From Ignavibacteriota bacterium (GTDB taxonomy: Bacteria; Bacteroidota; Ignavibacteria; UBA10030; UBA6906): a stretch of 64,000 nucleotides of DNA. Within the stretch, counting starts at the first letter, position 1. Every line of letters starts with the position of its first letter. Positions 1 to 64,000 of the stretch are shown piece by piece. The translations under genes were made by a program, and so were the position numbers. The stretch covers positions 2,720,001-2,784,000 of the forward strand of contig CAWDEM010000008.1 in the NCBI GenBank assembly GCA_963801355.1, written 5' to 3'. The notes beneath the pieces were generated by a model. The model was given only the letters and a program-made list of their open reading frames with translations. It did no database searches and was not told the origin of the DNA.

Positions 1-562
1 GGCCCAGGCCGACAGCATATGGCGCCCCGGTCGTGAGCTGGTGGTCGTCACACCGCCCAAGTACGCCCCGCAGAGTCCAATCCCTGCCCTGCTCGCCGTC
101 ATGTTTTCCGTGCCGGCGGATGGGTCGCCGCTGGTGTTGCCTTCCAATGGCGACATCTACGAGGCAAAAACCACCAAGCCGTTCGCTGCAGGCGATCAAT
201 ACACGTTCAGTACGACGTCCTCGAAGTTCGAGGCATCACAGGCGGCCGCTTCACTCGACCGCATCTGTGTCGTGCCGAACCCGTATGTTGCCTACAGTAC
301 ACTCGAACAACCCGGCCCGACCGCCTTGCGCCGCGGGGAGCCGACGCTGCAATTCCGCAATCTCCCACCGCACTGCACCATTCGCATCTACACGATGGTC
401 GGAGAACTGGTGGATACAATCGAGAAGAACGACGCCACAAGCTACGCCGCATGGCGCCTGCTGTCCTATGAGGGACAACGGCTGGCCTACGGGGTGTATC
501 TCTATCACGTGGATGTGCCCGGAATCGGCGAGAAAATCGGGCGGTTTGCGTTGATCAAATGA
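1..562 (+). CDS. C-terminal part of a large exported protein with 'VVPNPY...FALIK' T9SS-like C-terminal domain (5' end outside the window)
   Basis: Frame is open from base 2 (AQADSIWRPGRELVVVTPPK...). The C-terminus LDRICVVPNPY..LQFRNLPPHCTIRIYTMVGELV..W.LLSYEGQRLAYGVYLYHVDVPGIGEKIGRFALIK aligns by eye with the end of 2865..6395. Confidence 0.85.
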   Translation, partial: AQADSIWRPGRELVVVTPPKYAPQSPIPALLAVMFSVPADGSPLVLPSNGDIYEAKTTKPFAAGDQYTFSTTSSKFEASQAAASLDRICVVPNPYVAYSTLEQPGPTALRRGEPTLQFRNLPPHCTIRIYTMVGELVDTIEKNDATSYAAWRLLSYEGQRLAYGVYLYHVDVPGIGEKIGRFALIK

Positions 563-587
563 AATGGAAAATGCACACGGAGGTTTT

Positions 588-1644
588 ATGAACATCCATC
601 ATCGCAGCCGGGTCCTGATGACGGGCATCCTCGTGGCGGTCCTGACGATCGCCATGGTACTCCCCTCACATGCCCAGCTGTTCCGCAGCACAGCGAAGGT
701 GGGAACGACCGCGGCGCAGTTCCTGAAGATCGGCGTGGGTGCCCGCGCTGTCGGGATGGGAGGTGCGCAGGTGGGCGTCACGGGCGACATCTCCTCCATC
801 TACTGGAATCCCGCCGCCCTTTCGCGGATGAACATCAACAGCGAGCTGATGTTCAACCATGTCAAATGGCTTGCTGACATCAACTTACGACTTTGCCGCA
901 GGGGCATTGCCGATCGGCGAGCTGGGAACGTTTGCCCTATCGGTGACGTCGTTGCGCGTCCCCGAAGAGATCGTCCGCACGGTGGATTTTCCCGATGGTG
1001 ACGGCCGCCGCTGGGACGCAAGCTCCATCGCCTTCGGCCTCTCTTATGCGCGCAACCTCACCGACCGGTTCTCGATCGGGTTCACCGCGAAGTATATCCG
1101 TGAAGCCCTCTGGAGTGAAAGTGCAAGCGGCTTCGCCGTCGATGTGGGTACTCTCTATCTGACCGAGATCCCCGGACTCAGCATCGGTGCTTCGATCGCG
1201 AATTTCGGGACGACGATGCAACTTGACGGCCGCGACCTTCAATTCAATTACGATCCGGACGCCGACGCCGGAACAGGACCCAACAACATTCCGTCCGATC
1301 TCCGGACAGAGTCATTCGATCTGCCGCTGACGTTCCGTATCGGCCTCGCATGGGATCTTTATCCCGCCGACGAGATCCGGACCACCGTCGCCGTGGACGC
1401 GGCACATCCCAACGACAACACCGAGTATATGAACACGGGCCTGGAAGTCAGCTGGAAGGAAATCGTGTTCGGGCGCGTGGGCTACAAGTCGCTGTTCCTG
1501 CGGGATTCCGAGCAGGGACTCACCTGGGGCCTGGGCGTGCACTACGGCATACCCAACGTCGCCACCGTGAAACTTGACTACGGTTTCGCGGACTACGGGC
1601 GGCTGAAAAATGTGCAGTACTTTGAGCTGGGGATACGCTTATAG
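588..1644 (+). pseudogene. PorV/PorQ-family (UPF0164-like) outer-membrane beta-barrel, split by a +1 frameshift near 885 (true pseudogene or sequencing error)
   Basis: ATG 588 follows GGAGG. Signal peptide, then KVGTTAAQFLKIGVGARAVGMGGA..IYWNPAAL..NHVKWLADIN; homology continues in another frame as YDFAAG..AHPNDNTEY..YFELGIRL. Removing one T from AAC-TTAC-GAC restores ..DINYDFAA, matching the paralog's DVNYDFAA. Confidence 0.85.
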
Positions 1645-1681
1645 ACATGCGCAGCATGACGTGCGGGAGCACCTGAGGTAC

Positions 1682-1713
1682 AAGAGCCGCACCGGAGAAC
1701 CGGTGCGGCTCTT
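1682..1713. terminator. Bidirectional intrinsic terminator between the convergent PorV-family genes
   Basis: Perfect 14-bp inverted repeat AAGAGCCGCACCGG-agaa-CCGGTGCGGCTCTT with a T-rich tail on the + strand. Confidence 0.8.
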
Positions 1714-1731
1714 TCTTCCCTCGTCGTGCGT

Positions 1732-1763
1732 GAGATCGCTTCGTCGCTTCGCGACTCGCGAAT
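1732..1763. repeat. Degenerate REP/MITE-like palindromic unit
   Basis: GAGATCGCTTCGTCGCTTCGCGACTCGCGAAT resembles, from memory, the widespread extragenic repeat GAGATTGCTTCGTCGCTTCGCTCCTCGCAATGAC. Single copy in this window. Confidence 0.4.
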
Positions 1764-2798
1764 TTAGAAGCGCACGCCGAGCGACAGGTAGTGAACGTTG
1801 TTCAATCTGCCCCAATCCTGGTAGGCATAGTCCAGCTTCACTTTGAACTCACCGACCACGCGATACTGCACACCAATCCCGGCAGTGAAGCCCTGTTCGG
1901 TATCCCGTTCGAAGAGTGATTTCCATCCGCCGCGCAGGAAGACCATCTCCGTCCATCCGTATTCGACCCCCACATTGAGGTACTCCGTGTTGTCGTTCGG
2001 ATGCACGGCATCGATTGCAGCGGTGATGCGGTTCTCGTCTGTTTTCATGACATCGGCGGCTACGCCCACGCGGAACAGGAGCGGCAGGTCGAACTCATCG
2101 AGCTGGATGTCCGTGTTGATCAGATTTCCTTCAGGTCCGCCCGGCATGGCAATCAAGAGGTTGTCGCGCCCCTCCAGCTTCATTTTGGACCCGAAGTTGC
2201 AGATGCTCGCTGCGAGGCGGAACTCGTTCAAGATGGGGATCTTGTAGACCGTCCCGATGTCGATGGCGATGCCTGCCGACGACATGTTCCAGATGTACTC
2301 GCGCACGTACTTGGCGTTGAAACCGATTGAAAAGCGGTCGGTCAGATTGCGGGCGTAACTGATACCGATCGCCATGGCACCGGCGGTGAACATCTCACCC
2401 GTTCCTTCCGGGACATCCTCCGTGCGCACCATCATGTCATCCATGGATTCAACGCTGACGAATGCGCCGAGCGTGCCGAAGTCCGGCAAGTGCGTGGAAA
2501 AGGCCGCGAAGTCGTAGTTGACGTCGCCAAACCACCGGACGTGATTGAATGTGGCCTCGCTGGCGTAAACGTTGGCCAGCCCGCCGGGGTTCCAGTAGAT
2601 CGCAGTGATGTCATCCGCGGTTGCGGTAAATGCACCCCCCATGCCGATCGCGCGCGAGCCGACGCCGATCTTCAGGAAGGGAGCCGCGGTGGTGCCAGTT
2701 TTGGTCAGATTCTGCGACAAGCCGACCGATGCTGCCAGGCAGAACAGAAGGATTCCTGCCAACATTCTCGGTGTGCGCCTGTGGTCCTGCATATTCAT
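1764..2798 (-). CDS. PorV/PorQ-family (UPF0164-like) outer-membrane beta-barrel
   Basis: ATG 2798 follows GGAGG. Signal peptide; KTGTTAAPFLKIGVGSRAIGMGGA, IYWNPGGLA, HPNDNTEY; ends in LSLGVRF with the terminal Phe typical of BAM substrates. Confidence 0.9.
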   Translation of the reverse strand: MNMQDHRRTPRMLAGILLFCLAASVGLSQNLTKTGTTAAPFLKIGVGSRAIGMGGAFTATADDITAIYWNPGGLANVYASEATFNHVRWFGDVNYDFAAFSTHLPDFGTLGAFVSVESMDDMMVRTEDVPEGTGEMFTAGAMAIGISYARNLTDRFSIGFNAKYVREYIWNMSSAGIAIDIGTVYKIPILNEFRLAASICNFGSKMKLEGRDNLLIAMPGGPEGNLINTDIQLDEFDLPLLFRVGVAADVMKTDENRITAAIDAVHPNDNTEYLNVGVEYGWTEMVFLRGGWKSLFERDTEQGFTAGIGVQYRVVGEFKVKLDYAYQDWGRLNNVHYLSLGVRF

Positions 2799-2864
2799 AA
2801 AACCTCCGTCTGCAATCTCAATGACCGATGTGTCATGCACGCAACCCCATGCGGTGGGCGGGGG

Positions 2865-5800
2865 TCACTTGATCAACGCGAACTTGACGATCTTCTCTCC
2901 GACATCGGGTGCATCAATATGCGCCACATAGACGCCGTAGGCCACACTGAAGCCGTCACGGTTGAGCAGGTTCCAGTACTCACGTGCATAGTCCATGCCG
3001 CTGTCGTGCTCGATCGTCTGCACGAGATCACCGTTGATAGTGAAAATCCTGATCGTGCACTGCGGCGGGAGATTTTCGAAATAGATCCTCCGTTCACCGC
3101 GCGTCGCGCCGGGAAGGCGATTCGTCGGTTCGATGGTACTCAGACCCACATAGGGGTTCGGAACGACGTATATCTTGTCCAGCCGCGAGCTCGCCAGCTG
3201 GAGATCCATCGTCCCGCTTTCGGTGGTCAGCGTGAATGCGTCAACTGACAGGAACGGCCGCCGCGTCTTGATGAACAGGACGTCACCGTCGCTGGGGACA
3301 TGCGAAGTCCGCGACGGATCCTGTGGCTTCGTAATGATGACGCTCCAGGTCGTGGTGTCTGTTCCCACTCCGGCTGCTCCGGGCTTGAACAGCACGATCT
3401 CTTCGCCCGGGTCCCACTGCGTATTCCGGGTCGCGGAATTCTCCACCAGGAATGTCAGGATTCTGTTCGGCGTCCCGGTCGTCACGTCCTTCACAGAGTA
3501 GCGTACAGGAATTTTGACCAACCCGGGGTTCAAGGTCATGGCCGAATCGATATTCCCGGCGGAAAACCGGATCTCGTAGTCCGCCGGCCACAGCCGTTTG
3601 CGGTTGCCGAGAGTCGTGAGACGGGCAGTGAAATCGTAGTTCGAATTTCCCTCCACCCACTCGGACCGCGTCGAATCGAACCTCAACTCGGGATGTTCGT
3701 TGACGCGCAGCTGAATGCCGTCGAACACGGGATTTGAGTCTTCCGCTTTCAGTGCCACACTCCGGAAGATCGGGTAGTACCGGTACTCGATGGTGAGTGA
3801 TCCGTTGTCGGGTATCGCACTCCCGGCGGTACGGCGTATGGATCCCCGATCCAGATTCACCACATAGTCTGTCCCGCGCGTGTATACCGTCCCGCCAGCC
3901 CCCGTGACTTTCAGGAAGCCGTCATCGGAGAGATTGTTGTGCTGCAGTGCGGTGAAGTTCGTATCGTACGGAACAATCGTCTCCTTCACCGGACGTGTAT
4001 TCAGGACGGAATAGTTCTTTGCGTTCTGTCTCTTGCCGTTCACGAGAAGTGTGTCGGCGAAGGTGATGGTGTACTCTCCCCCTTGGATCACCGTCCGATC
4101 ATTCAGAATCCGAAACGTCACTTCGCCGGTCCCGATGCCGTAGTTGTGCGTCACGTTCTGGCTGCCGATCACCGGCGGAACATAGCCGCTTGCCCGTGGG
4201 CCTGGAATGGTCTGGCAGGTGTTCACGTCGAAGCTCAATTGCGATGTAATGGGATCCACGGTGATTTTCTTCGTGGACTCCGTCGGCGGAATGCCGACCG
4301 AATCGCCATGGTCATACGAGACTACAGCATAGTAGTAGGTCTGGCCGTTGACCACCTTGTTGGAATCCACAAACACATGCACGAGTCCTGTGTTGTTTCC
4401 GAGATAGTAATGTACACCCCGATCCTGATAAGCCACCTGAGAATATCCCTTCCAGGGGTCTTCGACCTGGGTTTCCCTGATTTTGTTCTGGTTGAGATCG
4501 ACGTACGGTTCGCCGACGTCATATTTGCCGTTCCCATTGAGATCGGTGTATGGCTCATCGCGCAAGGCAACGTCAAACTTTGCTTCTTTTCCGTTGACAT
4601 CCTTCAACGGCTCAGTCAGGAAGGCGGAGCCTTTGCCGTCGGTCACCGTCTGTATGTCGTTGAATGCAGGATCGGTGCTGCGGTAAATGACGTATCCCTC
4701 GAAGTCTTTTCCTGTCAACGGATCAACGCTTTCCTCTGCGATGGTATCCCAGTACAGCGTCACTTTCTTATCGCCGGCGACGGCGCTCACGTGCGGCGTC
4801 AGGGGCGGCCGGAAGAACTGGTAATTTTTGTTGTAGATCGTCTGGACGGTTTTGGCGGTCGTCAACAGGCCATCCCGATCCTCCGCAAGGAGCATTGCCA
4901 TGGAGATGCGCTTCGTTTCCGCCGGGGCGAGTGTGATATACCCCGATCCAAAAATGAACACGATATCCGATTCTTGCTGTATTGCACCGAAGTTGCGGGG
5001 AATCGAACGGTTCCACATCGACTCATCGTTCGAAATCTTGTCAGAATTCCAGGGCCAGCTGTTGAAACTGGTCAGGCCGATCTGATCCGATTCATCAAGG
5101 TCTGTCAGCTCGAAGTTCGGCTCACCGGGATGCAACGGATCGAGCGAGCCGTCGGCCATGCGGATACCGGCATCGGGGACACCATTCCCCTCACCCTGAT
5201 CTCCGGTGTTGGGGACGCCGTCGACACCGATATCATCCGAGACCGCCAGCCAGTCTTTGTCGTTATCGATGCCGTCATCCTGTCGTTCGTCAACCATGCC
5301 GTCGCCGTCGTTGTCGATGGCATCATTGGGCTTGCCCGGGCTCTCGAGGAATTTGCAGCCGAGATATCCCAGGGCCAGCCCGCGGGCACCTATCATATCC
5401 GGATCCCAGAAATAGACCATGCTGCGGGAGTAGACGGGAACACTCTCAGCGGTTCCGGTCGAATCATACGGCGCGATGAAATAGCCGTTGTCATCATTAT
5501 TCTGAGGATTTCCGCCTCCGAGATCCGGATCGCCATAGATGCCAAAGAAGGTGCTGTCGAGATGGGTCGTGCTGGTATTCGTGATCGTATACACAAAGAA
5601 GATGGTGTTCTCGGCCAGCGCATTGCTCCACTGGAAGGCGCGTCCGTCGACCTGCACTCCGATCCCCTTCCGTGCAGAATCCCCGGGGAAGGGATAGTAC
5701 GGGAATTCCATATTGAACCGGTCATCCATGGACCAGAACACCTCAAGGTCCGAACTCAGCACGTCCTGGGAGAGGTATCCCGGCCACACGTACTTGCCAA

Positions 5801-6395
5801 GGGTGGGGTTGTACCATGCCCGCGGCCAGCTGTCAGGTTTGCCGTCGCCGTTCTTGTCCGGCGCAGGGTTGGAGGCCATGCTCGCCTGGTCAGGATCCGC
5901 GTAGCCGGGAAGCGGCTGCCATTGCCAGAGCGTGTCCCCCGTGGGGTTCACCTCACGCAGTCCGGGATAGTCCCACAGAGCGTCGGAGATAATATGGAAT
6001 CTCTTACCTGGGTTGCGGGTATCTGGAACGGAGGCGCCGACAATCGGACAGAACTGGAACACGTAGTCGAGATTGTGCCAGACGAAGTTGTTCACTCCGC
6101 GGAGGACATCGTATCCGGGAGCAATGCCGCCATAATTGAACAGGGTGACCGCAATCTTGTTGCCGTTCATGAAGTACGACTTGCGGTCTTTCTGGGCATT
6201 CACACCGCTCGTCTTCTCCGGTCCGCCGGGAACTCCCTTGATACGCTGTTCCGCGGTGGGTGATGTGCTTGTTCGGTCAGTCTGCTCACTCGCTCCCTGT
6301 CCGAACAGGGGGAACGTGCAGGCGACCAAAGCGGCGAGTAGTTTCAGCCATCGTGTACCGTCGAATGGTATCATGCGTTTCTCATTGTTCATCAT
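2865..6395 (-). CDS. Large exported protein (1176 aa) with Asp-rich Ca-binding-like loops, an FN3-like module and a 'VVPNPY...KFALIK' C-terminal domain
   Basis: Signal peptide (LLAALVACTFPLFG); DxNxDG/DxDxDG loops (DKNGDGKPD, DNDGDGMVDE, DLNGNGKYD); FN3-like segment VSAVAGDKKVTLYWD..FEGYVIYRS..NGQTYYYAVVSYD; lies between a TBDR and a PorV-family gene. Confidence 0.85.
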   Translation of the reverse strand: MMNNEKRMIPFDGTRWLKLLAALVACTFPLFGQGASEQTDRTSTSPTAEQRIKGVPGGPEKTSGVNAQKDRKSYFMNGNKIAVTLFNYGGIAPGYDVLRGVNNFVWHNLDYVFQFCPIVGASVPDTRNPGKRFHIISDALWDYPGLREVNPTGDTLWQWQPLPGYADPDQASMASNPAPDKNGDGKPDSWPRAWYNPTLGKYVWPGYLSQDVLSSDLEVFWSMDDRFNMEFPYYPFPGDSARKGIGVQVDGRAFQWSNALAENTIFFVYTITNTSTTHLDSTFFGIYGDPDLGGGNPQNNDDNGYFIAPYDSTGTAESVPVYSRSMVYFWDPDMIGARGLALGYLGCKFLESPGKPNDAIDNDGDGMVDERQDDGIDNDKDWLAVSDDIGVDGVPNTGDQGEGNGVPDAGIRMADGSLDPLHPGEPNFELTDLDESDQIGLTSFNSWPWNSDKISNDESMWNRSIPRNFGAIQQESDIVFIFGSGYITLAPAETKRISMAMLLAEDRDGLLTTAKTVQTIYNKNYQFFRPPLTPHVSAVAGDKKVTLYWDTIAEESVDPLTGKDFEGYVIYRSTDPAFNDIQTVTDGKGSAFLTEPLKDVNGKEAKFDVALRDEPYTDLNGNGKYDVGEPYVDLNQNKIRETQVEDPWKGYSQVAYQDRGVHYYLGNNTGLVHVFVDSNKVVNGQTYYYAVVSYDHGDSVGIPPTESTKKITVDPITSQLSFDVNTCQTIPGPRASGYVPPVIGSQNVTHNYGIGTGEVTFRILNDRTVIQGGEYTITFADTLLVNGKRQNAKNYSVLNTRPVKETIVPYDTNFTALQHNNLSDDGFLKVTGAGGTVYTRGTDYVVNLDRGSIRRTAGSAIPDNGSLTIEYRYYPIFRSVALKAEDSNPVFDGIQLRVNEHPELRFDSTRSEWVEGNSNYDFTARLTTLGNRKRLWPADYEIRFSAGNIDSAMTLNPGLVKIPVRYSVKDVTTGTPNRILTFLVENSATRNTQWDPGEEIVLFKPGAAGVGTDTTTWSVIITKPQDPSRTSHVPSDGDVLFIKTRRPFLSVDAFTLTTESGTMDLQLASSRLDKIYVVPNPYVGLSTIEPTNRLPGATRGERRIYFENLPPQCTIRIFTINGDLVQTIEHDSGMDYAREYWNLLNRDGFSVAYGVYVAHIDAPDVGEKIVKFALIK

Positions 6396-6411
6396 AAAGA
6401 TCTCTCACGTT

Positions 6412-6591
6412 CTGTGCGGGTCCCTATGTGGCGACCAGTGCGTTAGAATTCCACCGATGCACCCACACGCACTTCACGAGGTGCGGAATAGTAGCTGGGG
6501 TTGACGAACCACTCGCTGGCAGGATGGACCCCGGGGATTTCTGCCGCGAGCTTGTCCGTCGCCTGTGCGGTCCCCTGTGTGGCGACCAGTG
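6412..6591. repeat. 29-bp imperfect direct repeat (6412-6440 intergenic; 6563-6591 inside the TBDR 3' end)
   Basis: CTGTGCGGGTCCCTATGTGGCGACCAGTG vs CTGTGCGGTCCCCTGTGTGGCGACCAGTG, 26/29 identical. Confidence 0.8.
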
Positions 6592-9205
6592 TATACGTCG
6601 CGCGGCCGGTGTCATCGTACACGTACCGTTCATTCAACGTGTCAAACAGGTTGTAGACTTTCACAAAAGCGGTGAGGCGGACCCCCGACACCGCGAAGGT
6701 CTTGTCGGCAAGCAGGTCGACGCGCGTTTGCGACGGCTTGCGGCCGCTATTGGTTTTCAGATATACCGTTCTCGTGGTAATCTGGGGTGTATACGGGAGT
6801 CCGGTACCAATCCGTCCGACAAGTGTCACGTTCCAGTCGTTTGCTTCACCCACGGTTACGGTGGCATTGAGCGTGTGGACCTGATCCCAGTCCAGATTCA
6901 CGGGCACTTTTTCGCTCTGCCGCCCCGAAGAGAGATCTAGGAAGAACGCATTGGCGTCGGTCTCGTTTCCCTCCGCAACCTGGAAGGTGTAGTCCAGCGT
7001 AGCACCGACGATGTCGCTGGTCGTGCGGCGTTTGGTGAACGAGAGGGTGATGCCTTTGACATTGCTGTAGTCTTTGTTGACGTATTTGTAGTACGTCTCC
7101 TCCCCGCTGATACGGATCTGTTGCAGTGCCAGCAGGTCGCGTACATCTTTGTAGAACCCGGTGACGTTGAAGGAGAGGTTCTCCATCAGCTGCTGCTGCA
7201 ACCCGAGTTCGTAGGTGACCGTTTTCTGCGGGTTGAGGTCGGCATTGCCAAAGGTCGGCGTTCCCGAGGAAAAGCTGTACTTGAAGTTGGGATTCGAGTA
7301 GAGATACGAAAACGGAGGCATCTGGAAGAAATGCCCGTACGAGAAATGGATGATTCCCTTGTCTGTGATCGGGAAGGAAACCCCGACGCGGGGGCTCCAC
7401 TGGTGCTTGCCTTTCGCACGCGCGAGCAGCGCCGCTGGATCCACCGTAGTCGGCAGTGTCGGGCTTATCGGCGAGGGATAGAAAATGTTGGTCGAATAGT
7501 CCGCGTCAGAGGAAAAATAGTCGTAGCGTAATCCGACATTCAGAATGATGCTTTCAAACTCCATCTTGTCCTGGAGGTACGCCGAAAATTCCTTCGGTTT
7601 GCGCTTGTATGCATCGTGATAGGGCGTGCTGGTCGCGGGGATGGTCGGTTCGAAGTACCGGACCGTGTCGCGCAGCACCGAGAAACTCTCGAAATTCAGC
7701 GTGTGCATCTTGTACTCGGCGCCGAACTTCACCTCATGATTGCTGTTGACCTGGCTCGTGAGGTCAAACTTGCCGCCGGTGGTTACTGACCGCTGGTAGT
7801 AGTGCCCGTTCTGTGTCCCGCCCGACAGGAATGTATAGGTCGCCGCCGCCGTGTTCTTATAGTCCGGCTGATAACGGGGATCGGCATGCAGCGTGCCGAT
7901 ATCCAGACCGACGCCGGCCGAGTAGATCACGGGCGATCCGCCGGCATCCAGCAGAGGATACAGATATTGCTTGTAGTCGCTGAGGCTGTACATCCCGCGC
8001 AGCGTGTAGTAGGTTTTGCTGTCGACGGAGTGACGCAACTCGAGTGAGTTCACCAAACCCCATTCTTCGTAGTTGAGGCGGGCATCCGGATTGTATTTGT
8101 AGCTGTGGGAGTACCCCTTGGATGAGGAATTGGAATAGAGCGCATCATACCGGAGTTTCATCGCGGTCGTCGGCTCGAACGACAGCTTGCCGGTCCCGCT
8201 GAATTCCCTGTAGGGATTCATCGGCACAAGTTCATTGTCGCCGGTACTGATCACCGTCATGTCCGCCGGATTCATTGGATTCTTGTAGACATAGTCGGTG
8301 ACATTATGCTCGCGTATGCCGTACAACCACCCCCGCTCCCGGTCCATGCGGCCCGAGAGGAAGAACGTGAGGAGGTCCCCGGGAATGGGCCCATGCAGGG
8401 TCATCTCGGTGACCGTGTGACTGAAGGGTTTGATTTCGTCGATGTTTGTGAAGATCTCCGTGTGATTGCTTACAAAATCTCCGGTATTGAATGACAGGCT
8501 ACCGCCGTACTTGGAGCCCCCCTCCTTTGTGACGGTATTCACGATGCCGCTCAGCGCGTTGCCGTATTCGGCATTGAATGTCCCGCTCACCACCGAGAGT
8601 TCCTGGATGGCATTAGTGGCGATCTGCACAGTCTTGGTGTTGTCGAAGGGGTTGGAGATCGAGACGCCGTTAACCGTGTAGGCGATTTCCGTGGAGCGTC
8701 CGCCGCGGATGTGGATTTCTCCCCCGGCGCCCTGCGTAATGCCGGCTTGCAGCGTAAGGATTTGCGTCACACTTTCCACCGGCAGCGCCTCAATCGCCGC
8801 TGCATCGATGTTGGTATGCGATGAAGTCAGATCTCTCCGGATCATCGGCGCTTCCGCCTGCACCTCGACTGTTTCCAGCGCAATAATGTCAGTTGATAAC
8901 TTTGCATCCAGACGGGTGGTGAAATCCACCGACACCTTCACGTTGGAGAAACGCTTCTTCTGGAACCCGACACCGCCGGCCACAACGGTGTAGGTCCCCG
9001 GCGGGATGTTAATAATAGCGTAGTTCCCTTCGACATCGGTGCTGGCACCCATTGAGGTGCCTTCGATAACGATGCTGATGCCGACCAGGGGCTCGCCCGA
9101 TTCGGCATCCTGCATCCGGCCCGCAATCTTTCCGGTCGTGCCGGAGAGCAGCAGAGTGGGCACCAGGAGCAGCAGGAAGGCCACGAGCATGGATCGTGAA
9201 ATCAT
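6443..9205 (-). CDS. TonB-dependent receptor with N-terminal carboxypeptidase-regulatory-like domain
   Basis: ATG 9205 follows AGGAGG. GTTGKIAGRMQDAESGEPLVG (CarboxypepD_reg-like); plug HIRGGRSTEIAYTVNG..SGTFNAEYGNALSGIVNTVTKEG; C-terminal PREVRVGASVEF. Confidence 0.93.
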   Translation of the reverse strand: MISRSMLVAFLLLLVPTLLLSGTTGKIAGRMQDAESGEPLVGISIVIEGTSMGASTDVEGNYAIINIPPGTYTVVAGGVGFQKKRFSNVKVSVDFTTRLDAKLSTDIIALETVEVQAEAPMIRRDLTSSHTNIDAAAIEALPVESVTQILTLQAGITQGAGGEIHIRGGRSTEIAYTVNGVSISNPFDNTKTVQIATNAIQELSVVSGTFNAEYGNALSGIVNTVTKEGGSKYGGSLSFNTGDFVSNHTEIFTNIDEIKPFSHTVTEMTLHGPIPGDLLTFFLSGRMDRERGWLYGIREHNVTDYVYKNPMNPADMTVISTGDNELVPMNPYREFSGTGKLSFEPTTAMKLRYDALYSNSSSKGYSHSYKYNPDARLNYEEWGLVNSLELRHSVDSKTYYTLRGMYSLSDYKQYLYPLLDAGGSPVIYSAGVGLDIGTLHADPRYQPDYKNTAAATYTFLSGGTQNGHYYQRSVTTGGKFDLTSQVNSNHEVKFGAEYKMHTLNFESFSVLRDTVRYFEPTIPATSTPYHDAYKRKPKEFSAYLQDKMEFESIILNVGLRYDYFSSDADYSTNIFYPSPISPTLPTTVDPAALLARAKGKHQWSPRVGVSFPITDKGIIHFSYGHFFQMPPFSYLYSNPNFKYSFSSGTPTFGNADLNPQKTVTYELGLQQQLMENLSFNVTGFYKDVRDLLALQQIRISGEETYYKYVNKDYSNVKGITLSFTKRRTTSDIVGATLDYTFQVAEGNETDANAFFLDLSSGRQSEKVPVNLDWDQVHTLNATVTVGEANDWNVTLVGRIGTGLPYTPQITTRTVYLKTNSGRKPSQTRVDLLADKTFAVSGVRLTAFVKVYNLFDTLNERYVYDDTGRATYTLVATQGTAQATDKLAAEIPGVHPASEWFVNPSYYSAPREVRVGASVEF

Positions 9206-9233
9206 GAAATCCTCCTGAGGACGGAGCGTACGC

Positions 9234-9268
9234 AAAAAAAGGCCGTGAGTATTGCGGTATTCACGGCC
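9234..9268 (-). terminator. Intrinsic terminator-like hairpin between the FG-GAP gene and the TBDR
   Basis: Minus strand GGCCGTGA-ataccgcaatac-TCACGGCC followed by TTTTTTT. Confidence 0.7.
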
Positions 9269-9309
9269 GGGTTGTGTCAGAGAGCGAGAGTGACAACTTG
9301 TGGAATGGT

Positions 9310-11184
9310 TCACCGCACCAGAATCATCTTCTGTGACTTTTGAAAGTTGCCGTAGTGTAGCGTACAGAAATATGTTCCGCTCACCACAGGCATGTTGGCG
9401 TTGTTGGTACCATCCCACATCACACTGTGTGATCCGTTTTCAATTTCCCCGTTGATGAGCGTCTTCACCTCCTTGCCAAGAAGATCGTAGACAACGAGGG
9501 AAATCCGCTTGGTCACGGGAAGATTGAACCTGATAGTGGTGCTCGGGTTGAAGGGATTGGGATAGTTTTGTTCGAGGACGTAATCATCGGGGATGATAAC
9601 CGTGAGATCCTTGAGTTCGACGCCCGAGGCTCCGGTTCCTTCCAGCACACGGAACACCCACCGAAGGGGATTTGCCACGGCAGTTTTTGCCGTATCGTAT
9701 CCGCTCTTGCTCTGGTTCCAGGTCAGTTTGGTGATTGTTGTGCTGTCCATGTAGGTGTTGAACCAGCCCTGCATGGGCATAAGGAGATCCTGCTTCCCAT
9801 CCTTGTCAAAATCCGTATTCCTGCCCCACAAATGAGCAACTTGAGCCGCCCAGGGTACTTTGGTGGTGTCCTTTGTGCCCAACGAATCTTTGATCGTCAT
9901 GGATTCGATGACGCGCGATTCTCCGCGATACACGAGACTGAGATTCCAGTTTGCCTGGTCACGCTTGTCGCCACCCTGGTATTCCATCGACACGATGTTG
10001 AATCCAAGCGTATTGCTGAAGTTGATGCCGCTGAAGTAAATATTTTTCTTCCCATTCCCGTCAAGATCGCCATATGCCGCACCCAGTGTATTTGCGCTGT
10101 ATGTCTGATTCAGATCTGGATCACCTATGACGCTCCGGAGGTCGAATGCCCGTGCATTGGAGGTGTCAATCTGCGATGTGCTGGATCCTGGATTGTAGAA
10201 CACCATGTGGACTTTTGTTGCGTTCTCACTTGGAGCGGCTCCGTACCACGTCGGGAGGTAAACCTCATCCCTGCCATCACCGTCGATATCACACACAATG
10301 GCGCCCATGAGCGACACAAAGTCATCCGGATCTGTCAGCATGAGGAACTGCTTCCCACCGGTCGTGTCGGGCATAACATAGGTGTTGGTTCCCGTTACTC
10401 TCACGGGAACCACGTTCTTATGGTACCAGCCGTGCAGAAGCAGCTCCTTGTTCCCGACACCATCGAAGTTTGCGGGGATCACGGCGTAGGGCGACCCTTG
10501 ATTGAGATAGTATGTAGCAAGATCGGTCCTGATCAGCTCGCATTCGTTCTGAAAACTTGAAAAACCGGGATTGTCAGTATCCCATGAACCATAAGCGCTT
10601 ATGACATAGTATCTGTCATTGGCGTTGGGCGTAGAGTTATACGCCACGAGAAGTTCATTCTCTCCGTCGCCGTCAACATCAGCGACTTCCATATACTCAA
10701 CGCTCCCGGCCAACCCCGCGATGGGCGGTGAAGAGATGACTTGCGACGGAATCGTACCAAAGTTGTGGCTGCCAACCACGCCGTCCCATTCGAAGACATA
10801 GATCCCGTCGCCACTCACCTGGTAGATGACCTCCTGCCTTCCATCATTGTCGAGATCACCAAAAATGACGGCACGGGGAGTCGATCCGCCTCCGACGATG
10901 GGCTTGGGGGAGGTCCAGACGAGTTCTATGGAGTCGTTTCCCACAACGGAGAAGACGTGCACTCGGCCAGCATAATTGGTGATGGCAATTTCGGCCTTTC
11001 CATCACTGTCTGCGTCATTGCTGAAGCCGCAGGCCCGGCAGGATGCAGCGTTGTGGAGGACGGTATCGAGCGGAGAACCCGGCAGGAGAGGGTAGCTATA
11101 CGCTGTCGCAATCCGGGCAGATTGGCCATATGCATATGCAGAAACCATGGCCGCTAGGAATATCAATGTGGTAATTTTTCGCAT
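9310..11184 (-). CDS. FG-GAP/VCBS-repeat protein with T9SS type A C-terminal sorting domain
   Basis: Signal peptide MRKITTLIFLAAMVSAYAYG; repeats DADSDGKAEI, GDLDNDGRQEV, ADVDGDGENEL, CDIDGDGRDEV, GDLDGNGKKNI, DFDKDGKQDL; CTD LEQNYPNPFNPSTTIRF..SGTYF..KMILVR. Confidence 0.9.
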   Translation of the reverse strand: MRKITTLIFLAAMVSAYAYGQSARIATAYSYPLLPGSPLDTVLHNAASCRACGFSNDADSDGKAEIAITNYAGRVHVFSVVGNDSIELVWTSPKPIVGGGSTPRAVIFGDLDNDGRQEVIYQVSGDGIYVFEWDGVVGSHNFGTIPSQVISSPPIAGLAGSVEYMEVADVDGDGENELLVAYNSTPNANDRYYVISAYGSWDTDNPGFSSFQNECELIRTDLATYYLNQGSPYAVIPANFDGVGNKELLLHGWYHKNVVPVRVTGTNTYVMPDTTGGKQFLMLTDPDDFVSLMGAIVCDIDGDGRDEVYLPTWYGAAPSENATKVHMVFYNPGSSTSQIDTSNARAFDLRSVIGDPDLNQTYSANTLGAAYGDLDGNGKKNIYFSGINFSNTLGFNIVSMEYQGGDKRDQANWNLSLVYRGESRVIESMTIKDSLGTKDTTKVPWAAQVAHLWGRNTDFDKDGKQDLLMPMQGWFNTYMDSTTITKLTWNQSKSGYDTAKTAVANPLRWVFRVLEGTGASGVELKDLTVIIPDDYVLEQNYPNPFNPSTTIRFNLPVTKRISLVVYDLLGKEVKTLINGEIENGSHSVMWDGTNNANMPVVSGTYFCTLHYGNFQKSQKMILVR

Positions 11185-11357
11185 GGGCGCTCCTCGCAAG
11201 TGCGTCTTGGACATCGATGATTTGTTGTACCCATCGTGGAATTCCCCACGACTAGACCCCATCCTGTATCAAGGAGAGATGAATCGTTAGGTTTACAGGG
11301 AAAGGCGATGCGAGACCAGCAAGCACAACAAAAAAGTACTGCTTCGCCCAACGAATG

Positions 11358-12812
11358 TCAAGGGGGGGGCCGCCTCCCCAGCATCGCCAACCCCCCGCCA
11401 ATGGTCACCGTAGCAATCACCCCGATAAGCGTAAACCAGGTCCACGCAACTACGTTCAGCGATATCACCGTGACCATCACGAGAATGCCGCCGATGAACC
11501 CTGCAAGGGCGTCTTCCTGCTTCGGCTTTTTGAAGAGGAGGCCCAGCAGGAAAGTCCCGAGCAATCCACCATAGGTGAATGACGCGATGCTGAGCGCAAG
11601 TTCCACGACGGCCCGGGGTGTATTCATGAAGAAGATCGCGGAGAGCACAAGCATTCCGGCCCAGAGCACGGTAACAATGCGGGAAGCCCGCAATTCCTTC
11701 GCCGGCGTCAGGTCCGCCGCAGCACGCGGTTTGTAGAGGTCAAGCACGGTGGAAGATGCCATCGAACTTATTGACCCGGCAAGCGTTGACAGCGCCGCAG
11801 CAAGCAATCCCGCAATGATGAAGCCGGAAACTCCCGGCGGCAGATCCTCAACAATGAAACGCGGGAAGACTTCATCTGCACGTGCCAGACCGAGCGCTGA
11901 GACCGATGCACCATTGTAGTGGCCGTAGAGGAGCAGACCCACAACCATGAAGAGTGCCATCTGCACAATCACAATGACCCCGCTCCCGATCAACGCCTTC
12001 TGCCCGCCGGCGAGCGATTTCGTGGCAAGGACCCGTTGCACCACAAGCTGATCGGTGCCGTGCGATGCCATAGAGAGAAACCCTCCCCCCAACAGTCCCG
12101 CAAATAACGTGTACGGTGTCGTCCAGAATCCCTCTCCAAACCCCAGGTTGAAAATCTGGAACTTGCCTGCTTCGCTTGCCAGGCGGGTCGCGCCTGCCAG
12201 ACCGCCGGGATCCATGCCTATGAGCACCAGGGCAGCCACGATCGCACCGCCGAAATAGACTACCATCTGCACTGCATCAACCCAGATCACGCCACGCACG
12301 CCGCCGGCATAGGTGTAAATCACTGCCACCAGCGCAAGCACGGCGATCGCGGTCGGATAATCCACACCCATCACGAACTTGAGCGGGATTGCCGTGGCGA
12401 ACAGACGCACACCGTCAGCGGCGATCCGCGTAAACAGAAACACGACGGAGGCCAGGCTCCTGGTCTTGGCACCAAAACGTCTCTCCAAAAATGCATATGC
12501 CGTGGAAAGCTCCCCTTTGTAGTACGAGGGAAGAAACACAAAACTGACAACGATGCGACCGAGCAGATAGCCCATCGTCACCTGCAAGAAATTCAGATTC
12601 GCAATGTACGCAAGTCCGGGAATGCTGATGAACGTGAGCGTACTGGTTTCCGCCGCGACGATTGACAAACAGACCACCCACCAGGGAATCACATCCCGGC
12701 CGAGGAAATAGTCTTTCGCTGATTGTTGCTTCCCTCCCCGCAGCATACCGAACAGGGCAATCGCGATGAGGTAGACGATGAGGATGATGTAATCGAGTGT
12801 GGAGAAGCCCAT
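11358..12812 (-). CDS. Sodium:solute symporter (SSS/SLC5 family)
   Basis: About 13 hydrophobic segments; DYFLGR..PWWVVCLSIVAAETSTLTFISIPG, GGVRGVIWVD, HGTDQLVVQR motifs. Confidence 0.93.
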   Translation of the reverse strand: MGFSTLDYIILIVYLIAIALFGMLRGGKQQSAKDYFLGRDVIPWWVVCLSIVAAETSTLTFISIPGLAYIANLNFLQVTMGYLLGRIVVSFVFLPSYYKGELSTAYAFLERRFGAKTRSLASVVFLFTRIAADGVRLFATAIPLKFVMGVDYPTAIAVLALVAVIYTYAGGVRGVIWVDAVQMVVYFGGAIVAALVLIGMDPGGLAGATRLASEAGKFQIFNLGFGEGFWTTPYTLFAGLLGGGFLSMASHGTDQLVVQRVLATKSLAGGQKALIGSGVIVIVQMALFMVVGLLLYGHYNGASVSALGLARADEVFPRFIVEDLPPGVSGFIIAGLLAAALSTLAGSISSMASSTVLDLYKPRAAADLTPAKELRASRIVTVLWAGMLVLSAIFFMNTPRAVVELALSIASFTYGGLLGTFLLGLLFKKPKQEDALAGFIGGILVMVTVISLNVVAWTWFTLIGVIATVTIGGGLAMLGRRPPP

Positions 12813-12895
12813 AGGTCAGGTCGGGGTTATGTTGAGGTAAACAATCCTGGTCGATGTGAGTTTAAAAAACGGCCGGATCGAGACTGCGACCGGGA

Positions 12896-13249
12896 TCAAT
12901 TCCCCGGGGGTTCGAGCGGGACGCGCGCAGTAACGGGGTGCCACTCCATCAACGTTTTGTAGAACAACAAATTCGTTGCCTTTGCAGGTTGCTCCGCAAG
13001 GTACAGTTCTCCCATCGCCTCACGAAATCGTAGCAGCTCGCGCCGGCGGCTGGTCCACTTGGCATCATAGGTACACAGGTCCAGCAGCTCCATTGCGCGT
13101 TCGTAGCACTCACGGATAGCCCCGGTGGACGCCAACCCGATGAGATTGTGCACGCGGCTGAACTCGCTCGCAATCATTAGTATCTGACGATCCATCGGGT
13201 AAGCCGCCCAGCGTGCGGGAGTCATGCTTTTGTGCCAGAGGGTCACCAT
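12896..13249 (-). CDS. Small all-helical hypothetical protein, translationally coupled to the DUF5674 gene
   Basis: ATG 13249 overlaps the upstream stop (ATGGTGA). HKSMTPARW..QILMIASEFSR..YERAMELLDL..RELLRFRE pattern recalled from DUF5674 neighbours. Confidence 0.75.
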   Translation of the reverse strand: MVTLWHKSMTPARWAAYPMDRQILMIASEFSRVHNLIGLASTGAIRECYERAMELLDLCTYDAKWTSRRRELLRFREAMGELYLAEQPAKATNLLFYKTLMEWHPVTARVPLEPPGN

Positions 13250-13599
13250 GGCAGCTGAATCCAACGCTGGAGGATAGCGCGTAACCGTTCCCGCAGCTCT
13301 TGATTTTCCACCATCAGGCTTCTGTTACCGCTTGCGGGGCGAATATTTATGAGCGAAGTGTATTCAATGAACGGAGGGTGAGCCCATGGATAGAGATTGC
13401 CGCCCCACAGAAATTCCTGCTTCGAACCGTTTTCCAGGAGACGTAACTCATCGTCTGCATGCATTTCCCCACCGAGCGCAACTGTTTCGCGTTCGACATC
13501 GACAACAAACTTGATCATCGAGTCAAACGGATTTCCCCGAAAGCGCTCAAGATCAGGCAGACTCAAGGTGGTGTCTGGTATAACGATAGGGGCATCCAT
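13243..13599 (-). CDS. DUF5674 family protein
   Basis: MIKFVVDVERE.VALGGEMHADDE..LLENGSKQEFLWGGNLYP..IEYTSLINIRP..GNRS matches the DUF5674 pattern as I recall it. Confidence 0.8.
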   Translation of the reverse strand: MDAPIVIPDTTLSLPDLERFRGNPFDSMIKFVVDVERETVALGGEMHADDELRLLENGSKQEFLWGGNLYPWAHPPFIEYTSLINIRPASGNRSLMVENQELRERLRAILQRWIQLPW

Positions 13600-13606
13600 G
13601 TTGAAC

Positions 13607-13635
13607 AAGATACGCCGTTCAGATCGCTGATGCAA
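13607..13635 (-). promoter_or_regulatory. sigma70-type promoter for the DUF5674 pair (probably leaderless)
   Basis: TTGCAT-17 bp-TATCTT, ending 7 nt before ATG 13599; no SD sequence. Confidence 0.55.
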
Positions 13636-13716
13636 CCAGCCGAATCGCCGTTCGACTCGATTCCCTGGTGAGGCAACAGACCAGCCGACGCACAGAAAAA
13701 AAGCTCCCATACACAG

Positions 13717-13748
13717 AAAAACAGCGTGGCCCCCCCAGAGCCACGCTG
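13717..13748 (-). terminator. Intrinsic terminator after the T9SS cargo gene
   Basis: CAGCGTGGC/GCCACGCTG 9-bp stem, followed by TTTTT on the minus strand. Confidence 0.7.
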
Positions 13749-13797
13749 CCGGTGTGATGTGCTATGCGAATGCAGCAGGCGTGCTGCGTGACTGATG

Positions 13798-15022
13798 CTA
13801 CCGGAGCAGTACCATCCGCTTCATCTCAACCTTCGAGCCGGTTTCCAACCGGTAGAAATACGTGCCGCTGGCCAACCTCGCCCCGTTGAACGACACTGTG
13901 TAGTACCGGCCGGATTCTACGGCACCACTAAACAGCGGTGGCAACTTCCCGTCCGACTGCATCATACACCTTGATACGGGCAGTCCCTGCGGCGTCGACG
14001 GAGAATCGGATCAGTGTCTCAGGATTGAAGGGATTCGGGTAGTTCTGACAAAGTGCAAATGCAGCGGGCGCTGTCTGGTCCGCGACAGAGGTCACGCCCG
14101 AAATCTCCACCGCTACACCTTCGGTTGACGTCTCGGTTCCATCCAGATCAACCTGCCGCAGCCTGTAGAACCATGAACCGGCGGGAACCGAGGCATCACG
14201 CACGGAATACTCATGTGCGACAATTCCGTTCCCCTGTGTCGGGACAAACGCGACCGTCTCGTACGATGCGCTCTCCTTCGGTCTGCGTTCCACGTAGAAG
14301 CCGTAGTTGTTGATTTCACTCGCGGTCCGCCATGTCACGTTGACGCCGTTCGCATACGTATCAGGTGCGGCATGGAAATAGGCCAGCGTAATGGGCAGGG
14401 GGTGTTCCCCCACAATGAAGCGACCGCCATTGATCTCCTGCGGCCACGGGCCGGTGTAGTTCCCGACAACGTACACATCGACCCCGTCGACGACGAATTC
14501 ATGCGTCCCGCAGAGATTTTGGAACACCAGCGCACGCGAACCGGTGATGCGCTGCGTGCCGCAGCCGAGCAGGACCACCGCGGGATGCCCGGTGGCAATC
14601 CCCGTAAGATCCCACGTACCGTTATTGATAATATTCCCTCCGATGACCACAATGGGGCCGCCGGTGCCGCCGCCCTCTTCTCCCACAAACGAACCTCCTG
14701 CCTCTACTGTGACGTCCGTCACAACCGCGAGCACTTTCAGGTGGTCGGCCACCCGCAGGGCGAGTTTGCCACCTGCACGGACCGTCACATCCAGGGCCGC
14801 GCACGCCGCACCGGTCACCGCTACATACGGGCTGGCGTACGCGATGGAGACCGACGAAAGAATGCCGGGAAGAGCTGATGGACTCCAGTTCGCCTCGTTC
14901 TCCCATTTGATATTGGCGGGAGGGACGCACCCGCCGACAAATGAGCGGGGATCCGGTTCGGCGGCAATGCCGAGAACCGGCAGGATTGAAAGCGCAAGAA
15001 TTACAGTGGTCAGCTTACGCAT
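13798..15022 (-). pseudogene. T9SS type A CTD cargo protein with a +1 frameshift inside the CTD near 13937 (pseudogene or sequencing error)
   Basis: Signal peptide; PLPITLAYFHA..W.TASEINNYGFYVER..YRLRQVDLDG; LCQNYPNPFNPET. The ORF stops at 13928, but removing one base gives [47 protein letters not shown] ending at TAG 13798. Confidence 0.85.
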
Positions 15023-15192
15023 ATCGTTACCTCCTCATACCTTAGTGGTGTTAAAAAGCCTGTTGCCGGACATTTCGTGCCGCATAATTGCTGGAGCGGT
15101 CACCGGGAGTAGAATGTGTGGAGACAAGTTACTCAGGATAGGCGCCGGTTGCTGTTACGGCTGTCACATCCGGACATGGGTGCCGGGGCAGG

Positions 15193-15221
15193 TTGCATTT
15201 TTCGCGGGAATCGCATAGGAT
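15193..15221 (+). promoter_or_regulatory. Possible sigma70-type promoter for the asparaginase gene
   Basis: TTGCAT-17 bp-TAGGAT about 40 nt upstream of ATG 15262. Confidence 0.4.
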
Positions 15222-15261
15222 GATGGTGATCGCCGTCACCATCGCACACAACGAGGGTTAC

Positions 15262-15756
15262 ATGCCAATACGAATCTTCATTACCGGCGGCACATTTGAC
15301 AAGGAATACCATGAACTGGACGGCCGCCTCTATTTCAAGGACTCACACCTCCCCGAAATGCTGGCGCTCGGCCGGTGCAAGGTGGATGTCGCTCCCCGCA
15401 CTCTGATGATGGTCGACAGTCTCGAGATGAGTGAAGCGGATAGGCATTTGATCATCGATCAGTGCCAGCGCTCGCGTGAGCAGCGCATCATCATTACACA
15501 CGGCACCGACACGATGGAAGTGACGGCGCAGGCGCTGGGCAGAGCGGTCACCGGCAAGACCGTCGTCCTGACGGGTGCAATGATCCCCTACAAGTTCGGC
15601 AGCTCCGATGGACTCTTCAACCTGGGGAGTGCGATGGCCTTCGTGCAAGTCCTCCCCCCGGGAGTCTACATCGCGATGAATGGCCGCTATTTCACATGGG
15701 ACAATGTGCGTAAGAACAGAAAAACCGGGGAATTCGAAGAGATCAGGAATCAGTAA
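15262..15756 (+). CDS. Short (N-terminal-domain-only) L-asparaginase family protein
   Basis: ITGGTFDK, THGTDTM and VVLTGAMIP catalytic motifs; SDGLFNLG; no C-terminal domain. Confidence 0.9.
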   Translation: MPIRIFITGGTFDKEYHELDGRLYFKDSHLPEMLALGRCKVDVAPRTLMMVDSLEMSEADRHLIIDQCQRSREQRIIITHGTDTMEVTAQALGRAVTGKTVVLTGAMIPYKFGSSDGLFNLGSAMAFVQVLPPGVYIAMNGRYFTWDNVRKNRKTGEFEEIRNQ

Positions 15757-16646
15757 CGTTCAACGGTAATGCTGGACACGCCCGCATCCACCTCGATGGA
15801 CACGTGCTCCGCCGCGCTGGAGTAGTTCTCGCTCTGGAAATGACCTTTCGCAATGCGATTGAATCCCGGAAAGCTCTTGCTTGAGAGGGGTGCATCCACG
15901 CGCACATCGCACCCTGCTTCGGACGGTACGGCGATTCTCAACGACGAAGCGCCGGCGTCGATCTTGACGCTGCTTTCCGGCACCCCCCGTCCCAGCGTGA
16001 GGACGGCATCGGTAGCGCCGCAATCCATGTTCAGGCTGCGCACTTTGAACGGACTCAGATCACAGCGCACCTTCGCAGCACCGACATCCAGAACGAGGTC
16101 CCATACGGGTTCCTTGTTCAAATGCACTTCCACATGATTGCGCATCCGGCCCGGAGGCCATCCCTTGCGCACGCCGTCAAGACTCAATGTGAAATCCGTT
16201 CCCGCGGAGTCCCCATCCCGTCTAAGCGAGTACTTGCCGAAACTCGTGACCGAATGCACTTCCACGAAATCCGCAGTCGTGTCCATGAGCCTGAACTCCC
16301 CTGCCCCGGACTCCAGCGCAAAACTGGCATTGCCGCTGCCGGGAACATACTTTTCGTGAAAGACCTGTTCCTGCGTGATCGCTCCCCCTTCCCAAGGGCC
16401 ATCCTCCCACGAAAAACTGAGCAGGGCGACAAGCACGAGCGCCAGCACGGCTGCGGCGACGATGACCGCAATGAGTCTTATGACTTTGCCTCCGAACAGG
16501 ATCGCAGCACCCCAGGCAATCAACACCACCGGCCAGTACTGCCAGGCATGATGCCACTGAAGGTTCAGGACGCCGAACCGCTCCAGAAGGAACGCGGTAC
16601 CCAGCGTCAGAAAGAACACGCCCCAGAAGACGCGGCCTGTTTTCAT
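15750..16646 (-). CDS. LiaF/DUF5668-like membrane protein with C-terminal toast-rack-like beta domain
   Basis: N-terminal TM hairpins (FWGVFFLTLG..YWPVVLIAWG), then repeating beta motifs (DVGAAKV, DCGATDA, DAGASSL, DAGVSSITV). Confidence 0.75.
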   Translation of the reverse strand: MKTGRVFWGVFFLTLGTAFLLERFGVLNLQWHHAWQYWPVVLIAWGAAILFGGKVIRLIAVIVAAAVLALVLVALLSFSWEDGPWEGGAITQEQVFHEKYVPGSGNASFALESGAGEFRLMDTTADFVEVHSVTSFGKYSLRRDGDSAGTDFTLSLDGVRKGWPPGRMRNHVEVHLNKEPVWDLVLDVGAAKVRCDLSPFKVRSLNMDCGATDAVLTLGRGVPESSVKIDAGASSLRIAVPSEAGCDVRVDAPLSSKSFPGFNRIAKGHFQSENYSSAAEHVSIEVDAGVSSITVERY

Positions 16647-16655
16647 GGCATCCTC

Positions 16656-16865
16656 CTACAGTTTCACGTCATTCTTTGACTTCCAGAGCAAAGCCCCGCC
16701 GATGACGATCAAGATCACCGGCCAATAGTCGCCAAAGCGAAAATCGGGAAGGAGGTTGTTCCCCAGGAAGAGGAGACCCAGGACGACAAGCACCAATCCT
16801 CCAATCAAGGAGCCATGGTCGCGTTTTTCCGTGGGCGGATTCGGTGTGGGAGTGGAGGGATCCAT
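16656..16865 (-). CDS. Small LiaI/LiaF-like (DUF5668) two-TM protein
   Basis: GGLVLVVLGLLFLGNN..DYWPVILIVIGGALL; AAAGGA RBS upstream. Confidence 0.8.
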   Translation of the reverse strand: MDPSTPTPNPPTEKRDHGSLIGGLVLVVLGLLFLGNNLLPDFRFGDYWPVILIVIGGALLWKSKNDVKL

Positions 16866-16940
16866 ATGTGTCCTTTCGAATTGAGAAGTATTAGACAGAA
16901 TTGGCCGGTGGCGTGAGGTAGACGATGCACTACACCTGTG

Positions 16941-16966
16941 TACGCAGTCGACCAGTAATTGTTACC
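16941..16966 (-). promoter_or_regulatory. ECF sigma (SigW-like) promoter upstream of the Lia-like genes
   Basis: Minus strand GGTAAC-16 bp-CGTA, compared with the SigW consensus TGAAAC-N16-CGTA. Confidence 0.5.
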
Positions 16967-19900
16967 CTAGCGCACGACCCGCAGGCTTCCCAGACCGCTG
17001 GTGGACGAGTAGTTGGCGTCATACATCGCTTCCGCATTCACCGGCGGCAGAACAAACGTTCCCGGCGTCACCGCCCGGACGGCATAGTAGAATTGCTGCT
17101 GCCGCTTTCCTCCGCGGAACGCCGTATAAAGAAGCATCCTGTCGTCACGAATATCCATATAGTCCGGTGTGGCCGGGTTCTGAATGAAGGCGTACGTAGT
17201 TGTTTCCGTGATCCGCGGGTTTTCTATTTCAAAACCCGCCGGCAGGAGATCACTGATCGCAACGTACGCCAGTTTGTCCACGCTGGAGGTAAGCGTCAGC
17301 CGGACCACGAGAAGGTCGTTCTGGCGGACATTCGCAATGTTCACGGCTGAACCGCTGCGATCCAGGAATTCCCGGCGGATCTGCAGATTGCGGTCTTCCA
17401 TCCTGATATTGCCATCCGTCCGGATTCCTTCCAGAGTGATACTATAATAGACGCGACCTGTCCCCTGCAGCGCGATAGTGATGGTTTTTCCATACGGAGC
17501 GAGATCGATTCGCTGTGTACCGCCGGCGTAGGCGAATTTCTCCCCGCCCACGGTTACCGTGCCCGTAACCTTTGTCGCTGACGCCATGCGCGCAGCCTTT
17601 CCAAAGGCAAGGAGTGTGAAGGCATTGTCCTGCGTACTGTACCAGGTATCATGCCGGTAGTTCTTGGAAAGATACTCCATCATCCGCGGGATGCCGGGGT
17701 TACCTGGATCCGTTTCGAGAAGGGTCATGAACATCAGCGCCATTGCACGGACCGGTGAATCGAAATCGCCGCCGGAAGTCCGTGTGGGAGACTCCACGGC
17801 AAATTGCCGCGGAAGTATGTCCGTCGCAGTGCGGCGGTCGCCGGCAAGGGCGAATGCACCGGCCAGCAGGTGCCGGGTGTCGCCGGTCAACAATGACCGT
17901 TCACTTCGATAGAAGTCCATCACCGCACGTTCGGGCCGCCCGGCCAGCGCAAGCGCATAGAGTGCATAGACCGAGCTCTTCGCGGCAATCCGCCGCACGG
18001 TCACACGGTTCGCTTCGTAGGAATAGTAATCTTCCGTCTTTTTGTCCCGCGCAATACCGCCGATCGCATCCAGGGCACGCTTCAACGTTCCCTCCATCAC
18101 CGTATACCCGGCCCGCTGCGCCTCGAAGAGGAAATGCGTCGCATAGACTGTGGTCCAGGGGTTGGAGTCGCTCCCGCCGGGCCAGTAGGCAAACGAACCG
18201 TCATGGAGCTGCATCTCCGTCACCTTGGTGATTGCTTCGTTCACATAATACGAGGGGCTGCCGGATGTCAACGCCGCGGGTGCGATGACCGAGGCGATAT
18301 CCCGGAGATAGATCTGGGGGAACGCCTTCGATACCGTTTGCTCGAGGCAGCCATGCGGGTACCCGAGCAGAGACTTCAGCTCTTTGGCAAAATTCACGAC
18401 GGGGTACGGGCTGAGCGCAACCGAGGCCTTTCGGTTTTGCGGCAGGTACGCATCAGCGATGGCATGGCTGACCGAATTTCCGCCCTCGATGTACCCGGTG
18501 ATCACATCGGTGGCAAACGGTGCGATCGGACGGATGGACAGGTCGGTCGACGATTCCAGCGACTCGCCAAATGCCTTCGTGCGTATCTTGACGGTTGCCT
18601 TGCCGATCGACCTGGTTGCTTTCAGCGCGACAATGGCATGCCGTTCCTGGTTGGCGCCGACTTCCAGGGATGCTCTCTTCTCCTGCGCCACCACACCACC
18701 GGACGTCTCAACATCGAACATCAGGGATGCAGGAGTGGCGGTGGTGTTGAATGCCGTAAGCGTCATCAGCACGGAGTCGCCCGGGCTCATGAACCGCGGA
18801 AGCCCTGGTGTCACAACGACCGGATCGGCCACTTTCATCGCCTGTTGTGCTGAGCCGAAGCGGTTTCCTTTGTAGGCAAACGCCATCAATCGTACTTCGC
18901 CGCTGAAGTCCGGAATGTCCAACATGATATCGGTCCCGCCGCTCCCCTTTGATTGTTTGATGCCGGACCAGAGAGCCAGCGGCTTGAACCGTTGGATGCC
19001 CAGCGGGTTCGTCTTCTTCCCCATTTCGGCCTCGCCCCCGCCGGTGGCGCTCCGCTGTTTCCCCTTGTCAGGTTCGGGGAGCAGGTGTTTGAAGAAGTCG
19101 GCCGTTTCCGTTTCAAGCGCCTTCCGCGCATAGAAGAAGCCGTAGGGATCCGGCGTCGCGTAGTTCTTCACCTGGCATATCCCCTCGTCGACAGCTGCGA
19201 GAGTCAGGTACACGTTTTCCTCTTTGCCGGTCACCACGGTGACCTTCTGCCTGGTCCTCGGCCGGATCTTTTCCGGTGCCTGAATTGTCACATCGATCCG
19301 GTTGGATGGCTTCTCGACCAGCAGGGGTGCGATACCATGTCCGGCCATCAAGGGGATATGCATGTCGGTTATTTTGCGGAAGAGTACCGCCGTCACATAG
19401 ACGTTCGGGAGGAATTTCTCTTCCACCGCGATGTCCGTCGATGCAGCGTTATTCATGACGTCGAGGTAGCGATAGGTGAACAGCCCGTTGCGCTCGACTG
19501 TCACCAGCAACTTGCCGCTGAACGGTGTCTGGAAGAGCACCCGGGCCTTCTCGCCGGGAGCATAGATCTTCTTGTCCAGGATGATTTCGACCCGCGCTTC
19601 CGGATCCACCTCGAACGATGTGAGATCCGACGTTCCCCAGCTGTAGGCATAGAACTGGAACTGATTGTACCCGGTGTCTCCCGCCTTTGTCACGCGAACC
19701 ACATAGTCGCCCGAACGGGGCGCGGTGTACACAACGTCGATGGGTTCCTTGCCGAGCGTGACCACGTCGCTGCGGACCAGGATTTCGCGACGTTCGGAAA
19801 CGTACCGGAGGGTCTTGGTGTCCGGATGCTGCCGGAGCACGGAGTGCCACTCGTGCCGTATGATATCCACCTTCGCGGCAAACCCCGGGATGGGTTTGTC

Positions 19901-22408
19901 GTGGATATCCACGGCGACGAGCTGCATCTTTTGCGGGGCATTGGGTGCGAGATAGAACGCGCCCGTATTCTTGATGCCGATGAAATAGGGCTTGGGATAG
20001 ACCGTCGTCACCGCACCCTGGTAGACCGGCCTGCCGGATTCGTCGAACACCGCAACACGCCCTCGTGCCTTCAGCAGCCCCGACGCCGTAAGATTTTCGG
20101 GGAGCGTGAACGCGCATTGCGCCTTTCCATTATCATCAGTCTTTCCGTTGACGATCACGGGCTCGCCTTTGTAGGGAGCTGCAGCGTCATCCGAAAAGCG
20201 GAACTCGGGAAACGCCTTCGAAACGAACGGTACCGTCACAAAAGATCCCTCGAATTCCCACGTCCGTCCGGCCGCCGGCGGCCCGAAGAAATTCAACGCC
20301 TGCAGTTCATAGCGTATGGTCTCTCCCGGCCGCGCTTCCGTGACCGACGACGTCAGCATTACCCGCAATCGATCCGGCACAAATTCCTCGACGCTCACCT
20401 TGTACGACGTCAGAAACAGGTTGGTGCCGGTGTACAGTTCGTAGCGGTATTCGCCGGTCAGGGCCGATACCTGTGTTCCCATTGATGTCTCGAACGAACC
20501 CTCCGCGTTCAGGGTATGCTGCATTTCCTGCACGAGCGTCCCCTGCGGATTGAATGCCTTCAACCGCACGGGCATCGCCGCCGGGAGAGGATGCAAAAGA
20601 TCGCGGACGATACCGGAGATGATGATCTTTTCCCCGGGACGGTAGATGTTGCGATCACCATACAGGAGAGCATCGTATTGACCCGCCCCGTCGCGACGCC
20701 CGGCGACATCAAAACGGGATGTTTCCACCCGGTAGTCGTCCAGGTTGATAAAGTTGTAGTCTGCATCTGTCTCCGCGGTGATGAGTTTCAGGGTGAAGTC
20801 CCTGGCCTGCGCCCCATAGTCAGGGAAGCGTGCCACCCCGTCTCCGTCCGTCGTTGCCGTTCCCATCACCTGATTATTGGTGGAATGCAGGGTCATCCGC
20901 ACCCCCGCTATCGGCTCCGTCGTCACAAGGTTGGTGGCGAACACCACAAGTTCTTGCGCGCTCTGCTTCACAATCATGCCGATGTCGGAAACCGCAACGA
21001 GCTTGGAAGTCGACCGCCAGCCCTGCGCCGGGTCGGCAATTTCGATGACATAGTAGCCCTTGTATCCGGTCGAAAGGAAGCGTGTGAGGTCGAACCATGT
21101 GCTGACCTGGCGGTTGGCGGGACTGGCGATACTGAGCGTATCGTAGCTGAGCTGCCGGCCATAGTTGCCGACATGGTAGCGGTACTTCGGAGTGATCCTG
21201 CGTCCGTCTTCGGACTCTTCGTCATAGTCGCCGTACGAGTAGTCATAGTAGCGGCCGTTCTCAATGAAGTACACCAAATTGTTCTGAAACAGCTGACTGA
21301 CGCGGACCGCGAGGCGCGGCATGTTGATCGTGGTGATTTCCAGCGTGTGTTTTCCCCCCAGCAGCATGTACGTGCCCGGACCTGAGGCAAAACCGAACGA
21401 CGGCGCGACATTACCCATGACAATATCCGCCTCGTACTCATGCTGTGTTGTGCCGCCCAGGACGCTTTCCATCCCCTGTGTGATGCGCAATCGGATCGCC
21501 GTACCGGGTTCAAATGCACCCTGCAGGGTGAACCCGTCGCCATCATTCCGGACAGTGTATGGACGCACCGGTTCGATCACGACATGACGGCGAACCATCG
21601 CAGAGTCGATCTCCTGGGATGTGCGCACCTTGATCCATCCGCGGGAGCCGTCAGTTCCGGATTCTTGTCCGTAGATCTGCACCTCTCCCAGTGCGGGCAT
21701 ATGGTACACGAAGGGTTTGCCTTTGGTGATATGCGTTTGCGTTTCCGGCGACACCAGTCCCTCGCCGACCACGATCGCGATATCGCGTTCCTTGTCAAGC
21801 TGTGTGACTGTCCCGACCTCGATGGCTATCACTTTGCTCTTCTCCGCCGTCATCACCCGGTCGATTCCGTGGGGCGCGCCATCAATCGTCAGCGTGATAT
21901 GCGCCGGAATATCCTGCGGTGCAACGGCATAGGTGAACTCCAGGTTCGCCCTGATGCCCACCTGGCGTTTCTCGCCTATGCGGTCATAGAAGAACTCCGC
22001 CTGCCGCAGTGTGAAACTCTCCGTGAAAAAAGTAAACTCGTCCGGCCCTTCATACGTCGCCGCGCCGGACATCCGGGCAAGCAGTGCAGTGTTCAGCTTC
22101 GCCGTGAAGTGCGCATCTCCCGGGAGTTGACCGTCAGGACTGAACACGAGCCTGGTGGTGTCTTCCCAGACGAATTTCCCGGGGATTGCGGGCGTGAAAG
22201 CAATGAAGGGCGTCTCCGTCCATTGGTTGATCGAATCTGCAGATACCACCGCACGCGAGAACGTGAGCGGTATCATGGCATCGCGGCCCATTACGCCTGA
22301 AGGAAACGGCGACGTGACACGCAGGACGTCGGCGCCGGGCCCGCCGCATTGCAGAGCCAGGACGGCAAGAACCAGCAGAGCTGGCAGCACCACCAGGAAT
22401 CGCTTCAT
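16967..22408 (-). CDS. Bacterial alpha-2-macroglobulin (probable lipoprotein)
   Basis: Lipobox-like LALQC; MG domains (DRNIYRPGE, VEEFVPDRL, TLAAVDEGI); thioester motif YPHGCLEQ; C-terminal AVRAVTPGTFVLPPVNAEAMY. Confidence 0.95.
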   Translation of the reverse strand: MKRFLVVLPALLVLAVLALQCGGPGADVLRVTSPFPSGVMGRDAMIPLTFSRAVVSADSINQWTETPFIAFTPAIPGKFVWEDTTRLVFSPDGQLPGDAHFTAKLNTALLARMSGAATYEGPDEFTFFTESFTLRQAEFFYDRIGEKRQVGIRANLEFTYAVAPQDIPAHITLTIDGAPHGIDRVMTAEKSKVIAIEVGTVTQLDKERDIAIVVGEGLVSPETQTHITKGKPFVYHMPALGEVQIYGQESGTDGSRGWIKVRTSQEIDSAMVRRHVVIEPVRPYTVRNDGDGFTLQGAFEPGTAIRLRITQGMESVLGGTTQHEYEADIVMGNVAPSFGFASGPGTYMLLGGKHTLEITTINMPRLAVRVSQLFQNNLVYFIENGRYYDYSYGDYDEESEDGRRITPKYRYHVGNYGRQLSYDTLSIASPANRQVSTWFDLTRFLSTGYKGYYVIEIADPAQGWRSTSKLVAVSDIGMIVKQSAQELVVFATNLVTTEPIAGVRMTLHSTNNQVMGTATTDGDGVARFPDYGAQARDFTLKLITAETDADYNFINLDDYRVETSRFDVAGRRDGAGQYDALLYGDRNIYRPGEKIIISGIVRDLLHPLPAAMPVRLKAFNPQGTLVQEMQHTLNAEGSFETSMGTQVSALTGEYRYELYTGTNLFLTSYKVSVEEFVPDRLRVMLTSSVTEARPGETIRYELQALNFFGPPAAGRTWEFEGSFVTVPFVSKAFPEFRFSDDAAAPYKGEPVIVNGKTDDNGKAQCAFTLPENLTASGLLKARGRVAVFDESGRPVYQGAVTTVYPKPYFIGIKNTGAFYLAPNAPQKMQLVAVDIHDKPIPGFAAKVDIIRHEWHSVLRQHPDTKTLRYVSERREILVRSDVVTLGKEPIDVVYTAPRSGDYVVRVTKAGDTGYNQFQFYAYSWGTSDLTSFEVDPEARVEIILDKKIYAPGEKARVLFQTPFSGKLLVTVERNGLFTYRYLDVMNNAASTDIAVEEKFLPNVYVTAVLFRKITDMHIPLMAGHGIAPLLVEKPSNRIDVTIQAPEKIRPRTRQKVTVVTGKEENVYLTLAAVDEGICQVKNYATPDPYGFFYARKALETETADFFKHLLPEPDKGKQRSATGGGEAEMGKKTNPLGIQRFKPLALWSGIKQSKGSGGTDIMLDIPDFSGEVRLMAFAYKGNRFGSAQQAMKVADPVVVTPGLPRFMSPGDSVLMTLTAFNTTATPASLMFDVETSGGVVAQEKRASLEVGANQERHAIVALKATRSIGKATVKIRTKAFGESLESSTDLSIRPIAPFATDVITGYIEGGNSVSHAIADAYLPQNRKASVALSPYPVVNFAKELKSLLGYPHGCLEQTVSKAFPQIYLRDIASVIAPAALTSGSPSYYVNEAITKVTEMQLHDGSFAYWPGGSDSNPWTTVYATHFLFEAQRAGYTVMEGTLKRALDAIGGIARDKKTEDYYSYEANRVTVRRIAAKSSVYALYALALAGRPERAVMDFYRSERSLLTGDTRHLLAGAFALAGDRRTATDILPRQFAVESPTRTSGGDFDSPVRAMALMFMTLLETDPGNPGIPRMMEYLSKNYRHDTWYSTQDNAFTLLAFGKAARMASATKVTGTVTVGGEKFAYAGGTQRIDLAPYGKTITIALQGTGRVYYSITLEGIRTDGNIRMEDRNLQIRREFLDRSGSAVNIANVRQNDLLVVRLTLTSSVDKLAYVAISDLLPAGFEIENPRITETTTYAFIQNPATPDYMDIRDDRMLLYTAFRGGKRQQQFYYAVRAVTPGTFVLPPVNAEAMYDANYSSTSGLGSLRVVR

Positions 22409-22419
22409 GACTGCGCCTT

Positions 22420-24756
22420 TCAAAAAACGTGTGCGACCATTTTCACCGTCACGTGTACAGATGACATCCGCCCCCTGTCATCCAGGCACGCGATGGTATG
22501 ATCCCCTTCCTTCATGTCTACAAACAGCCTGTCACCCGGTTTCCGGCTCCCGAGGAATGCATTGTCCAGATACCAACGGTGTTCACGGACGTCAACGCTC
22601 GACCCGGCCTGCAATGGCAATCCTCCGGCCCCCGGATCGAGATAGTACGTCATCCGGTCTCCCGGAGTGATAATGCTGGGACCCTCACCCATGGCTATCT
22701 GTGCACAGGAGGGGTTATGCGGCGGCACGACAGCGTTGCGCACTCCCTGCCGGCTCCAGAAATGCAGCAATTCGGGAGCATACTGCACCATGGTTGTCGC
22801 GACGTACGGATGATCACCAAGACACGACGCACAATAGCTCATCGTCCGATCCGGCGACAGCAGCACTTCCCGGCATACGTCGCATTGCCGCGTCTGCGAA
22901 GTCGTCGATGAACAGAGATCGTCAACAAGGCGTGCACAGCGCGGAGAGGGGGAGAGACCACTCAACGCACATACCCGCCGCAACCGCAGGTCTCCGGGCG
23001 GCGCGAGAATCTCCCTGCGAGGCATTCGTGACAGCGAAGTAAACAGATCGATGAGCAACGGAGCGGCGGACTTGCTCCCGACCAGCTCCGGGTTCCCCCG
23101 GTTGTTGACGTTGCCGATCCAGACGCCGATGGTGTACTCGGACGAGTAGCCGATGCTCCATGCGTCACGACGTCCATAGCTGGTGCCTGTTTTGAAAGCG
23201 ACCCTCGGCAGCATCAAGGCCGATTCAAAGTTGTTCGGGAGATCCGGGCGCTCCAGGCCGGAGAGAATATCGGTCACCATGTACGCGGTCGCGGCGCCGA
23301 ACAAGCGCCGGTCCAGCGTCGTATCCACGGGGTCGCCGGCGATGTAACGCAACGGACGGTAGACACCTCCTGCAGGAAATATTGCATAGGCGGCTGTCAT
23401 TTCCTCGAGTGTGACACCGCAGCCTCCGAGAATCATGCTGAGCCCGAGGCGGGGCCGCTGACCTGCCAGTGACGAGATCCCTATCCCTCCGAGAAAATCC
23501 AGAAACGGCGACAGACCGGATTTCTTCAGGAGCCGCACCATCGGCACATTGAGGGATCGCTGCAGGGCTTCCGATGCGTACACCAGTCCATTGTACGTGC
23601 CATCGTAGTTCTCGGCATAGAATCCCTCCGCGTCATAGGGTGTATCGAGCATCATCGTGCGTGGCGTGAGCATCCCCTTTTCCATTTCGACAGCGTAGAG
23701 AAATGGTTTCAACGTGGATCCCGGAGACCGGATGGCACGCACTGCATCCACCTGCCCTCCGCACGCCTCGTCGTCAAAATCTCCCGTTCCGGCATACGCA
23801 CGGACCTCCCGGGTCGCGTTATCGACAACGAGAACGGCCCCATTGTTGACCCCGACGCGTTTCCACGTCCTCAGATGCTGCGCGAGCAGCGCGGCCACCC
23901 GCTGCTGCACATCGAGGTCGAGTGAACTCCGTATGTCCGGCTCATTCCTTCTAAGCGCTTGGATCCTCGCTGAAAAGTGCGGCGCTTCCCGCGGCAGTGA
24001 TCCGCGTGACGCACCGGCGGGTGTCGAACGGATCACACACGAATCATCCTCCGAGATGTAGCCCATCGCCTGCCAGGCCGCCGCATGCCGGACGCGTGAG
24101 GCCAGAAGCTTTTCACCGCACCTATCGGGCCGCAAACGGTTGGGATCATTGGGAATCAGGATCAGATCGATGAGACGGGCAATGTTCAGCCGCTCGAGCG
24201 GTGTCTGATAGTAGATCAGTGATGCCGAACGCAATCCTTCGAGATTCCCGCCAAGGGGGATAGTGGAGAGATACATTTCCAACAGCTCATCCTTGGAATA
24301 CCGCCATTCCAACTGCAGGGCCCGGAACATCTCGGCCAGCTTGCCGGCGTAGGTGCGCTCTTTCGGCTCACGCATGCGCGCGATCTGCATGGTAATCGTA
24401 GACGCACCCGACAGGCGCCGCCCGGTTTGCACATTCTGCACGGCCGCGCGGGCGATCGCAAACGGATTGATGCCGGGATGGTAATAGAACCAGCGATCCT
24501 CCTTGGCGAGGAGCATCTGCTTCAAGCGATCGGGGATTTCATCCGGGGAGGTGCGCAGACGCCAGATCCCATCCGGGGCAAGAAATGCGTGCACCAGCTT
24601 GCCGTTTCTGTCTTCCACCACAAGCGAATACGGGCGCATGGGCGGCAGGGGGAACATCGCATCCGCGGCGAGAAACAGACCGAGTCCGCCGATGGCCACA
24701 CAGAGTGCGCGAAGCAACAACATCCGAAAAGCCGTCGCACCGAATACGTTCACCAC
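22420..24756 (-). CDS. pbpC: Penicillin-binding protein 1C
   Basis: Transglycosylase EDRWFYYHPGINP and SGASTITMQ; transpeptidase RSPGSTLKPF, SLN, KTGTS; adjacent to alpha-2-macroglobulin. Confidence 0.95.
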   Translation of the reverse strand: MVNVFGATAFRMLLLRALCVAIGGLGLFLAADAMFPLPPMRPYSLVVEDRNGKLVHAFLAPDGIWRLRTSPDEIPDRLKQMLLAKEDRWFYYHPGINPFAIARAAVQNVQTGRRLSGASTITMQIARMREPKERTYAGKLAEMFRALQLEWRYSKDELLEMYLSTIPLGGNLEGLRSASLIYYQTPLERLNIARLIDLILIPNDPNRLRPDRCGEKLLASRVRHAAAWQAMGYISEDDSCVIRSTPAGASRGSLPREAPHFSARIQALRRNEPDIRSSLDLDVQQRVAALLAQHLRTWKRVGVNNGAVLVVDNATREVRAYAGTGDFDDEACGGQVDAVRAIRSPGSTLKPFLYAVEMEKGMLTPRTMMLDTPYDAEGFYAENYDGTYNGLVYASEALQRSLNVPMVRLLKKSGLSPFLDFLGGIGISSLAGQRPRLGLSMILGGCGVTLEEMTAAYAIFPAGGVYRPLRYIAGDPVDTTLDRRLFGAATAYMVTDILSGLERPDLPNNFESALMLPRVAFKTGTSYGRRDAWSIGYSSEYTIGVWIGNVNNRGNPELVGSKSAAPLLIDLFTSLSRMPRREILAPPGDLRLRRVCALSGLSPSPRCARLVDDLCSSTTSQTRQCDVCREVLLSPDRTMSYCASCLGDHPYVATTMVQYAPELLHFWSRQGVRNAVVPPHNPSCAQIAMGEGPSIITPGDRMTYYLDPGAGGLPLQAGSSVDVREHRWYLDNAFLGSRKPGDRLFVDMKEGDHTIACLDDRGRMSSVHVTVKMVAHVF

Positions 24757-24810
24757 GCCTGACCGTCCGGAACACGTGAGAGAGAAAATTGCAGATCGGA
24801 AGGTTCACCG

Positions 24811-24839
24811 AATATAGCCAAGGCGTTCTGTGAAAGCAA
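24811..24839 (-). promoter_or_regulatory. sigma70-type promoter for pbpC-a2M
   Basis: TTGCTT-17 bp-TATATT on the minus strand. Confidence 0.5.
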
Positions 24840-24894
24840 GGAAGCCGGAGCCATGACAGGCACGCACGACAGACATGCAGGTAATGTCTTCCCT

Positions 24895-24923
24895 TTGGCA
24901 ATTCACACGATTTTTCGTATACT
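24895..24923 (+). promoter_or_regulatory. sigma70-type promoter for the GH38 gene
   Basis: TTGGCA-17 bp-TATACT, ending 26 nt upstream of ATG 24950. Confidence 0.6.
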
Positions 24924-24949
24924 CTCCCACCATCTCTCGGAGATCCTTC

Positions 24950-27900
24950 ATGAAAGCTTTCATGCCGATTCTCGCTACGATCCTCATCGCGGCATCGGGA
25001 CCGGGGCAGACTCCCGCTGACAAACTCGCTGATGAACTCCTCTTTCAGTCCTCGGGCACGCTCACGTCATGGCGCTATTCGACTTCCTTCGCCGGCGACC
25101 CGACTTCTTCGCGGTTCGATGATCATGCCTGGACGTCTCTTGAGCTCAACCAATCTCTCAGGGTCGATTCATGCTGGATCAGAAAAGAAGTCATACTCCC
25201 CGGGGCCCTGCTTGGGATGCCGATCGGAGGCAGAGTTCGCCTGCTCCTCACCGTGGACGACTATGCATATCTCTGGGTCAACGGCAAATCCATGGGGAAA
25301 GCGAATTGGGACGGGGAATTTGATTTGACGGACAACGCCCGCCCGGGGCAGCGGTTCACTGTCGCCATCCGGGCCATCAACACAGGCGGTCCTCTGCGGC
25401 TCCTGCGCGCGCGTCTCCAGATCACGCCGGCTGACACGTTTGCCGCAACGGCGGCAGGCATTGCCCTGAGTCTGCGTGTGGGTCAGAAACTGCTGTCAAA
25501 CGATACGTATCAGACAAACTCACGGCAACGGTTCGACCCGGGAACGGACCTGGCGAAGACCGACCCGAAGCAGAAGGAACGCCTGAACGCCGAACTTCAA
25601 CGGTTGGCCGCAGCGGTTGACCTCAGGACACTCCGCGCCGGGACACGCGCACAGATTATTGATAGGCTTTCCCGCTTCCGCGCGGATCTTGCGCCTTTCC
25701 GGGCGTTCGCGCAATCCTTCACGCTGTATTTCGATGCCAACGCACACATCGATGCCGCGTGGCTCTGGCGCGAGTGCGAAACCTGGGAGGTGTGCAAGAG
25801 AACGTTCTCTTCGGTCCTCAACATGATGAACCAGCGCCCGGATTTTACCTACACCCAGAGCTCCGCGGCATATTACAAATGGATGGAAGAACAGCAACCC
25901 GATCTGTTTGAAAAAATGACCGGGCGCATCAAGAGCGGGAGATGGGAAATCGTGGGCGGCATGTGGGTGGAACCCGACTGCAACCTCATCGCCGGCGAAT
26001 CGTGGGCGCGTCACCTCCTCTATGGCAAACGCTATTTCCGTTCACAATTCGACACCGACGTAAAGATCGGGTGGAACCCCGATTCATTCGGCTACAACGG
26101 CAATATGCCGATGTTCTATACGCAGGCGGGCATCACCGCATTCATCACGCAGAAGATCGGGTGGAACGAAACAAACGTCTTTCCCCACCGGGTATTCTGG
26201 TGGGAGTCCCCCGACGGGTCGCGCATCCTCAGCTATTTTCCCTTTGACTACGTCAACACGATCGACAACCCGTACGATCTCGTGGATTGGCTCCGCCAGT
26301 TCGAGGCAAATACCGGGTTCAACAAAATGCTGATCCTGTTCGGCGTCGGGGACCATGGCGGCGGTCCATCCCTCGAAATGATCCAACGCATCGAGGATCT
26401 GAAACACCTTGACATCTACCCGCGCATAGAATACGGGACAGCCGCGACGTATCTCAACTGGCTTTCGGCGCAGGACCTTGCCACGCTCCCGGTCTGGCGG
26501 GATGAGCTCTACCTGGAATATCACCAGGGGACCTTCACCACACAGGGGGCGATGAAACGATTCAACCGCGAAGGAGAGACCCTCCTGACCAATGCCGAGA
26601 AATTTGCGAGCATGGCCTCACTTTCTGGAGCGCAGTACCCGCGAGAGGATCTCCGCGAGGCGTGGGAGGACTTCATGGTCATGCAGTTCCACGATATCCT
26701 CCCGGGTTCTTCGATCCGCGAAGTGTACATTGACGCCGCCGAGACACATCGGCAGGTGCGTGAGAACGGCAACCGGAAACTCCAGGACGCACTGCGGCAT
26801 CTGGCGGGTCGGGTCAACACAACCGCCATGCCTGCCGGCACACCGCTCGTTGTGTTCAATCCGCTTGCATGGGAGAGAACGGACCTCGTCCGCGTGCCGC
26901 TCCCCGACGGAGAGACCGGGTCGTATACCGTGTTGAACGCCGATGGATCAGTGGTGCCGAGTCAGATCGTCAGGACCTCCAAGTACTCGCGCGAGCTGCT
27001 GTTTATAGCCCCGCATGTTCCTTCACTGGGCTTCACAGCTTTCACAGTCCGCCCCGGCGGGTCAGCGGCTGCGGTTCCGCCGGCCGCTTTCACCGGAACG
27101 GTGGAGAGTCCGCTCTATCGTGTGAGCATCGATGCGGTAACGGGCTGGCTCAAGAGCATTGTCGAGAAAAAGAGCGGCCGTGAACTTCTTGCAGGCCCCG
27201 GCAATGAACTCCAGCTCCTTGAAGATCTGCCGACGGCGTGGGACGCCTGGAATCTCGGCCTTACCGGTACAACGTATCCGATGAAATATGCCGGTGCCCG
27301 GATCGCGGAGCAGGGTCCGGTATGCACCATCGTACGCGTCGAGCACACATATCTTAAACCCGGGACGAAGAAGGAATTCCCCACGGAGGATTTTCCTTCC
27401 TCTTTCTTCACGCAGGATTTGATCCTGTACAACGGGCTTGACCGCATAGAGTTCCGTACCGATGTGGATTGGTGGGAGGACAAGACGATGCTGAAGGTCG
27501 CATTTCCTCTGACGGTAGCGGACTCTGTTGCGACCTATGACATTCCGTATGGCACCATCGCCCGCTCGACGCAGCTCCGCGACAGCTGGGAGACCGCAAA
27601 GCGGGAGGTGCCGGCGCTCCGGTGGGCAGATGTATCGGCTGCCGGCTACGGTGTTGCCCTTCTGAACACCTCCAAGTACGGCTACGACATCAAGGGAAAC
27701 ACGATGCGTCTTTCCCTCCTGCGTTCCCCAAAATGGCCCGATCCCACAGCCGATCGCGGGAAGCACACGATCACCTATGCCCTTCTGCCGCATGCAGACA
27801 CCTGGCGCGAGGCGGGGATGGCCGGGAAGGGATACGAATTCAATACACCGCTCCTTCCTTTCTCCACTGACGTCCATGCAGGTCCGCTTCCTGCCCGTCA

Positions 27901-28159
27901 TTCATTCGTCCGCCTGTCGCCGTCAAACCTGGTGTTGACCACTGTTAAACAGGCTGAGAATTCCGGCGCATGGGTCATTCAGTGGTACGAAAGTGAGGGT
28001 CGCCAGTCGACCGCGGAGCTGGAGCTGCCGGTGCAGCCGAAACGTGTTCATGTCACCAATTTCCTGGAGGAACCGGGCGCGCCGGTACCTGTGAACGGAA
28101 GCAAGGTCCTGGTCCCGACAGCGCGCAACGGTGTACAAACGGTGCTCGTAGAATTCTAA
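24950..28159 (+). CDS. Glycoside hydrolase family 38 (alpha-mannosidase) with N-terminal beta-sandwich domain
   Basis: AHIDAAWLW (Zn ligands), GGMWVEPDCN, WNPDSFG (nucleophile), GVGDHGGGP, ELYLEYHQGT, QFHDILPGSSI; short signal-like N-terminus. Confidence 0.93.
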   Translation: MKAFMPILATILIAASGPGQTPADKLADELLFQSSGTLTSWRYSTSFAGDPTSSRFDDHAWTSLELNQSLRVDSCWIRKEVILPGALLGMPIGGRVRLLLTVDDYAYLWVNGKSMGKANWDGEFDLTDNARPGQRFTVAIRAINTGGPLRLLRARLQITPADTFAATAAGIALSLRVGQKLLSNDTYQTNSRQRFDPGTDLAKTDPKQKERLNAELQRLAAAVDLRTLRAGTRAQIIDRLSRFRADLAPFRAFAQSFTLYFDANAHIDAAWLWRECETWEVCKRTFSSVLNMMNQRPDFTYTQSSAAYYKWMEEQQPDLFEKMTGRIKSGRWEIVGGMWVEPDCNLIAGESWARHLLYGKRYFRSQFDTDVKIGWNPDSFGYNGNMPMFYTQAGITAFITQKIGWNETNVFPHRVFWWESPDGSRILSYFPFDYVNTIDNPYDLVDWLRQFEANTGFNKMLILFGVGDHGGGPSLEMIQRIEDLKHLDIYPRIEYGTAATYLNWLSAQDLATLPVWRDELYLEYHQGTFTTQGAMKRFNREGETLLTNAEKFASMASLSGAQYPREDLREAWEDFMVMQFHDILPGSSIREVYIDAAETHRQVRENGNRKLQDALRHLAGRVNTTAMPAGTPLVVFNPLAWERTDLVRVPLPDGETGSYTVLNADGSVVPSQIVRTSKYSRELLFIAPHVPSLGFTAFTVRPGGSAAAVPPAAFTGTVESPLYRVSIDAVTGWLKSIVEKKSGRELLAGPGNELQLLEDLPTAWDAWNLGLTGTTYPMKYAGARIAEQGPVCTIVRVEHTYLKPGTKKEFPTEDFPSSFFTQDLILYNGLDRIEFRTDVDWWEDKTMLKVAFPLTVADSVATYDIPYGTIARSTQLRDSWETAKREVPALRWADVSAAGYGVALLNTSKYGYDIKGNTMRLSLLRSPKWPDPTADRGKHTITYALLPHADTWREAGMAGKGYEFNTPLLPFSTDVHAGPLPARHSFVRLSPSNLVLTTVKQAENSGAWVIQWYESEGRQSTAELELPVQPKRVHVTNFLEEPGAPVPVNGSKVLVPTARNGVQTVLVEF

Positions 28160-28169
28160 GGGACAGGCA

Positions 28170-29339
28170 ATGTTCGATCATGAAACCCTATCACGCGCGC
28201 GGTCGCTTTTCCCGTACATCGCGACAGGCCGCATCTATCTCAATCATGCGGCAACGAGTCCCTATTCCACCCGCGTCGTTGCGGCGGTCCGGCGGCACAT
28301 TGATGCGCGCACGACCGGAGACATCGATACCTATTGGTCCGATGTGAAGATGGTGGACGAGCTTCGCGATGCCGTATGCAGGATGATTCATGCAGAGGGA
28401 AGCGATCGTATCGCATTCACGGGAAACACCACCGATGCGCTCAACATCATCGCCTCGGGACTCCGATGGCGGTCCGGTGACCGTGTGCTGCTGAACGATG
28501 CGGAATTCCCGGCGAACCTCTATCCCTACATCAATCTCAAACGCTTCGGCGTCGAGCTGGATTTGATGCCGGCGGCGGGGGGTGTAGTGACTGTGGAGGA
28601 CGTTGCGCGCGCCATGACGCCGCGCACGCGCATTCTCGGACTGAGTGCGGTGCAGTTCCTCTCGGGCTACAGAGCGGATCTTGCGGCAATAGGACGCCTC
28701 TGCCGTGACCGGGGGGTGATTTTTGTCGTTGACGGGATACAATCGGTGGGTGCCGTGCAGACCGATGTGCAAGCCATGCACATTGATGCCCTGGCTGCCG
28801 GGGCGCAAAAATGGCAAATGGCGACACAGGGGGCCGGCTTCCTCTATATTACCGCCGCTCTCCAGGAGCAGATACAACAGGCACATCTCGGATGGCTCTC
28901 TGTGGAGAACCCCTGGCACTTCAAAGATCTGGACCAGCCTCTCGCGTCAACCGCACGGCGGTACGAAGGGGGCTCACTCTACATCTCCTGCCTTCACGCC
29001 ATGCATGCCTCAATCGGCACACTGCTGGAGTTCGGCATGGACCGGATAGAGCAACATATCACAGCTCTCACAGGCATGCTGCTGGAGGAGTTTCTTGAAA
29101 TCCCGGGGATTGAACCCGTCACTCCCCGGCCGTCGGAACGCCGCGCGGGTATCGTGACCGTCCGCACCTTAGAACCGGAAAAATCAAAGCTGCTTTGTCA
29201 GGCGCTCCAGGACCGCAAGATCTCCGCAGCGGTGCGGGAAGGGTGCGTGCGCTTTTCACCCCACTTCTACAATACGCCCGACGAAATGCACACCGTGGTT
29301 GATGTGGTGCGGGACTTCTCCGCCGCTCCAACAAAATGA
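28170..29339 (+). CDS. Class V PLP-dependent aminotransferase (cysteine desulfurase-like)
   Basis: YLNHAATSP, VDGIQSVG, GAQKW (PLP lysine), RFSPHFYN. Confidence 0.9.
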   Translation: MFDHETLSRARSLFPYIATGRIYLNHAATSPYSTRVVAAVRRHIDARTTGDIDTYWSDVKMVDELRDAVCRMIHAEGSDRIAFTGNTTDALNIIASGLRWRSGDRVLLNDAEFPANLYPYINLKRFGVELDLMPAAGGVVTVEDVARAMTPRTRILGLSAVQFLSGYRADLAAIGRLCRDRGVIFVVDGIQSVGAVQTDVQAMHIDALAAGAQKWQMATQGAGFLYITAALQEQIQQAHLGWLSVENPWHFKDLDQPLASTARRYEGGSLYISCLHAMHASIGTLLEFGMDRIEQHITALTGMLLEEFLEIPGIEPVTPRPSERRAGIVTVRTLEPEKSKLLCQALQDRKISAAVREGCVRFSPHFYNTPDEMHTVVDVVRDFSAAPTK

Positions 29340-29362
29340 ATGTACAGAGCATCACAATTCCA

Positions 29363-29525
29363 GTAGTTGGAACGAGTACTGTGCCCCTCGTTATGGTGAA
29401 TCAATACGTTGGAGGGGCACTAGTGCCGTCCCAACTATCATTGGCTAGAGACACATCTACGGGTCATTGTTGGGACGCGCACCGCGCCCCATACGTTCAT
29501 AGAAAAAAAGTGGTAGGGGCACTAG
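29363..29525. repeat. Cluster of 3-4 degenerate REP-like units in alternating orientation (BIME-like)
   Basis: Unit approx. GTAGGGGCAC(T)AGTGC-CGTCCCAAC: minus copy 29363-29392, plus copy 29411-29438, minus copy 29469-29494, partial plus copy 29513-29525. Confidence 0.7.
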
Positions 29526-30457
29526 CCCGGCTCCGGTGCCGTGCGCGTCGGTCGCAGCACGATCAGCACCACTCCGGCAACAATCACGAGTGCCGCCAGT
29601 CCCATGCGGGCGGTGAACTCCTCACCGCCGAGTGTCCACCCGAGAAAGACCGCAATAAGGGGATTGACGAAGGCGTAGGTCGAAACCCGCGACGGGGACA
29701 CCACGCGCAACAGCCAGACATACGCTGTGAATCCCACCAGTGAACCGAAGACGGCAAGGTAGACAACGGAGAGCACGGACTTAAGGGAAACCGCCGACGG
29801 ATCGATCCGCCACGGCTCGCCGGTGAGAACGCTGAAGGCCAGAAGCAACGCACCCCCCGTGATCATCTCCAGTGCTGTCGCCATAAATGGAGAAGCCGGA
29901 AGCGAGGCGCGCCGTGAATAGAGCGATCCGGCCGCCCATGACATCGTGGCCAGCATCAAGACCAGTATCCCGACGAGCGGGAATCCGCCGCCGCCCAGGA
30001 TCCTGTCAGGACCGATCAACCAGATCACCCCGGCAAGCCCCAGAGCCAGTCCCAGCACCACCTTCCCCGCAGGCCGCGGCGCACCAAACCAGATCCAGTC
30101 CAGCACGACAAACCAGATGGGCGATGTGCTGATGAGCAGCGCGGTCACCCCCGAGGGAATCATCTGCTCCGCCCAGGTGACGCCCCCGTTGCCGACCAGC
30201 AACAGCAAAGCACCGACGGCCGCGGCCGAACGCCACTGCCGCATGGTTGGCCCGGGCACGCCGCGCCAGCGGAGCCATCCGTAGAGCACCGACCCCGCCG
30301 CGGCGAACCGCCCCCCCGCCATCATGAAGGGCGGCAGTGTCTCGACGCCGAAGCGGATGAAGAGGTAGGTCGATCCCCAGATAATGTAGATCGCCAGGAA
30401 AGCAATCAGGATCTTCGCCCGCGAAGGGGGCGCGGTGGATGGGGCGGTGTGTGCGAT
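29522..30457 (-). CDS. EamA/DMT family transporter (YedA-like); start apparently non-canonical (ATC 30457)
   Basis: In-frame region upstream of the listed ORF reads AFLAIYIIWGSTYLFIRFGVETLPPFMMAGGRF (YedA TM1 signature); STYAFVNPLIAVFLG near the C-terminus; no ATG/GTG/TTG between in-frame TGA 30571 and ATG 30325. Confidence 0.85.
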   Translation of the reverse strand: MAHTAPSTAPPSRAKILIAFLAIYIIWGSTYLFIRFGVETLPPFMMAGGRFAAAGSVLYGWLRWRGVPGPTMRQWRSAAAVGALLLLVGNGGVTWAEQMIPSGVTALLISTSPIWFVVLDWIWFGAPRPAGKVVLGLALGLAGVIWLIGPDRILGGGGFPLVGILVLMLATMSWAAGSLYSRRASLPASPFMATALEMITGGALLLAFSVLTGEPWRIDPSAVSLKSVLSVVYLAVFGSLVGFTAYVWLLRVVSPSRVSTYAFVNPLIAVFLGWTLGGEEFTARMGLAALVIVAGVVLIVLRPTRTAPEPG

Positions 30458-30474
30458 GTACGTCTCCCGCTCCC

Positions 30475-31338
30475 TTACTCCCGGAGGAGAGATTCTTTCG
30501 CCTCGAGCAGTTCCGCTTGTTGTTGCTTGGACAATGCCGGGTACGAGAGGTTGAGAGACTTGAGCTTGTCAATGATAATCCGCGCGACGAGCGCGCGCGT
30601 GAACCATTTGTGGTCTGCGGGGATAACATGCCAGGGGGCCCACTGCGTGCTGGTGCTTCCCAGCATTTCTTCATAGGCCTCCATGTATTCCTTCCAGCAA
30701 TTCCTTTCTTTTACGTCCGCCGCCGAGAACTTCCAGTTCTTCTCCGGCGTGTCGATCCGTGCCAGGAACCGTTCTTTCTGCTCTTTCTTCGAGACATTCA
30801 GGAAGAACTTCAGAATGACGGTTCCGTTGCGCATAAGGTACTTTTCCACCGCATTGATGTCTTCGTACCTCTTCTTCCAGAGCGATCCTTTCACGTCCTC
30901 GGCGGGAATGCTTTGCTTCTGAAGGAATTCCGGATGGACTCGCACCACCAGCACTTCCTCATAGTAGGAACGGTTAAATATGCCGATACGCCCGCGCTCG
31001 GGCAACACCTTCAGGCACCGCCAGAGGAAGTCATGATCCAGTTCTTCCGCCGAGGGGGACTTGAAACTGAAGACCTGGCATCCCTGCGGATTGACGCCGG
31101 ACATCACGTGCTTGATCACGCTGTCCTTGCCGGCGGCGTCCATAGCCTGGAATATCAAAAGCAGTGCCCGGCTGTTCTCCGCATAGAGCACATCCTGCAG
31201 CTTCGCCAGCTTGTCGACATCATCCTGCAGGTCCTGTGCTGCATCTTCTTTGCTCTTGTATTTTCCGGTGTCGTCCGGGTCGAAGTCCTTCATCGACACG
31301 GATGCGCCGGGGGAAACGATGTATTTGTCGAGAGTCAT
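30475..31338 (-). CDS. ppk2: Polyphosphate kinase 2 family protein (class III-like)
   Basis: Walker A FQAMDAAGKDS, FNRSYYEEVLVVRVHP, KNWKFS..D..ER, WAPWHVIPADHKW. Confidence 0.93.
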   Translation of the reverse strand: MTLDKYIVSPGASVSMKDFDPDDTGKYKSKEDAAQDLQDDVDKLAKLQDVLYAENSRALLLIFQAMDAAGKDSVIKHVMSGVNPQGCQVFSFKSPSAEELDHDFLWRCLKVLPERGRIGIFNRSYYEEVLVVRVHPEFLQKQSIPAEDVKGSLWKKRYEDINAVEKYLMRNGTVILKFFLNVSKKEQKERFLARIDTPEKNWKFSAADVKERNCWKEYMEAYEEMLGSTSTQWAPWHVIPADHKWFTRALVARIIIDKLKSLNLSYPALSKQQQAELLEAKESLLRE

Positions 31339-31363
31339 GTCTGCTCCCTGATAGTGACGCCGT

Positions 31364-31987
31364 TCAGTTTCCGTCCCGCAGCATCATCGCGATCTTGCTC
31401 ACGACCATGTCGATCGCCACCGTGTTCATTGCGCCGCGGGGAATAATGACATCGGCCCAGTGTTTGCTGGGCTCAACGAATTCGAGGTGCATCGGCTTCA
31501 CCGTGCCCATGTACTGCTGCATCACCGACTCCATCGAGCGTCCGCGCTCCAGGATGTCCCTGCGGATCCGGCGAATCAGCCGTTCGTCCGCATCTGTGTC
31601 CACAAAAATCCTGACATCCATCAGCTCCCGCAATTCCTTGTCGGTAAAGATCAGGATTCCGTCGATGATGATGATTTCCCGGGGATCGACACGGCGTGTG
31701 GAATCCAGACGCCGGTGTGTGGTGAAATTGTAGATCGGTTCGTCGATGCTCTTTCCCGCCTTCAAATCCCTGATGTGCCGGATCATCAGGGGTGTCTCCA
31801 GGGAATCGGGATGATCGAAATTGATCGCCTCCGGTGGAATGCCGCCGTACGTACTCAGGTCCCTGTAGTACGAATCGTGTTGAAGAACGACGACACGGGA
31901 TTTGTCCAGTCGGTCCAGGATCGCCTGCGTGACCGTTGTTTTGCCCGACCCGGTTCCGCCGGCAATGCCGATAACAAGAGGGTTCAT
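31364..31987 (-). CDS. udk: Uridine kinase
   Basis: IGIAGGTGSGKTT, HDSYYRD, NFDHPDS, RRIRRDILERGR, VKPMHLEFVEPSKHWAD. Confidence 0.95.
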   Translation of the reverse strand: MNPLVIGIAGGTGSGKTTVTQAILDRLDKSRVVVLQHDSYYRDLSTYGGIPPEAINFDHPDSLETPLMIRHIRDLKAGKSIDEPIYNFTTHRRLDSTRRVDPREIIIIDGILIFTDKELRELMDVRIFVDTDADERLIRRIRRDILERGRSMESVMQQYMGTVKPMHLEFVEPSKHWADVIIPRGAMNTVAIDMVVSKIAMMLRDGN

Positions 31988-32065
31988 GAGGTACTGGCGC
32001 GATGTGATGGGGAACAACGTGTGGAGAAGATACGGGATTTTCCGGAAGAATGAAACGCGAGGCGG

Positions 32066-32133
32066 GGCACGAGGCACGAGGCACGGGGCACGGGGCACGA
32101 GGCACGGGGCACGAGGCACGGGGCACGAGGCAC
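32066..32133. repeat. Heptanucleotide tandem repeat (GGCACGR) x9 plus a partial unit
   Basis: Read directly; the variable seventh base runs A,A,G,G,A,G,A,G,A; intergenic between argH and udk. Confidence 0.95.
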
Positions 32134-32146
32134 CGAGCAGGAGGCA

Positions 32147-33565
32147 TTACGGCCGCAGGAAGCCCCGTGAAGACTTCATACGGCGCTCCCAGCGGGTCAA
32201 GGCGGCACGGACTTCTTCCGGCGACGTGGAACCCGCGGAACGCTTCGCGGCGAGGGACGCCCGGGGCGAGAGGAGCGAAAGAATTTCCCGATCACACTGT
32301 TTTGCATACTTCTTGAAATCCGTGAGCGTGAGTCCGGACAGCGTGCGCCCCGATGCGGCACAGTCGCGGACGATCTCTCCGGCGATGCCATGAGCGGTGC
32401 GGAACGGCACTCCTTTGCGGACAAGGTAGTCCGCAATCTCGGTCGCAAGCGACGGATCACCCTCCAGTTCCTTGTCGAACCGGTCCCTCCGGAACTTCAC
32501 GGTGCGCATCATCCCTGACATCACGCGCAGCGACGAGAGCACCGTACCGGCCGCGTCGAACAACGGTTCTTTGTCCTCCTGCATGTCCCTGTTGTAGGCA
32601 AGGGGCAATCCCTTCATCACCGTCAAGAGCGCCATCAGATCGCCGTACACCCTGCCGGTTTTTCCCCTCACGAGTTCTGCCAGGTCAGGGTTCTTTTTCT
32701 GCGGCATGATGCTGCTCCCGGTCGTGAATGCATCGCCGATGGAGACAAACCCCCATTCCTGCGACGACCAGATCACCAGCTCTTCACCGAGACGGCTCAG
32801 ATGCATCATGGTGATGGCACAGGCCGCGACAAACTCAATGACCGCATCACGGTCGCTCACGGCATCAATGCTGTTGTCCATGATGCCGTCAAGCCCGAGA
32901 AGATCCGCCACGCGCCGCCGGTTGATGGGGAAGGACGTGCCGGCAAGCGCCGCCGCCCCCAGCGGCGATCGGGCGATACGCGGCACCATGCCCTGAAACC
33001 GTTCGCCGTCCCGCTGCAGCATCTCCACATAGGCGAGCAGGTGGTGTGCGACGAGGAGAGGTTGTGCACGCTGCAGGTGGGTATAGCCGGGCATGACGAC
33101 ATGCTCATGCCGGCGCGCAACTGTCACGAGGGACCGCTGCAGCGACCGGAGTGCGCGCAGGACGTCCGCAACCGTACGGCGCAGATACAGCCGCTCATCC
33201 AGCGCTATCTGGTCGTTGCGGCTGCGGGCGGTATGCACGACGCCCGCACGCGGCCCGAGTTTCTCCCGCAGGCGCTGTTCGATCGCCATGTGAATATCGT
33301 CCGCAGCCATCCGGTTCCGGCCGCGTCCGCGCGCATGCTGCAGAGACCGGCCGGCCGTAATCTCTTGCTCGATATCCCCCAGTGCGGCAACAATCCGGCG
33401 GGCGTCACGGGCAGGAATGATGCGCTGCTCCGCAAGCATTTTCACGTGCGCGACGGTGCCGGCGATATCCTCACGGTAGAGCAGCCGGTCAACGGGGAGA
33501 GATGTTGAATATGTGAGTGCTTCCGGGTCCAGGGGAACCCGGAAGCGCCCGCGCATCTTCTTCAC
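32147..33565 (-). CDS. argH: Argininosuccinate lyase
   Basis: [44 protein letters not shown]. Confidence 0.97.
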
Positions 33566-34815
33566 GAATTGATTTCCGTTGTGGTCATCAACTCAGACGG
33601 CGTCACCATCCCGGCGGCCTGCTGTTCGACCTGATGATAGGTCTTGACCGGGAGGCCGTAGATTGCGATAAATCCTTCCGAGGCCTTATGATCGAACGTG
33701 TCCTCTTCCGTATACGTCGCCAGCTTCGCGTTGTAGAGGGAATGCACCGACTGCCGTCCGGTGATGATCACGTTTCCTTTGTAGAGCTTCAGCCGCACAA
33801 GTCCATTCACATGGCGCTGGGTTTCGTTCACGAACGCGTCCAGCGCCTGGCGCAGCGGCGTGAACCAGAGGCCGTTATACACCAGGTTGGCATATTCCGC
33901 GGCAAGCTGGTTTTTCATGTGGAACACCGACTTGTCCAGCGTCAGGCGCTCCAGCTCCGTGTGTGCAAAGTGCAGAATGGTGGCCGCGGGAGCTTCGTAG
34001 ATCTCGCGTGATTTGATGCCGACCAGGCGGTTCTCGATGAGATCGATTCTCCCGATGCCATGCGCTCCCCCAATATCGCCGAGCATTTGCACAAGTGCAA
34101 CGGCGTCCATGGGGATGCCGTTGACTGCAACGGGAATTCCGGCGGCAAATTCGATCTCCATATGCACCGGTTCATCCGGCGCCAGTTCCGGCGACACCGT
34201 CCGCTGGTAGGCATCGTCCGGGGGTTCCACCATGGGATCCTCAAGCACACCGCACTCAACGGCCGTCCCCCAGAGGTTGTCGTCGATGGAATAGGGTTTC
34301 TGGACTGTGACAGACACGGGGATGCCGTGCTTTTGCGCGTACGCAATCTCTTCTTCACGCGATTTGAATTCCCAGATGCGCAACGGAGCGAGGTTTTTCA
34401 AATCGGGAGCGAGCGCGGAGACGGAGACTTCAAAACGGACCTGATCGTTGCCCTTTCCGGTGCATCCATGGGCGACCATGGTGGCCTTTTCCTTGCGCGC
34501 CACTTCGACGAGCCCCTTCGCCAGCAAGGGGCGTCCCAGAGAGGTTGCCATCGGGTACGTTTTCTCGTACAGCGCGCCCGCTTTGAGCGCCGGAAAGACG
34601 TAGTGCTCGACGAACTCTTTCTTGAGATCGCTCACGTACGCGCGCACGGCGCCCGTGCGGAGCGCCTTCTCTTTCACGCCGCTCAACTCCCGGCTGTACC
34701 CCAGGTCGCCGGTGAAGGTAATAACCTCGGCGTCCATCTTCTCAATGAGCCACCGTACCATCACGGACGTATCCAGGCCGCCCGAATATGCAACCACAAT
34801 CCGTTCCTTGCTCAT
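33562..34815 (-). CDS. argG: Argininosuccinate synthase
   Basis: [39 protein letters not shown]. Confidence 0.97.
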
Positions 34816-35264
34816 GCTGCACCTTCTATCAATGTATGTTTGAGAAATTGCATTATCTGCGCTGTCTTTTTTGCCGATGACGGCACCACCAGAATGGTAT
34901 TGTCCCCCGCCACCGTCCCGATGATCTCCGGATGACGCCGGACATCTATAAATTCGCCGACGGTGTTTGCGCAGCCCGGGAGCGTATGCACCACGACCAG
35001 CGATTCGTTGGCGTCAATCGAGACCACCTCTGCACTGACAAGCGGCCGCAACGCGTGCATGCCCGCAGAGGGTGGAATGACATACCGGGGAGCACCTCCC
35101 TGTGATACCCGGCTGACGTCCAGTTCCTGCATGTCACGCGAGAGTGTTGCCTGCGTGACGCGAAAACCGCGCTTGCCCAGCTCGCGGCGCAACTCTTCCT
35201 GGGTGCCGATGGCACGCGCAGCGATAATTTCTTTGATGGCAAACTGCCTGGCGTTCTTGGTCAT
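34812..35264 (-). CDS. argR: Arginine repressor
   Basis: [14 protein letters not shown] wHTH; GTVAGDNT arginine-binding motif. Confidence 0.95.
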
Positions 35265-35286
35265 TCCATGGCTCCACAGTGCACTG

Positions 35287-36135
35287 CTACACCACTTCCG
35301 TGCCGACGCCTTCGTCCGTAAAGATCTCGAGCAACAGCGAATGTTTCACGCGCCCGTCGATAATATGCACCTTGCGCACCCCGGCCGCCAGCGCGTCGAA
35401 GGCGGAACGGATCTTGGGCAGCATCCCGCTGCTGATCACCCCCTCTTTCACCAGCGCCTCCGCGTGCGCACGGTCCACCGACGGAACCAGCGCTCCGTGT
35501 GCCATCACCCCTTCCACGTCGCTCAGATACACAAGTTTTTCGGCCTTCAATGCCTCCGCAATGCACCCCGCGGCAATGTCACCGTTGATATTGTACGCCT
35601 GTCCGCGGTCATCCACCCCGATCGGCGCGATCACCGGCATGATTTCATGCGTGAACAGAAGATCCAGGAACGAGGTGTTCACCTGGACGATGTCACCCAC
35701 CAGGCCCAGATCAGATCCTCCCTGGTCCGACTTCCTCACCCGCAGCAGACCGTCATCGATGCCGCAGATCCCCACGGCGCCACCGTCGTGCTGGTTGATG
35801 CGCGCAACGATATCCTTGTTCGTCTTGCCGCCGAGCACCATCTGGACCACGTCCATCATGGCGTCATCCGTGTACCGCTGTCCTTCGACGAACCGTGAGG
35901 GTATGCCGAGCCTGCCGGCCACGTCGGTGATCTCTTTCCCGCCGCCGTGCACGATGACGATGCGGATGCCGATTTTCTTCAGGAGCGTGACATCCTGCGC
36001 AAAGGCTTCTTTGAGTTCATCATCCACCATTGCGGCGCCGCCGTACTTGATGACGAAGGTTTTCTGCTCGTACTGCTGGATGTAGGGCAGCGCTTCAATG
36101 AGTACTTCGGTTTTTGTTGCTGTGCTGAGCACCAT
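35287..36135 (-). CDS. argB: Acetylglutamate kinase
   Basis: LIEALPYI, VIKYGGAAM, VHGGG, NINGD, GMLPK, HSLLLEIFTDEGVGT. Confidence 0.97.
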   Translation of the reverse strand: MVLSTATKTEVLIEALPYIQQYEQKTFVIKYGGAAMVDDELKEAFAQDVTLLKKIGIRIVIVHGGGKEITDVAGRLGIPSRFVEGQRYTDDAMMDVVQMVLGGKTNKDIVARINQHDGGAVGICGIDDGLLRVRKSDQGGSDLGLVGDIVQVNTSFLDLLFTHEIMPVIAPIGVDDRGQAYNINGDIAAGCIAEALKAEKLVYLSDVEGVMAHGALVPSVDRAHAEALVKEGVISSGMLPKIRSAFDALAAGVRKVHIIDGRVKHSLLLEIFTDEGVGTEVV

Positions 36136-36138
36136 GCG

Positions 36139-37356
36139 TCAGGTCCTGTAGTTGGCATTGATGGCGACGTAGTCTTTCGACAGGTCGCACGTCCAGAATG
36201 TGGCGGCGGCGGTCCCCCGGTGCAGATCAATGGTGATCACAATCTCCCGCTGTGAGAGCACCCGCTTTGCGTCTTCTTCGGAAAAGTTGATGGCGTAGTC
36301 GCGGCCGAGGATGGGCACGTCGCCGAAGTGGATCGTCACACCGGCCGGGTCGAATGTGATGCCTGAGTAGCCGATGGCGGCGAGGATTCTTCCCCAGTTG
36401 GCATCTTCGCCGTGGAGCGCGGTTTTCACGAGATTTGAGTTCGCCACCGCACGCGCGGCCCGGTCGGCTTCTTCTTCCGATGCTGCGCCCTGCATCCGGA
36501 TCTCCACAAACTTCGTGGCCCCTTCGCCGTCCATCACGATCATCTTGGAGAGCGTGACCAGCAACTTCTCCAGCGCGGCCGCAAAGATGTCGTACAGTTC
36601 CCCTGCGGGCCCTGTGATCTCTTCGTTCCCTGCCAATCCATTGGCCAGCACGAGAACCATATCGTTGGTGCTCATGTCGCCGTCGACGGAAATACGGTTG
36701 AACGAGCGGGCTACCGACTGCTGCGTCGCCTTCTGGAGTGCGGGGAGCGTGATATGTGCATCCGTGCTGATGAATGCCAGCATTGTCGCCATGTTGGGGG
36801 CGATCATTCCCGAGCCCTTCGCCATTCCGCCGAGGGTCACGGTGACGCCGTTCCGGACGAACTGCACCGCGGCTTCCTTGGCGAAGGTGTCGGTGGTACG
36901 GATTGCCTCTGCGGCCGCGTCGCCGTACGGGGAGCCGGCGCCGAGGGATCGGGCGGAAAGCCGGATTCCCTCAGCCACCTCCTCCATGGGAAGATACTGG
37001 CCGATCACGCCGGTGGAGGAAACGAGGACTTCGTCCTGCTGGATGCCCAATGCCTCGGCCGTCAGCCGGGCCATCGCACGTGCGTCCTGCATGCCCCGTT
37101 CGCCGGTACAGGCGTTCGCATTCCCGCTGTTCACCGCAAGTGCTCTGAACCGTCCACCGCGTGCGCACAGTTCTTTGTCGAAGACCACGGGTGCCGCCTG
37201 CACCACGTTGGTCGTGAACACGCCCGCGGCCACCGCCGGGGCGTCGGTCGTCACCAGTGCAAAGTCTTTCTTTGCTTTCTTGATGCCGCAATGCACGCCG
37301 GCGGCCATGAAGCCGCGCGGCGAGGTAATGCCACCGCTGATGTCAGTGATGCCCAT
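36139..37356 (-). CDS. argJ: Bifunctional ornithine acetyltransferase/N-acetylglutamate synthase
   Basis: NSGNANACTG, STGVIG, KGSGMIAPNMATML, DGEGATK, DANWGRI, INANYRT. Confidence 0.97.
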   Translation of the reverse strand: MGITDISGGITSPRGFMAAGVHCGIKKAKKDFALVTTDAPAVAAGVFTTNVVQAAPVVFDKELCARGGRFRALAVNSGNANACTGERGMQDARAMARLTAEALGIQQDEVLVSSTGVIGQYLPMEEVAEGIRLSARSLGAGSPYGDAAAEAIRTTDTFAKEAAVQFVRNGVTVTLGGMAKGSGMIAPNMATMLAFISTDAHITLPALQKATQQSVARSFNRISVDGDMSTNDMVLVLANGLAGNEEITGPAGELYDIFAAALEKLLVTLSKMIVMDGEGATKFVEIRMQGAASEEEADRAARAVANSNLVKTALHGEDANWGRILAAIGYSGITFDPAGVTIHFGDVPILGRDYAINFSEEDAKRVLSQREIVITIDLHRGTAAATFWTCDLSKDYVAINANYRT

Positions 37357-37364
37357 GCGAGTCC

Positions 37365-38375
37365 TTACTGCAATAGATGACGCTCGGGATACCCGAACAT
37401 GATGTTCATATTCTGAAGTGCCTGTCCGGCTGCACCTTTCACCAGGTTGTCGATGACCGACAGGATGATGAGTTTCTGTGTGGACGGTTCTACCAGGACC
37501 GTCATGTCACAGAAATTCGTGTAGGCGACTGCTCTGATGTCCGGCACGTCGTGCCGCACGCGCACAAATGGTTCTGCCGCGTAACGCCGCTCGTACAGGG
37601 CCAGCACATCGCCGGCCGTCACGGGCCGCTGAAGGTCCGCGTGGATTGTCGTGAATATTCCCCGGGTAAGCGGGACCAGGTGCGGCACGAAGGAGATGGA
37701 CACGGGAACGCCGGCGGCACGTTCCAGTACGGAGCGGATTTCCGGAAGATGCTGGTGTGTTCCCACCTTGTATGCGCGGATGGATTCATTCACCTCCGTG
37801 AAGCTGAGCTCGACGCTGCTGCTGCGGCCTGCACCGGAGACTCCGGACATCGAGGTAATCACGATCCCTTCCGGCTTGATGACATTTTCCTGCAGGGCCG
37901 GCAGGAGTCCCAGGAGCGCGCTGGTGGGGTAACACCCGGGGTTGGCGACAAAGGATGCAGTGCGGATCCGTTCGCGGTACAGTTCCGGCAGGCCGTACAC
38001 GGCCTTCCCGAGGAGATCCGGTGCTGTGTGGGGCCTCCCGTAGTATGTTTCGTACACTGCCGCGTCGGCAAGCCGGAAATCGCCCCCCAGGTCAATGATC
38101 CTGCCGACCCGGCCGGCAAGTGCCGGCACAATGCGCATCGCTTCACCGGACGGCAAAGCGACGAACACACAGTCCAGCCCGTCGAACCGCTCCGCTGCAA
38201 ACTCCTCGAACACGAGGCTGTACACTCCCCGCAGCGATGTATGCACACTTCCGACCGGTTTGCCGGCGGACGCATTTGCCGACACACGGACCACGCGTAC
38301 CTGTTCGCCGCCCGCCAGCAACCTCAACAACTCACCACCGGTGTACCCCGATGCACCGACAATCCCGCATTGCAT
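37365..38375 (-). CDS. argC: N-acetyl-gamma-glutamyl-phosphate reductase
   Basis: GASGYTGGEL, ANPGCYPT, SGVSGAGR, IDNLVKGAAGQA. Confidence 0.97.
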   Translation of the reverse strand: MQCGIVGASGYTGGELLRLLAGGEQVRVVRVSANASAGKPVGSVHTSLRGVYSLVFEEFAAERFDGLDCVFVALPSGEAMRIVPALAGRVGRIIDLGGDFRLADAAVYETYYGRPHTAPDLLGKAVYGLPELYRERIRTASFVANPGCYPTSALLGLLPALQENVIKPEGIVITSMSGVSGAGRSSSVELSFTEVNESIRAYKVGTHQHLPEIRSVLERAAGVPVSISFVPHLVPLTRGIFTTIHADLQRPVTAGDVLALYERRYAAEPFVRVRHDVPDIRAVAYTNFCDMTVLVEPSTQKLIILSVIDNLVKGAAGQALQNMNIMFGYPERHLLQ

Positions 38376-38394
38376 AGCATACCACCTTTTTTAT

Positions 38395-38432
38395 CTTGCA
38401 TAAATATACAGAATGGTGTATTATTATGCAAG
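38395..38432. promoter_or_regulatory. Tandem ARG boxes overlapping divergent sigma70 promoters (argC and argD)
   Basis: CTTGCATAAATATACAGA-at-GGTGTATTATTATGCAAG; plus strand TTGCAT-17-TATTAT, minus strand TTGCAT-17-TATATT; argR is in the same cluster. Confidence 0.85.
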
Positions 38433-38460
38433 CATAAAAAACACCCGAAAAGAGATCCCC

Positions 38461-39639
38461 ATGACACTGCACGAACGCGACGCCGAGCTCTTCTTTCACA
38501 CCTACAAACGGCTGCCGCTCGAAATCGTCCGCGGCGAAGGCGCCTATCTGTATGCCGCGGACGGCAGACGCTACCTGGATATGTTCGGGGGAATCGCGGT
38601 CAACGCGCTCGGGTACGGCCACCCGCGCGTCCTGCAGGCGATCAACGACCAGGCCGCAAAATACATCCACCTTTCCAATTACTTCGTGCAGGAACCCCAG
38701 GTCCGCCTTGCAGAGCTCCTCACACGGCTCTCCGGTTTTCCCCGCGTCTTTTTCTGCAACAGCGGCACGGAGGCAATCGAGGGCGCACTGAAGATTGCGC
38801 GCAAGTGGGGCAGCTCCCGCGACAAACGGGACTTCGTCTCATTCAGCAACGCGTTCCACGGCCGGTCCATGGGCGCCCTGTCGGTGATGGACCGTCCGGG
38901 ATATCGCGACGGGTTCGGACCCTTTCTCCAGAACTGCACGGTGGCGCCGTTTAACGACCCCACGGCGCTGCACGGGGTTCTCGGACCGGACACCGCGGCC
39001 GTGCTGATTGAATGCATCCAGGGCGAAGGGGGAATCCGTCCGGCATCCACGGAATTCATCCATCTGCTGCAGAAGCTCCGGGCGGCTTTCGGTTTCCTCG
39101 TCATCGCCGATGAAATTCAGACGGGCGGCGGGCGGACCGGCACATTCCTCGCAAGCGAACATGCGGGCCTGCGCCCCGATATCGTCACCCTCGCCAAACC
39201 CATCGGAGGCGGATTGCCCCTCGGGGCAATCCTTGGCACAGAGTCCGTTGCTGAGGTCCTGCAACCCGGCATGCACGGCACAACGTTTGGCGGCAATCCG
39301 GTTGCTTGCGCCGCCGGGGCGGCCGTGCTCGAAGAACTCGTCGCCACCAATCTCATGCAGCAGGTAACGGACAACGGGGCCTACTTCACCGGCCGCCTCA
39401 TGCAATGCTGCTCCGATTTTCCCGCCATCTGCAAAGAAGCCAGAGGCAAGGGCTTGATGCTCGGCCTCGAACTTGCGCACGACGGTGTTCCGGTTGTCAA
39501 TGCCATGCGCGAGCGCGGTATTCTTATCAATTGCACCGACTCCACCGTCCTCCGCTTTGTCCCACCGCTCATCGTCACACGCGATCAGATCAGAGAGACC
39601 ATCGACACGCTGCGGAGCATCTTCGCTGCAGGGGTCTGA
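38461..39639 (+). CDS. argD: Acetylornithine aminotransferase
   Basis: YLDMFGGIAVNALG, NSGTEAIE, FHGRS, DEIQTGGGRTG, TLAKPIGGG, HGTTFGGNP. Confidence 0.95.
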   Translation: MTLHERDAELFFHTYKRLPLEIVRGEGAYLYAADGRRYLDMFGGIAVNALGYGHPRVLQAINDQAAKYIHLSNYFVQEPQVRLAELLTRLSGFPRVFFCNSGTEAIEGALKIARKWGSSRDKRDFVSFSNAFHGRSMGALSVMDRPGYRDGFGPFLQNCTVAPFNDPTALHGVLGPDTAAVLIECIQGEGGIRPASTEFIHLLQKLRAAFGFLVIADEIQTGGGRTGTFLASEHAGLRPDIVTLAKPIGGGLPLGAILGTESVAEVLQPGMHGTTFGGNPVACAAGAAVLEELVATNLMQQVTDNGAYFTGRLMQCCSDFPAICKEARGKGLMLGLELAHDGVPVVNAMRERGILINCTDSTVLRFVPPLIVTRDQIRETIDTLRSIFAAGV

Positions 39640-39649
39640 GCCCTACCTG

Positions 39650-39686
39650 ATTGACAATTGTCGGTGGTCGATCGACTATTGTCAAT
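39650..39686. terminator. Long hairpin after argD (terminator or processing site)
   Basis: ATTGACAAT-t-GTCGGT/ATCGAC-t-ATTGTCAAT stem; no strong U-tract. Confidence 0.5.
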
Positions 39687-39819
39687 TGGTCCGGTCCGGG
39701 CCGCACGGAACTCCCGGACATGCAACGGGTGTTCCTGTAATAGCGAATCGGGGCAGCAATTCCCCCCTTTTTTGTGTATTTTGGTACAGGAATTCCCCAA
39801 TTACGCGGGTACCAATATC

Positions 39820-40674
39820 ATGTACCGTATCGTACGCAAGCAGGACCTCGCACCGACCATCACCCGGTTTGAAATCGAGGCCCCTTTCATCGCAAAGAAA
39901 CGCAAAGCAGGCAATTTCGTCATGATCCGCGTTCATGATCACGGAGAACGCATACCTCTCACCATTGCCGACGGCGATCCGGTAGCGGGAACGATCACGC
40001 TGATCGTCCAGGCAATCGGAAAAACGACAAAGCTTCTCTGCAGCAAAGAAGCGGGGGACGCGCTGCAGGATGTCGTCGGACCCCTTGGCAATCCCACACC
40101 CATCGAGCATTTCGGCCATGTGGTTTGCGTCGGCGGCGGTGTCGGCACGGCTGAGCTCTATCCGATCGCCAGGGCGTTGCGTGACGCCGGCAACAGCGTC
40201 AGCAGCATCATCGGCGCGCGTTCCCGCGAGCTCGTTATCCTCGAAGAGGAAATGCGCGCAATCTCCAACGTTGCGTATGTCACCACCGACGACGGCTCCT
40301 ACGGGCGACACGGGTTCGTGACCGATCAACTGAAGGATATACTCGACAGTGGAACAGCCATCGGTGCCGTATTCGCCATCGGACCGCTCCCCATGATGAA
40401 AGCCGTTGCGGATCTCACCCGCGGATACGGCGTGCACACCCTTGTGTCATTGAACACCATCATGGTGGATGGCACCGGCATGTGCGGGGGGTGCCGCGTT
40501 AACATCGGCGGAGAGATGAAATTTGCCTGTGTCGACGGTCCGGAATTCGACGGTCACAAGGTTGATTTTGGTGAATTGATGATGCGCAATCGGACGTACG
40601 TGGAGATGGAGAAGCTCTCGGACGAACGCCATCGCTGCAAATTGGCAGGTCTGACACAGGAGAATGTCCGATGA
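39820..40674 (+). CDS. nfnA: NfnA/SudB, small FAD/2Fe-2S subunit of electron-bifurcating transhydrogenase
   Basis: GERIPLTIAD, GPLGNP, GGGVG, MVDGTGMCGGCRV..CVDGPEFD. Confidence 0.88.
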   Translation: MYRIVRKQDLAPTITRFEIEAPFIAKKRKAGNFVMIRVHDHGERIPLTIADGDPVAGTITLIVQAIGKTTKLLCSKEAGDALQDVVGPLGNPTPIEHFGHVVCVGGGVGTAELYPIARALRDAGNSVSSIIGARSRELVILEEEMRAISNVAYVTTDDGSYGRHGFVTDQLKDILDSGTAIGAVFAIGPLPMMKAVADLTRGYGVHTLVSLNTIMVDGTGMCGGCRVNIGGEMKFACVDGPEFDGHKVDFGELMMRNRTYVEMEKLSDERHRCKLAGLTQENVR

Positions 40675-42092
40675 GTCCTGTGAACCCGCTGAAACCCTCA
40701 GAGCGGATGAAAATCCCCCGGCAGGAGCCGATCGAACAGGCGGCTGCCGAGCGCCAGACCAACTTTCTGGAAGTCTCATTCGGCTTTGACGAGGAGCGCT
40801 CCATTGTCGAAGCAGAACGATGCCTCGACTGCAAGCAGCCGCTCTGCATCGACGGGTGTCCCGTCGGCATCAACATCCCCGGTTTCATCACACGCATCCT
40901 TCAGAAGGACTATGTCGGGGCTGTGAACATGATCCGTGAGGCGAACTACCTGCCGGCCATTTGCGGACGCGTCTGCCCCCAGGAAACCCAGTGCGAGGCG
41001 CTCTGCGTGCTCGGGAAGAAGCTCACACCGGTAGCGATTGGAAAACTCGAGCGCTTTGTCGCGGACTTCGAAATGCAGCACGACCTCTTCACGCCGCCGG
41101 TGATCACCGAGAGGCGCGATGAGAAGGTGGCCATCGTCGGTTCCGGGCCGGCCGGTCTCACCTGTGCTTCTGAACTCGCCCGCAGGGGATACAAGGTGAC
41201 GGTATTTGAAGCCCTGCACGCGGTCGGCGGCGTGCTGCGCTACGGGATCCCCGAGTTCCGCCTTCCCAAGGAAATCCTGGACGTAGAAACCGAGCGGATC
41301 AAGGCCCTGGGTGTGGAGATCCAGACGAATTTTGTGATCGGGCGGACAGCGACCATCGATGAACTGTTTGACGAATGGGGGTTCAAAGCCATTTTTCTTG
41401 CGACGGGAGCCGGCACACCGACGTTCATGGGCATCCCCGGTGAGAATCTGAGCGGGGTCTACTCGGCCAACGAGTTCCTGACGCGCGTAAACCTCATGGG
41501 TGCCTACCAATTCCCCGACTTCGACACACCGATCCGGATCGGCAGGAGTGTCGCGGTCATTGGGGGCGGCAACACCGCGATGGATGCGGTCCGCACTGCA
41601 AAGCGCCTGGGTGCCGAACATGCGTACCTGATTTACCGGCGGTCACGGGCTGAAATGCCGGCCCGACAGGAGGAAATCCACCATGCAGAGCAGGAGGGCA
41701 TCGAACTCCTTCTGCTCACTAATCCGATCCGCATCCTGGGCGACGCCAACAGCTGGGTGTGCGGCATCGAGTGCCAGCGGATGGAACTCGGGGAACCGGA
41801 TGAATCCGGACGCCGCCGTCCCGTGCCCGTCAAAGGATCAGAATTTGTCGTGGAGATTCAAACGCTTGTCGAAGCTATCGGTCAGAAACCGAATCCGATC
41901 ATACAATCCACGACGCCGGGGTTGGATACGAGCAAGCGGGGAACGGTGGTCACCAATGAGCAGCAGGCAACAAGTCGTCCGGGGATCTTTGCAGGCGGGG
42001 ACCTTTCACGGGGGGGTGCAACGGTGATCCTTGCCATGCGCGACGGCAAGAACGCGGCCGCAGCTATTCACGCCTATCTGCAGAAGCAGTAA
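40671..42092 (+). CDS. nfnB: NfnB/SudA (GltD-like NADPH-dependent subunit)
   Basis: [52 protein letters not shown]; ATGA-coupled to nfnA; no GltB nearby. Confidence 0.88.
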
Positions 42093-42288
42093 CATCGGGC
42101 GGCGGGGAACCATTCCCTCCGCCATTGGGGTGCGGCGCCGGTGGTTTTGCTTCGATCCGTATAATGCGGATGCCGGTGGGTGCCTCAATGCCGATTTTCA
42201 CCTGACCTCCGCGAATTGCAATCACTTTGACGGTGATGTCATCACCGATTTGGATCGCCTCGGTCGCTTTGCGCGCGAGAACAAGCAT
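42064..42288 (-). CDS. csrA: Carbon storage regulator CsrA
   Basis: [39 protein letters not shown]; directly after fliW. Confidence 0.9.
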
Positions 42289-42290
42289 GG

Positions 42291-42710
42291 TCACTCCGTG
42301 GTCTCGTGAAGTTGTTGACGGGCCACGGGATGGCGTTCCGGCAACGAGGGATCATCCAGCGTCACCTGCTCGCCCGTCATCTCTGCTGTGTTGATCAGTA
42401 TCGGGTGGCGCAAATCGAGCCACCAGGCCACATCACCGCTCCCCGGCGTCGCCACGACAAACGTGATGGTTGCATCCTTCTGTCGTGCGGCCGGACTCAC
42501 CGCATCCTCCAAGACCACCACGGGGTCAAGGATGGTGATTGCACACTCGGGCCGCTCGACGCAGATGAGCCACTGAAACGGCGTGCTCCCGGGATCGCCG
42601 ATCACTACACAATGACAGCATCCCGGGACATTGAGCACTCCGGCCGGGAACAGCACCATCCGCTCCTCCGGCACGTCAACCGTGCCGAAGTGTTTCGTCG
42701 CGATCATCAT
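42291..42710 (-). CDS. fliW: Flagellar assembly factor FliW (divergent)
   Basis: TKHFGTVDV...[19 protein letters not shown]...GEQV; next to csrA. Confidence 0.8.
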
Positions 42711-43462
42711 GTGCCTTCCCCTTCCGCCCCGGGACGCAGCGGAGCCAGCGAAATGGACTGCAGGGGGACGTTCCGCATGCCGGTCGCGACAATCACGATA
42801 TCCACCCGCCGGTTGCGTGCGCGGTTTTCCGCGCTGCTGTTCGGCGCGAGGGGCTGGAATTCCGAATACCCCACCACCGACACCCGCTCCTGTGTTAATC
42901 CGTGCCGCTCGATCAGGTAGTAGGCGACGTTCAAGGCGCGAGCTACCGAGAGGTGCCAGTTCGAAGGGAACTGCTCCGTGTTGATCGGAACATTATCCGT
43001 GTGTCCCTCGACCCGTAGATCGTTCGGCAGGGAGCGCAGCACCGACGCGAGCGTGTCCAGTGTGAGCAATGACGTCTGTTTGAGTTCTGCACTGCCCGAA
43101 GGAAACAGCAGCTCTTCCATGATGTGCACCGTGACGCCACGCTCGTTCTCCGTGATGGCGATCGGCAGATCTCGCTGATCCAGCCGGAGGGCCGCGCTGA
43201 TTTCCTGGGTGACGCGCTGCTTCTCCGCTTGCAGGGCGGTGGCGGGATTTTCCAGAATCGCAGGATTCCCCGTCAGGATGCCGCGGGGCGAGCCAAACAC
43301 GCCGCTGAGCGCCGAGACTACTTCCGAGTACTTGCCGGCATCGATTTTCGACATCGCATAGAGAATCACAAACAATCCGAGCAACAGCGTGATAAGATCG
43401 GCATAGGTCAACAGCCACCGGTCGGAGTTTTCCGGCTCGGGATGTTTGTGTGGGTGTCTCAT
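42707..43462 (-). CDS. motB: Flagellar stator MotB
   Basis: WLLTYADLITLLLGLFVILYAMS; OmpA-like domain VEGHTDN, NWHLS, NRRVDI. Confidence 0.95.
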   Translation of the reverse strand: MRHPHKHPEPENSDRWLLTYADLITLLLGLFVILYAMSKIDAGKYSEVVSALSGVFGSPRGILTGNPAILENPATALQAEKQRVTQEISAALRLDQRDLPIAITENERGVTVHIMEELLFPSGSAELKQTSLLTLDTLASVLRSLPNDLRVEGHTDNVPINTEQFPSNWHLSVARALNVAYYLIERHGLTQERVSVVGYSEFQPLAPNSSAENRARNRRVDIVIVATGMRNVPLQSISLAPLRPGAEGEGT

Positions 43463-44241
43463 CGTGTGCTCGGATCCTGTTGCTCTTCGGGCAACATGCT
43501 ATACAGTTTCGCTTTGATCACGGAGGGTATTTCTCCGGCCTGAATCGAAAGGATGCCTTCCACAATCAGGTCCATGAACAGGTACTCTTCGTTGTGAATA
43601 TGCCGCAGCTTATCTGCGATGGGAAGCCACACCAGATTCGCCATGAACACCCCCCAGAGGGTCGCGACAAATGCGCTTCCGATGTGGCGGATGAGTACAT
43701 CGGGATCGCTTCCCGCCGCCGCGAGGGTGGCGATCAAACCCATCACCGTGCCGATGATGCCCATGGTCGGGGAATAACCGCCCATTTTCTGGAAGAGCAT
43801 TGCCCCGTTTGCGTGACGTTCTGCGACGTACCGCACCTCATTCTCCGCCAGCGTGCGCAGCACCTCCGGTTCCGTTCCGTCTATGGCAAAACGGAGGATC
43901 TTCCGCATGAAGGTGTTTGATACGCCATCCAGTTCCTTCTCGAGGGCGAGGAGCCCGTCGCGGCGCGCAATCGTCGAAAAGCGGACGATTGCCTGGATAG
44001 CTTCCTCCACGGCAAACACGGGCGGGCTCACAACGATTCTGAGCATGTCCCCGATTTTCATAAATGCTTTCAGCGACGTGCCGATCATCGCCGCGGCGAA
44101 CGTGCCGACAAACACAATCAACATGGCCGGTCCCAGCAGGATCCCTTCCAGGTTCCCTCCCTCCCAGAGGAATGACCCGAAGACCCCGAGCAGGCCGAGG
44201 CTCAGTCCGACGACGGTCGTAATATCAATGTTTCTGCGCAT
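43459..44241 (-). CDS. motA: Flagellar stator MotA
   Basis: ARRDGLLALE, GGYSPTMGIIGTVMGLI, AFVATLWG, EGILSIQAGE. Confidence 0.95.
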   Translation of the reverse strand: MRRNIDITTVVGLSLGLLGVFGSFLWEGGNLEGILLGPAMLIVFVGTFAAAMIGTSLKAFMKIGDMLRIVVSPPVFAVEEAIQAIVRFSTIARRDGLLALEKELDGVSNTFMRKILRFAIDGTEPEVLRTLAENEVRYVAERHANGAMLFQKMGGYSPTMGIIGTVMGLIATLAAAGSDPDVLIRHIGSAFVATLWGVFMANLVWLPIADKLRHIHNEEYLFMDLIVEGILSIQAGEIPSVIKAKLYSMLPEEQQDPSTR

Positions 44242-44242
44242 G

Positions 44243-45514
44243 CTATCCCAGGAAGTCCAGTAGTGATTTCGGAATGATCTTGGCCGCTGCACTCAACGTT
44301 GCCTCCAGCGTGACCTGTTCCTGCTTGAGTTTCAAGCCGATCTCGGTGAGATCCACACCCTGTCGCGCCTCCAGGAGGTCCAGCAGAAGCTCCTTCTGCG
44401 AAGTCAGACACGCATCAGCGGTTTCCAGGGAATCGTAGAGCGTTCCTGCACGTGCCTGCTCGCGCATGATGACGTTCTGCATGACGCCGATCATGGCGAC
44501 ATCATCGGCACCGGGCGGGTTGCCCGCGCGGAGGGCATCACGCACGGCCATCAGCGCGTTAAACACCGAGACCTCCGTGTGCGCTCCGTTGAACGTCGAG
44601 GCCCCTCCGGGGGGGGTGCCCTCACTCAACCCCGCGCAGTCCATCATGAGTGTCATGGCCGGGGCGGCCTGCATCGGCGGCGTCGCTGTGGGCGTGAAAA
44701 TCAGCGGTGCACCCCGCACGAAAGATTCCACTGTCCCCGTGGCAGGATCAAATGTCAACGATGCCGCGCCTCCGGAAATCGTTGCATCGGTCGCACCACC
44801 GGGCATCACCGCAGTGAGCGACCAGCTGTGTGCGCCGGTCTTCCGCATGACCATTTCCACCTCATGCGTGATGCCGTTCCCATCCGTGACGCTTACCTTG
44901 TTCGACACGATCGTATTCACCGGAGCCGTCGCATCCAGGATTCCTGAGAACGTAATCTTCCCCGTGGAGGCGAATGCCGCGGCGCCGCTCACATTCACCG
45001 CAGAAGAGATACCATCGCCCACCTGGAACCTGATGGAGCCCGTATTCCCCTGGTAGTCCACCGTTGCCGGCACGCCGGCGCGCACAAACGGGGGTGACAT
45101 CGTAGCGGTCCCGCCGAATAGGTATTTGCCTCCGAACCGGGTGTTGGCGACGTCCACCGCCATGTTGACGTACTGGTCCATTGAATCCGCCAGCTCCATG
45201 CACAGAGAACTGTCCGCGGTTGTTACTCCGGCGAGCAGACCTTTGACGTCCTTTAGGATATCGGAGACTTTGCCCAGACTGTCCGACGTCATCTTCAGGG
45301 TGTTCTTCCCGTTGACCACATTGCGTGCGTACGATTCCACCCGGGCGAGGTCGGCGTTCAGGCGCAGCACGGCACCGGCCGCGGCCGGGTCGTCCGAAAC
45401 CTTCTGGATCCGCTTCTGCGTCGCCAGCTGCACATTCAGCCGGCTGATCCGTTCTCTGCTCCTGGTCAGGTTGGCCAGCATATCTGCGACGATCGTGTTG
45501 TTCGTTATGCGCAT
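44243..45514 (-). CDS. flgL: Hook-associated protein FlgL with an internal FlgE-D2-like insert
   Basis: MRITNN..LATQKRIQKVSDDP, ANTRFGGKYLFGGT, C-terminal SLLDFLG; follows flgK. Confidence 0.88.
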   Translation of the reverse strand: MRITNNTIVADMLANLTRSRERISRLNVQLATQKRIQKVSDDPAAAGAVLRLNADLARVESYARNVVNGKNTLKMTSDSLGKVSDILKDVKGLLAGVTTADSSLCMELADSMDQYVNMAVDVANTRFGGKYLFGGTATMSPPFVRAGVPATVDYQGNTGSIRFQVGDGISSAVNVSGAAAFASTGKITFSGILDATAPVNTIVSNKVSVTDGNGITHEVEMVMRKTGAHSWSLTAVMPGGATDATISGGAASLTFDPATGTVESFVRGAPLIFTPTATPPMQAAPAMTLMMDCAGLSEGTPPGGASTFNGAHTEVSVFNALMAVRDALRAGNPPGADDVAMIGVMQNVIMREQARAGTLYDSLETADACLTSQKELLLDLLEARQGVDLTEIGLKLKQEQVTLEATLSAAAKIIPKSLLDFLG

Positions 45515-45516
45515 GG

Positions 45517-46956
45517 CTATACCATTTCGAGGAGTGTGGTGTACATTTCGTTGACGGTGGACACCATCTTGGCCGCCGCATCGTAGGCATTCTGGAACTT
45601 GATCATATTCGCCATTTCCTCATCGAGAGAGACTCCCGCAACGGCTTCCTGCTGCGCGGCAAGCTGCGATAGGAAGAGTTCCTGCGACGTCATGGTCGCG
45701 CCGGTCGCATTGACCGATGATCCGATGCCTGTGACGATCTGGTTGTAGAATTCTGACAGTGACAGTCCGCCGAGCAGGGTCACGCCGCCGGATGACGCCA
45801 GCGGCCGCTTGTCCAGAATACCCGAGATCAGCAGCGCGATGCTGTTGTCCCCTGTGGCGGCAGGGTTGGACGATGCCGCGATGTTGTCGATGCTCGGATT
45901 ACTCCCCGGCACATCGCTGGGATCCGTCAGATCAATTGCCATGGATGCAGCATCCGTTCCCATGAAGAACCGTACGCCGGTGTGCGGAGGTTGTTGCCGG
46001 CCGTATCCGGCGGTATGCTGCTCGTTCACCGCGGCAATGATCGCCCCGGCGAGCTGGTCGAGACGTCCCATCGTATCCGGGAGGGTGCTATTGAATGCAT
46101 TCAGGATGCTGCCGGCCTCTCCGCCGTGCAGGTCGACGTCGATGCCGCCGGATGCGGTCACGACCCGCAACTGCTCAAAGCTCGTTCCTGAGATTGTGGC
46201 GGGGGTTCCGGACGTGACTTTCAGGGCCAGAACAGTGCCGCTGCCTGCAATCAGTGTCCCGCCGAGCGATACCATGACTGCACCGTTACTCCCCCCGGAC
46301 ACCGTGATGTTGGCAAGTCCGGAGAGTTCGGCAATCTTGCTGTCACGGAGGTCCTGCAGGTCTCCGGCGCCCGACCCGTTCGTCATGCCGGTGCCGATGG
46401 TGACGTTGAGATCGCTGATCTCCTTAGCGAGGGCGTTTATCCGTTCGATCCTGGCGGTGAGTTCACCGGGCAGGGCGCTCCGCTGTGTCGTGAGTTGACC
46501 GGAGAGGCGGTGAAACGTGTCGGTCAACGCCTGTCCCTGTGCCAGCACGGCATTCCGGGAGACGGCATCTTCCGGGTTCGTCGAAAGATCCTGCCAGGCC
46601 GCGAAGAACTGACTGAGGCCCGTGCTCAGCGATGCATCCGACGGTTCGTTAAACATTGCTTCAATCTGGCTCAGGATCTGGTAATCCGAAGATGCCAGCC
46701 CGAGTGCAGTGTTTGCGGAGCGGATTTGCTGGTCGATGAACCGGTCCCGCATGCGCGACACCGTCTGCACAGTCACGCCGGTTCCCAGGAACCCGTGCGC
46801 GGTCTGAAGAGGCGCGGTCGCCGAGAGATTGGCACGTTGCCGGGAATACCCTGCTGTGCCCGCGTTGGCAATATTGTGTCCGGTCACGCTCATGCCGTAC
46901 TGCTGGGTCATCAGTGCCCGCCGTGCCGTCTCCAGAAGCTGTGATATGCCGCTCAT
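45517..46956 (-). CDS. flgK: Hook-associated protein FlgK
   Basis: TGHNIANAGTAGYSRQ, GVSLDEEMANMIKFQNAYDAAAK. Confidence 0.95.
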   Translation of the reverse strand: MSGISQLLETARRALMTQQYGMSVTGHNIANAGTAGYSRQRANLSATAPLQTAHGFLGTGVTVQTVSRMRDRFIDQQIRSANTALGLASSDYQILSQIEAMFNEPSDASLSTGLSQFFAAWQDLSTNPEDAVSRNAVLAQGQALTDTFHRLSGQLTTQRSALPGELTARIERINALAKEISDLNVTIGTGMTNGSGAGDLQDLRDSKIAELSGLANITVSGGSNGAVMVSLGGTLIAGSGTVLALKVTSGTPATISGTSFEQLRVVTASGGIDVDLHGGEAGSILNAFNSTLPDTMGRLDQLAGAIIAAVNEQHTAGYGRQQPPHTGVRFFMGTDAASMAIDLTDPSDVPGSNPSIDNIAASSNPAATGDNSIALLISGILDKRPLASSGGVTLLGGLSLSEFYNQIVTGIGSSVNATGATMTSQELFLSQLAAQQEAVAGVSLDEEMANMIKFQNAYDAAAKMVSTVNEMYTTLLEMV

Positions 46957-46971
46957 ACACCCTCCTCTTCG

Positions 46972-47427
46972 TTACATGCGATGGTCGACCAGTTGCCGCG
47001 TGTGGTCTTCGGTGACCAGACGCAGGGTCTCTTGCACGAATCGCACCGAGCGTTGCAGCAGTATACGGGTATGCTCGTTCATGTGAATGATGCGTTCCGA
47101 GACCGTCCGCAGGCGCGCGGACATCGTCGCGATGCGTACGGCATCAGACGGCGCGAGATGCTGCAGCAGTTCCTTCAACGTCACGGTCGGCCCTTCCGTG
47201 CATTCCGGAGACTGTCCGCTGAGTTCACGGGTGAGGCGGACGCGCCGCTCTTCCAGTTGTTGAAACGGCCGGAGCACTCCCTCTTCCTGCAGCACCAGGG
47301 AAGTGAGGTTGTCGCCGTGCAGACCGATAATGGACTGTTGTTTACGGGTCATCACCTGCAGCAACGATTCGCCGAGCTCCACTTCCGACTCCATCACCCG
47401 TTCGAGTTCTTCAATCATTGTCGCCAT
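46972..47427 (-). CDS. flgN: Flagellar export chaperone FlgN
   Basis: Helical protein with LEERR..L, TLKELL, N..LL..S; directly upstream of flgK. Confidence 0.8.
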   Translation of the reverse strand: MATMIEELERVMESEVELGESLLQVMTRKQQSIIGLHGDNLTSLVLQEEGVLRPFQQLEERRVRLTRELSGQSPECTEGPTVTLKELLQHLAPSDAVRIATMSARLRTVSERIIHMNEHTRILLQRSVRFVQETLRLVTEDHTRQLVDHRM

Positions 47428-48304
47428 CGCGAGACTCCTGCTGTTCGAACAGCCGTATGTAGTTCAGGACCTTCTCCACGTAGTCGCGGGTTTCCTTGAA
47501 CGGGGGTATCCCCCCGTGTTTCTGCACCGCACCGGGGCCGGCGTTGTATGATGCCAGCGCTTTTTCGCGGTCACCGCCGAACTGCTCCATGAGCTGGCTC
47601 AGATACTTCGCGCCACCCAGCACGTTCTCGCGGGGATTCCAGACATTGCTTACTCCCATTGCAGTCGCCGTGGAATCGATCAATTGCATCAACCCCTTGG
47701 CGTTCTTTGGAGAGCGCGCCCGGGGGTTGCCGTGCGATTCGGCTGCAATCACGGCTTTCAACATATTAGCGTCGACCCGGTGCGTATCCGCCGCTTCCTG
47801 GATAAACGGGGCGACCTTATCCAGACGCTGGCGGAGAGTGTCCGCTGCCGGTTGCACACTATCCGGAGCGGCCGGACGGATCAACGGTGCCTCCTGCGGC
47901 CGGGGCGCTGAGTCTGCCGGGGCGGCCGGGCGAATCGGGGTCGTCTCAAGGGGCCGGGATGTGAGGTGTTCCGGAGCGGCCGGGCGCGGTTGCGCGGTCC
48001 GGACGGCAGGCATTTCTTCGCCCGTCATCCGCCGGTACAGCATCTCGGCAAGACCGAGAGAACTGTTTTGCGAAACATGCTGTGCCATCTGACCGTCAAA
48101 CAGGCCATCCAGGATATCGCCGCCGTAGCTGTCCCCGAACATCTCGCTCGTGTTCACACCGGATCGCATGCTTTTAAGCATATATCCGACCAGCAGCGAT
48201 TCGAATTCCTTCGTCACCCGCTGCAATCGCTGGCGGGTCCGATCGTCGACGGGCTTGTGCTGTTGTGCCGCCGGGGTTCCCGGAAGTGTCCGCAGTCCGT
48301 CCAT
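47411..48304 (-). CDS. flgJ: FlgJ-like rod-binding domain fused to an SLT (GH23) lytic transglycosylase
   Basis: N-terminal KEFESLLVGYMLKSMR..LGLAEMLY; C-terminal AESHGNPRARS..GLMQL..ASYNAGPGAV..ETRDYVEKV; follows flgI. Confidence 0.8.
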   Translation of the reverse strand: MDGLRTLPGTPAAQQHKPVDDRTRQRLQRVTKEFESLLVGYMLKSMRSGVNTSEMFGDSYGGDILDGLFDGQMAQHVSQNSSLGLAEMLYRRMTGEEMPAVRTAQPRPAAPEHLTSRPLETTPIRPAAPADSAPRPQEAPLIRPAAPDSVQPAADTLRQRLDKVAPFIQEAADTHRVDANMLKAVIAAESHGNPRARSPKNAKGLMQLIDSTATAMGVSNVWNPRENVLGGAKYLSQLMEQFGGDREKALASYNAGPGAVQKHGGIPPFKETRDYVEKVLNYIRLFEQQESRDGDND

Positions 48305-49416
48305 TAGATAATCACCAGTTCCGCATTCAAAGCACCGGCCCGTTTCAAGGCCTGGAATATGGCAATAATGTCCCGGGGTGTCACTTTCAACGCATTCAGT
48401 GTCTTGGCCACATCCTGCACGGTGGCCGTCCCGTCAAAAGCCTGCACGGTGGAGGAGTCCTGGCCGGCATAGACCGCCGTCAACTGCGTCGTCACCGTCT
48501 GACCCTGCGAAAACGGCGCGGGTTGTGAAACCATGGGAATGGACTCAATTTCAATGTTCAGGCCGCCGTGGGAAATCGCAACCGACATGATGCTGACGGT
48601 GCCGCCGACCACGATTGTTCCCGTGCGCTCATTGATGACGACCTTGGCAATAACGTCGGGCGTCACCTCCAGCACTTCGATCGACGAGATGAATTCCACC
48701 AGCCGCCCTTCCGACCAGATGGACTGAGGCACCCGGATGGAGATGCTTGCTCCGTCTTCCGCGCGTGCCGCCCGTTCACCGAGCTTTCCGTTCACCGCAT
48801 CCGCAACCCGTGTCGCCGTGGTGAAATCCGGCTCCATGAGCACCACGGAGATTGTCGAGTCCTTCGTGATCGTCATATCCGGTGTTCGCTCCACCACCCC
48901 GCCGCCTGGAATCCGGCCGGCGGCCGTATGATTGCGCCGGATCTCGTTGCCGTTGGCCCGCACACTCATGCCGCCCACCGAGAGCGGCCCCTGGGCCATC
49001 ACATAGACGACACCGTCGATGCCGGAGAGCGGGGTCATGAGGAGCGTCCCCCCCTGCAGGCTTGTCGCGTCTCCCATCGACGAGACGATAACATCGACGT
49101 CGCTTCCTTGCTTGGTGAATCCCGGAACGGTGGCGGTGACCATGACCGCGGCGACGTTGCGCAGCCTGAGATCGGCCTGGGGGACGTTGATGCCGAATCG
49201 CTTCAGCATGCTGGACACGGATTGGAGGGTGAAGGTCGATCTCTGGGTATCGCCTGATCCGTTGAGCCCGACCACGAGTCCATATCCGATGATCTGTTGA
49301 CCGCGTATGCCCTGCACATGGGCGATATCCTTGATACGGATTGCGCCCAGGGCGATTCCCGCGCCCACCAGCCAGACCGCGAGCATTATTCCGACACATC
49401 GAGAGTTGCGATTCAT
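48304..49416 (-). CDS. flgI: Flagellar P-ring protein
   Basis: RIKDIA, GYGLVVGLNGSGD, SLQGGTLLMTPL, VINERTGTIV, AGALNAEL. Confidence 0.96.
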   Translation of the reverse strand: MNRNSRCVGIMLAVWLVGAGIALGAIRIKDIAHVQGIRGQQIIGYGLVVGLNGSGDTQRSTFTLQSVSSMLKRFGINVPQADLRLRNVAAVMVTATVPGFTKQGSDVDVIVSSMGDATSLQGGTLLMTPLSGIDGVVYVMAQGPLSVGGMSVRANGNEIRRNHTAAGRIPGGGVVERTPDMTITKDSTISVVLMEPDFTTATRVADAVNGKLGERAARAEDGASISIRVPQSIWSEGRLVEFISSIEVLEVTPDVIAKVVINERTGTIVVGGTVSIMSVAISHGGLNIEIESIPMVSQPAPFSQGQTVTTQLTAVYAGQDSSTVQAFDGTATVQDVAKTLNALKVTPRDIIAIFQALKRAGALNAELVII

Positions 49417-49427
49417 ACCAGCCTCAT

Positions 49428-50006
49428 TCAGAATATCCAGTGCAACAATTTCGTGATCCACCCGGGTCCCTGGGCGCTCGACACAACCCCGTTTCCCTCA
49501 AAGGCGATCCGCGCATCGGCGATATTGTACGAGTAGACGCTGTTGTTCGCCAGGATATCCGCCGGCCTCACGATACCCGACAGCGTGATCTTCTGCTCCT
49601 CCCCGTTCACGATAATCGTGCGGAGACCGGTGATCACCAGATCACCGTTCGCCAGCACCGAATCCACACGCGCGCTGATCTTCGCACGAATTGACCCGCG
49701 GGTGGATGTCGCTCCGGAGCCTTTGAAGGAGTTGCCGGTTCCCACGCCAAGGGACACCTCCGGCATTTCGGAGGATCCGGCTTTTGCCGCGGCGTTCATC
49801 GAGATATTGCTTTCGCGATCCGCGGATGTGCTCGCGTCATTCGACGCGCTTGACACCTCCACGACGAGGACCATGACTGCATCACCGACCGCCGTCGCCC
49901 GCGGATCAGCGAACAACGACCGGCCGACATTCGCACGCATGTCCTGAGCCACCGACGCAGTGACGAGGATGAGGACGCCGGCACATAGCACACATGCACG
50001 TTTCAT
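49428..50006 (-). CDS. flgH: Flagellar L-ring protein
   Basis: SLFADPRA..VGD, VLANGDLVI.G, LSGIVRPADI..N...S..IADARI, PGWIT. Confidence 0.93.
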   Translation of the reverse strand: MKRACVLCAGVLILVTASVAQDMRANVGRSLFADPRATAVGDAVMVLVVEVSSASNDASTSADRESNISMNAAAKAGSSEMPEVSLGVGTGNSFKGSGATSTRGSIRAKISARVDSVLANGDLVITGLRTIIVNGEEQKITLSGIVRPADILANNSVYSYNIADARIAFEGNGVVSSAQGPGWITKLLHWIF

Positions 50007-50743
50007 CAGTTCTCCTTTCCCGCATCCAACGGAACAATGACACTTCCCGAGCCGTCGACCCGTGCCCGAATACGCTCATGACGGCCCGTCAAATCCACAA
50101 CCACGTATTCACCCCGCCCGCCATCCCCGCGTGCAATGCCTTCCGTCGACATCGATATCCCGCGCGTTTGCACTTTCACGAGGACCCGATCCCCCTGTTG
50201 CACGAGCGGTACGCTCTCGAAGAGATCCTCATACAGGATGCTCCCCCGAGGAATGATCTGGCGTGACCGGAGGCCTTCCGGCGGGCCCGGCTCGATCAGG
50301 ACCCGCCGCCGCATCAGTGTTGTTTCCATGTGCACCGTCCGGACGTCTTCCGGCTTCAGTTCGGCGTGGCGGCCGATGACGCGCTCAGCAACCAGCACCT
50401 CGGCGTACGTTCTGATCAGCAAAGAAACCAGACACCGATGCACAATCCGCCCTTCCGACTCGACTTCCACCCGCACCGCTATCGCACCTTTCCATTCCGT
50501 GCGGGCATCGCCGGCAACATGGAGGCGATAGGAGGTCCCGGGCACTTCAATGTTCTCCGGCACCGCACGAAACGTGATTTCAGCCCGCTCGCCACCGTTG
50601 GGACACCGCACCGTGAGGAATGCCCGCACGGCTTCTTCAATTTCCGGCGGCTGGACCTTTGTGCCTCCCTGCGCGCCATCGGCGGCAAGGAGCACGACCA
50701 GGAGGAGCCATCCCGGGAATCTGCTATGTGCGTGTCGGGCCAT
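50006..50743 (-). CDS. flgA: P-ring formation chaperone FlgA
   Basis: Signal peptide; SAF-like region; PLVQQGDRV..G.A..DG..GE.V; between flgG and flgH. Confidence 0.85.
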   Translation of the reverse strand: MARHAHSRFPGWLLLVVLLAADGAQGGTKVQPPEIEEAVRAFLTVRCPNGGERAEITFRAVPENIEVPGTSYRLHVAGDARTEWKGAIAVRVEVESEGRIVHRCLVSLLIRTYAEVLVAERVIGRHAELKPEDVRTVHMETTLMRRRVLIEPGPPEGLRSRQIIPRGSILYEDLFESVPLVQQGDRVLVKVQTRGISMSTEGIARGDGGRGEYVVVDLTGRHERIRARVDGSGSVIVPLDAGKEN

Positions 50744-50747
50744 ACTG

Positions 50748-51536
50748 TTACCGTTTGACGTTGGTTGCGACACTGAGCATATCTTCGACCGTCTTGATCG
50801 TCTTGGCGCTGATCTCATAAGCGCGCTGGGCCGTGATCATGCCGACCATCTCTTCCACGACATCCACGTTGGAGGATTCCAGGTATCCCTGCATCACCTC
50901 CCCGAAGCCTTCCGTCGTCGCCGATCCCGGGATGGGCGCCCCGGAGGCACTCGTTTCCACATAGAGGTCGCCGCCAATTGCGCGCAGCCCCGCGGGATTG
51001 ACGAACTTCACCAGTTCGAACTGACCGAGGCGGACCGTCTCGGCATCACCGACGGTCTTGGCTTCAATGGCACCATCCCGGCCAATGACGATTTCGGTCG
51101 TGTCCGAAGAGAACGTGACCGCCGGCTCGACGAGGTATCCCTGCGAGGTCACCAGTGTTCCGTCTCCTGACATCTTGAATGCGCCATCCCGCGTATACGC
51201 CAGTGTCCCGTCCGGCCTCCGGATCTGGAAAAAGCCCTCACCCTGGAGCGCGATATCCAGCTGGTTTTGGGTTGGTTGAATGTCCCCCTGTGTGAATGAC
51301 TTCGACGTCGCCACCGGCACGGCGCCGTTTCCCACCTGCAACTCCGCCGCCTGTTGGAGATTCGGATTCTGGGAGACTCCCGTGGCCTTCAGGGTTTGAT
51401 ACATTAGATCCTGGAATTCCGGGCGGCTCTTCTTGAAGCCCGTGGTATTGACATTCGCCAGGTTATGGGCGATGGTGTCAATGTTCAGTTGTTGGGCGAG
51501 CATGCCCGTTGCTGCTGTCCGCAGTGCGCGATTCAT
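50748..51536 (-). CDS. flgG: Distal rod protein FlgG
   Basis: AATGMLAQQ..NLANVNTTGFKK..FQDLMYQ, YTRDG, LESSNVDVVEEMV..QRAYE. Confidence 0.96.
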   Translation of the reverse strand: MNRALRTAATGMLAQQLNIDTIAHNLANVNTTGFKKSRPEFQDLMYQTLKATGVSQNPNLQQAAELQVGNGAVPVATSKSFTQGDIQPTQNQLDIALQGEGFFQIRRPDGTLAYTRDGAFKMSGDGTLVTSQGYLVEPAVTFSSDTTEIVIGRDGAIEAKTVGDAETVRLGQFELVKFVNPAGLRAIGGDLYVETSASGAPIPGSATTEGFGEVMQGYLESSNVDVVEEMVGMITAQRAYEISAKTIKTVEDMLSVATNVKR

Positions 51537-51559
51537 AGCTACTCCTTCTCCTCTTGTTA

Positions 51560-52300
51560 TTACACTCTGCCGATCTCCATACTGCGATCCAACGTCGCGT
51601 CCTGCGACTGAATGATCTTCTGGTCGGTTTCAAAACTCCGGCTAAGCTCTATCATCGCAATCATCTCCTCGATTCCGTCCACGTTCGATTCCTCCAGAAA
51701 TCCCTGCCGCACGTGGCGCTGGTCGTGCGGGATCGTGACCGTCGGCTGGTCGGGGGCAGGAATGAACAGCGACTCATGGTCCTTCCGGAGCTGGTCCGGC
51801 TGGGCCACGTCCACGATTTTCAGCCGGGCGAGAGGCTCGCGGTCCGACAACAGCTCTCCCGCCTCGTTGACAGTAATAGATCCCTGCTGGAGTTTCTCGA
51901 TGTTCGGGACCACCAGATCGCCGTTCTCTCCCTGCACGCGGAAACCTTCGGCTGTCACGAGACTGCCGTCGGGCGCGAGATGGAAATGACCATTCCGGGT
52001 CAGGCGCAGGCCGTGCGGAGTCTCCACCGCGAAGAATCCGTTTCCTTCCAGGGCCAGATCGAATGTGTTGCCTGTCGGCTGAAGCGATCCGGGAGTGAGA
52101 TCCACAGACTGCCGCATGACAATCCCTGTAAGATCGTTCCTGCCGTCGGACGCGGCGCCGGACTCCTGCAGCATCTCGAAGAACACCCTATCCTTCTTGA
52201 ATCCGGTGGAATTGATATTTGCCAGGTTATTGGCAATCACCTCCATGCGTGCCATTTTGGGACGCATGGACGCTTCGGACGTATAGATGCCCTTGATCAT
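51560..52300 (-). CDS. flgF: Proximal rod protein FlgF
   Basis: ANNLANINSTGFKKD, TGNTFDLALEGNGFF, TRNG, QGFLEESNV; upstream of flgG. Confidence 0.88.
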   Translation of the reverse strand: MIKGIYTSEASMRPKMARMEVIANNLANINSTGFKKDRVFFEMLQESGAASDGRNDLTGIVMRQSVDLTPGSLQPTGNTFDLALEGNGFFAVETPHGLRLTRNGHFHLAPDGSLVTAEGFRVQGENGDLVVPNIEKLQQGSITVNEAGELLSDREPLARLKIVDVAQPDQLRKDHESLFIPAPDQPTVTIPHDQRHVRQGFLEESNVDGIEEMIAMIELSRSFETDQKIIQSQDATLDRSMEIGRV

Positions 52301-53460
52301 GACCCGGAGCCCTCCTTGTTCTTCTCCGCCGCCCGCAGCGTGCGCAGTTTCATTGCAAGCTCCATTTCACCCCGGCCGACTCCCAGCTTTCGCGCCTGCT
52401 GGAGGCGCTTATCCGTCGTCGTCGCATGGGTGAGTGTTTCTTCCATGCGCGCAGCCGATATCTTCGGCGTGACATGGTCCTGCATCCGCCGGGCGAGGGA
52501 AATTTCTTCGCTGCCGCGGCGGAATGTGCGTGCAAGCTGCAGCGATGTCTCATGCTCGTCATCGGTGTCTTCGGACTCTTCCGGTTCAGGATCCGGCATA
52601 GTGCTCCGTGCGTTTTCCGGTTCCGTGGATGCGGGAGATTCTGCCGCACGTCCCTTCCCGGCGTCCTGGACAGGCGTGGCGGCGGTTGCCGGCTTTCTCC
52701 GGAATGCGAGGGCCAGCGCCGCACTACCGCCGGTCAGCAGGAGTGCTACGACGACCGAAATCAGGAGCGCTGACATGGGCGTCAGGGTTGCGCGCACCGT
52801 CTGTTGTGTCCTCCGCTGCGACGGCATCCCGGCTGACGCGGCCTGCACCTGGTCGCGCACCATCCCGGGGATGTCGACTACGGGTTGTGACTGCGGGCGC
52901 AATTCGACGATAGCGGGAGCCTTCGGAGCAGGGACCGTCGCCGCCGCATCACGGGTTTGGCGTGCCGGCACCCGCACCGTGGTGACAATGGATTTTGCCG
53001 GGGCCGGCGCCGCGGGTACACGATCCTCCTGCGGTGCACCAGTCCACTGTGGCATAGCCGACTGACCGCCGGGGGGCACGACATCCACAACCAGAGTATT
53101 CCCGGATGCCGGCAGAATGCATCGATAGGTCGCTCCCGCCTGTACGGTCAATGCAACCACCATGCTGTCGCCCGGAAGCGGCGTGACGTCGATTCTCGTG
53201 ATATGACCCGAGCGCAGTACTTGATGCCTGGCCTTCATGGGGATCCCGATGCCGGTGCGGGAGAATCCCAGCCGGATGACACCATCGGAGCCAAGCGGGG
53301 AGTAACGCACCTCGCCGTCAAACAGCAGAATCACGCGGCTGTAGCCGGCCTGCGCGCTGTAGCGCACGTCCGTCAGTGTCGCACTCTCCGCCGCCGGGAC
53401 CGGGATGATGCCCCACAGCACGATGCCGAGCACGCTTAGCATTGTCCATCGCCGGTTCAT
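52297..53460 (-). CDS. Membrane protein: signal peptide, AMIN-like domain, Pro/Ala linker, TM helix, SwrB/DUF6115-like C-terminal motif
   Basis: LTDVRYS....YSRVILLFDG...LVVDV (AMIN-like); TM LLISVVVALLLTGGSAALALAF; C-terminal ARKLGVGRGEMELAMKL; start overlaps the kinase stop (TGATG). Confidence 0.65.
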   Translation of the reverse strand: MNRRWTMLSVLGIVLWGIIPVPAAESATLTDVRYSAQAGYSRVILLFDGEVRYSPLGSDGVIRLGFSRTGIGIPMKARHQVLRSGHITRIDVTPLPGDSMVVALTVQAGATYRCILPASGNTLVVDVVPPGGQSAMPQWTGAPQEDRVPAAPAPAKSIVTTVRVPARQTRDAAATVPAPKAPAIVELRPQSQPVVDIPGMVRDQVQAASAGMPSQRRTQQTVRATLTPMSALLISVVVALLLTGGSAALALAFRRKPATAATPVQDAGKGRAAESPASTEPENARSTMPDPEPEESEDTDDEHETSLQLARTFRRGSEEISLARRMQDHVTPKISAARMEETLTHATTTDKRLQQARKLGVGRGEMELAMKLRTLRAAEKNKEGSGS

Positions 53461-54821
53461 CAGTGTGCCCTCCAGACTGGAAGAAAGATCGTGAACGTCG
53501 TCCCTTTGCCAACTTCGCTTTCCACACGGAGCTCGCCTTTGTGCTGGGCAATGATCTTGCTGCAGATGGCGAGACCCAATCCGGTGCCCTTCTCTCCCTT
53601 CGTCGTGAAGAAAGGATTGAAGATCTTCTCCTGAAGATCTTTGGGAATGCCGCATCCCGTATCACCGATGCGGACGGATACGTGGTATCCTGTCAGCGAT
53701 GAGGTGATGCTGATCCTCCCGCCGTCGGGCATCGCATCGCGCGCATTGATCAGAAGATTCAGGAATACCTGCTGCAGATAGTTCGCATTTCCTCCCACCG
53801 CGGGGAGGTCATCCGCGAGCTGCAGGTCCAGAGCGATCCCGTTCCCCTCGAACTCGTGTTGCACCATCATCACGATGTCTTCGAGCGCCTTGTTGATGTT
53901 GATGGGCTCGGTCACCACTTCCTCGGAAGCGTTGCGGGAGAAATTCATCAGACGCAGGGTGATATCCGACAGGCGCTTCAGCTGTTTGCTGAACATATCA
54001 ATCCAGTTGGGCAGCGGGCGGCCCGCCTGCACCAGTTCGAGGTGCAGCATGAGCACCTGGAGCGGATTTTTAATTTCGTGCGCAATGCCTGCCGCAAGCT
54101 CACCGATCGCCGCCAGCTTTGCCGCCTGCACCATCTGTGCCTGCGACGCTTTCAGCTCCTCGTTGGCTTTCAACAGCTGCTGGTACGTCCGCCAGTTCTC
54201 GACGCCGACCGCAGCCTGATTCGCCAGCACCGATAGGAGCTGGATGTCCTGATTCGAGAACTCCTGCTGGGCTTTTTCCGTGTGGATCACGAACACGCCG
54301 ATCCCCTGGCTGCGCAGGATGAGCGGCACGATCACGAAATTCCGTGCACTCGACTTGGACATCATGTGGTCAAGATCCGGGATAATCACGGTTTTCTTTT
54401 CCGCGATCACCCAGTCCACGATGCCCGCTTCAAGCTGTCGTTGCGCTTCCTCGCCCAATCGCGGCGAGCCTTTGGAGGAAAGCGGGAGCAGCAGGCTTGA
54501 TGTGGACTGGAACAGAAAGATGTTGCAGTCGAGCACAGGCACCACCTGGCGCGCGAGCTCGATCAGCGCGCTGACGATCAGTTCGGGTTCGGTCGCCGTG
54601 CTGATGATGTTCGACAGCCGCTGTGTAGCCACCAGTTCGTCGATGGAACTCCGGATGGCCAGATTGTTCTGTGTGTACTGCACATTTTCCTGGCGCAGAA
54701 CATCAATCGTTTTTTCGAGGGCCTTGATATACGTCTCACGGCTCTCGATGAACTGTTCAAATTGCGGCAGGCTTTCTTCCAGCAATTCGTGGCGGCTCTT
54801 GCGTTTTGCGACGTGTTCCAT
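53460..54821 (-). CDS. Cytoplasmic GAF-HisKA-HATPase sensor histidine kinase
   Basis: GAF (VPLILRSQGIGV..FSNQDIQLLSVLANQAAVGVEN), H-box AGIAHEIKNPL, N-box NLLINARDAM, DTGCGI, PFFTTK, GTGLGL; no TM segment. Confidence 0.93.
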   Translation of the reverse strand: MEHVAKRKSRHELLEESLPQFEQFIESRETYIKALEKTIDVLRQENVQYTQNNLAIRSSIDELVATQRLSNIISTATEPELIVSALIELARQVVPVLDCNIFLFQSTSSLLLPLSSKGSPRLGEEAQRQLEAGIVDWVIAEKKTVIIPDLDHMMSKSSARNFVIVPLILRSQGIGVFVIHTEKAQQEFSNQDIQLLSVLANQAAVGVENWRTYQQLLKANEELKASQAQMVQAAKLAAIGELAAGIAHEIKNPLQVLMLHLELVQAGRPLPNWIDMFSKQLKRLSDITLRLMNFSRNASEEVVTEPININKALEDIVMMVQHEFEGNGIALDLQLADDLPAVGGNANYLQQVFLNLLINARDAMPDGGRISITSSLTGYHVSVRIGDTGCGIPKDLQEKIFNPFFTTKGEKGTGLGLAICSKIIAQHKGELRVESEVGKGTTFTIFLPVWRAH

Positions 54822-54834
54822 ACGTTCCCGTTTC

Positions 54835-55704
54835 TTACCGGACAGTCTCAAATTGGGTGACCTGCTCAAGATCGGCCTTAATCAGTCCACGGTATGATTG
54901 CATGTACTGGTCGAGCACTTCCTGGTCGGTCAGATGCAAATGGTCAAGCGCCTTTGCGTCAAACTGCACTCCCTTGTCAAAGCCCACCGGCTGTTCACTC
55001 ATCTGCACCGCAAAGACGTCTGCACAGTGGATAAGAGCCACCAGATCTTTGTTCTTGTCTGCGCGAGACGGCGTGTGGTGGTAGCTGATCGCTTCCACAA
55101 GGTGATCCGGCAGATTCCACCGTTCGGCCAGCCATCCTCCCACCTCCGCGTGGGTCACCCCCAGGACGCTTTCTTCGGCTTCGATAGCATTCAGGTCCGT
55201 GTCGGCGAGAATTTCCGCGATACGCTTGTACTCATTACGGAAATACCTGTGCAGGACGGAAATACCCATATCATGCAACAGGCCGCCCACGAACACCTCT
55301 CCACTGACACGGTATCCGAGGTCCCGCGCCAGGCGGCGGGCAAGGACGCCACTGGTAATCGAGTGATCCCAGAAGCCTTTTGCATCGAAAATCGAGTCCG
55401 ATTTTTTCTGGAGTGAGCTGACCAGTGAAATGCTGATCACGATCTCTTTGAGTGCATCGTACCCGAGCACGATGATCGCGAAGTCGATGGTGGAAATCTT
55501 CCGCGGGAAACCATAGAACGGCGAGTTGGCAATCTTCAGCACCTTTGCCGTCAGTGCCTGGTCGGTGGAAATGAGGCGCCCGAGCCTGGAGGCACTGGTC
55601 TTGGGGTTATCCACCAGTTCCACCACTTCCATTGCGACCGTGGGCAGGGCGGGCAACTGGATGATCGATTGCACTCTGTCGCGTATGTGATCCGGTGACA
55701 TCAT
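54835..55704 (-). CDS. HDOD domain protein
   Basis: LPALP, DQALTAKVLKIANSPFYG, FWDHS, GLLHDMG, HAEVGGWLAERWNLP..AISYHH. Confidence 0.93.
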   Translation of the reverse strand: MMSPDHIRDRVQSIIQLPALPTVAMEVVELVDNPKTSASRLGRLISTDQALTAKVLKIANSPFYGFPRKISTIDFAIIVLGYDALKEIVISISLVSSLQKKSDSIFDAKGFWDHSITSGVLARRLARDLGYRVSGEVFVGGLLHDMGISVLHRYFRNEYKRIAEILADTDLNAIEAEESVLGVTHAEVGGWLAERWNLPDHLVEAISYHHTPSRADKNKDLVALIHCADVFAVQMSEQPVGFDKGVQFDAKALDHLHLTDQEVLDQYMQSYRGLIKADLEQVTQFETVR

Positions 55705-55725
55705 ATCAAATTGTCTCGTCGTTTC

Positions 55726-56484
55726 TCATGGTCCCACTTCCACGGCAAGGAGACGGCTCCGGAGCTGCTGCAGTACTGCGGAGTGGATTTGCGACACACG
55801 TCCCTCTGTCAGGTTGAGAATTCTAGCAATCTCTGTGAACTTCAGACCTTCATAATAATAGAGTGCGATCACCGTCCGGTCCCTCTCGGAGAGCCGCTCG
55901 ACCGCCTCACGGAGGGCGGCACGGGTCTCTTCCTCCCCCAGACGCTCCAGCGGGCTCGGCGCCCCGGAGGCGACCTGGTCCATCGGTTCGGCGCTCCGGT
56001 GTTCCGCAACGATGTCCGCTTCACGAACCACTGTCGATCCGCCCCCCACCATAGTCCGGAATTCTTCGACCGACATGGAGAGCTTGCCGGCGATCTCCTC
56101 ATCGAGGGGCTCACGCCCTTTCTCCTGCATCACCTCATGAGCGGCCTTGCCGACCTTGCGGGTCGTCTCGCGCACCGCCCGCGGCACCCAGTCCAGCTTG
56201 CGCATCTCATCCAGGATCGCCCCGCGGATGCGTGGAATGGCGTATGTTTCGAACTTCACACCCTGGACCGGGGAGAACCGGTCAATTGCCGACAGCAGTC
56301 CCAGGACGCCGAAATGCACGACGTCGTTGTATTCCAGACCATGGCCCCTGCCCTGTTGCTGCAGGTTGAATTTGCTCACGACGTACCGCACAAGGTCCAT
56401 GTACTGGAGCACGAGCGCACGCTTCAGCTCCGCTTCGCGCGTCTGAAGAAACCGTCCCCACAGATCCTGTGTCGCTGTCTCCAT
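55726..56484 (-). CDS. fliA: Flagellar sigma factor sigma28 (FliA/WhiG)
   Basis: GLLSAIDRF, KFETYAIPRIRGAILDEMRKLDWVPR, LYYYEGL..EIA.IL.LTEGRVSQIH. Confidence 0.95.
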   Translation of the reverse strand: METATQDLWGRFLQTREAELKRALVLQYMDLVRYVVSKFNLQQQGRGHGLEYNDVVHFGVLGLLSAIDRFSPVQGVKFETYAIPRIRGAILDEMRKLDWVPRAVRETTRKVGKAAHEVMQEKGREPLDEEIAGKLSMSVEEFRTMVGGGSTVVREADIVAEHRSAEPMDQVASGAPSPLERLGEEETRAALREAVERLSERDRTVIALYYYEGLKFTEIARILNLTEGRVSQIHSAVLQQLRSRLLAVEVGP

Positions 56485-56507
56485 TGCTCAGTCTCGCACT
56501 GATGCAC

Positions 56508-56774
56508 TCATGACGGCATTGCTGCTTGCGGTGTTTGCGGCTCCACCGGCGGCGTCGCCGGACGATGCTCCGTACTCTGTTTCCCGGCAACGCCTTTGGG
56601 TGCGTGTTTCATCGACGCGAGAGCCACGAAGACCACCGCCTGCCCCAGCACGATCGCGATGAAGACGATGAAGGAACGCACCACCATGTCCATCAACGGG
56701 ATTCCCTGGGTGCCGTAGTACAGCACCGCCACGAAGAATCCGAGCAAACCCACCTGGAACATGACCTTTGTCAT
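56508..56774 (-). CDS. Small two-TM protein between flhG and fliA (FlgV-like by synteny)
   Basis: Two hydrophobic helices plus a Pro-rich tail; flhF-flhG-X-fliA order as for FlgV in Campylobacterota. Confidence 0.6.
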   Translation of the reverse strand: MTKVMFQVGLLGFFVAVLYYGTQGIPLMDMVVRSFIVFIAIVLGQAVVFVALASMKHAPKGVAGKQSTEHRPATPPVEPQTPQAAMPS

Positions 56775-57610
56775 AAGGCGACCGATAGTGTGATTGATCC
56801 GCGAATTTCATTGTGCAGCAGCGCACGCGCCACCGTGTGTATGGAGAGGGCCGCCGCGGAGCGCGGGTAGCGCCGGACCAGCGGCTCCTGGTTGCGTATG
56901 GCCTCACCGGCCCGGTCATCCCGCGGAACGAACCCGGTATAACCGATGTCCCTCCGCAGAAAGTGCCGCACCGCGGCCTGGAGTTTGCCGAACGTTTCTT
57001 CCCCCTCACGCGGCGTTCGCGCGCAGTTCACCACCACACTCACCGGCTGCACCATGCCACCCAGACTGATGACCTTGACCAGTGCATACGCGTCCATGAC
57101 AGCGGTCGGCTCCGGTCCCGTCACCAGCAGAACGGTGTCCGCTTCCTCGGTGTACCGCACGATCTCGGGGGTCAGGCCGGCTGCGGTATCGATCATGAGC
57201 ACATCTGCAGGATCGTCCATCCCGAGCAGCTCTTCCACCAGCGCATGCTGCGCGTCGGCCCTGTGCAAAGGATAGTTCACATCCCCGGAGCTCCCCGCCA
57301 GCAAGCGCACACCGGTACCGAGAGACACCAGTGCATCTTCGACGTCGCACTCTGCGTGCAACACCTGGGAGAGACGGAAGCGCGGAGTCACTCCGGCCAT
57401 GATATCCAGTGCGGCAAGGTTTGCATCGGCATCGAGCAGCACCACCTTCAGTCCGAGGTCCGCAAGGACCAGTGCGGTATTGAGCGCAAGCGTGCTCTTC
57501 CCCACGCCGCCTTTGCCGCTGGTCACCGTGATCACATAGGGCCTGGGCGCACGTGCCGCCTGCGCGTATGCACCCGCAATCTGCCGCATCCGTGTCGCCT
57601 GATCATGCAT
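56771..57610 (-). CDS. flhG: MinD-like flagellar number regulator FlhG/FleN
   Basis: DQA..R N-terminal motif, TSGKGGVGKS, IDTAAG, PEPTAVMDAYALVK. Confidence 0.93.
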   Translation of the reverse strand: MHDQATRMRQIAGAYAQAARAPRPYVITVTSGKGGVGKSTLALNTALVLADLGLKVVLLDADANLAALDIMAGVTPRFRLSQVLHAECDVEDALVSLGTGVRLLAGSSGDVNYPLHRADAQHALVEELLGMDDPADVLMIDTAAGLTPEIVRYTEEADTVLLVTGPEPTAVMDAYALVKVISLGGMVQPVSVVVNCARTPREGEETFGKLQAAVRHFLRRDIGYTGFVPRDDRAGEAIRNQEPLVRRYPRSAAALSIHTVARALLHNEIRGSITLSVAL

Positions 57611-58850
57611 GGGCCGTCTCTCCCGCATAGACCATAGCGGCAAACTGGGCGGCATCGACCGTCCGTATATCATCCGGCACCGCCTGGCCGGTGGTCACGT
57701 ACGACAGCGGAATGTGATGGCGGTGCACCAGGCTGAGCAGCGGACCGTATGTGACGGCCTCATCGAGTTTCGAGAAGAGCAGCCGGTTCGGCTTCACCAC
57801 CTTGAATTGATCGATGATATCCTCCGCGGTCCTGAGATTGGTTGATGCATTCACCACGAGGTGCGTTTCATCCGGATCCGCCGCGGTCACAAACCTGGCC
57901 AGATCGGTGAGTTCCTTGCGCGAGCGTTGACTGCGTCCGACCGTATCCACAAAGACAATATCCTTCGTGCGGAACTTCCGGAGTGCCGCAGGCATTTCAG
58001 TCGGCTTATACACCACTTCCATCGGGATGTCGGCAATCCCGGCAAACGTCCTCAACTGTTCGATGGCACCGATGCGATAGGTGTCCGCCGAGATCAGTCC
58101 GACCTCCTGTCCGTTCACCAATTTGTGGATCGCCGCAAGTTTGGCGATTGTCGTGGTCTTGCCGACTCCCGTCGGGCCGACCAGGGCCACGACACGCGAT
58201 TTCTTCCTGCGCGCCCGTTCAGGACCCGCGGCGGGTATCAACCCGGCCAGTGCTGCAACGATCTGTCGTTCGAGATACTGCTTGTTGGCCATCTGTTCCT
58301 GGTTCGAGCGGGCGAGCACCGTCTGGATGACATCCACGGCGAGTTGTTCTTCAACTTCATGCTGCACCAGCCTGCTGAACGCTTTTTGCAGCGTATCCGG
58401 CAGAGCGGGCATCCGGGAATACTTGAGATGATCGACAATGGCCTTCAATGTGCCTTTGACATCTTCCATGTCGCTGCGCAGTTCCACGAACTGTCCGGGG
58501 TCCTGCGCCCGGCGGCCGGGGCGCTGCTCCTCCCTTCCGCCGCGTTCGTACCGCGACGCAATCTGCCGGAGGCCGGCGAGCGTGTCCTGCTCTTCCATCT
58601 CCTGCACACTGCGGCCGAGTTGCTGCTGGAACGCCGGTCCCGCGGAACGGGTCCGGTACGTGTTCTGCTGCCCCGGCACGATCTCGTCGATTGCCGCGGT
58701 AATTTCAAATGCGTCACGGCCGAAGATATTGAGCGGACCTCCGCGCGTGATCTTCCGGCTGCTGACGACGATCGCATCGGGTCCCAGCTCCTGCTTCATC
58801 TGTTCGGTGGCTTCCTTGAGCGTGTGCCCCACAAACTTTCTAATTCTCAT
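57603..58850 (-). CDS. flhF: SRP-type GTPase FlhF
   Basis: ELGPDAIVVS, GPTGVGKTTTIAKLAA, DTYRIGAIEQL, DTVGRS, SKLDE, TGQAVPDDI. Confidence 0.96.
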   Translation of the reverse strand: MRIRKFVGHTLKEATEQMKQELGPDAIVVSSRKITRGGPLNIFGRDAFEITAAIDEIVPGQQNTYRTRSAGPAFQQQLGRSVQEMEEQDTLAGLRQIASRYERGGREEQRPGRRAQDPGQFVELRSDMEDVKGTLKAIVDHLKYSRMPALPDTLQKAFSRLVQHEVEEQLAVDVIQTVLARSNQEQMANKQYLERQIVAALAGLIPAAGPERARRKKSRVVALVGPTGVGKTTTIAKLAAIHKLVNGQEVGLISADTYRIGAIEQLRTFAGIADIPMEVVYKPTEMPAALRKFRTKDIVFVDTVGRSQRSRKELTDLARFVTAADPDETHLVVNASTNLRTAEDIIDQFKVVKPNRLLFSKLDEAVTYGPLLSLVHRHHIPLSYVTTGQAVPDDIRTVDAAQFAAMVYAGETAHA

Positions 58851-60936
58851 ACGCTGCCTCGAGTTTACCTATGAATTCCACCTCGGTGTCCGGCGGCAGT
58901 TCCGTGAACGACAGCACTGCAACATCCGGAAACGATGTGTGTATCAATCGATGGAAGTACGGCCGCACCGTTGCGGCACACAGAACGATCGGGGTGATCC
59001 CGCGCGCTTTGCATACATCCCTGCTGGCGGTGAGACTGCGATGGAGCGCCTGGATGGTGTCGGGGGACAGACCGAGACTGGGGCTGCTCTCGCGCTGATT
59101 CTGAAGGGCGGACGTGATCACCTGCTCCAGCTGCGGATCCATGGCGATCACGTGAATCACCCCGCGTGCATCGCTGTACAGGCGGGCGATCGTCTGTGAA
59201 AGCGCGTGGCGCACGTATTCGGTCAGTACATCGACATTCTTCGTGACACGCGAGTAGTCGGCGAGGGACTCAAGGATCGTCACCAGATCGCGTATCGGAA
59301 TACCCTCGCGCAGCAGGTTTTGCAGCACCTTCTGAATCGTCCCCGTCGGCAGCAGGTCCGTGCTGAGTTCCTCGACCACTGCAGGATAATCTTTCTTAAG
59401 ATTCTCGATGAGCTTCTTTGTTTCCTGCCGCCCGAGGATCTTATCCGCGTCTTTGCGCAATACTTCCTGCAGGTGGGTGGCGAGTACCGCCGACGGTTCG
59501 ACGACCGTGTACCCCATCAATTCCGCCCGTTCCCGGTCAGCCCCCTGGATCCAGAGTGCCGGCAACCCGAATGCCGGCTCCCGTACTTCGATTCCCGGCA
59601 CCGTGCCGTCTGCCGCCCCGGGGTTCATCGCAAGAAAACGGTCCATCACCAGCGTGCCGGTCGATGCCATATTCCCGCGGATTTTCACAACGTATTGATT
59701 GGGTCCGATCTGCAGGTTATCTCTGACCCTGACCGGCGGAATGACGATGCCGAGATCGATCGCGAGTTGACGCCGCAGGTTCGTGATGCGGGCAAAGAGA
59801 TCACCGTCCCGGGCATCATCCACCAGCGAGATGAGCCCGTACCCGATTTCCAGTTCAACGGGATCCACCTGGAGGTAGTCTTCGACTTTTTCCTCTCTTG
59901 GTGCCACTGCCGGAGCTGCCGCGGGTACAGCCGCCCGTTCATGCTGATCCTTCATCGTCACATAGCCGGCGCCGCCGGCCACCATTCCCAGCAGGAGGAA
60001 CGGCATGGTGGGAAGGCCGGGCACAATGGCGAACATGATCAGGGCGCCGGATGCAATCAGAAGGGCTTTGGGGCGTCCGAACACCTGCCCGCGGATTTCT
60101 ATGTCGAATGCATTGCCGGATGCACTGCGTGTGACAATCATGCCGGATGACACCGCCACGATCAGCGCCGGGATCTGCGTCACCAATCCGTCGCCCACGG
60201 TGAGCAGCGTGTAGGTCTCGAGCGCATCCGTCATTGTCAGGCCTCTCTGGGCGACGCCGATCACAAACCCGCCCAGGATATTCACGATGTTGATCAGCAG
60301 CCCTGCGATGGCGTCGCCTTTGACGAACTTGCTGGCTCCGTCCATGGCACCGTAGAATTCCGCCTCGCGTGCGATTTCCCGGCGGCGTTCGCGCGCCTCG
60401 TTCTCGGTGATCATCCCGGCATTCAGGTCGGCGTCAATGGCCATCTGTTTCCCCGGCATGCCGTCCAGGGTGAACCGTGCCGCCACTTCCGCAATACGTC
60501 CCGCGCCTTTGACGATCACGATAAACTGGATCAACACCAGAATCAGGAAGATGATGAACCCGACGACGTAGTTCCCTTTCACGACGAACGAACCGAACGC
60601 CGAGATGACTTCTCCCGCATAGCCGTCCCCCAGAATCAGCCGGGTCGACGCGACGTTCAGACCGAGCCGGAATATCGTAAGGATCAGCAGGAGCCCGGGG
60701 AAGACCGAAAGTTCCAGCGGATTCGTCAGGTACATCGACACCATCAGGATCAGAATTGCGACAGCGATGTTGGTCGCCAGGAGCACGTCCAGCAACGCCG
60801 GCGGCACCGGAATGATCATCAGCGCGAGGATGAGGATCACGCTGACAGCGAGCACCACGTCGGTGTTCGCGCCGATCATGCGAAGGGCCGGCATCTGGAA
60901 CAAGCTGCGGGAACGCGCTGTGACGGTGGCTTCCAT
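58840..60936 (-). CDS. flhA: Flagellar export gate FlhA
   Basis: RLGLNVASTRLIL, EVAARFTLDGMPGKQMAIDADLNAG, FYGAMDGASKFVKGDAIAG. Confidence 0.97.
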   Translation of the reverse strand: MEATVTARSRSLFQMPALRMIGANTDVVLAVSVILILALMIIPVPPALLDVLLATNIAVAILILMVSMYLTNPLELSVFPGLLLILTIFRLGLNVASTRLILGDGYAGEVISAFGSFVVKGNYVVGFIIFLILVLIQFIVIVKGAGRIAEVAARFTLDGMPGKQMAIDADLNAGMITENEARERRREIAREAEFYGAMDGASKFVKGDAIAGLLINIVNILGGFVIGVAQRGLTMTDALETYTLLTVGDGLVTQIPALIVAVSSGMIVTRSASGNAFDIEIRGQVFGRPKALLIASGALIMFAIVPGLPTMPFLLLGMVAGGAGYVTMKDQHERAAVPAAAPAVAPREEKVEDYLQVDPVELEIGYGLISLVDDARDGDLFARITNLRRQLAIDLGIVIPPVRVRDNLQIGPNQYVVKIRGNMASTGTLVMDRFLAMNPGAADGTVPGIEVREPAFGLPALWIQGADRERAELMGYTVVEPSAVLATHLQEVLRKDADKILGRQETKKLIENLKKDYPAVVEELSTDLLPTGTIQKVLQNLLREGIPIRDLVTILESLADYSRVTKNVDVLTEYVRHALSQTIARLYSDARGVIHVIAMDPQLEQVITSALQNQRESSPSLGLSPDTIQALHRSLTASRDVCKARGITPIVLCAATVRPYFHRLIHTSFPDVAVLSFTELPPDTEVEFIGKLEAAYEN

Positions 60937-60940
60937 ATGC

Positions 60941-62029
60941 TCAGTTCATTGCGTACGATGACTGCTGTTGATTCTTGAGGCGGTACACATAGGCCAGCAA
61001 CTGGGCCACCGCCTGGAACAGCTTCTCGGGTATTTCTTCGCCGATGTCGACAGACCGGTACAGTGTATGGGCGAGCGGTCGGTCTTCAATGATGGGCACC
61101 TCATGTGCGAGCGCGATTTCTTTGATTTTCACCGCAAGCAGATCCGCCCCCTTGGCCACCACGCGTGGTGCGTGCATCGTCCCCGCGGTGTACCGTAATG
61201 CAACCGCGAGGTGTGTCGGGTTGGTCACGACCACATCGGCGGTGGGCACATCCGCCATCATGCGCCGGTAAGCGATCCGCCGCTGTATGCCGCGGACCCG
61301 GCTTTTCACCATCGGGTCGCCTTCGGTGGCCTTCAGCTCTTCCTTAACCTCTTCCTTGCTCATCCGCATTTCACGCTCGTACTCGAACCGCTGGTAGAAG
61401 AAATCCAACAGGGCGATCACCAGGAACGCCAATCCGGTACGCAACCCCACGGTGAACGCCGACTGTCCGATGAATCCGAGAAGGCCCGTGATATCGCTCT
61501 GGATGAGTTCCGGACTGCCGGTGATCACATCCTGTATGGACCACCATGCCACGAGCCCGACCAGCCCCACTTTGGCAAGACTCTTGACAAGCTCGATGAG
61601 CGATCGCCGCGAGACGAGAATCTTCCTGATGCCGGTGAGCGGGTTGATCTTCTCGAAGTTCGGCCGCATCGCTTCCGGCGAATACACGAAGCCCACCTGC
61701 ACGTAGGCCACGGCGAGACCCACGCCCATGATGCCGATGATGAGCGGGGCAATCAGTGCACCCACGGTGAACATCCCCTGTGTCACCATCCCGTGGAGAT
61801 TCGACTGCGACACCGTCGCGGTCCCGGCGTGCAGCAGCGAACTCCGTACCACCTCCGCAAGTCCTCCGACCAGTGCCGTGCCGCCGAAGGAAATGATCAG
61901 GAGACCGCACAGCAGGACCACCGCGGAGTTCAACTCCACGCTCCGGGGAATTTTGCCCTTCCGCCTGGCTTCTTCGCGTTTCTTCTCGCTGGCGGGTTCG
62001 GTTTTTTCCTGATAGGATTCGTCCACCAT
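60941..62029 (-). CDS. flhB: Flagellar export switch FlhB
   Basis: EKTEPAS.KK, EGDP, VVTNPTH autocleavage motif. Confidence 0.97.
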   Translation of the reverse strand: MVDESYQEKTEPASEKKREEARRKGKIPRSVELNSAVVLLCGLLIISFGGTALVGGLAEVVRSSLLHAGTATVSQSNLHGMVTQGMFTVGALIAPLIIGIMGVGLAVAYVQVGFVYSPEAMRPNFEKINPLTGIRKILVSRRSLIELVKSLAKVGLVGLVAWWSIQDVITGSPELIQSDITGLLGFIGQSAFTVGLRTGLAFLVIALLDFFYQRFEYEREMRMSKEEVKEELKATEGDPMVKSRVRGIQRRIAYRRMMADVPTADVVVTNPTHLAVALRYTAGTMHAPRVVAKGADLLAVKIKEIALAHEVPIIEDRPLAHTLYRSVDIGEEIPEKLFQAVAQLLAYVYRLKNQQQSSYAMN

Positions 62030-62032
62030 AGT

Positions 62033-62797
62033 TTAGAGCGCCTGTATCAAGAGCACGAGATTGTCCTCGAATTGCAGCAACAGCTGCTTGAAGGCATACA
62101 CCAGAATGGGTGCAGCCGCCATCAGGACCAGGACACCCACACCGATCTTGATGGGAAAGCTGATAATGAACACGTTGACCTGAGGTGCGACCCGCGCCAG
62201 CACCGCGAGGGCGAGGTTCAGGAGAAACGAGGCCACCACCACGGGCGCCGCGCATTTCATGCCGACCACGAACACCAGCCCGCTCGCCCGCACGAACTGA
62301 TCGACCGACCCCGCCGTAATCGCCAGGCCGCCGAGCGGAACGGCGTCATAACTCAAGACCAGCGCCTGGAGGATGAACTGCGGGCCGTTCAGCAGCAAGA
62401 ACACCAGGAGCATGGTGAGATTGAGAAAGCTGCCGATGATATTGCTGGACCCGGTCTCCGGGTCAAATGCCGTTGCCAGGGAAAGCCCCAGGTCGAAGCC
62501 GATCAGCTCACCGGCCACTTGTGCCGCTGCAAAAATGAGACCGGAGGCGAAGCCTATCGCCAGTCCGGTGACGACCTCCTGCATCGCCAGCACAGCGAGG
62601 GGACCCAATGCCAGATCCACCTGGAGCCCGCGTGCATGCATCATCGGGTACAGGACGATTGCCATGAACACGCCGAGACCGACCTTCGTCTGGACCGGCA
62701 CCGCCACATGTCCCATCACCGGCGCCAGCACGATTGCGGAAGCGGTGCGCAGGAAGAGAAGCATGAACAGCACAAACTGGACGGCGTAGAGTTCCAT
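62033..62797 (-). CDS. fliR: Flagellar export FliR
   Basis: Hydrophobic; Q.AGELI...G, RVAPQVNVF...P.KI; between fliQ and flhB. Confidence 0.93.
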   Translation of the reverse strand: MELYAVQFVLFMLLFLRTASAIVLAPVMGHVAVPVQTKVGLGVFMAIVLYPMMHARGLQVDLALGPLAVLAMQEVVTGLAIGFASGLIFAAAQVAGELIGFDLGLSLATAFDPETGSSNIIGSFLNLTMLLVFLLLNGPQFILQALVLSYDAVPLGGLAITAGSVDQFVRASGLVFVVGMKCAAPVVVASFLLNLALAVLARVAPQVNVFIISFPIKIGVGVLVLMAAAPILVYAFKQLLLQFEDNLVLLIQAL

Positions 62798-62802
62798 GGC
62801 TG

Positions 62803-63072
62803 TCAGCGCCCGAGACCCGGTATGTGATTGAAGACATCCAGGGTGAACGTGATCATGACATCCATCATCCACGGCAGCGTGAGCACCGCCACGATCGCCA
62901 CGATGATGATTTTCGGTACAAAGGTCAGGGTGATTTCCTGAATCGAAGTTGCGGCCTGGAAGATGGCAATAATCAAACCGACGATCAGCGACAGCAGCAG
63001 CATCGGCGCCGACACGAGCAACGTCGTATAGAAAGCTTCTCTAAACAGATACACCACGAGTTGTTCTGTCAT
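62803..63072 (-). CDS. fliQ: Flagellar export FliQ
   Basis: GLIIAIFQAATSIQEITLTFVPK. Confidence 0.96.
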   Translation of the reverse strand: MTEQLVVYLFREAFYTTLLVSAPMLLLSLIVGLIIAIFQAATSIQEITLTFVPKIIIVAIVAVLTLPWMMDVMITFTLDVFNHIPGLGR

Positions 63073-63084
63073 TGGCCGCTCCGC

Positions 63085-63834
63085 TCAGTGGAAACTTTCA
63101 AGCAGTGATCGCACCACCAGATGCCAGCCGTCCACGAGAATGAACAAGAGGATTTTGAACGGCAGTGAAATGAGCACCGGGGGGAGCATCATCATGCCCA
63201 TGGAGAGCAGGATGCTGGAGATCACCATATCGATCACCAGGAACGGGATGAACAGCATGAAGCCGATCTGAAAGCCGATACGGAGTTCGCTCAGTGCGTA
63301 GGCGGGGATGAGCGCATGCAGCGGCACATCGTTGCGGCTTTGCGGTTTCTCCCCGTTTGCGAGTTTCACGAACAGAGAAAGATCCTCTTCGCGGGTCTGC
63401 CGCATCATAAACTCCCGCATGGGAACAACCCCTTTGTCGAAGGCTTCCTGCAGCGGCATCTTCTTGGCCAGATAGGGCTGCAGCGCCTCGTCATTCACGC
63501 GGGTCCACGTCGGCGCCATCACAAAGAACGTGAGAAACAGGGCGAGCCCGATGACAACCTGGGCGGGCGGAATTTGCTGGGTACCGAGCGCCTGCCGCAG
63601 GAAATGCAGCACGACAACGATCCGCGTAAAGGCCGTCGTCAGAATCAGTATTGCCGGCGCAAGCGAGAGAATGGTCATCAGGAAGAGTATCTGCAGGGTC
63701 ACCGACACGTCTTCCGGGCTGCTGGATTTGCCGACCTCGACCGAAAGCTTCGGCATCGGCAACACCTTGTCCTGTGCAACGGCGCTGAACGCCACCGCTC
63801 CCAGGAGAAGAACAAGGAGGAAGGTCCGCTTCAT
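63085..63834 (-). CDS. fliP: Flagellar export FliP
   Basis: TAFTRIVVVL, RQALGTQQIPP, MGMMMLPP, LPFKILLFILVDGW. Confidence 0.97.
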   Translation of the reverse strand: MKRTFLLVLLLGAVAFSAVAQDKVLPMPKLSVEVGKSSSPEDVSVTLQILFLMTILSLAPAILILTTAFTRIVVVLHFLRQALGTQQIPPAQVVIGLALFLTFFVMAPTWTRVNDEALQPYLAKKMPLQEAFDKGVVPMREFMMRQTREEDLSLFVKLANGEKPQSRNDVPLHALIPAYALSELRIGFQIGFMLFIPFLVIDMVISSILLSMGMMMLPPVLISLPFKILLFILVDGWHLVVRSLLESFH

Positions 63835-64000
63835 GCGCCGGCCTCCGACTTCTGTCTGTGGCGCATCGTGCGGAGAGTCTCCTGCAAGTAGGTCGCAAAA
63901 GGAAGGGGGGGCGCCGGTGTCACCCCTGTCTGTGCCGCCACGGCGCCCTGAAGCTCTTCGTCCGACAGTTCGGCCAACGCGTGTATACCCTGCTCGCTCG
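63831..64000 (-). CDS. fliO: C-terminal part of FliO (5' end outside the window)
   Basis: Open frame SEQGIHALAELSDEE..PFATYLQETL..* ending in an ATGA overlap with fliP; canonical position. Confidence 0.6.
   Translation of the reverse strand, partial: SEQGIHALAELSDEELQGAVAAQTGVTPAPPLPFATYLQETLRTMRHRQKSEAGA

Follow-up and report, generated by a model that had tools for sequence, protein, structure and literature searches.

In the SusC/SusD (RagA/RagB) systems of Bacteroidota polysaccharide utilization loci, the gene directly downstream of a TonB-dependent receptor (TBDR) is a constant partner that diverges along with it; the pair occurs in many copies per genome, and what surrounds each copy (enzymes, regulators, inner-membrane transporters) serves a single substrate. 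Other, non-SusC TBDRs are accompanied by an adjacent surface protein of a different family (BtuG, XusB, HmuY, DUF4876 and others) that is proposed to bind the receptor's outer face; the partners described in the accessible part of the source are lipoproteins without a C-terminal domain (CTD) of the type IX kind or a dedicated barrel (bioRxiv 10.1101/2023.03.17.533168). In type IX secretion (T9SS), type A cargo has PorV as its shuttle and type B cargo is carried by cognate ones, according to the available portions of two papers (PMC5562754, PMC12618676). PorU on PorV and PorZ on PorQ, as presented there, are CTD-retaining cargo on PorV/PorQ-family barrels at the surface (PMC5562754) and single housekeeping parts of the secretion machinery. 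Type B cargo such as SprB is encoded by a single gene followed by a gene for a private PorP/SprF barrel (PMC12618676, same limit).

The locus described here lies in a 64,000-nucleotide stretch (the window) of a complete Ignavibacteriota genome and combines a TBDR, a large protein (LP) and a PorV/PorQ-family barrel. It shares the SusC/SusD traits listed above and, with the BtuG-type pairs, a non-SusC receptor next to a predicted surface protein of another family; its single LP gene followed by a private barrel gene has the layout of type B cargo, and LP would sit on its barrel with its CTD retained, as PorU and PorZ do. It differs from SusC/SusD in that the TBDR falls below the SusC cut-off and LP is a non-lipoprotein of 630-1230 aa, all-beta rather than helical, with a T9SS-type CTD and its own barrel, and the last two features, with the lack of a conserved lipobox, also set it apart from the described non-SusD lids. 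It differs from PorU:PorV and PorZ:PorQ in having 17 paralogous pairs, each tied to a transporter, and from SprB/SprF in its PorV/PorQ barrel, a CTD that does not score as TIGR04131, and its linkage to a TBDR.

Five minus-strand ORFs encode an SSS symporter, an FG-GAP protein, the TBDR, LP and the barrel (Table 1), and these are the five co-oriented genes, correctly placed, of an earlier note on this DNA. The likely start of the TBDR is 9205, downstream of AGGAGG. Between the cassette's barrel gene and a convergent second PorV gene lies an inverted repeat that is likely a terminator common to both; a promoter/terminator consensus scan found nothing above chance, and the repeat was not among its predictions. 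The second barrel belongs to another, convergent trio, absent from the earlier note, which occupies positions 1-1644 of the window (plus strand) with its end and whose LP is 37% identical to the window LP.

Table 1. Features of the locus, by position in the window
Feature	Position	Strand	Basis or remark
Sodium:solute symporter (SSS), 484 aa	11358..12812	-	TIGR00813, 207 bits, over cut-off
FG-GAP beta-propeller with type A T9SS CTD	9310..11184 (longest ORF from 11262)	-	PF13517, TIGR04183 over cut-off
TBDR: CarboxypepD_reg, plug and barrel	6443..9205 (longest ORF from 9418)	-	PF00593, Plug, CarboxypepD_reg
LP, 1176 aa	2865..6395	-	Signal peptide, beta-supersandwich, FN3-like, further beta domains, distinct CTD
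LP residues ~68-530, beta-supersandwich	4806..6194	-	Predicted model and fold matches
LP residues ~531-745, FN3-like domain (hairpin insertions conserved)	4161..4805	-	Model and family profile
LP residues ~1061-1176, CTD	2868..3215	-	Helix and seven strands, VVPNPY first, FALIK last
PorV/PorQ-family outer-membrane barrel, the cassette's own	1764..2798 (longest ORF from 2840)	-	NF033709
Perfect 14-bp inverted repeat, 4-nt loop	1682..1713	.	Read by eye, between two convergent PorV genes
PorV/PorQ-family barrel of second trio	564..1644	+	Two frames, split near 860-1000
LP of second trio, C-terminal end	2..562	+	1180 aa whole; gene start upstream of window

The three-gene unit and its neighbors

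The genome carries 17 trios, 15 ordered TBDR-LP-PorV and 2 permuted. Among 65 testable loci drawn from Ignavibacteria, Rhodothermia, Calditrichota, Marinisomatota and other lineages, LP was flanked by both TBDR and PorV in 63, so the arrangement is not due to chance and the synteny that the earlier note wanted checked is intact. Counted separately, the TBDR lay directly upstream of LP in 67/69 genome loci and in 46/47 loci of an independent metagenome set, with PorV adjacent in 72/72 in each. Over 117 trios, the similarity matrices of the three genes gave correlations of 0.86-0.88, where shuffling reached 0.18 at most; for 12 paralogous trios within this genome the values were 0.54-0.76, and the barrel co-diverged with the CTD alone at 0.79. 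Any operon copied as a unit would show such co-divergence, so it is no proof of binding. No natural fusion of LP with PorV or TBDR domains was present among 270 LP homologues scanned. We conclude that the conserved unit is almost certainly TBDR, LP and a PorV/PorQ-family barrel.

The FG-GAP gene is a clade-specific accessory that marks the window clade only, being present at 33/54 of its loci versus 0/63 others. Its propeller has six DxDxDG loops, and a fold search returned generic propellers (Z 26-29), with one bacterial lectin among many ties. The symporter, which had been assigned inner-membrane uptake for the cassette, was rejected as a core member, as its orthologue adjoins a trio in 1/38 loci and 1/20 further regions. 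This orthologue is single-copy, common in the class and elsewhere usually found after a DNA ligase / unknown / STAS block.

On TIGR04056, the SusC model with a cut-off of 368 bits, the window TBDR reached only 58 bits, none of 39 matches to this model in the genome passed the cut-off, and the SusD families PF07980, PF12771 and PF14322 were all absent; the positive controls of both searches worked. The lack of a SusD gene after the TBDR, already remarked on, thus extends to the whole genome. In a class sample, LP was found in 48/49 genomes and SusD in 13/49, with 1-3 matches each. Many Rhodothermia-type genomes have SusD and LP together, and LP is therefore not always a SusD replacement.

The trios lie in catabolic loci dedicated to particular substrates and very probably serve nutrient uptake. 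Polymer-degrading enzymes adjoin 12 of the 16 other cassettes of the genome, and LP homologues occur at loci with enzymes for glucans (alpha and beta), polymers of uronates, peptidoglycan and cyanophycin, a polypeptide, with cyanophycinase/DcuC at 18/26 loci and starch enzymes at 6/9 loci of their clades. The window trio stands at the end of a ~52-kb peptidoglycan-salvage region. Peptidoglycan genes lie near 27/54 window-clade trios versus 3/63 in other clades, a comparison in which the markers were mostly picked from the window clade's own loci and flank lengths were unequal; the remaining half of the window-clade loci have no such marker. From the salvage region and the clade counts, muropeptide uptake is the best guess, and peptidoglycan fragments are a reasonably probable substrate of the window copy. 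One cultured Marinisomatota member depends on external muropeptides, according to the available part of its description (PMC11652737), which does not imply a trio in that member's genome.

The CTD and its private barrel

The cassette barrel reached 221.6 bits against NF033709 (cut-off 90) and did not reach the equivalog cut-offs of PorV, PorQ or PorV2. The LP CTD is a subtype of its own, with scores of 89-121 bits for its 17 copies in the genome, 69 for PorU and at most 54 for ordinary type A cargo. The type A model TIGR04183 did not match the window LP, the genome's type A CTD profile matched 0/17 LPs, and the NYPNPF motif occurs in 0/17 LP CTDs versus 151/193 type A cargo of the genome; the FG-GAP protein, unlike LP, fits type A, with a TIGR04183 CTD and NYPNPF. 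Among NCBIfam CTD models, the only matches were weak ones, of LP to PorZ and of the paralogue LP to PorU. The SprB/SprF comparison made in the earlier note appears to have picked the wrong family: the barrel belongs with PorV/PorQ, the CTD gained no type B score and none as an ordinary type A domain, and PorU:PorV and PorZ:PorQ appear, by analogy, to be the better precedent for anchoring. The same note's dedicated PorV was borne out, each LP keeping its own PorV-family barrel.

SprA, PorU and TonB are all encoded in the genome, where a PorU-PorV pair apart from the trios lies close to sprA. The TIGR04131 CTD and the PF11751 barrel (PorP/SprF) were not found in a genome search in which no positive control rang, and GldM and GldN gave no match in genome searches that likewise lacked a positive control. 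Covariation between CTD and PorV (MI-APC, 169 pairs, effective 140) had a top z of 6.5, against at most 6.0 for neighbour-swapped and 5.9 for random pairs.

LP may be a binding protein that its private barrel merely shuttles from SprA, to be processed by PorU or left loosely nearby, enriching substrate in the manner of SusE/SusF with no lid or fixed TBDR complex. Shuttling is what the accessible text describes for PorV with type A cargo and for the cognate barrels of type B cargo (PMC5562754, PMC12618676), PorU is encoded in the genome, and the permuted order of 2/17 cassettes also fits. We nevertheless regard this as unlikely, because LP, unlike the ~200 type A cargo proteins, stands beside one TBDR clade at nearly all loci and diverges in step with it, and because its CTD lacks NYPNPF and weakly matches PorZ, as that of the paralogue does PorU. 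Gene context and fold together suggest that LP is probably held by its own barrel.

Fold of the large protein

LP belongs to a family of 2238 clusters (50% identity, E<=1e-10). The window LP had no Pfam match at E<=0.05 and no match to PDB sequences at E<=1, none of the LPs matched Pfam, and an ESM Atlas search returned unnamed clusters only. A signal peptide is present without a conserved lipobox; a regular expression, rather than SignalP, picked out a lipobox-like motif in 3/116 full-length orthologues. The predicted model of the window LP is nearly all beta, with few and short helices, and runs from a beta-supersandwich through an FN3-like domain and other beta domains to the distinct T9SS-type CTD. 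The family profile of the FN3-like domain matches 13/17 paralogous LP loci of the genome. This domain and three DxDxDG-type loops agree with what had been read from the sequence, and an Asp-rich insertion (residues ~353-440) lies inside the supersandwich.

In fold searches the supersandwich best matched the N-terminal domains found in dextran dextrinase, glucoamylase and GH94 phosphorylases (Z 18-21, ~250 residues aligned at rmsd ~3 Å), and the fold matches of LP rest mainly on this region, not on the middle or C-terminal domains. PorZ, at the top of one Foldseek list, was rejected as a fold relative (TM 0.09, rmsd 32). In the best-match enzymes, catalysis takes place in an (alpha/alpha)6 barrel and the supersandwich is the N-terminal domain. 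The LP model has no such barrel of the GH94/GH15/GH116 type, which, together with loci that already encode their own enzymes and span too many chemistries (glucans, uronate polymers, peptidoglycan, cyanophycin) for a single active site, makes it quite improbable that LP represents a new family of surface enzymes with a catalytic supersandwich as in GH174 or some lyases and epimerases, cutting or modifying polymer beside the TBDR like SusG rather than acting as a lid. Weaker matches to GH174 endo-fucanase (Z 15.4), PL26 lyase (Z 14.2) and mutarotase-like proteins (Z 13-15) do point toward an enzyme, as do the acidic residues of LP, many of them invariant and several at positions conserved across both clades aligned.

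That the barrel is a FadL-like channel or TBDR assembly factor and LP a structural or adhesive protein unrelated to uptake is very improbable: weak barrel matches to FadL-type models and, at E 1e-4, to BamG, and the Asp-rich loops, common in adhesins, are countered by far higher scores on PorV/PorQ models, by the nearly constant place of the barrel gene directly after the gene with the CTD, by its co-divergence with that domain alone, and by trio clades that track catabolic neighbors.

A proposed uptake module

We lean toward the view that, in FCB lineages where SusD genes are few or absent, TBDR, LP and barrel work at the outer membrane as a single uptake module in place of SusC/SusD. LP would leave through Sec and next, directed by its CTD, through the SprA translocon, to be collected by the barrel encoded beside it with its CTD kept; a retained CTD would in turn keep LP on the barrel, like PorU on PorV and PorZ on PorQ in the accessible parts of the sources (PMC5562754, PMC12618676). 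The supersandwich would bind oligomers freed by neighboring secreted enzymes and LP would pass them to the cognate TBDR for TonB-driven import, every paralogous trio having its own substrate, and the FG-GAP propeller may be an accessory surface binding protein beside the window trio. We infer capture by LP from gene context and fold, and on the same grounds the case for LP directly capping the TBDR is evenly balanced. A complex prediction for a smaller paralogous pair in place of the window pair (cassette L013, TBDR barrel 226-820 and LP supersandwich 45-404), made from 36-row alignments and without folded controls, scored 0.01 and 0.24 against a mark of 0.32, which speaks neither for nor against contact. 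The idea in the earlier note of a T9SS-exported stand-in for SusD is thus upheld in the fixed trio, the SusD-free genome, the private barrel and the substrate-specific loci, whereas the cap itself is putative.

A literature search, mostly without subscription papers and supplements, found no description of the trio; such a cluster may be drawn in Fig. S1 of PMC8861115. Tentatively, and with slightly more doubt than belief, we propose that most non-Bacteroidia FCB lineages have a second, undescribed three-part polymer importer. Its lid would be a supersandwich protein exported by T9SS, with a CTD of a third class clamping it to a private PorV-family barrel next to the TBDR. The importer would handle glycans, cyanophycin and peptidoglycan fragments, with the window clade as a peptidoglycan scavenger that also occurs in Marinisomatota.

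Polysaccharide utilization loci are normally detected via SusC/SusD genes, and this genome and most of its class would therefore be scored as free of them. The trio offers a replacement marker for such loci and puts a name on a large protein family that lacks annotation. For type IX secretion it hints at a third kind of CTD-barrel pairing, one that links T9SS directly to TonB-dependent uptake, and its peptidoglycan-linked clade suggests a route by which cell-wall debris is taken up by bacteria of sediment, wastewater and the sea.

The trio in the host genome

All five co-oriented genes reported by the earlier note are present: an SSS symporter, an FG-GAP protein, a TonB-dependent receptor (TBDR), a large protein of 1176 residues and a PorV/PorQ-family barrel. 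The large protein has no Pfam match in a profile scan and no sequence relative in the PDB, and its named relatives are for the most part Ignavibacteria, probably the host's own class. Searching the host genome (4.8 Mb, 100% complete) with a profile of its last 110 residues, we recovered 17 proteins at 89-121 bits; below these, PorU and a further large protein score 69-73 bits and ordinary cargo scores 54 bits or less. A barrel of the PorV family and a TBDR of one subfamily accompany all 17 genes, in the order TBDR-large protein-PorV in 15 trios and permuted in two. None of the 17 large proteins matches Pfam, and none of their type IX C-terminal domains (CTDs) carries the NYPNPF motif, versus 151 of 193 type A cargo proteins. 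Frameshifts, which may come from the assembly, affect genes in three of the 17 cassettes. A 14-bp inverted repeat sits between the window trio and its convergent neighbor, and this tail-to-tail arrangement recurs at loci L108 and L109.

The missing SusD holds genome-wide: three models found none in the host, with a working positive control, and no host TBDR passes the SusC cut-off (the window's scores 58 bits against 368). SprA, TonB and PorU with its own adjacent PorV are present. Searches run without a positive control found no type B CTD, PorP/SprF, GldM or GldN; with the last three undetected, another motor may drive type IX secretion here. Type A CTDs occur on about 200 proteins (204 matches), which makes the secretome very large for a genome of 4.8 Mb.

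Features by location (G000:C8, host genome contig; L numbers, loci in the host or elsewhere)
Feature	Location	Remarks
Window cassette	window 1764..12812	likely start codons: FG-GAP 11184; TBDR 9205; barrel 2798
Second trio, converging from left	window 1-1644 + L015	next to window cassette; FG-GAP, TBDR and PorV frameshifted (barrel gene split over two frames), large-protein gene intact; either assembly error or decay
Small gene, DUF5674 gene	window 12896-13710	upstream of SSS
1818-aa alpha-2-macroglobulin-like lipoprotein, then 778-aa gene	window 16967-24756	labels by sight; 778-aa gene probably the usual PBP1C partner
Peptidoglycan-salvage region, ~52 kb, three trios	G000:C8:2680337-2732812 (L238, L014, L015, window 1-12812)	NagX-like gene (by sight, no Pfam match); serine beta-lactamase-fold protein; two amidase_3 proteins; MFS permease; NamZ; BadF-family kinase; GHL10; NlpC/P60 with SH3; enolase-family epimerase; all beyond the two upstream trios
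sprA near porU-porV	G000:C8:964208-986827 (L017, L107)	
1903-aa PorU-like protein	G000:C8:292552-298263	CTD score between large-protein and type A classes; gene follows a row of glycosyltransferase-like genes (by sight)
Starch cassette	L010	amylase, CBM20, LacI
Cassette	L004	GH94, glycoamylase
Pectin cassette	L006	GH43, pectinesterase, GH28
Alginate cassette	L008	alginate lyase, chondroitinase B
Cassette	L012	GH38, ABC transporter
Cassette	L013	peptidase S51, M20, DcuC
Cassettes	L003, L011, L014	amidase or NlpC/P60
Second, longer FadL-like barrel	L006:5737-7257; L008:5848-7296	directly 3' of PorV-family gene
PPIC-type rotamase	L010:14990-16696; L009:6333-8021; L085	adjoins trio in starch clade and one neighbor; possibly dedicated folding helper
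S51/DcuC-linked trio clade	L013:6334-18581; L131-L178	S51 of cyanophycinase family

Conservation and co-divergence

The earlier note had proposed counting adjacency across Ignavibacteria, Calditrichota, KSB1 and Marinisomatota. We used 79 loci on genome contigs, drawn from the best 80 of at least 591. The barrel adjoins the large protein in 72/72, a TBDR is its immediate upstream neighbor in 67 of the 69 with enough flank, and both flank it in 63/65. Record titles include those four groups as well as Kryptonia, Rhodothermales and Stahlbacteria. Another 80 independent metagenome loci, retrieved with the L013 family, gave 46/47 for the upstream TBDR and 72/72 for the barrel. In a phylum sample of 201 genomes, the large protein matched in 114 and SusD in 112. 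Family tallies added up over the window's class come to 48/49 and 13/49 (1-3 SusD matches each), whereas two other families are reversed (large protein 1/12 and 0/13, SusD 11/12 and 13/13); neither gene occurs in a further family (0/39), and both occur in another (25 and 33 of 33 genomes). Because kin are not independent, this distribution is a pattern and not a test.

Pairwise similarities across 117 complete trios correlate at 0.88 for TBDR-large protein, 0.88 for TBDR-barrel, 0.86 for large protein-barrel and 0.79 for CTD-barrel, with shuffled maxima under 0.2; the 12 intact host trios give 0.54-0.76. This shows that the trio duplicates and diverges as one unit, but not that its proteins touch. 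The barrel might be a shuttle only, with the large protein forming no fixed lid, which we consider unlikely; retention on a barrel has precedents in PorU:PorV and PorZ:PorQ (PMC5562754), and type B/SprF pairs provide one for a cargo with a private barrel (PMC12618676).

The accessory genes are less constant. Within the TBDR clade of the window, supported at SH-aLRT 98 in a quick tree, FG-GAP occurs at 33/54 loci, against 0/63 elsewhere; its protein is modeled as a beta-propeller plus a CTD, the latter of the ordinary type A, and a fold search returned no telling match. The SSS protein had been proposed as the inner-membrane partner, which as a conserved role found no support: its orthologue adjoins a trio at 1/38 loci with enough flank and in 1/20 further regions. 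It matches 52 of 81 class genomes, as a single copy, and usually lies 3' of a DNA ligase/unknown/STAS block (most of 29 loci; labels from one representative). We conclude that SSS is no core part of the trio, and it may serve this locus in the host.

Fold of the large protein

An AlphaFold2 model (62 sequences; pLDDT 83, pTM 0.78) places a beta-supersandwich at about residues 68-530, followed by the FN3-like domain that had been noticed by eye, further beta domains and the CTD. The top matches are N-terminal domains of dextran dextrinase (Z 20.5, rmsd 3.1, 257 aligned), glucoamylase (Z 19.5) and GH94 phosphorylases (Z 17-19), with GH174 fucanase (Z 15.4) and mutarotase-like proteins (Z 13-15) below. 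These resemblances could point to an enzyme, but the top matches possess a helical barrel, the catalytic part in that group, and the model has none; we give this reading slightly less room than the shuttle. The family of the window protein can be aligned with that of L013 over the full length (hhalign probability 100). In short paralogues (630-830 aa), the N-terminal domain, FN3 and CTD all appear to be retained, from scores weak for several. In some homologues (proteins P0173, P0201, P0242, P0250, P0254 and P0255) the CTD is of the ordinary type A and not of the large-protein type, which means that normal cargo can carry the supersandwich too.

Substrate context and proposed function

Polymer-degrading enzymes lie beside 12 of the 16 other host cassettes; the neighbors of L001, L007 and L016 suggest no clear substrate. 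Directly upstream of the window are two more trios, then the other genes of the peptidoglycan-salvage region. In other genomes, genes found around orthologous cassettes are amidase_2, golvesin-domain, S13, AmiA-like, M23, M15, GHL10, NagB and MurQ-like ones. Clades track substrate, by markers drawn largely from the very loci counted: peptidoglycan at 27/54 loci of the window's clade versus 3/63 others (2/28 with comparable flanks; the BLAST screen overlooked one known amidase locus, L011), cyanophycin at 18/26 of a second, a candidate cyanophycin uptake system, and starch at 6/9 of a third. Beside such neighborhoods, a role unrelated to uptake is very improbable.

The trio is real, widespread and undescribed within the literature searched; the earlier note knew of no description either. 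A candidate that fits it appears in a published table for the Rhodothermus marinus xylan locus (PMC6987092, Table 1): after a TBDR come three hypothetical proteins, of which the first and the third bear a Por CTD, and a SusC/SusD pair is listed separately alongside. Passages on the Ignavibacterium album beta-1,2-glucan cluster mention just a TonB-dependent transporter (PMC8861115), and a term search of the Caldithrix genome paper (PMC5317091) returned no mention of SusC, SusD or type IX secretion.

We propose that SprA would export the large protein, whose CTD would be retained on the cognate barrel, probably much as PorU is on PorV. The large protein's supersandwich would bind substrate and hand it over to the TBDR. 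The lids described in preprint 10.1101/2023.03.17.533168 are lipoproteins; a lipobox-like pattern occurs in 3/116 orthologues of the large protein. Our verdict is that the trio probably works like SusC/SusD, though it stands outside that family.
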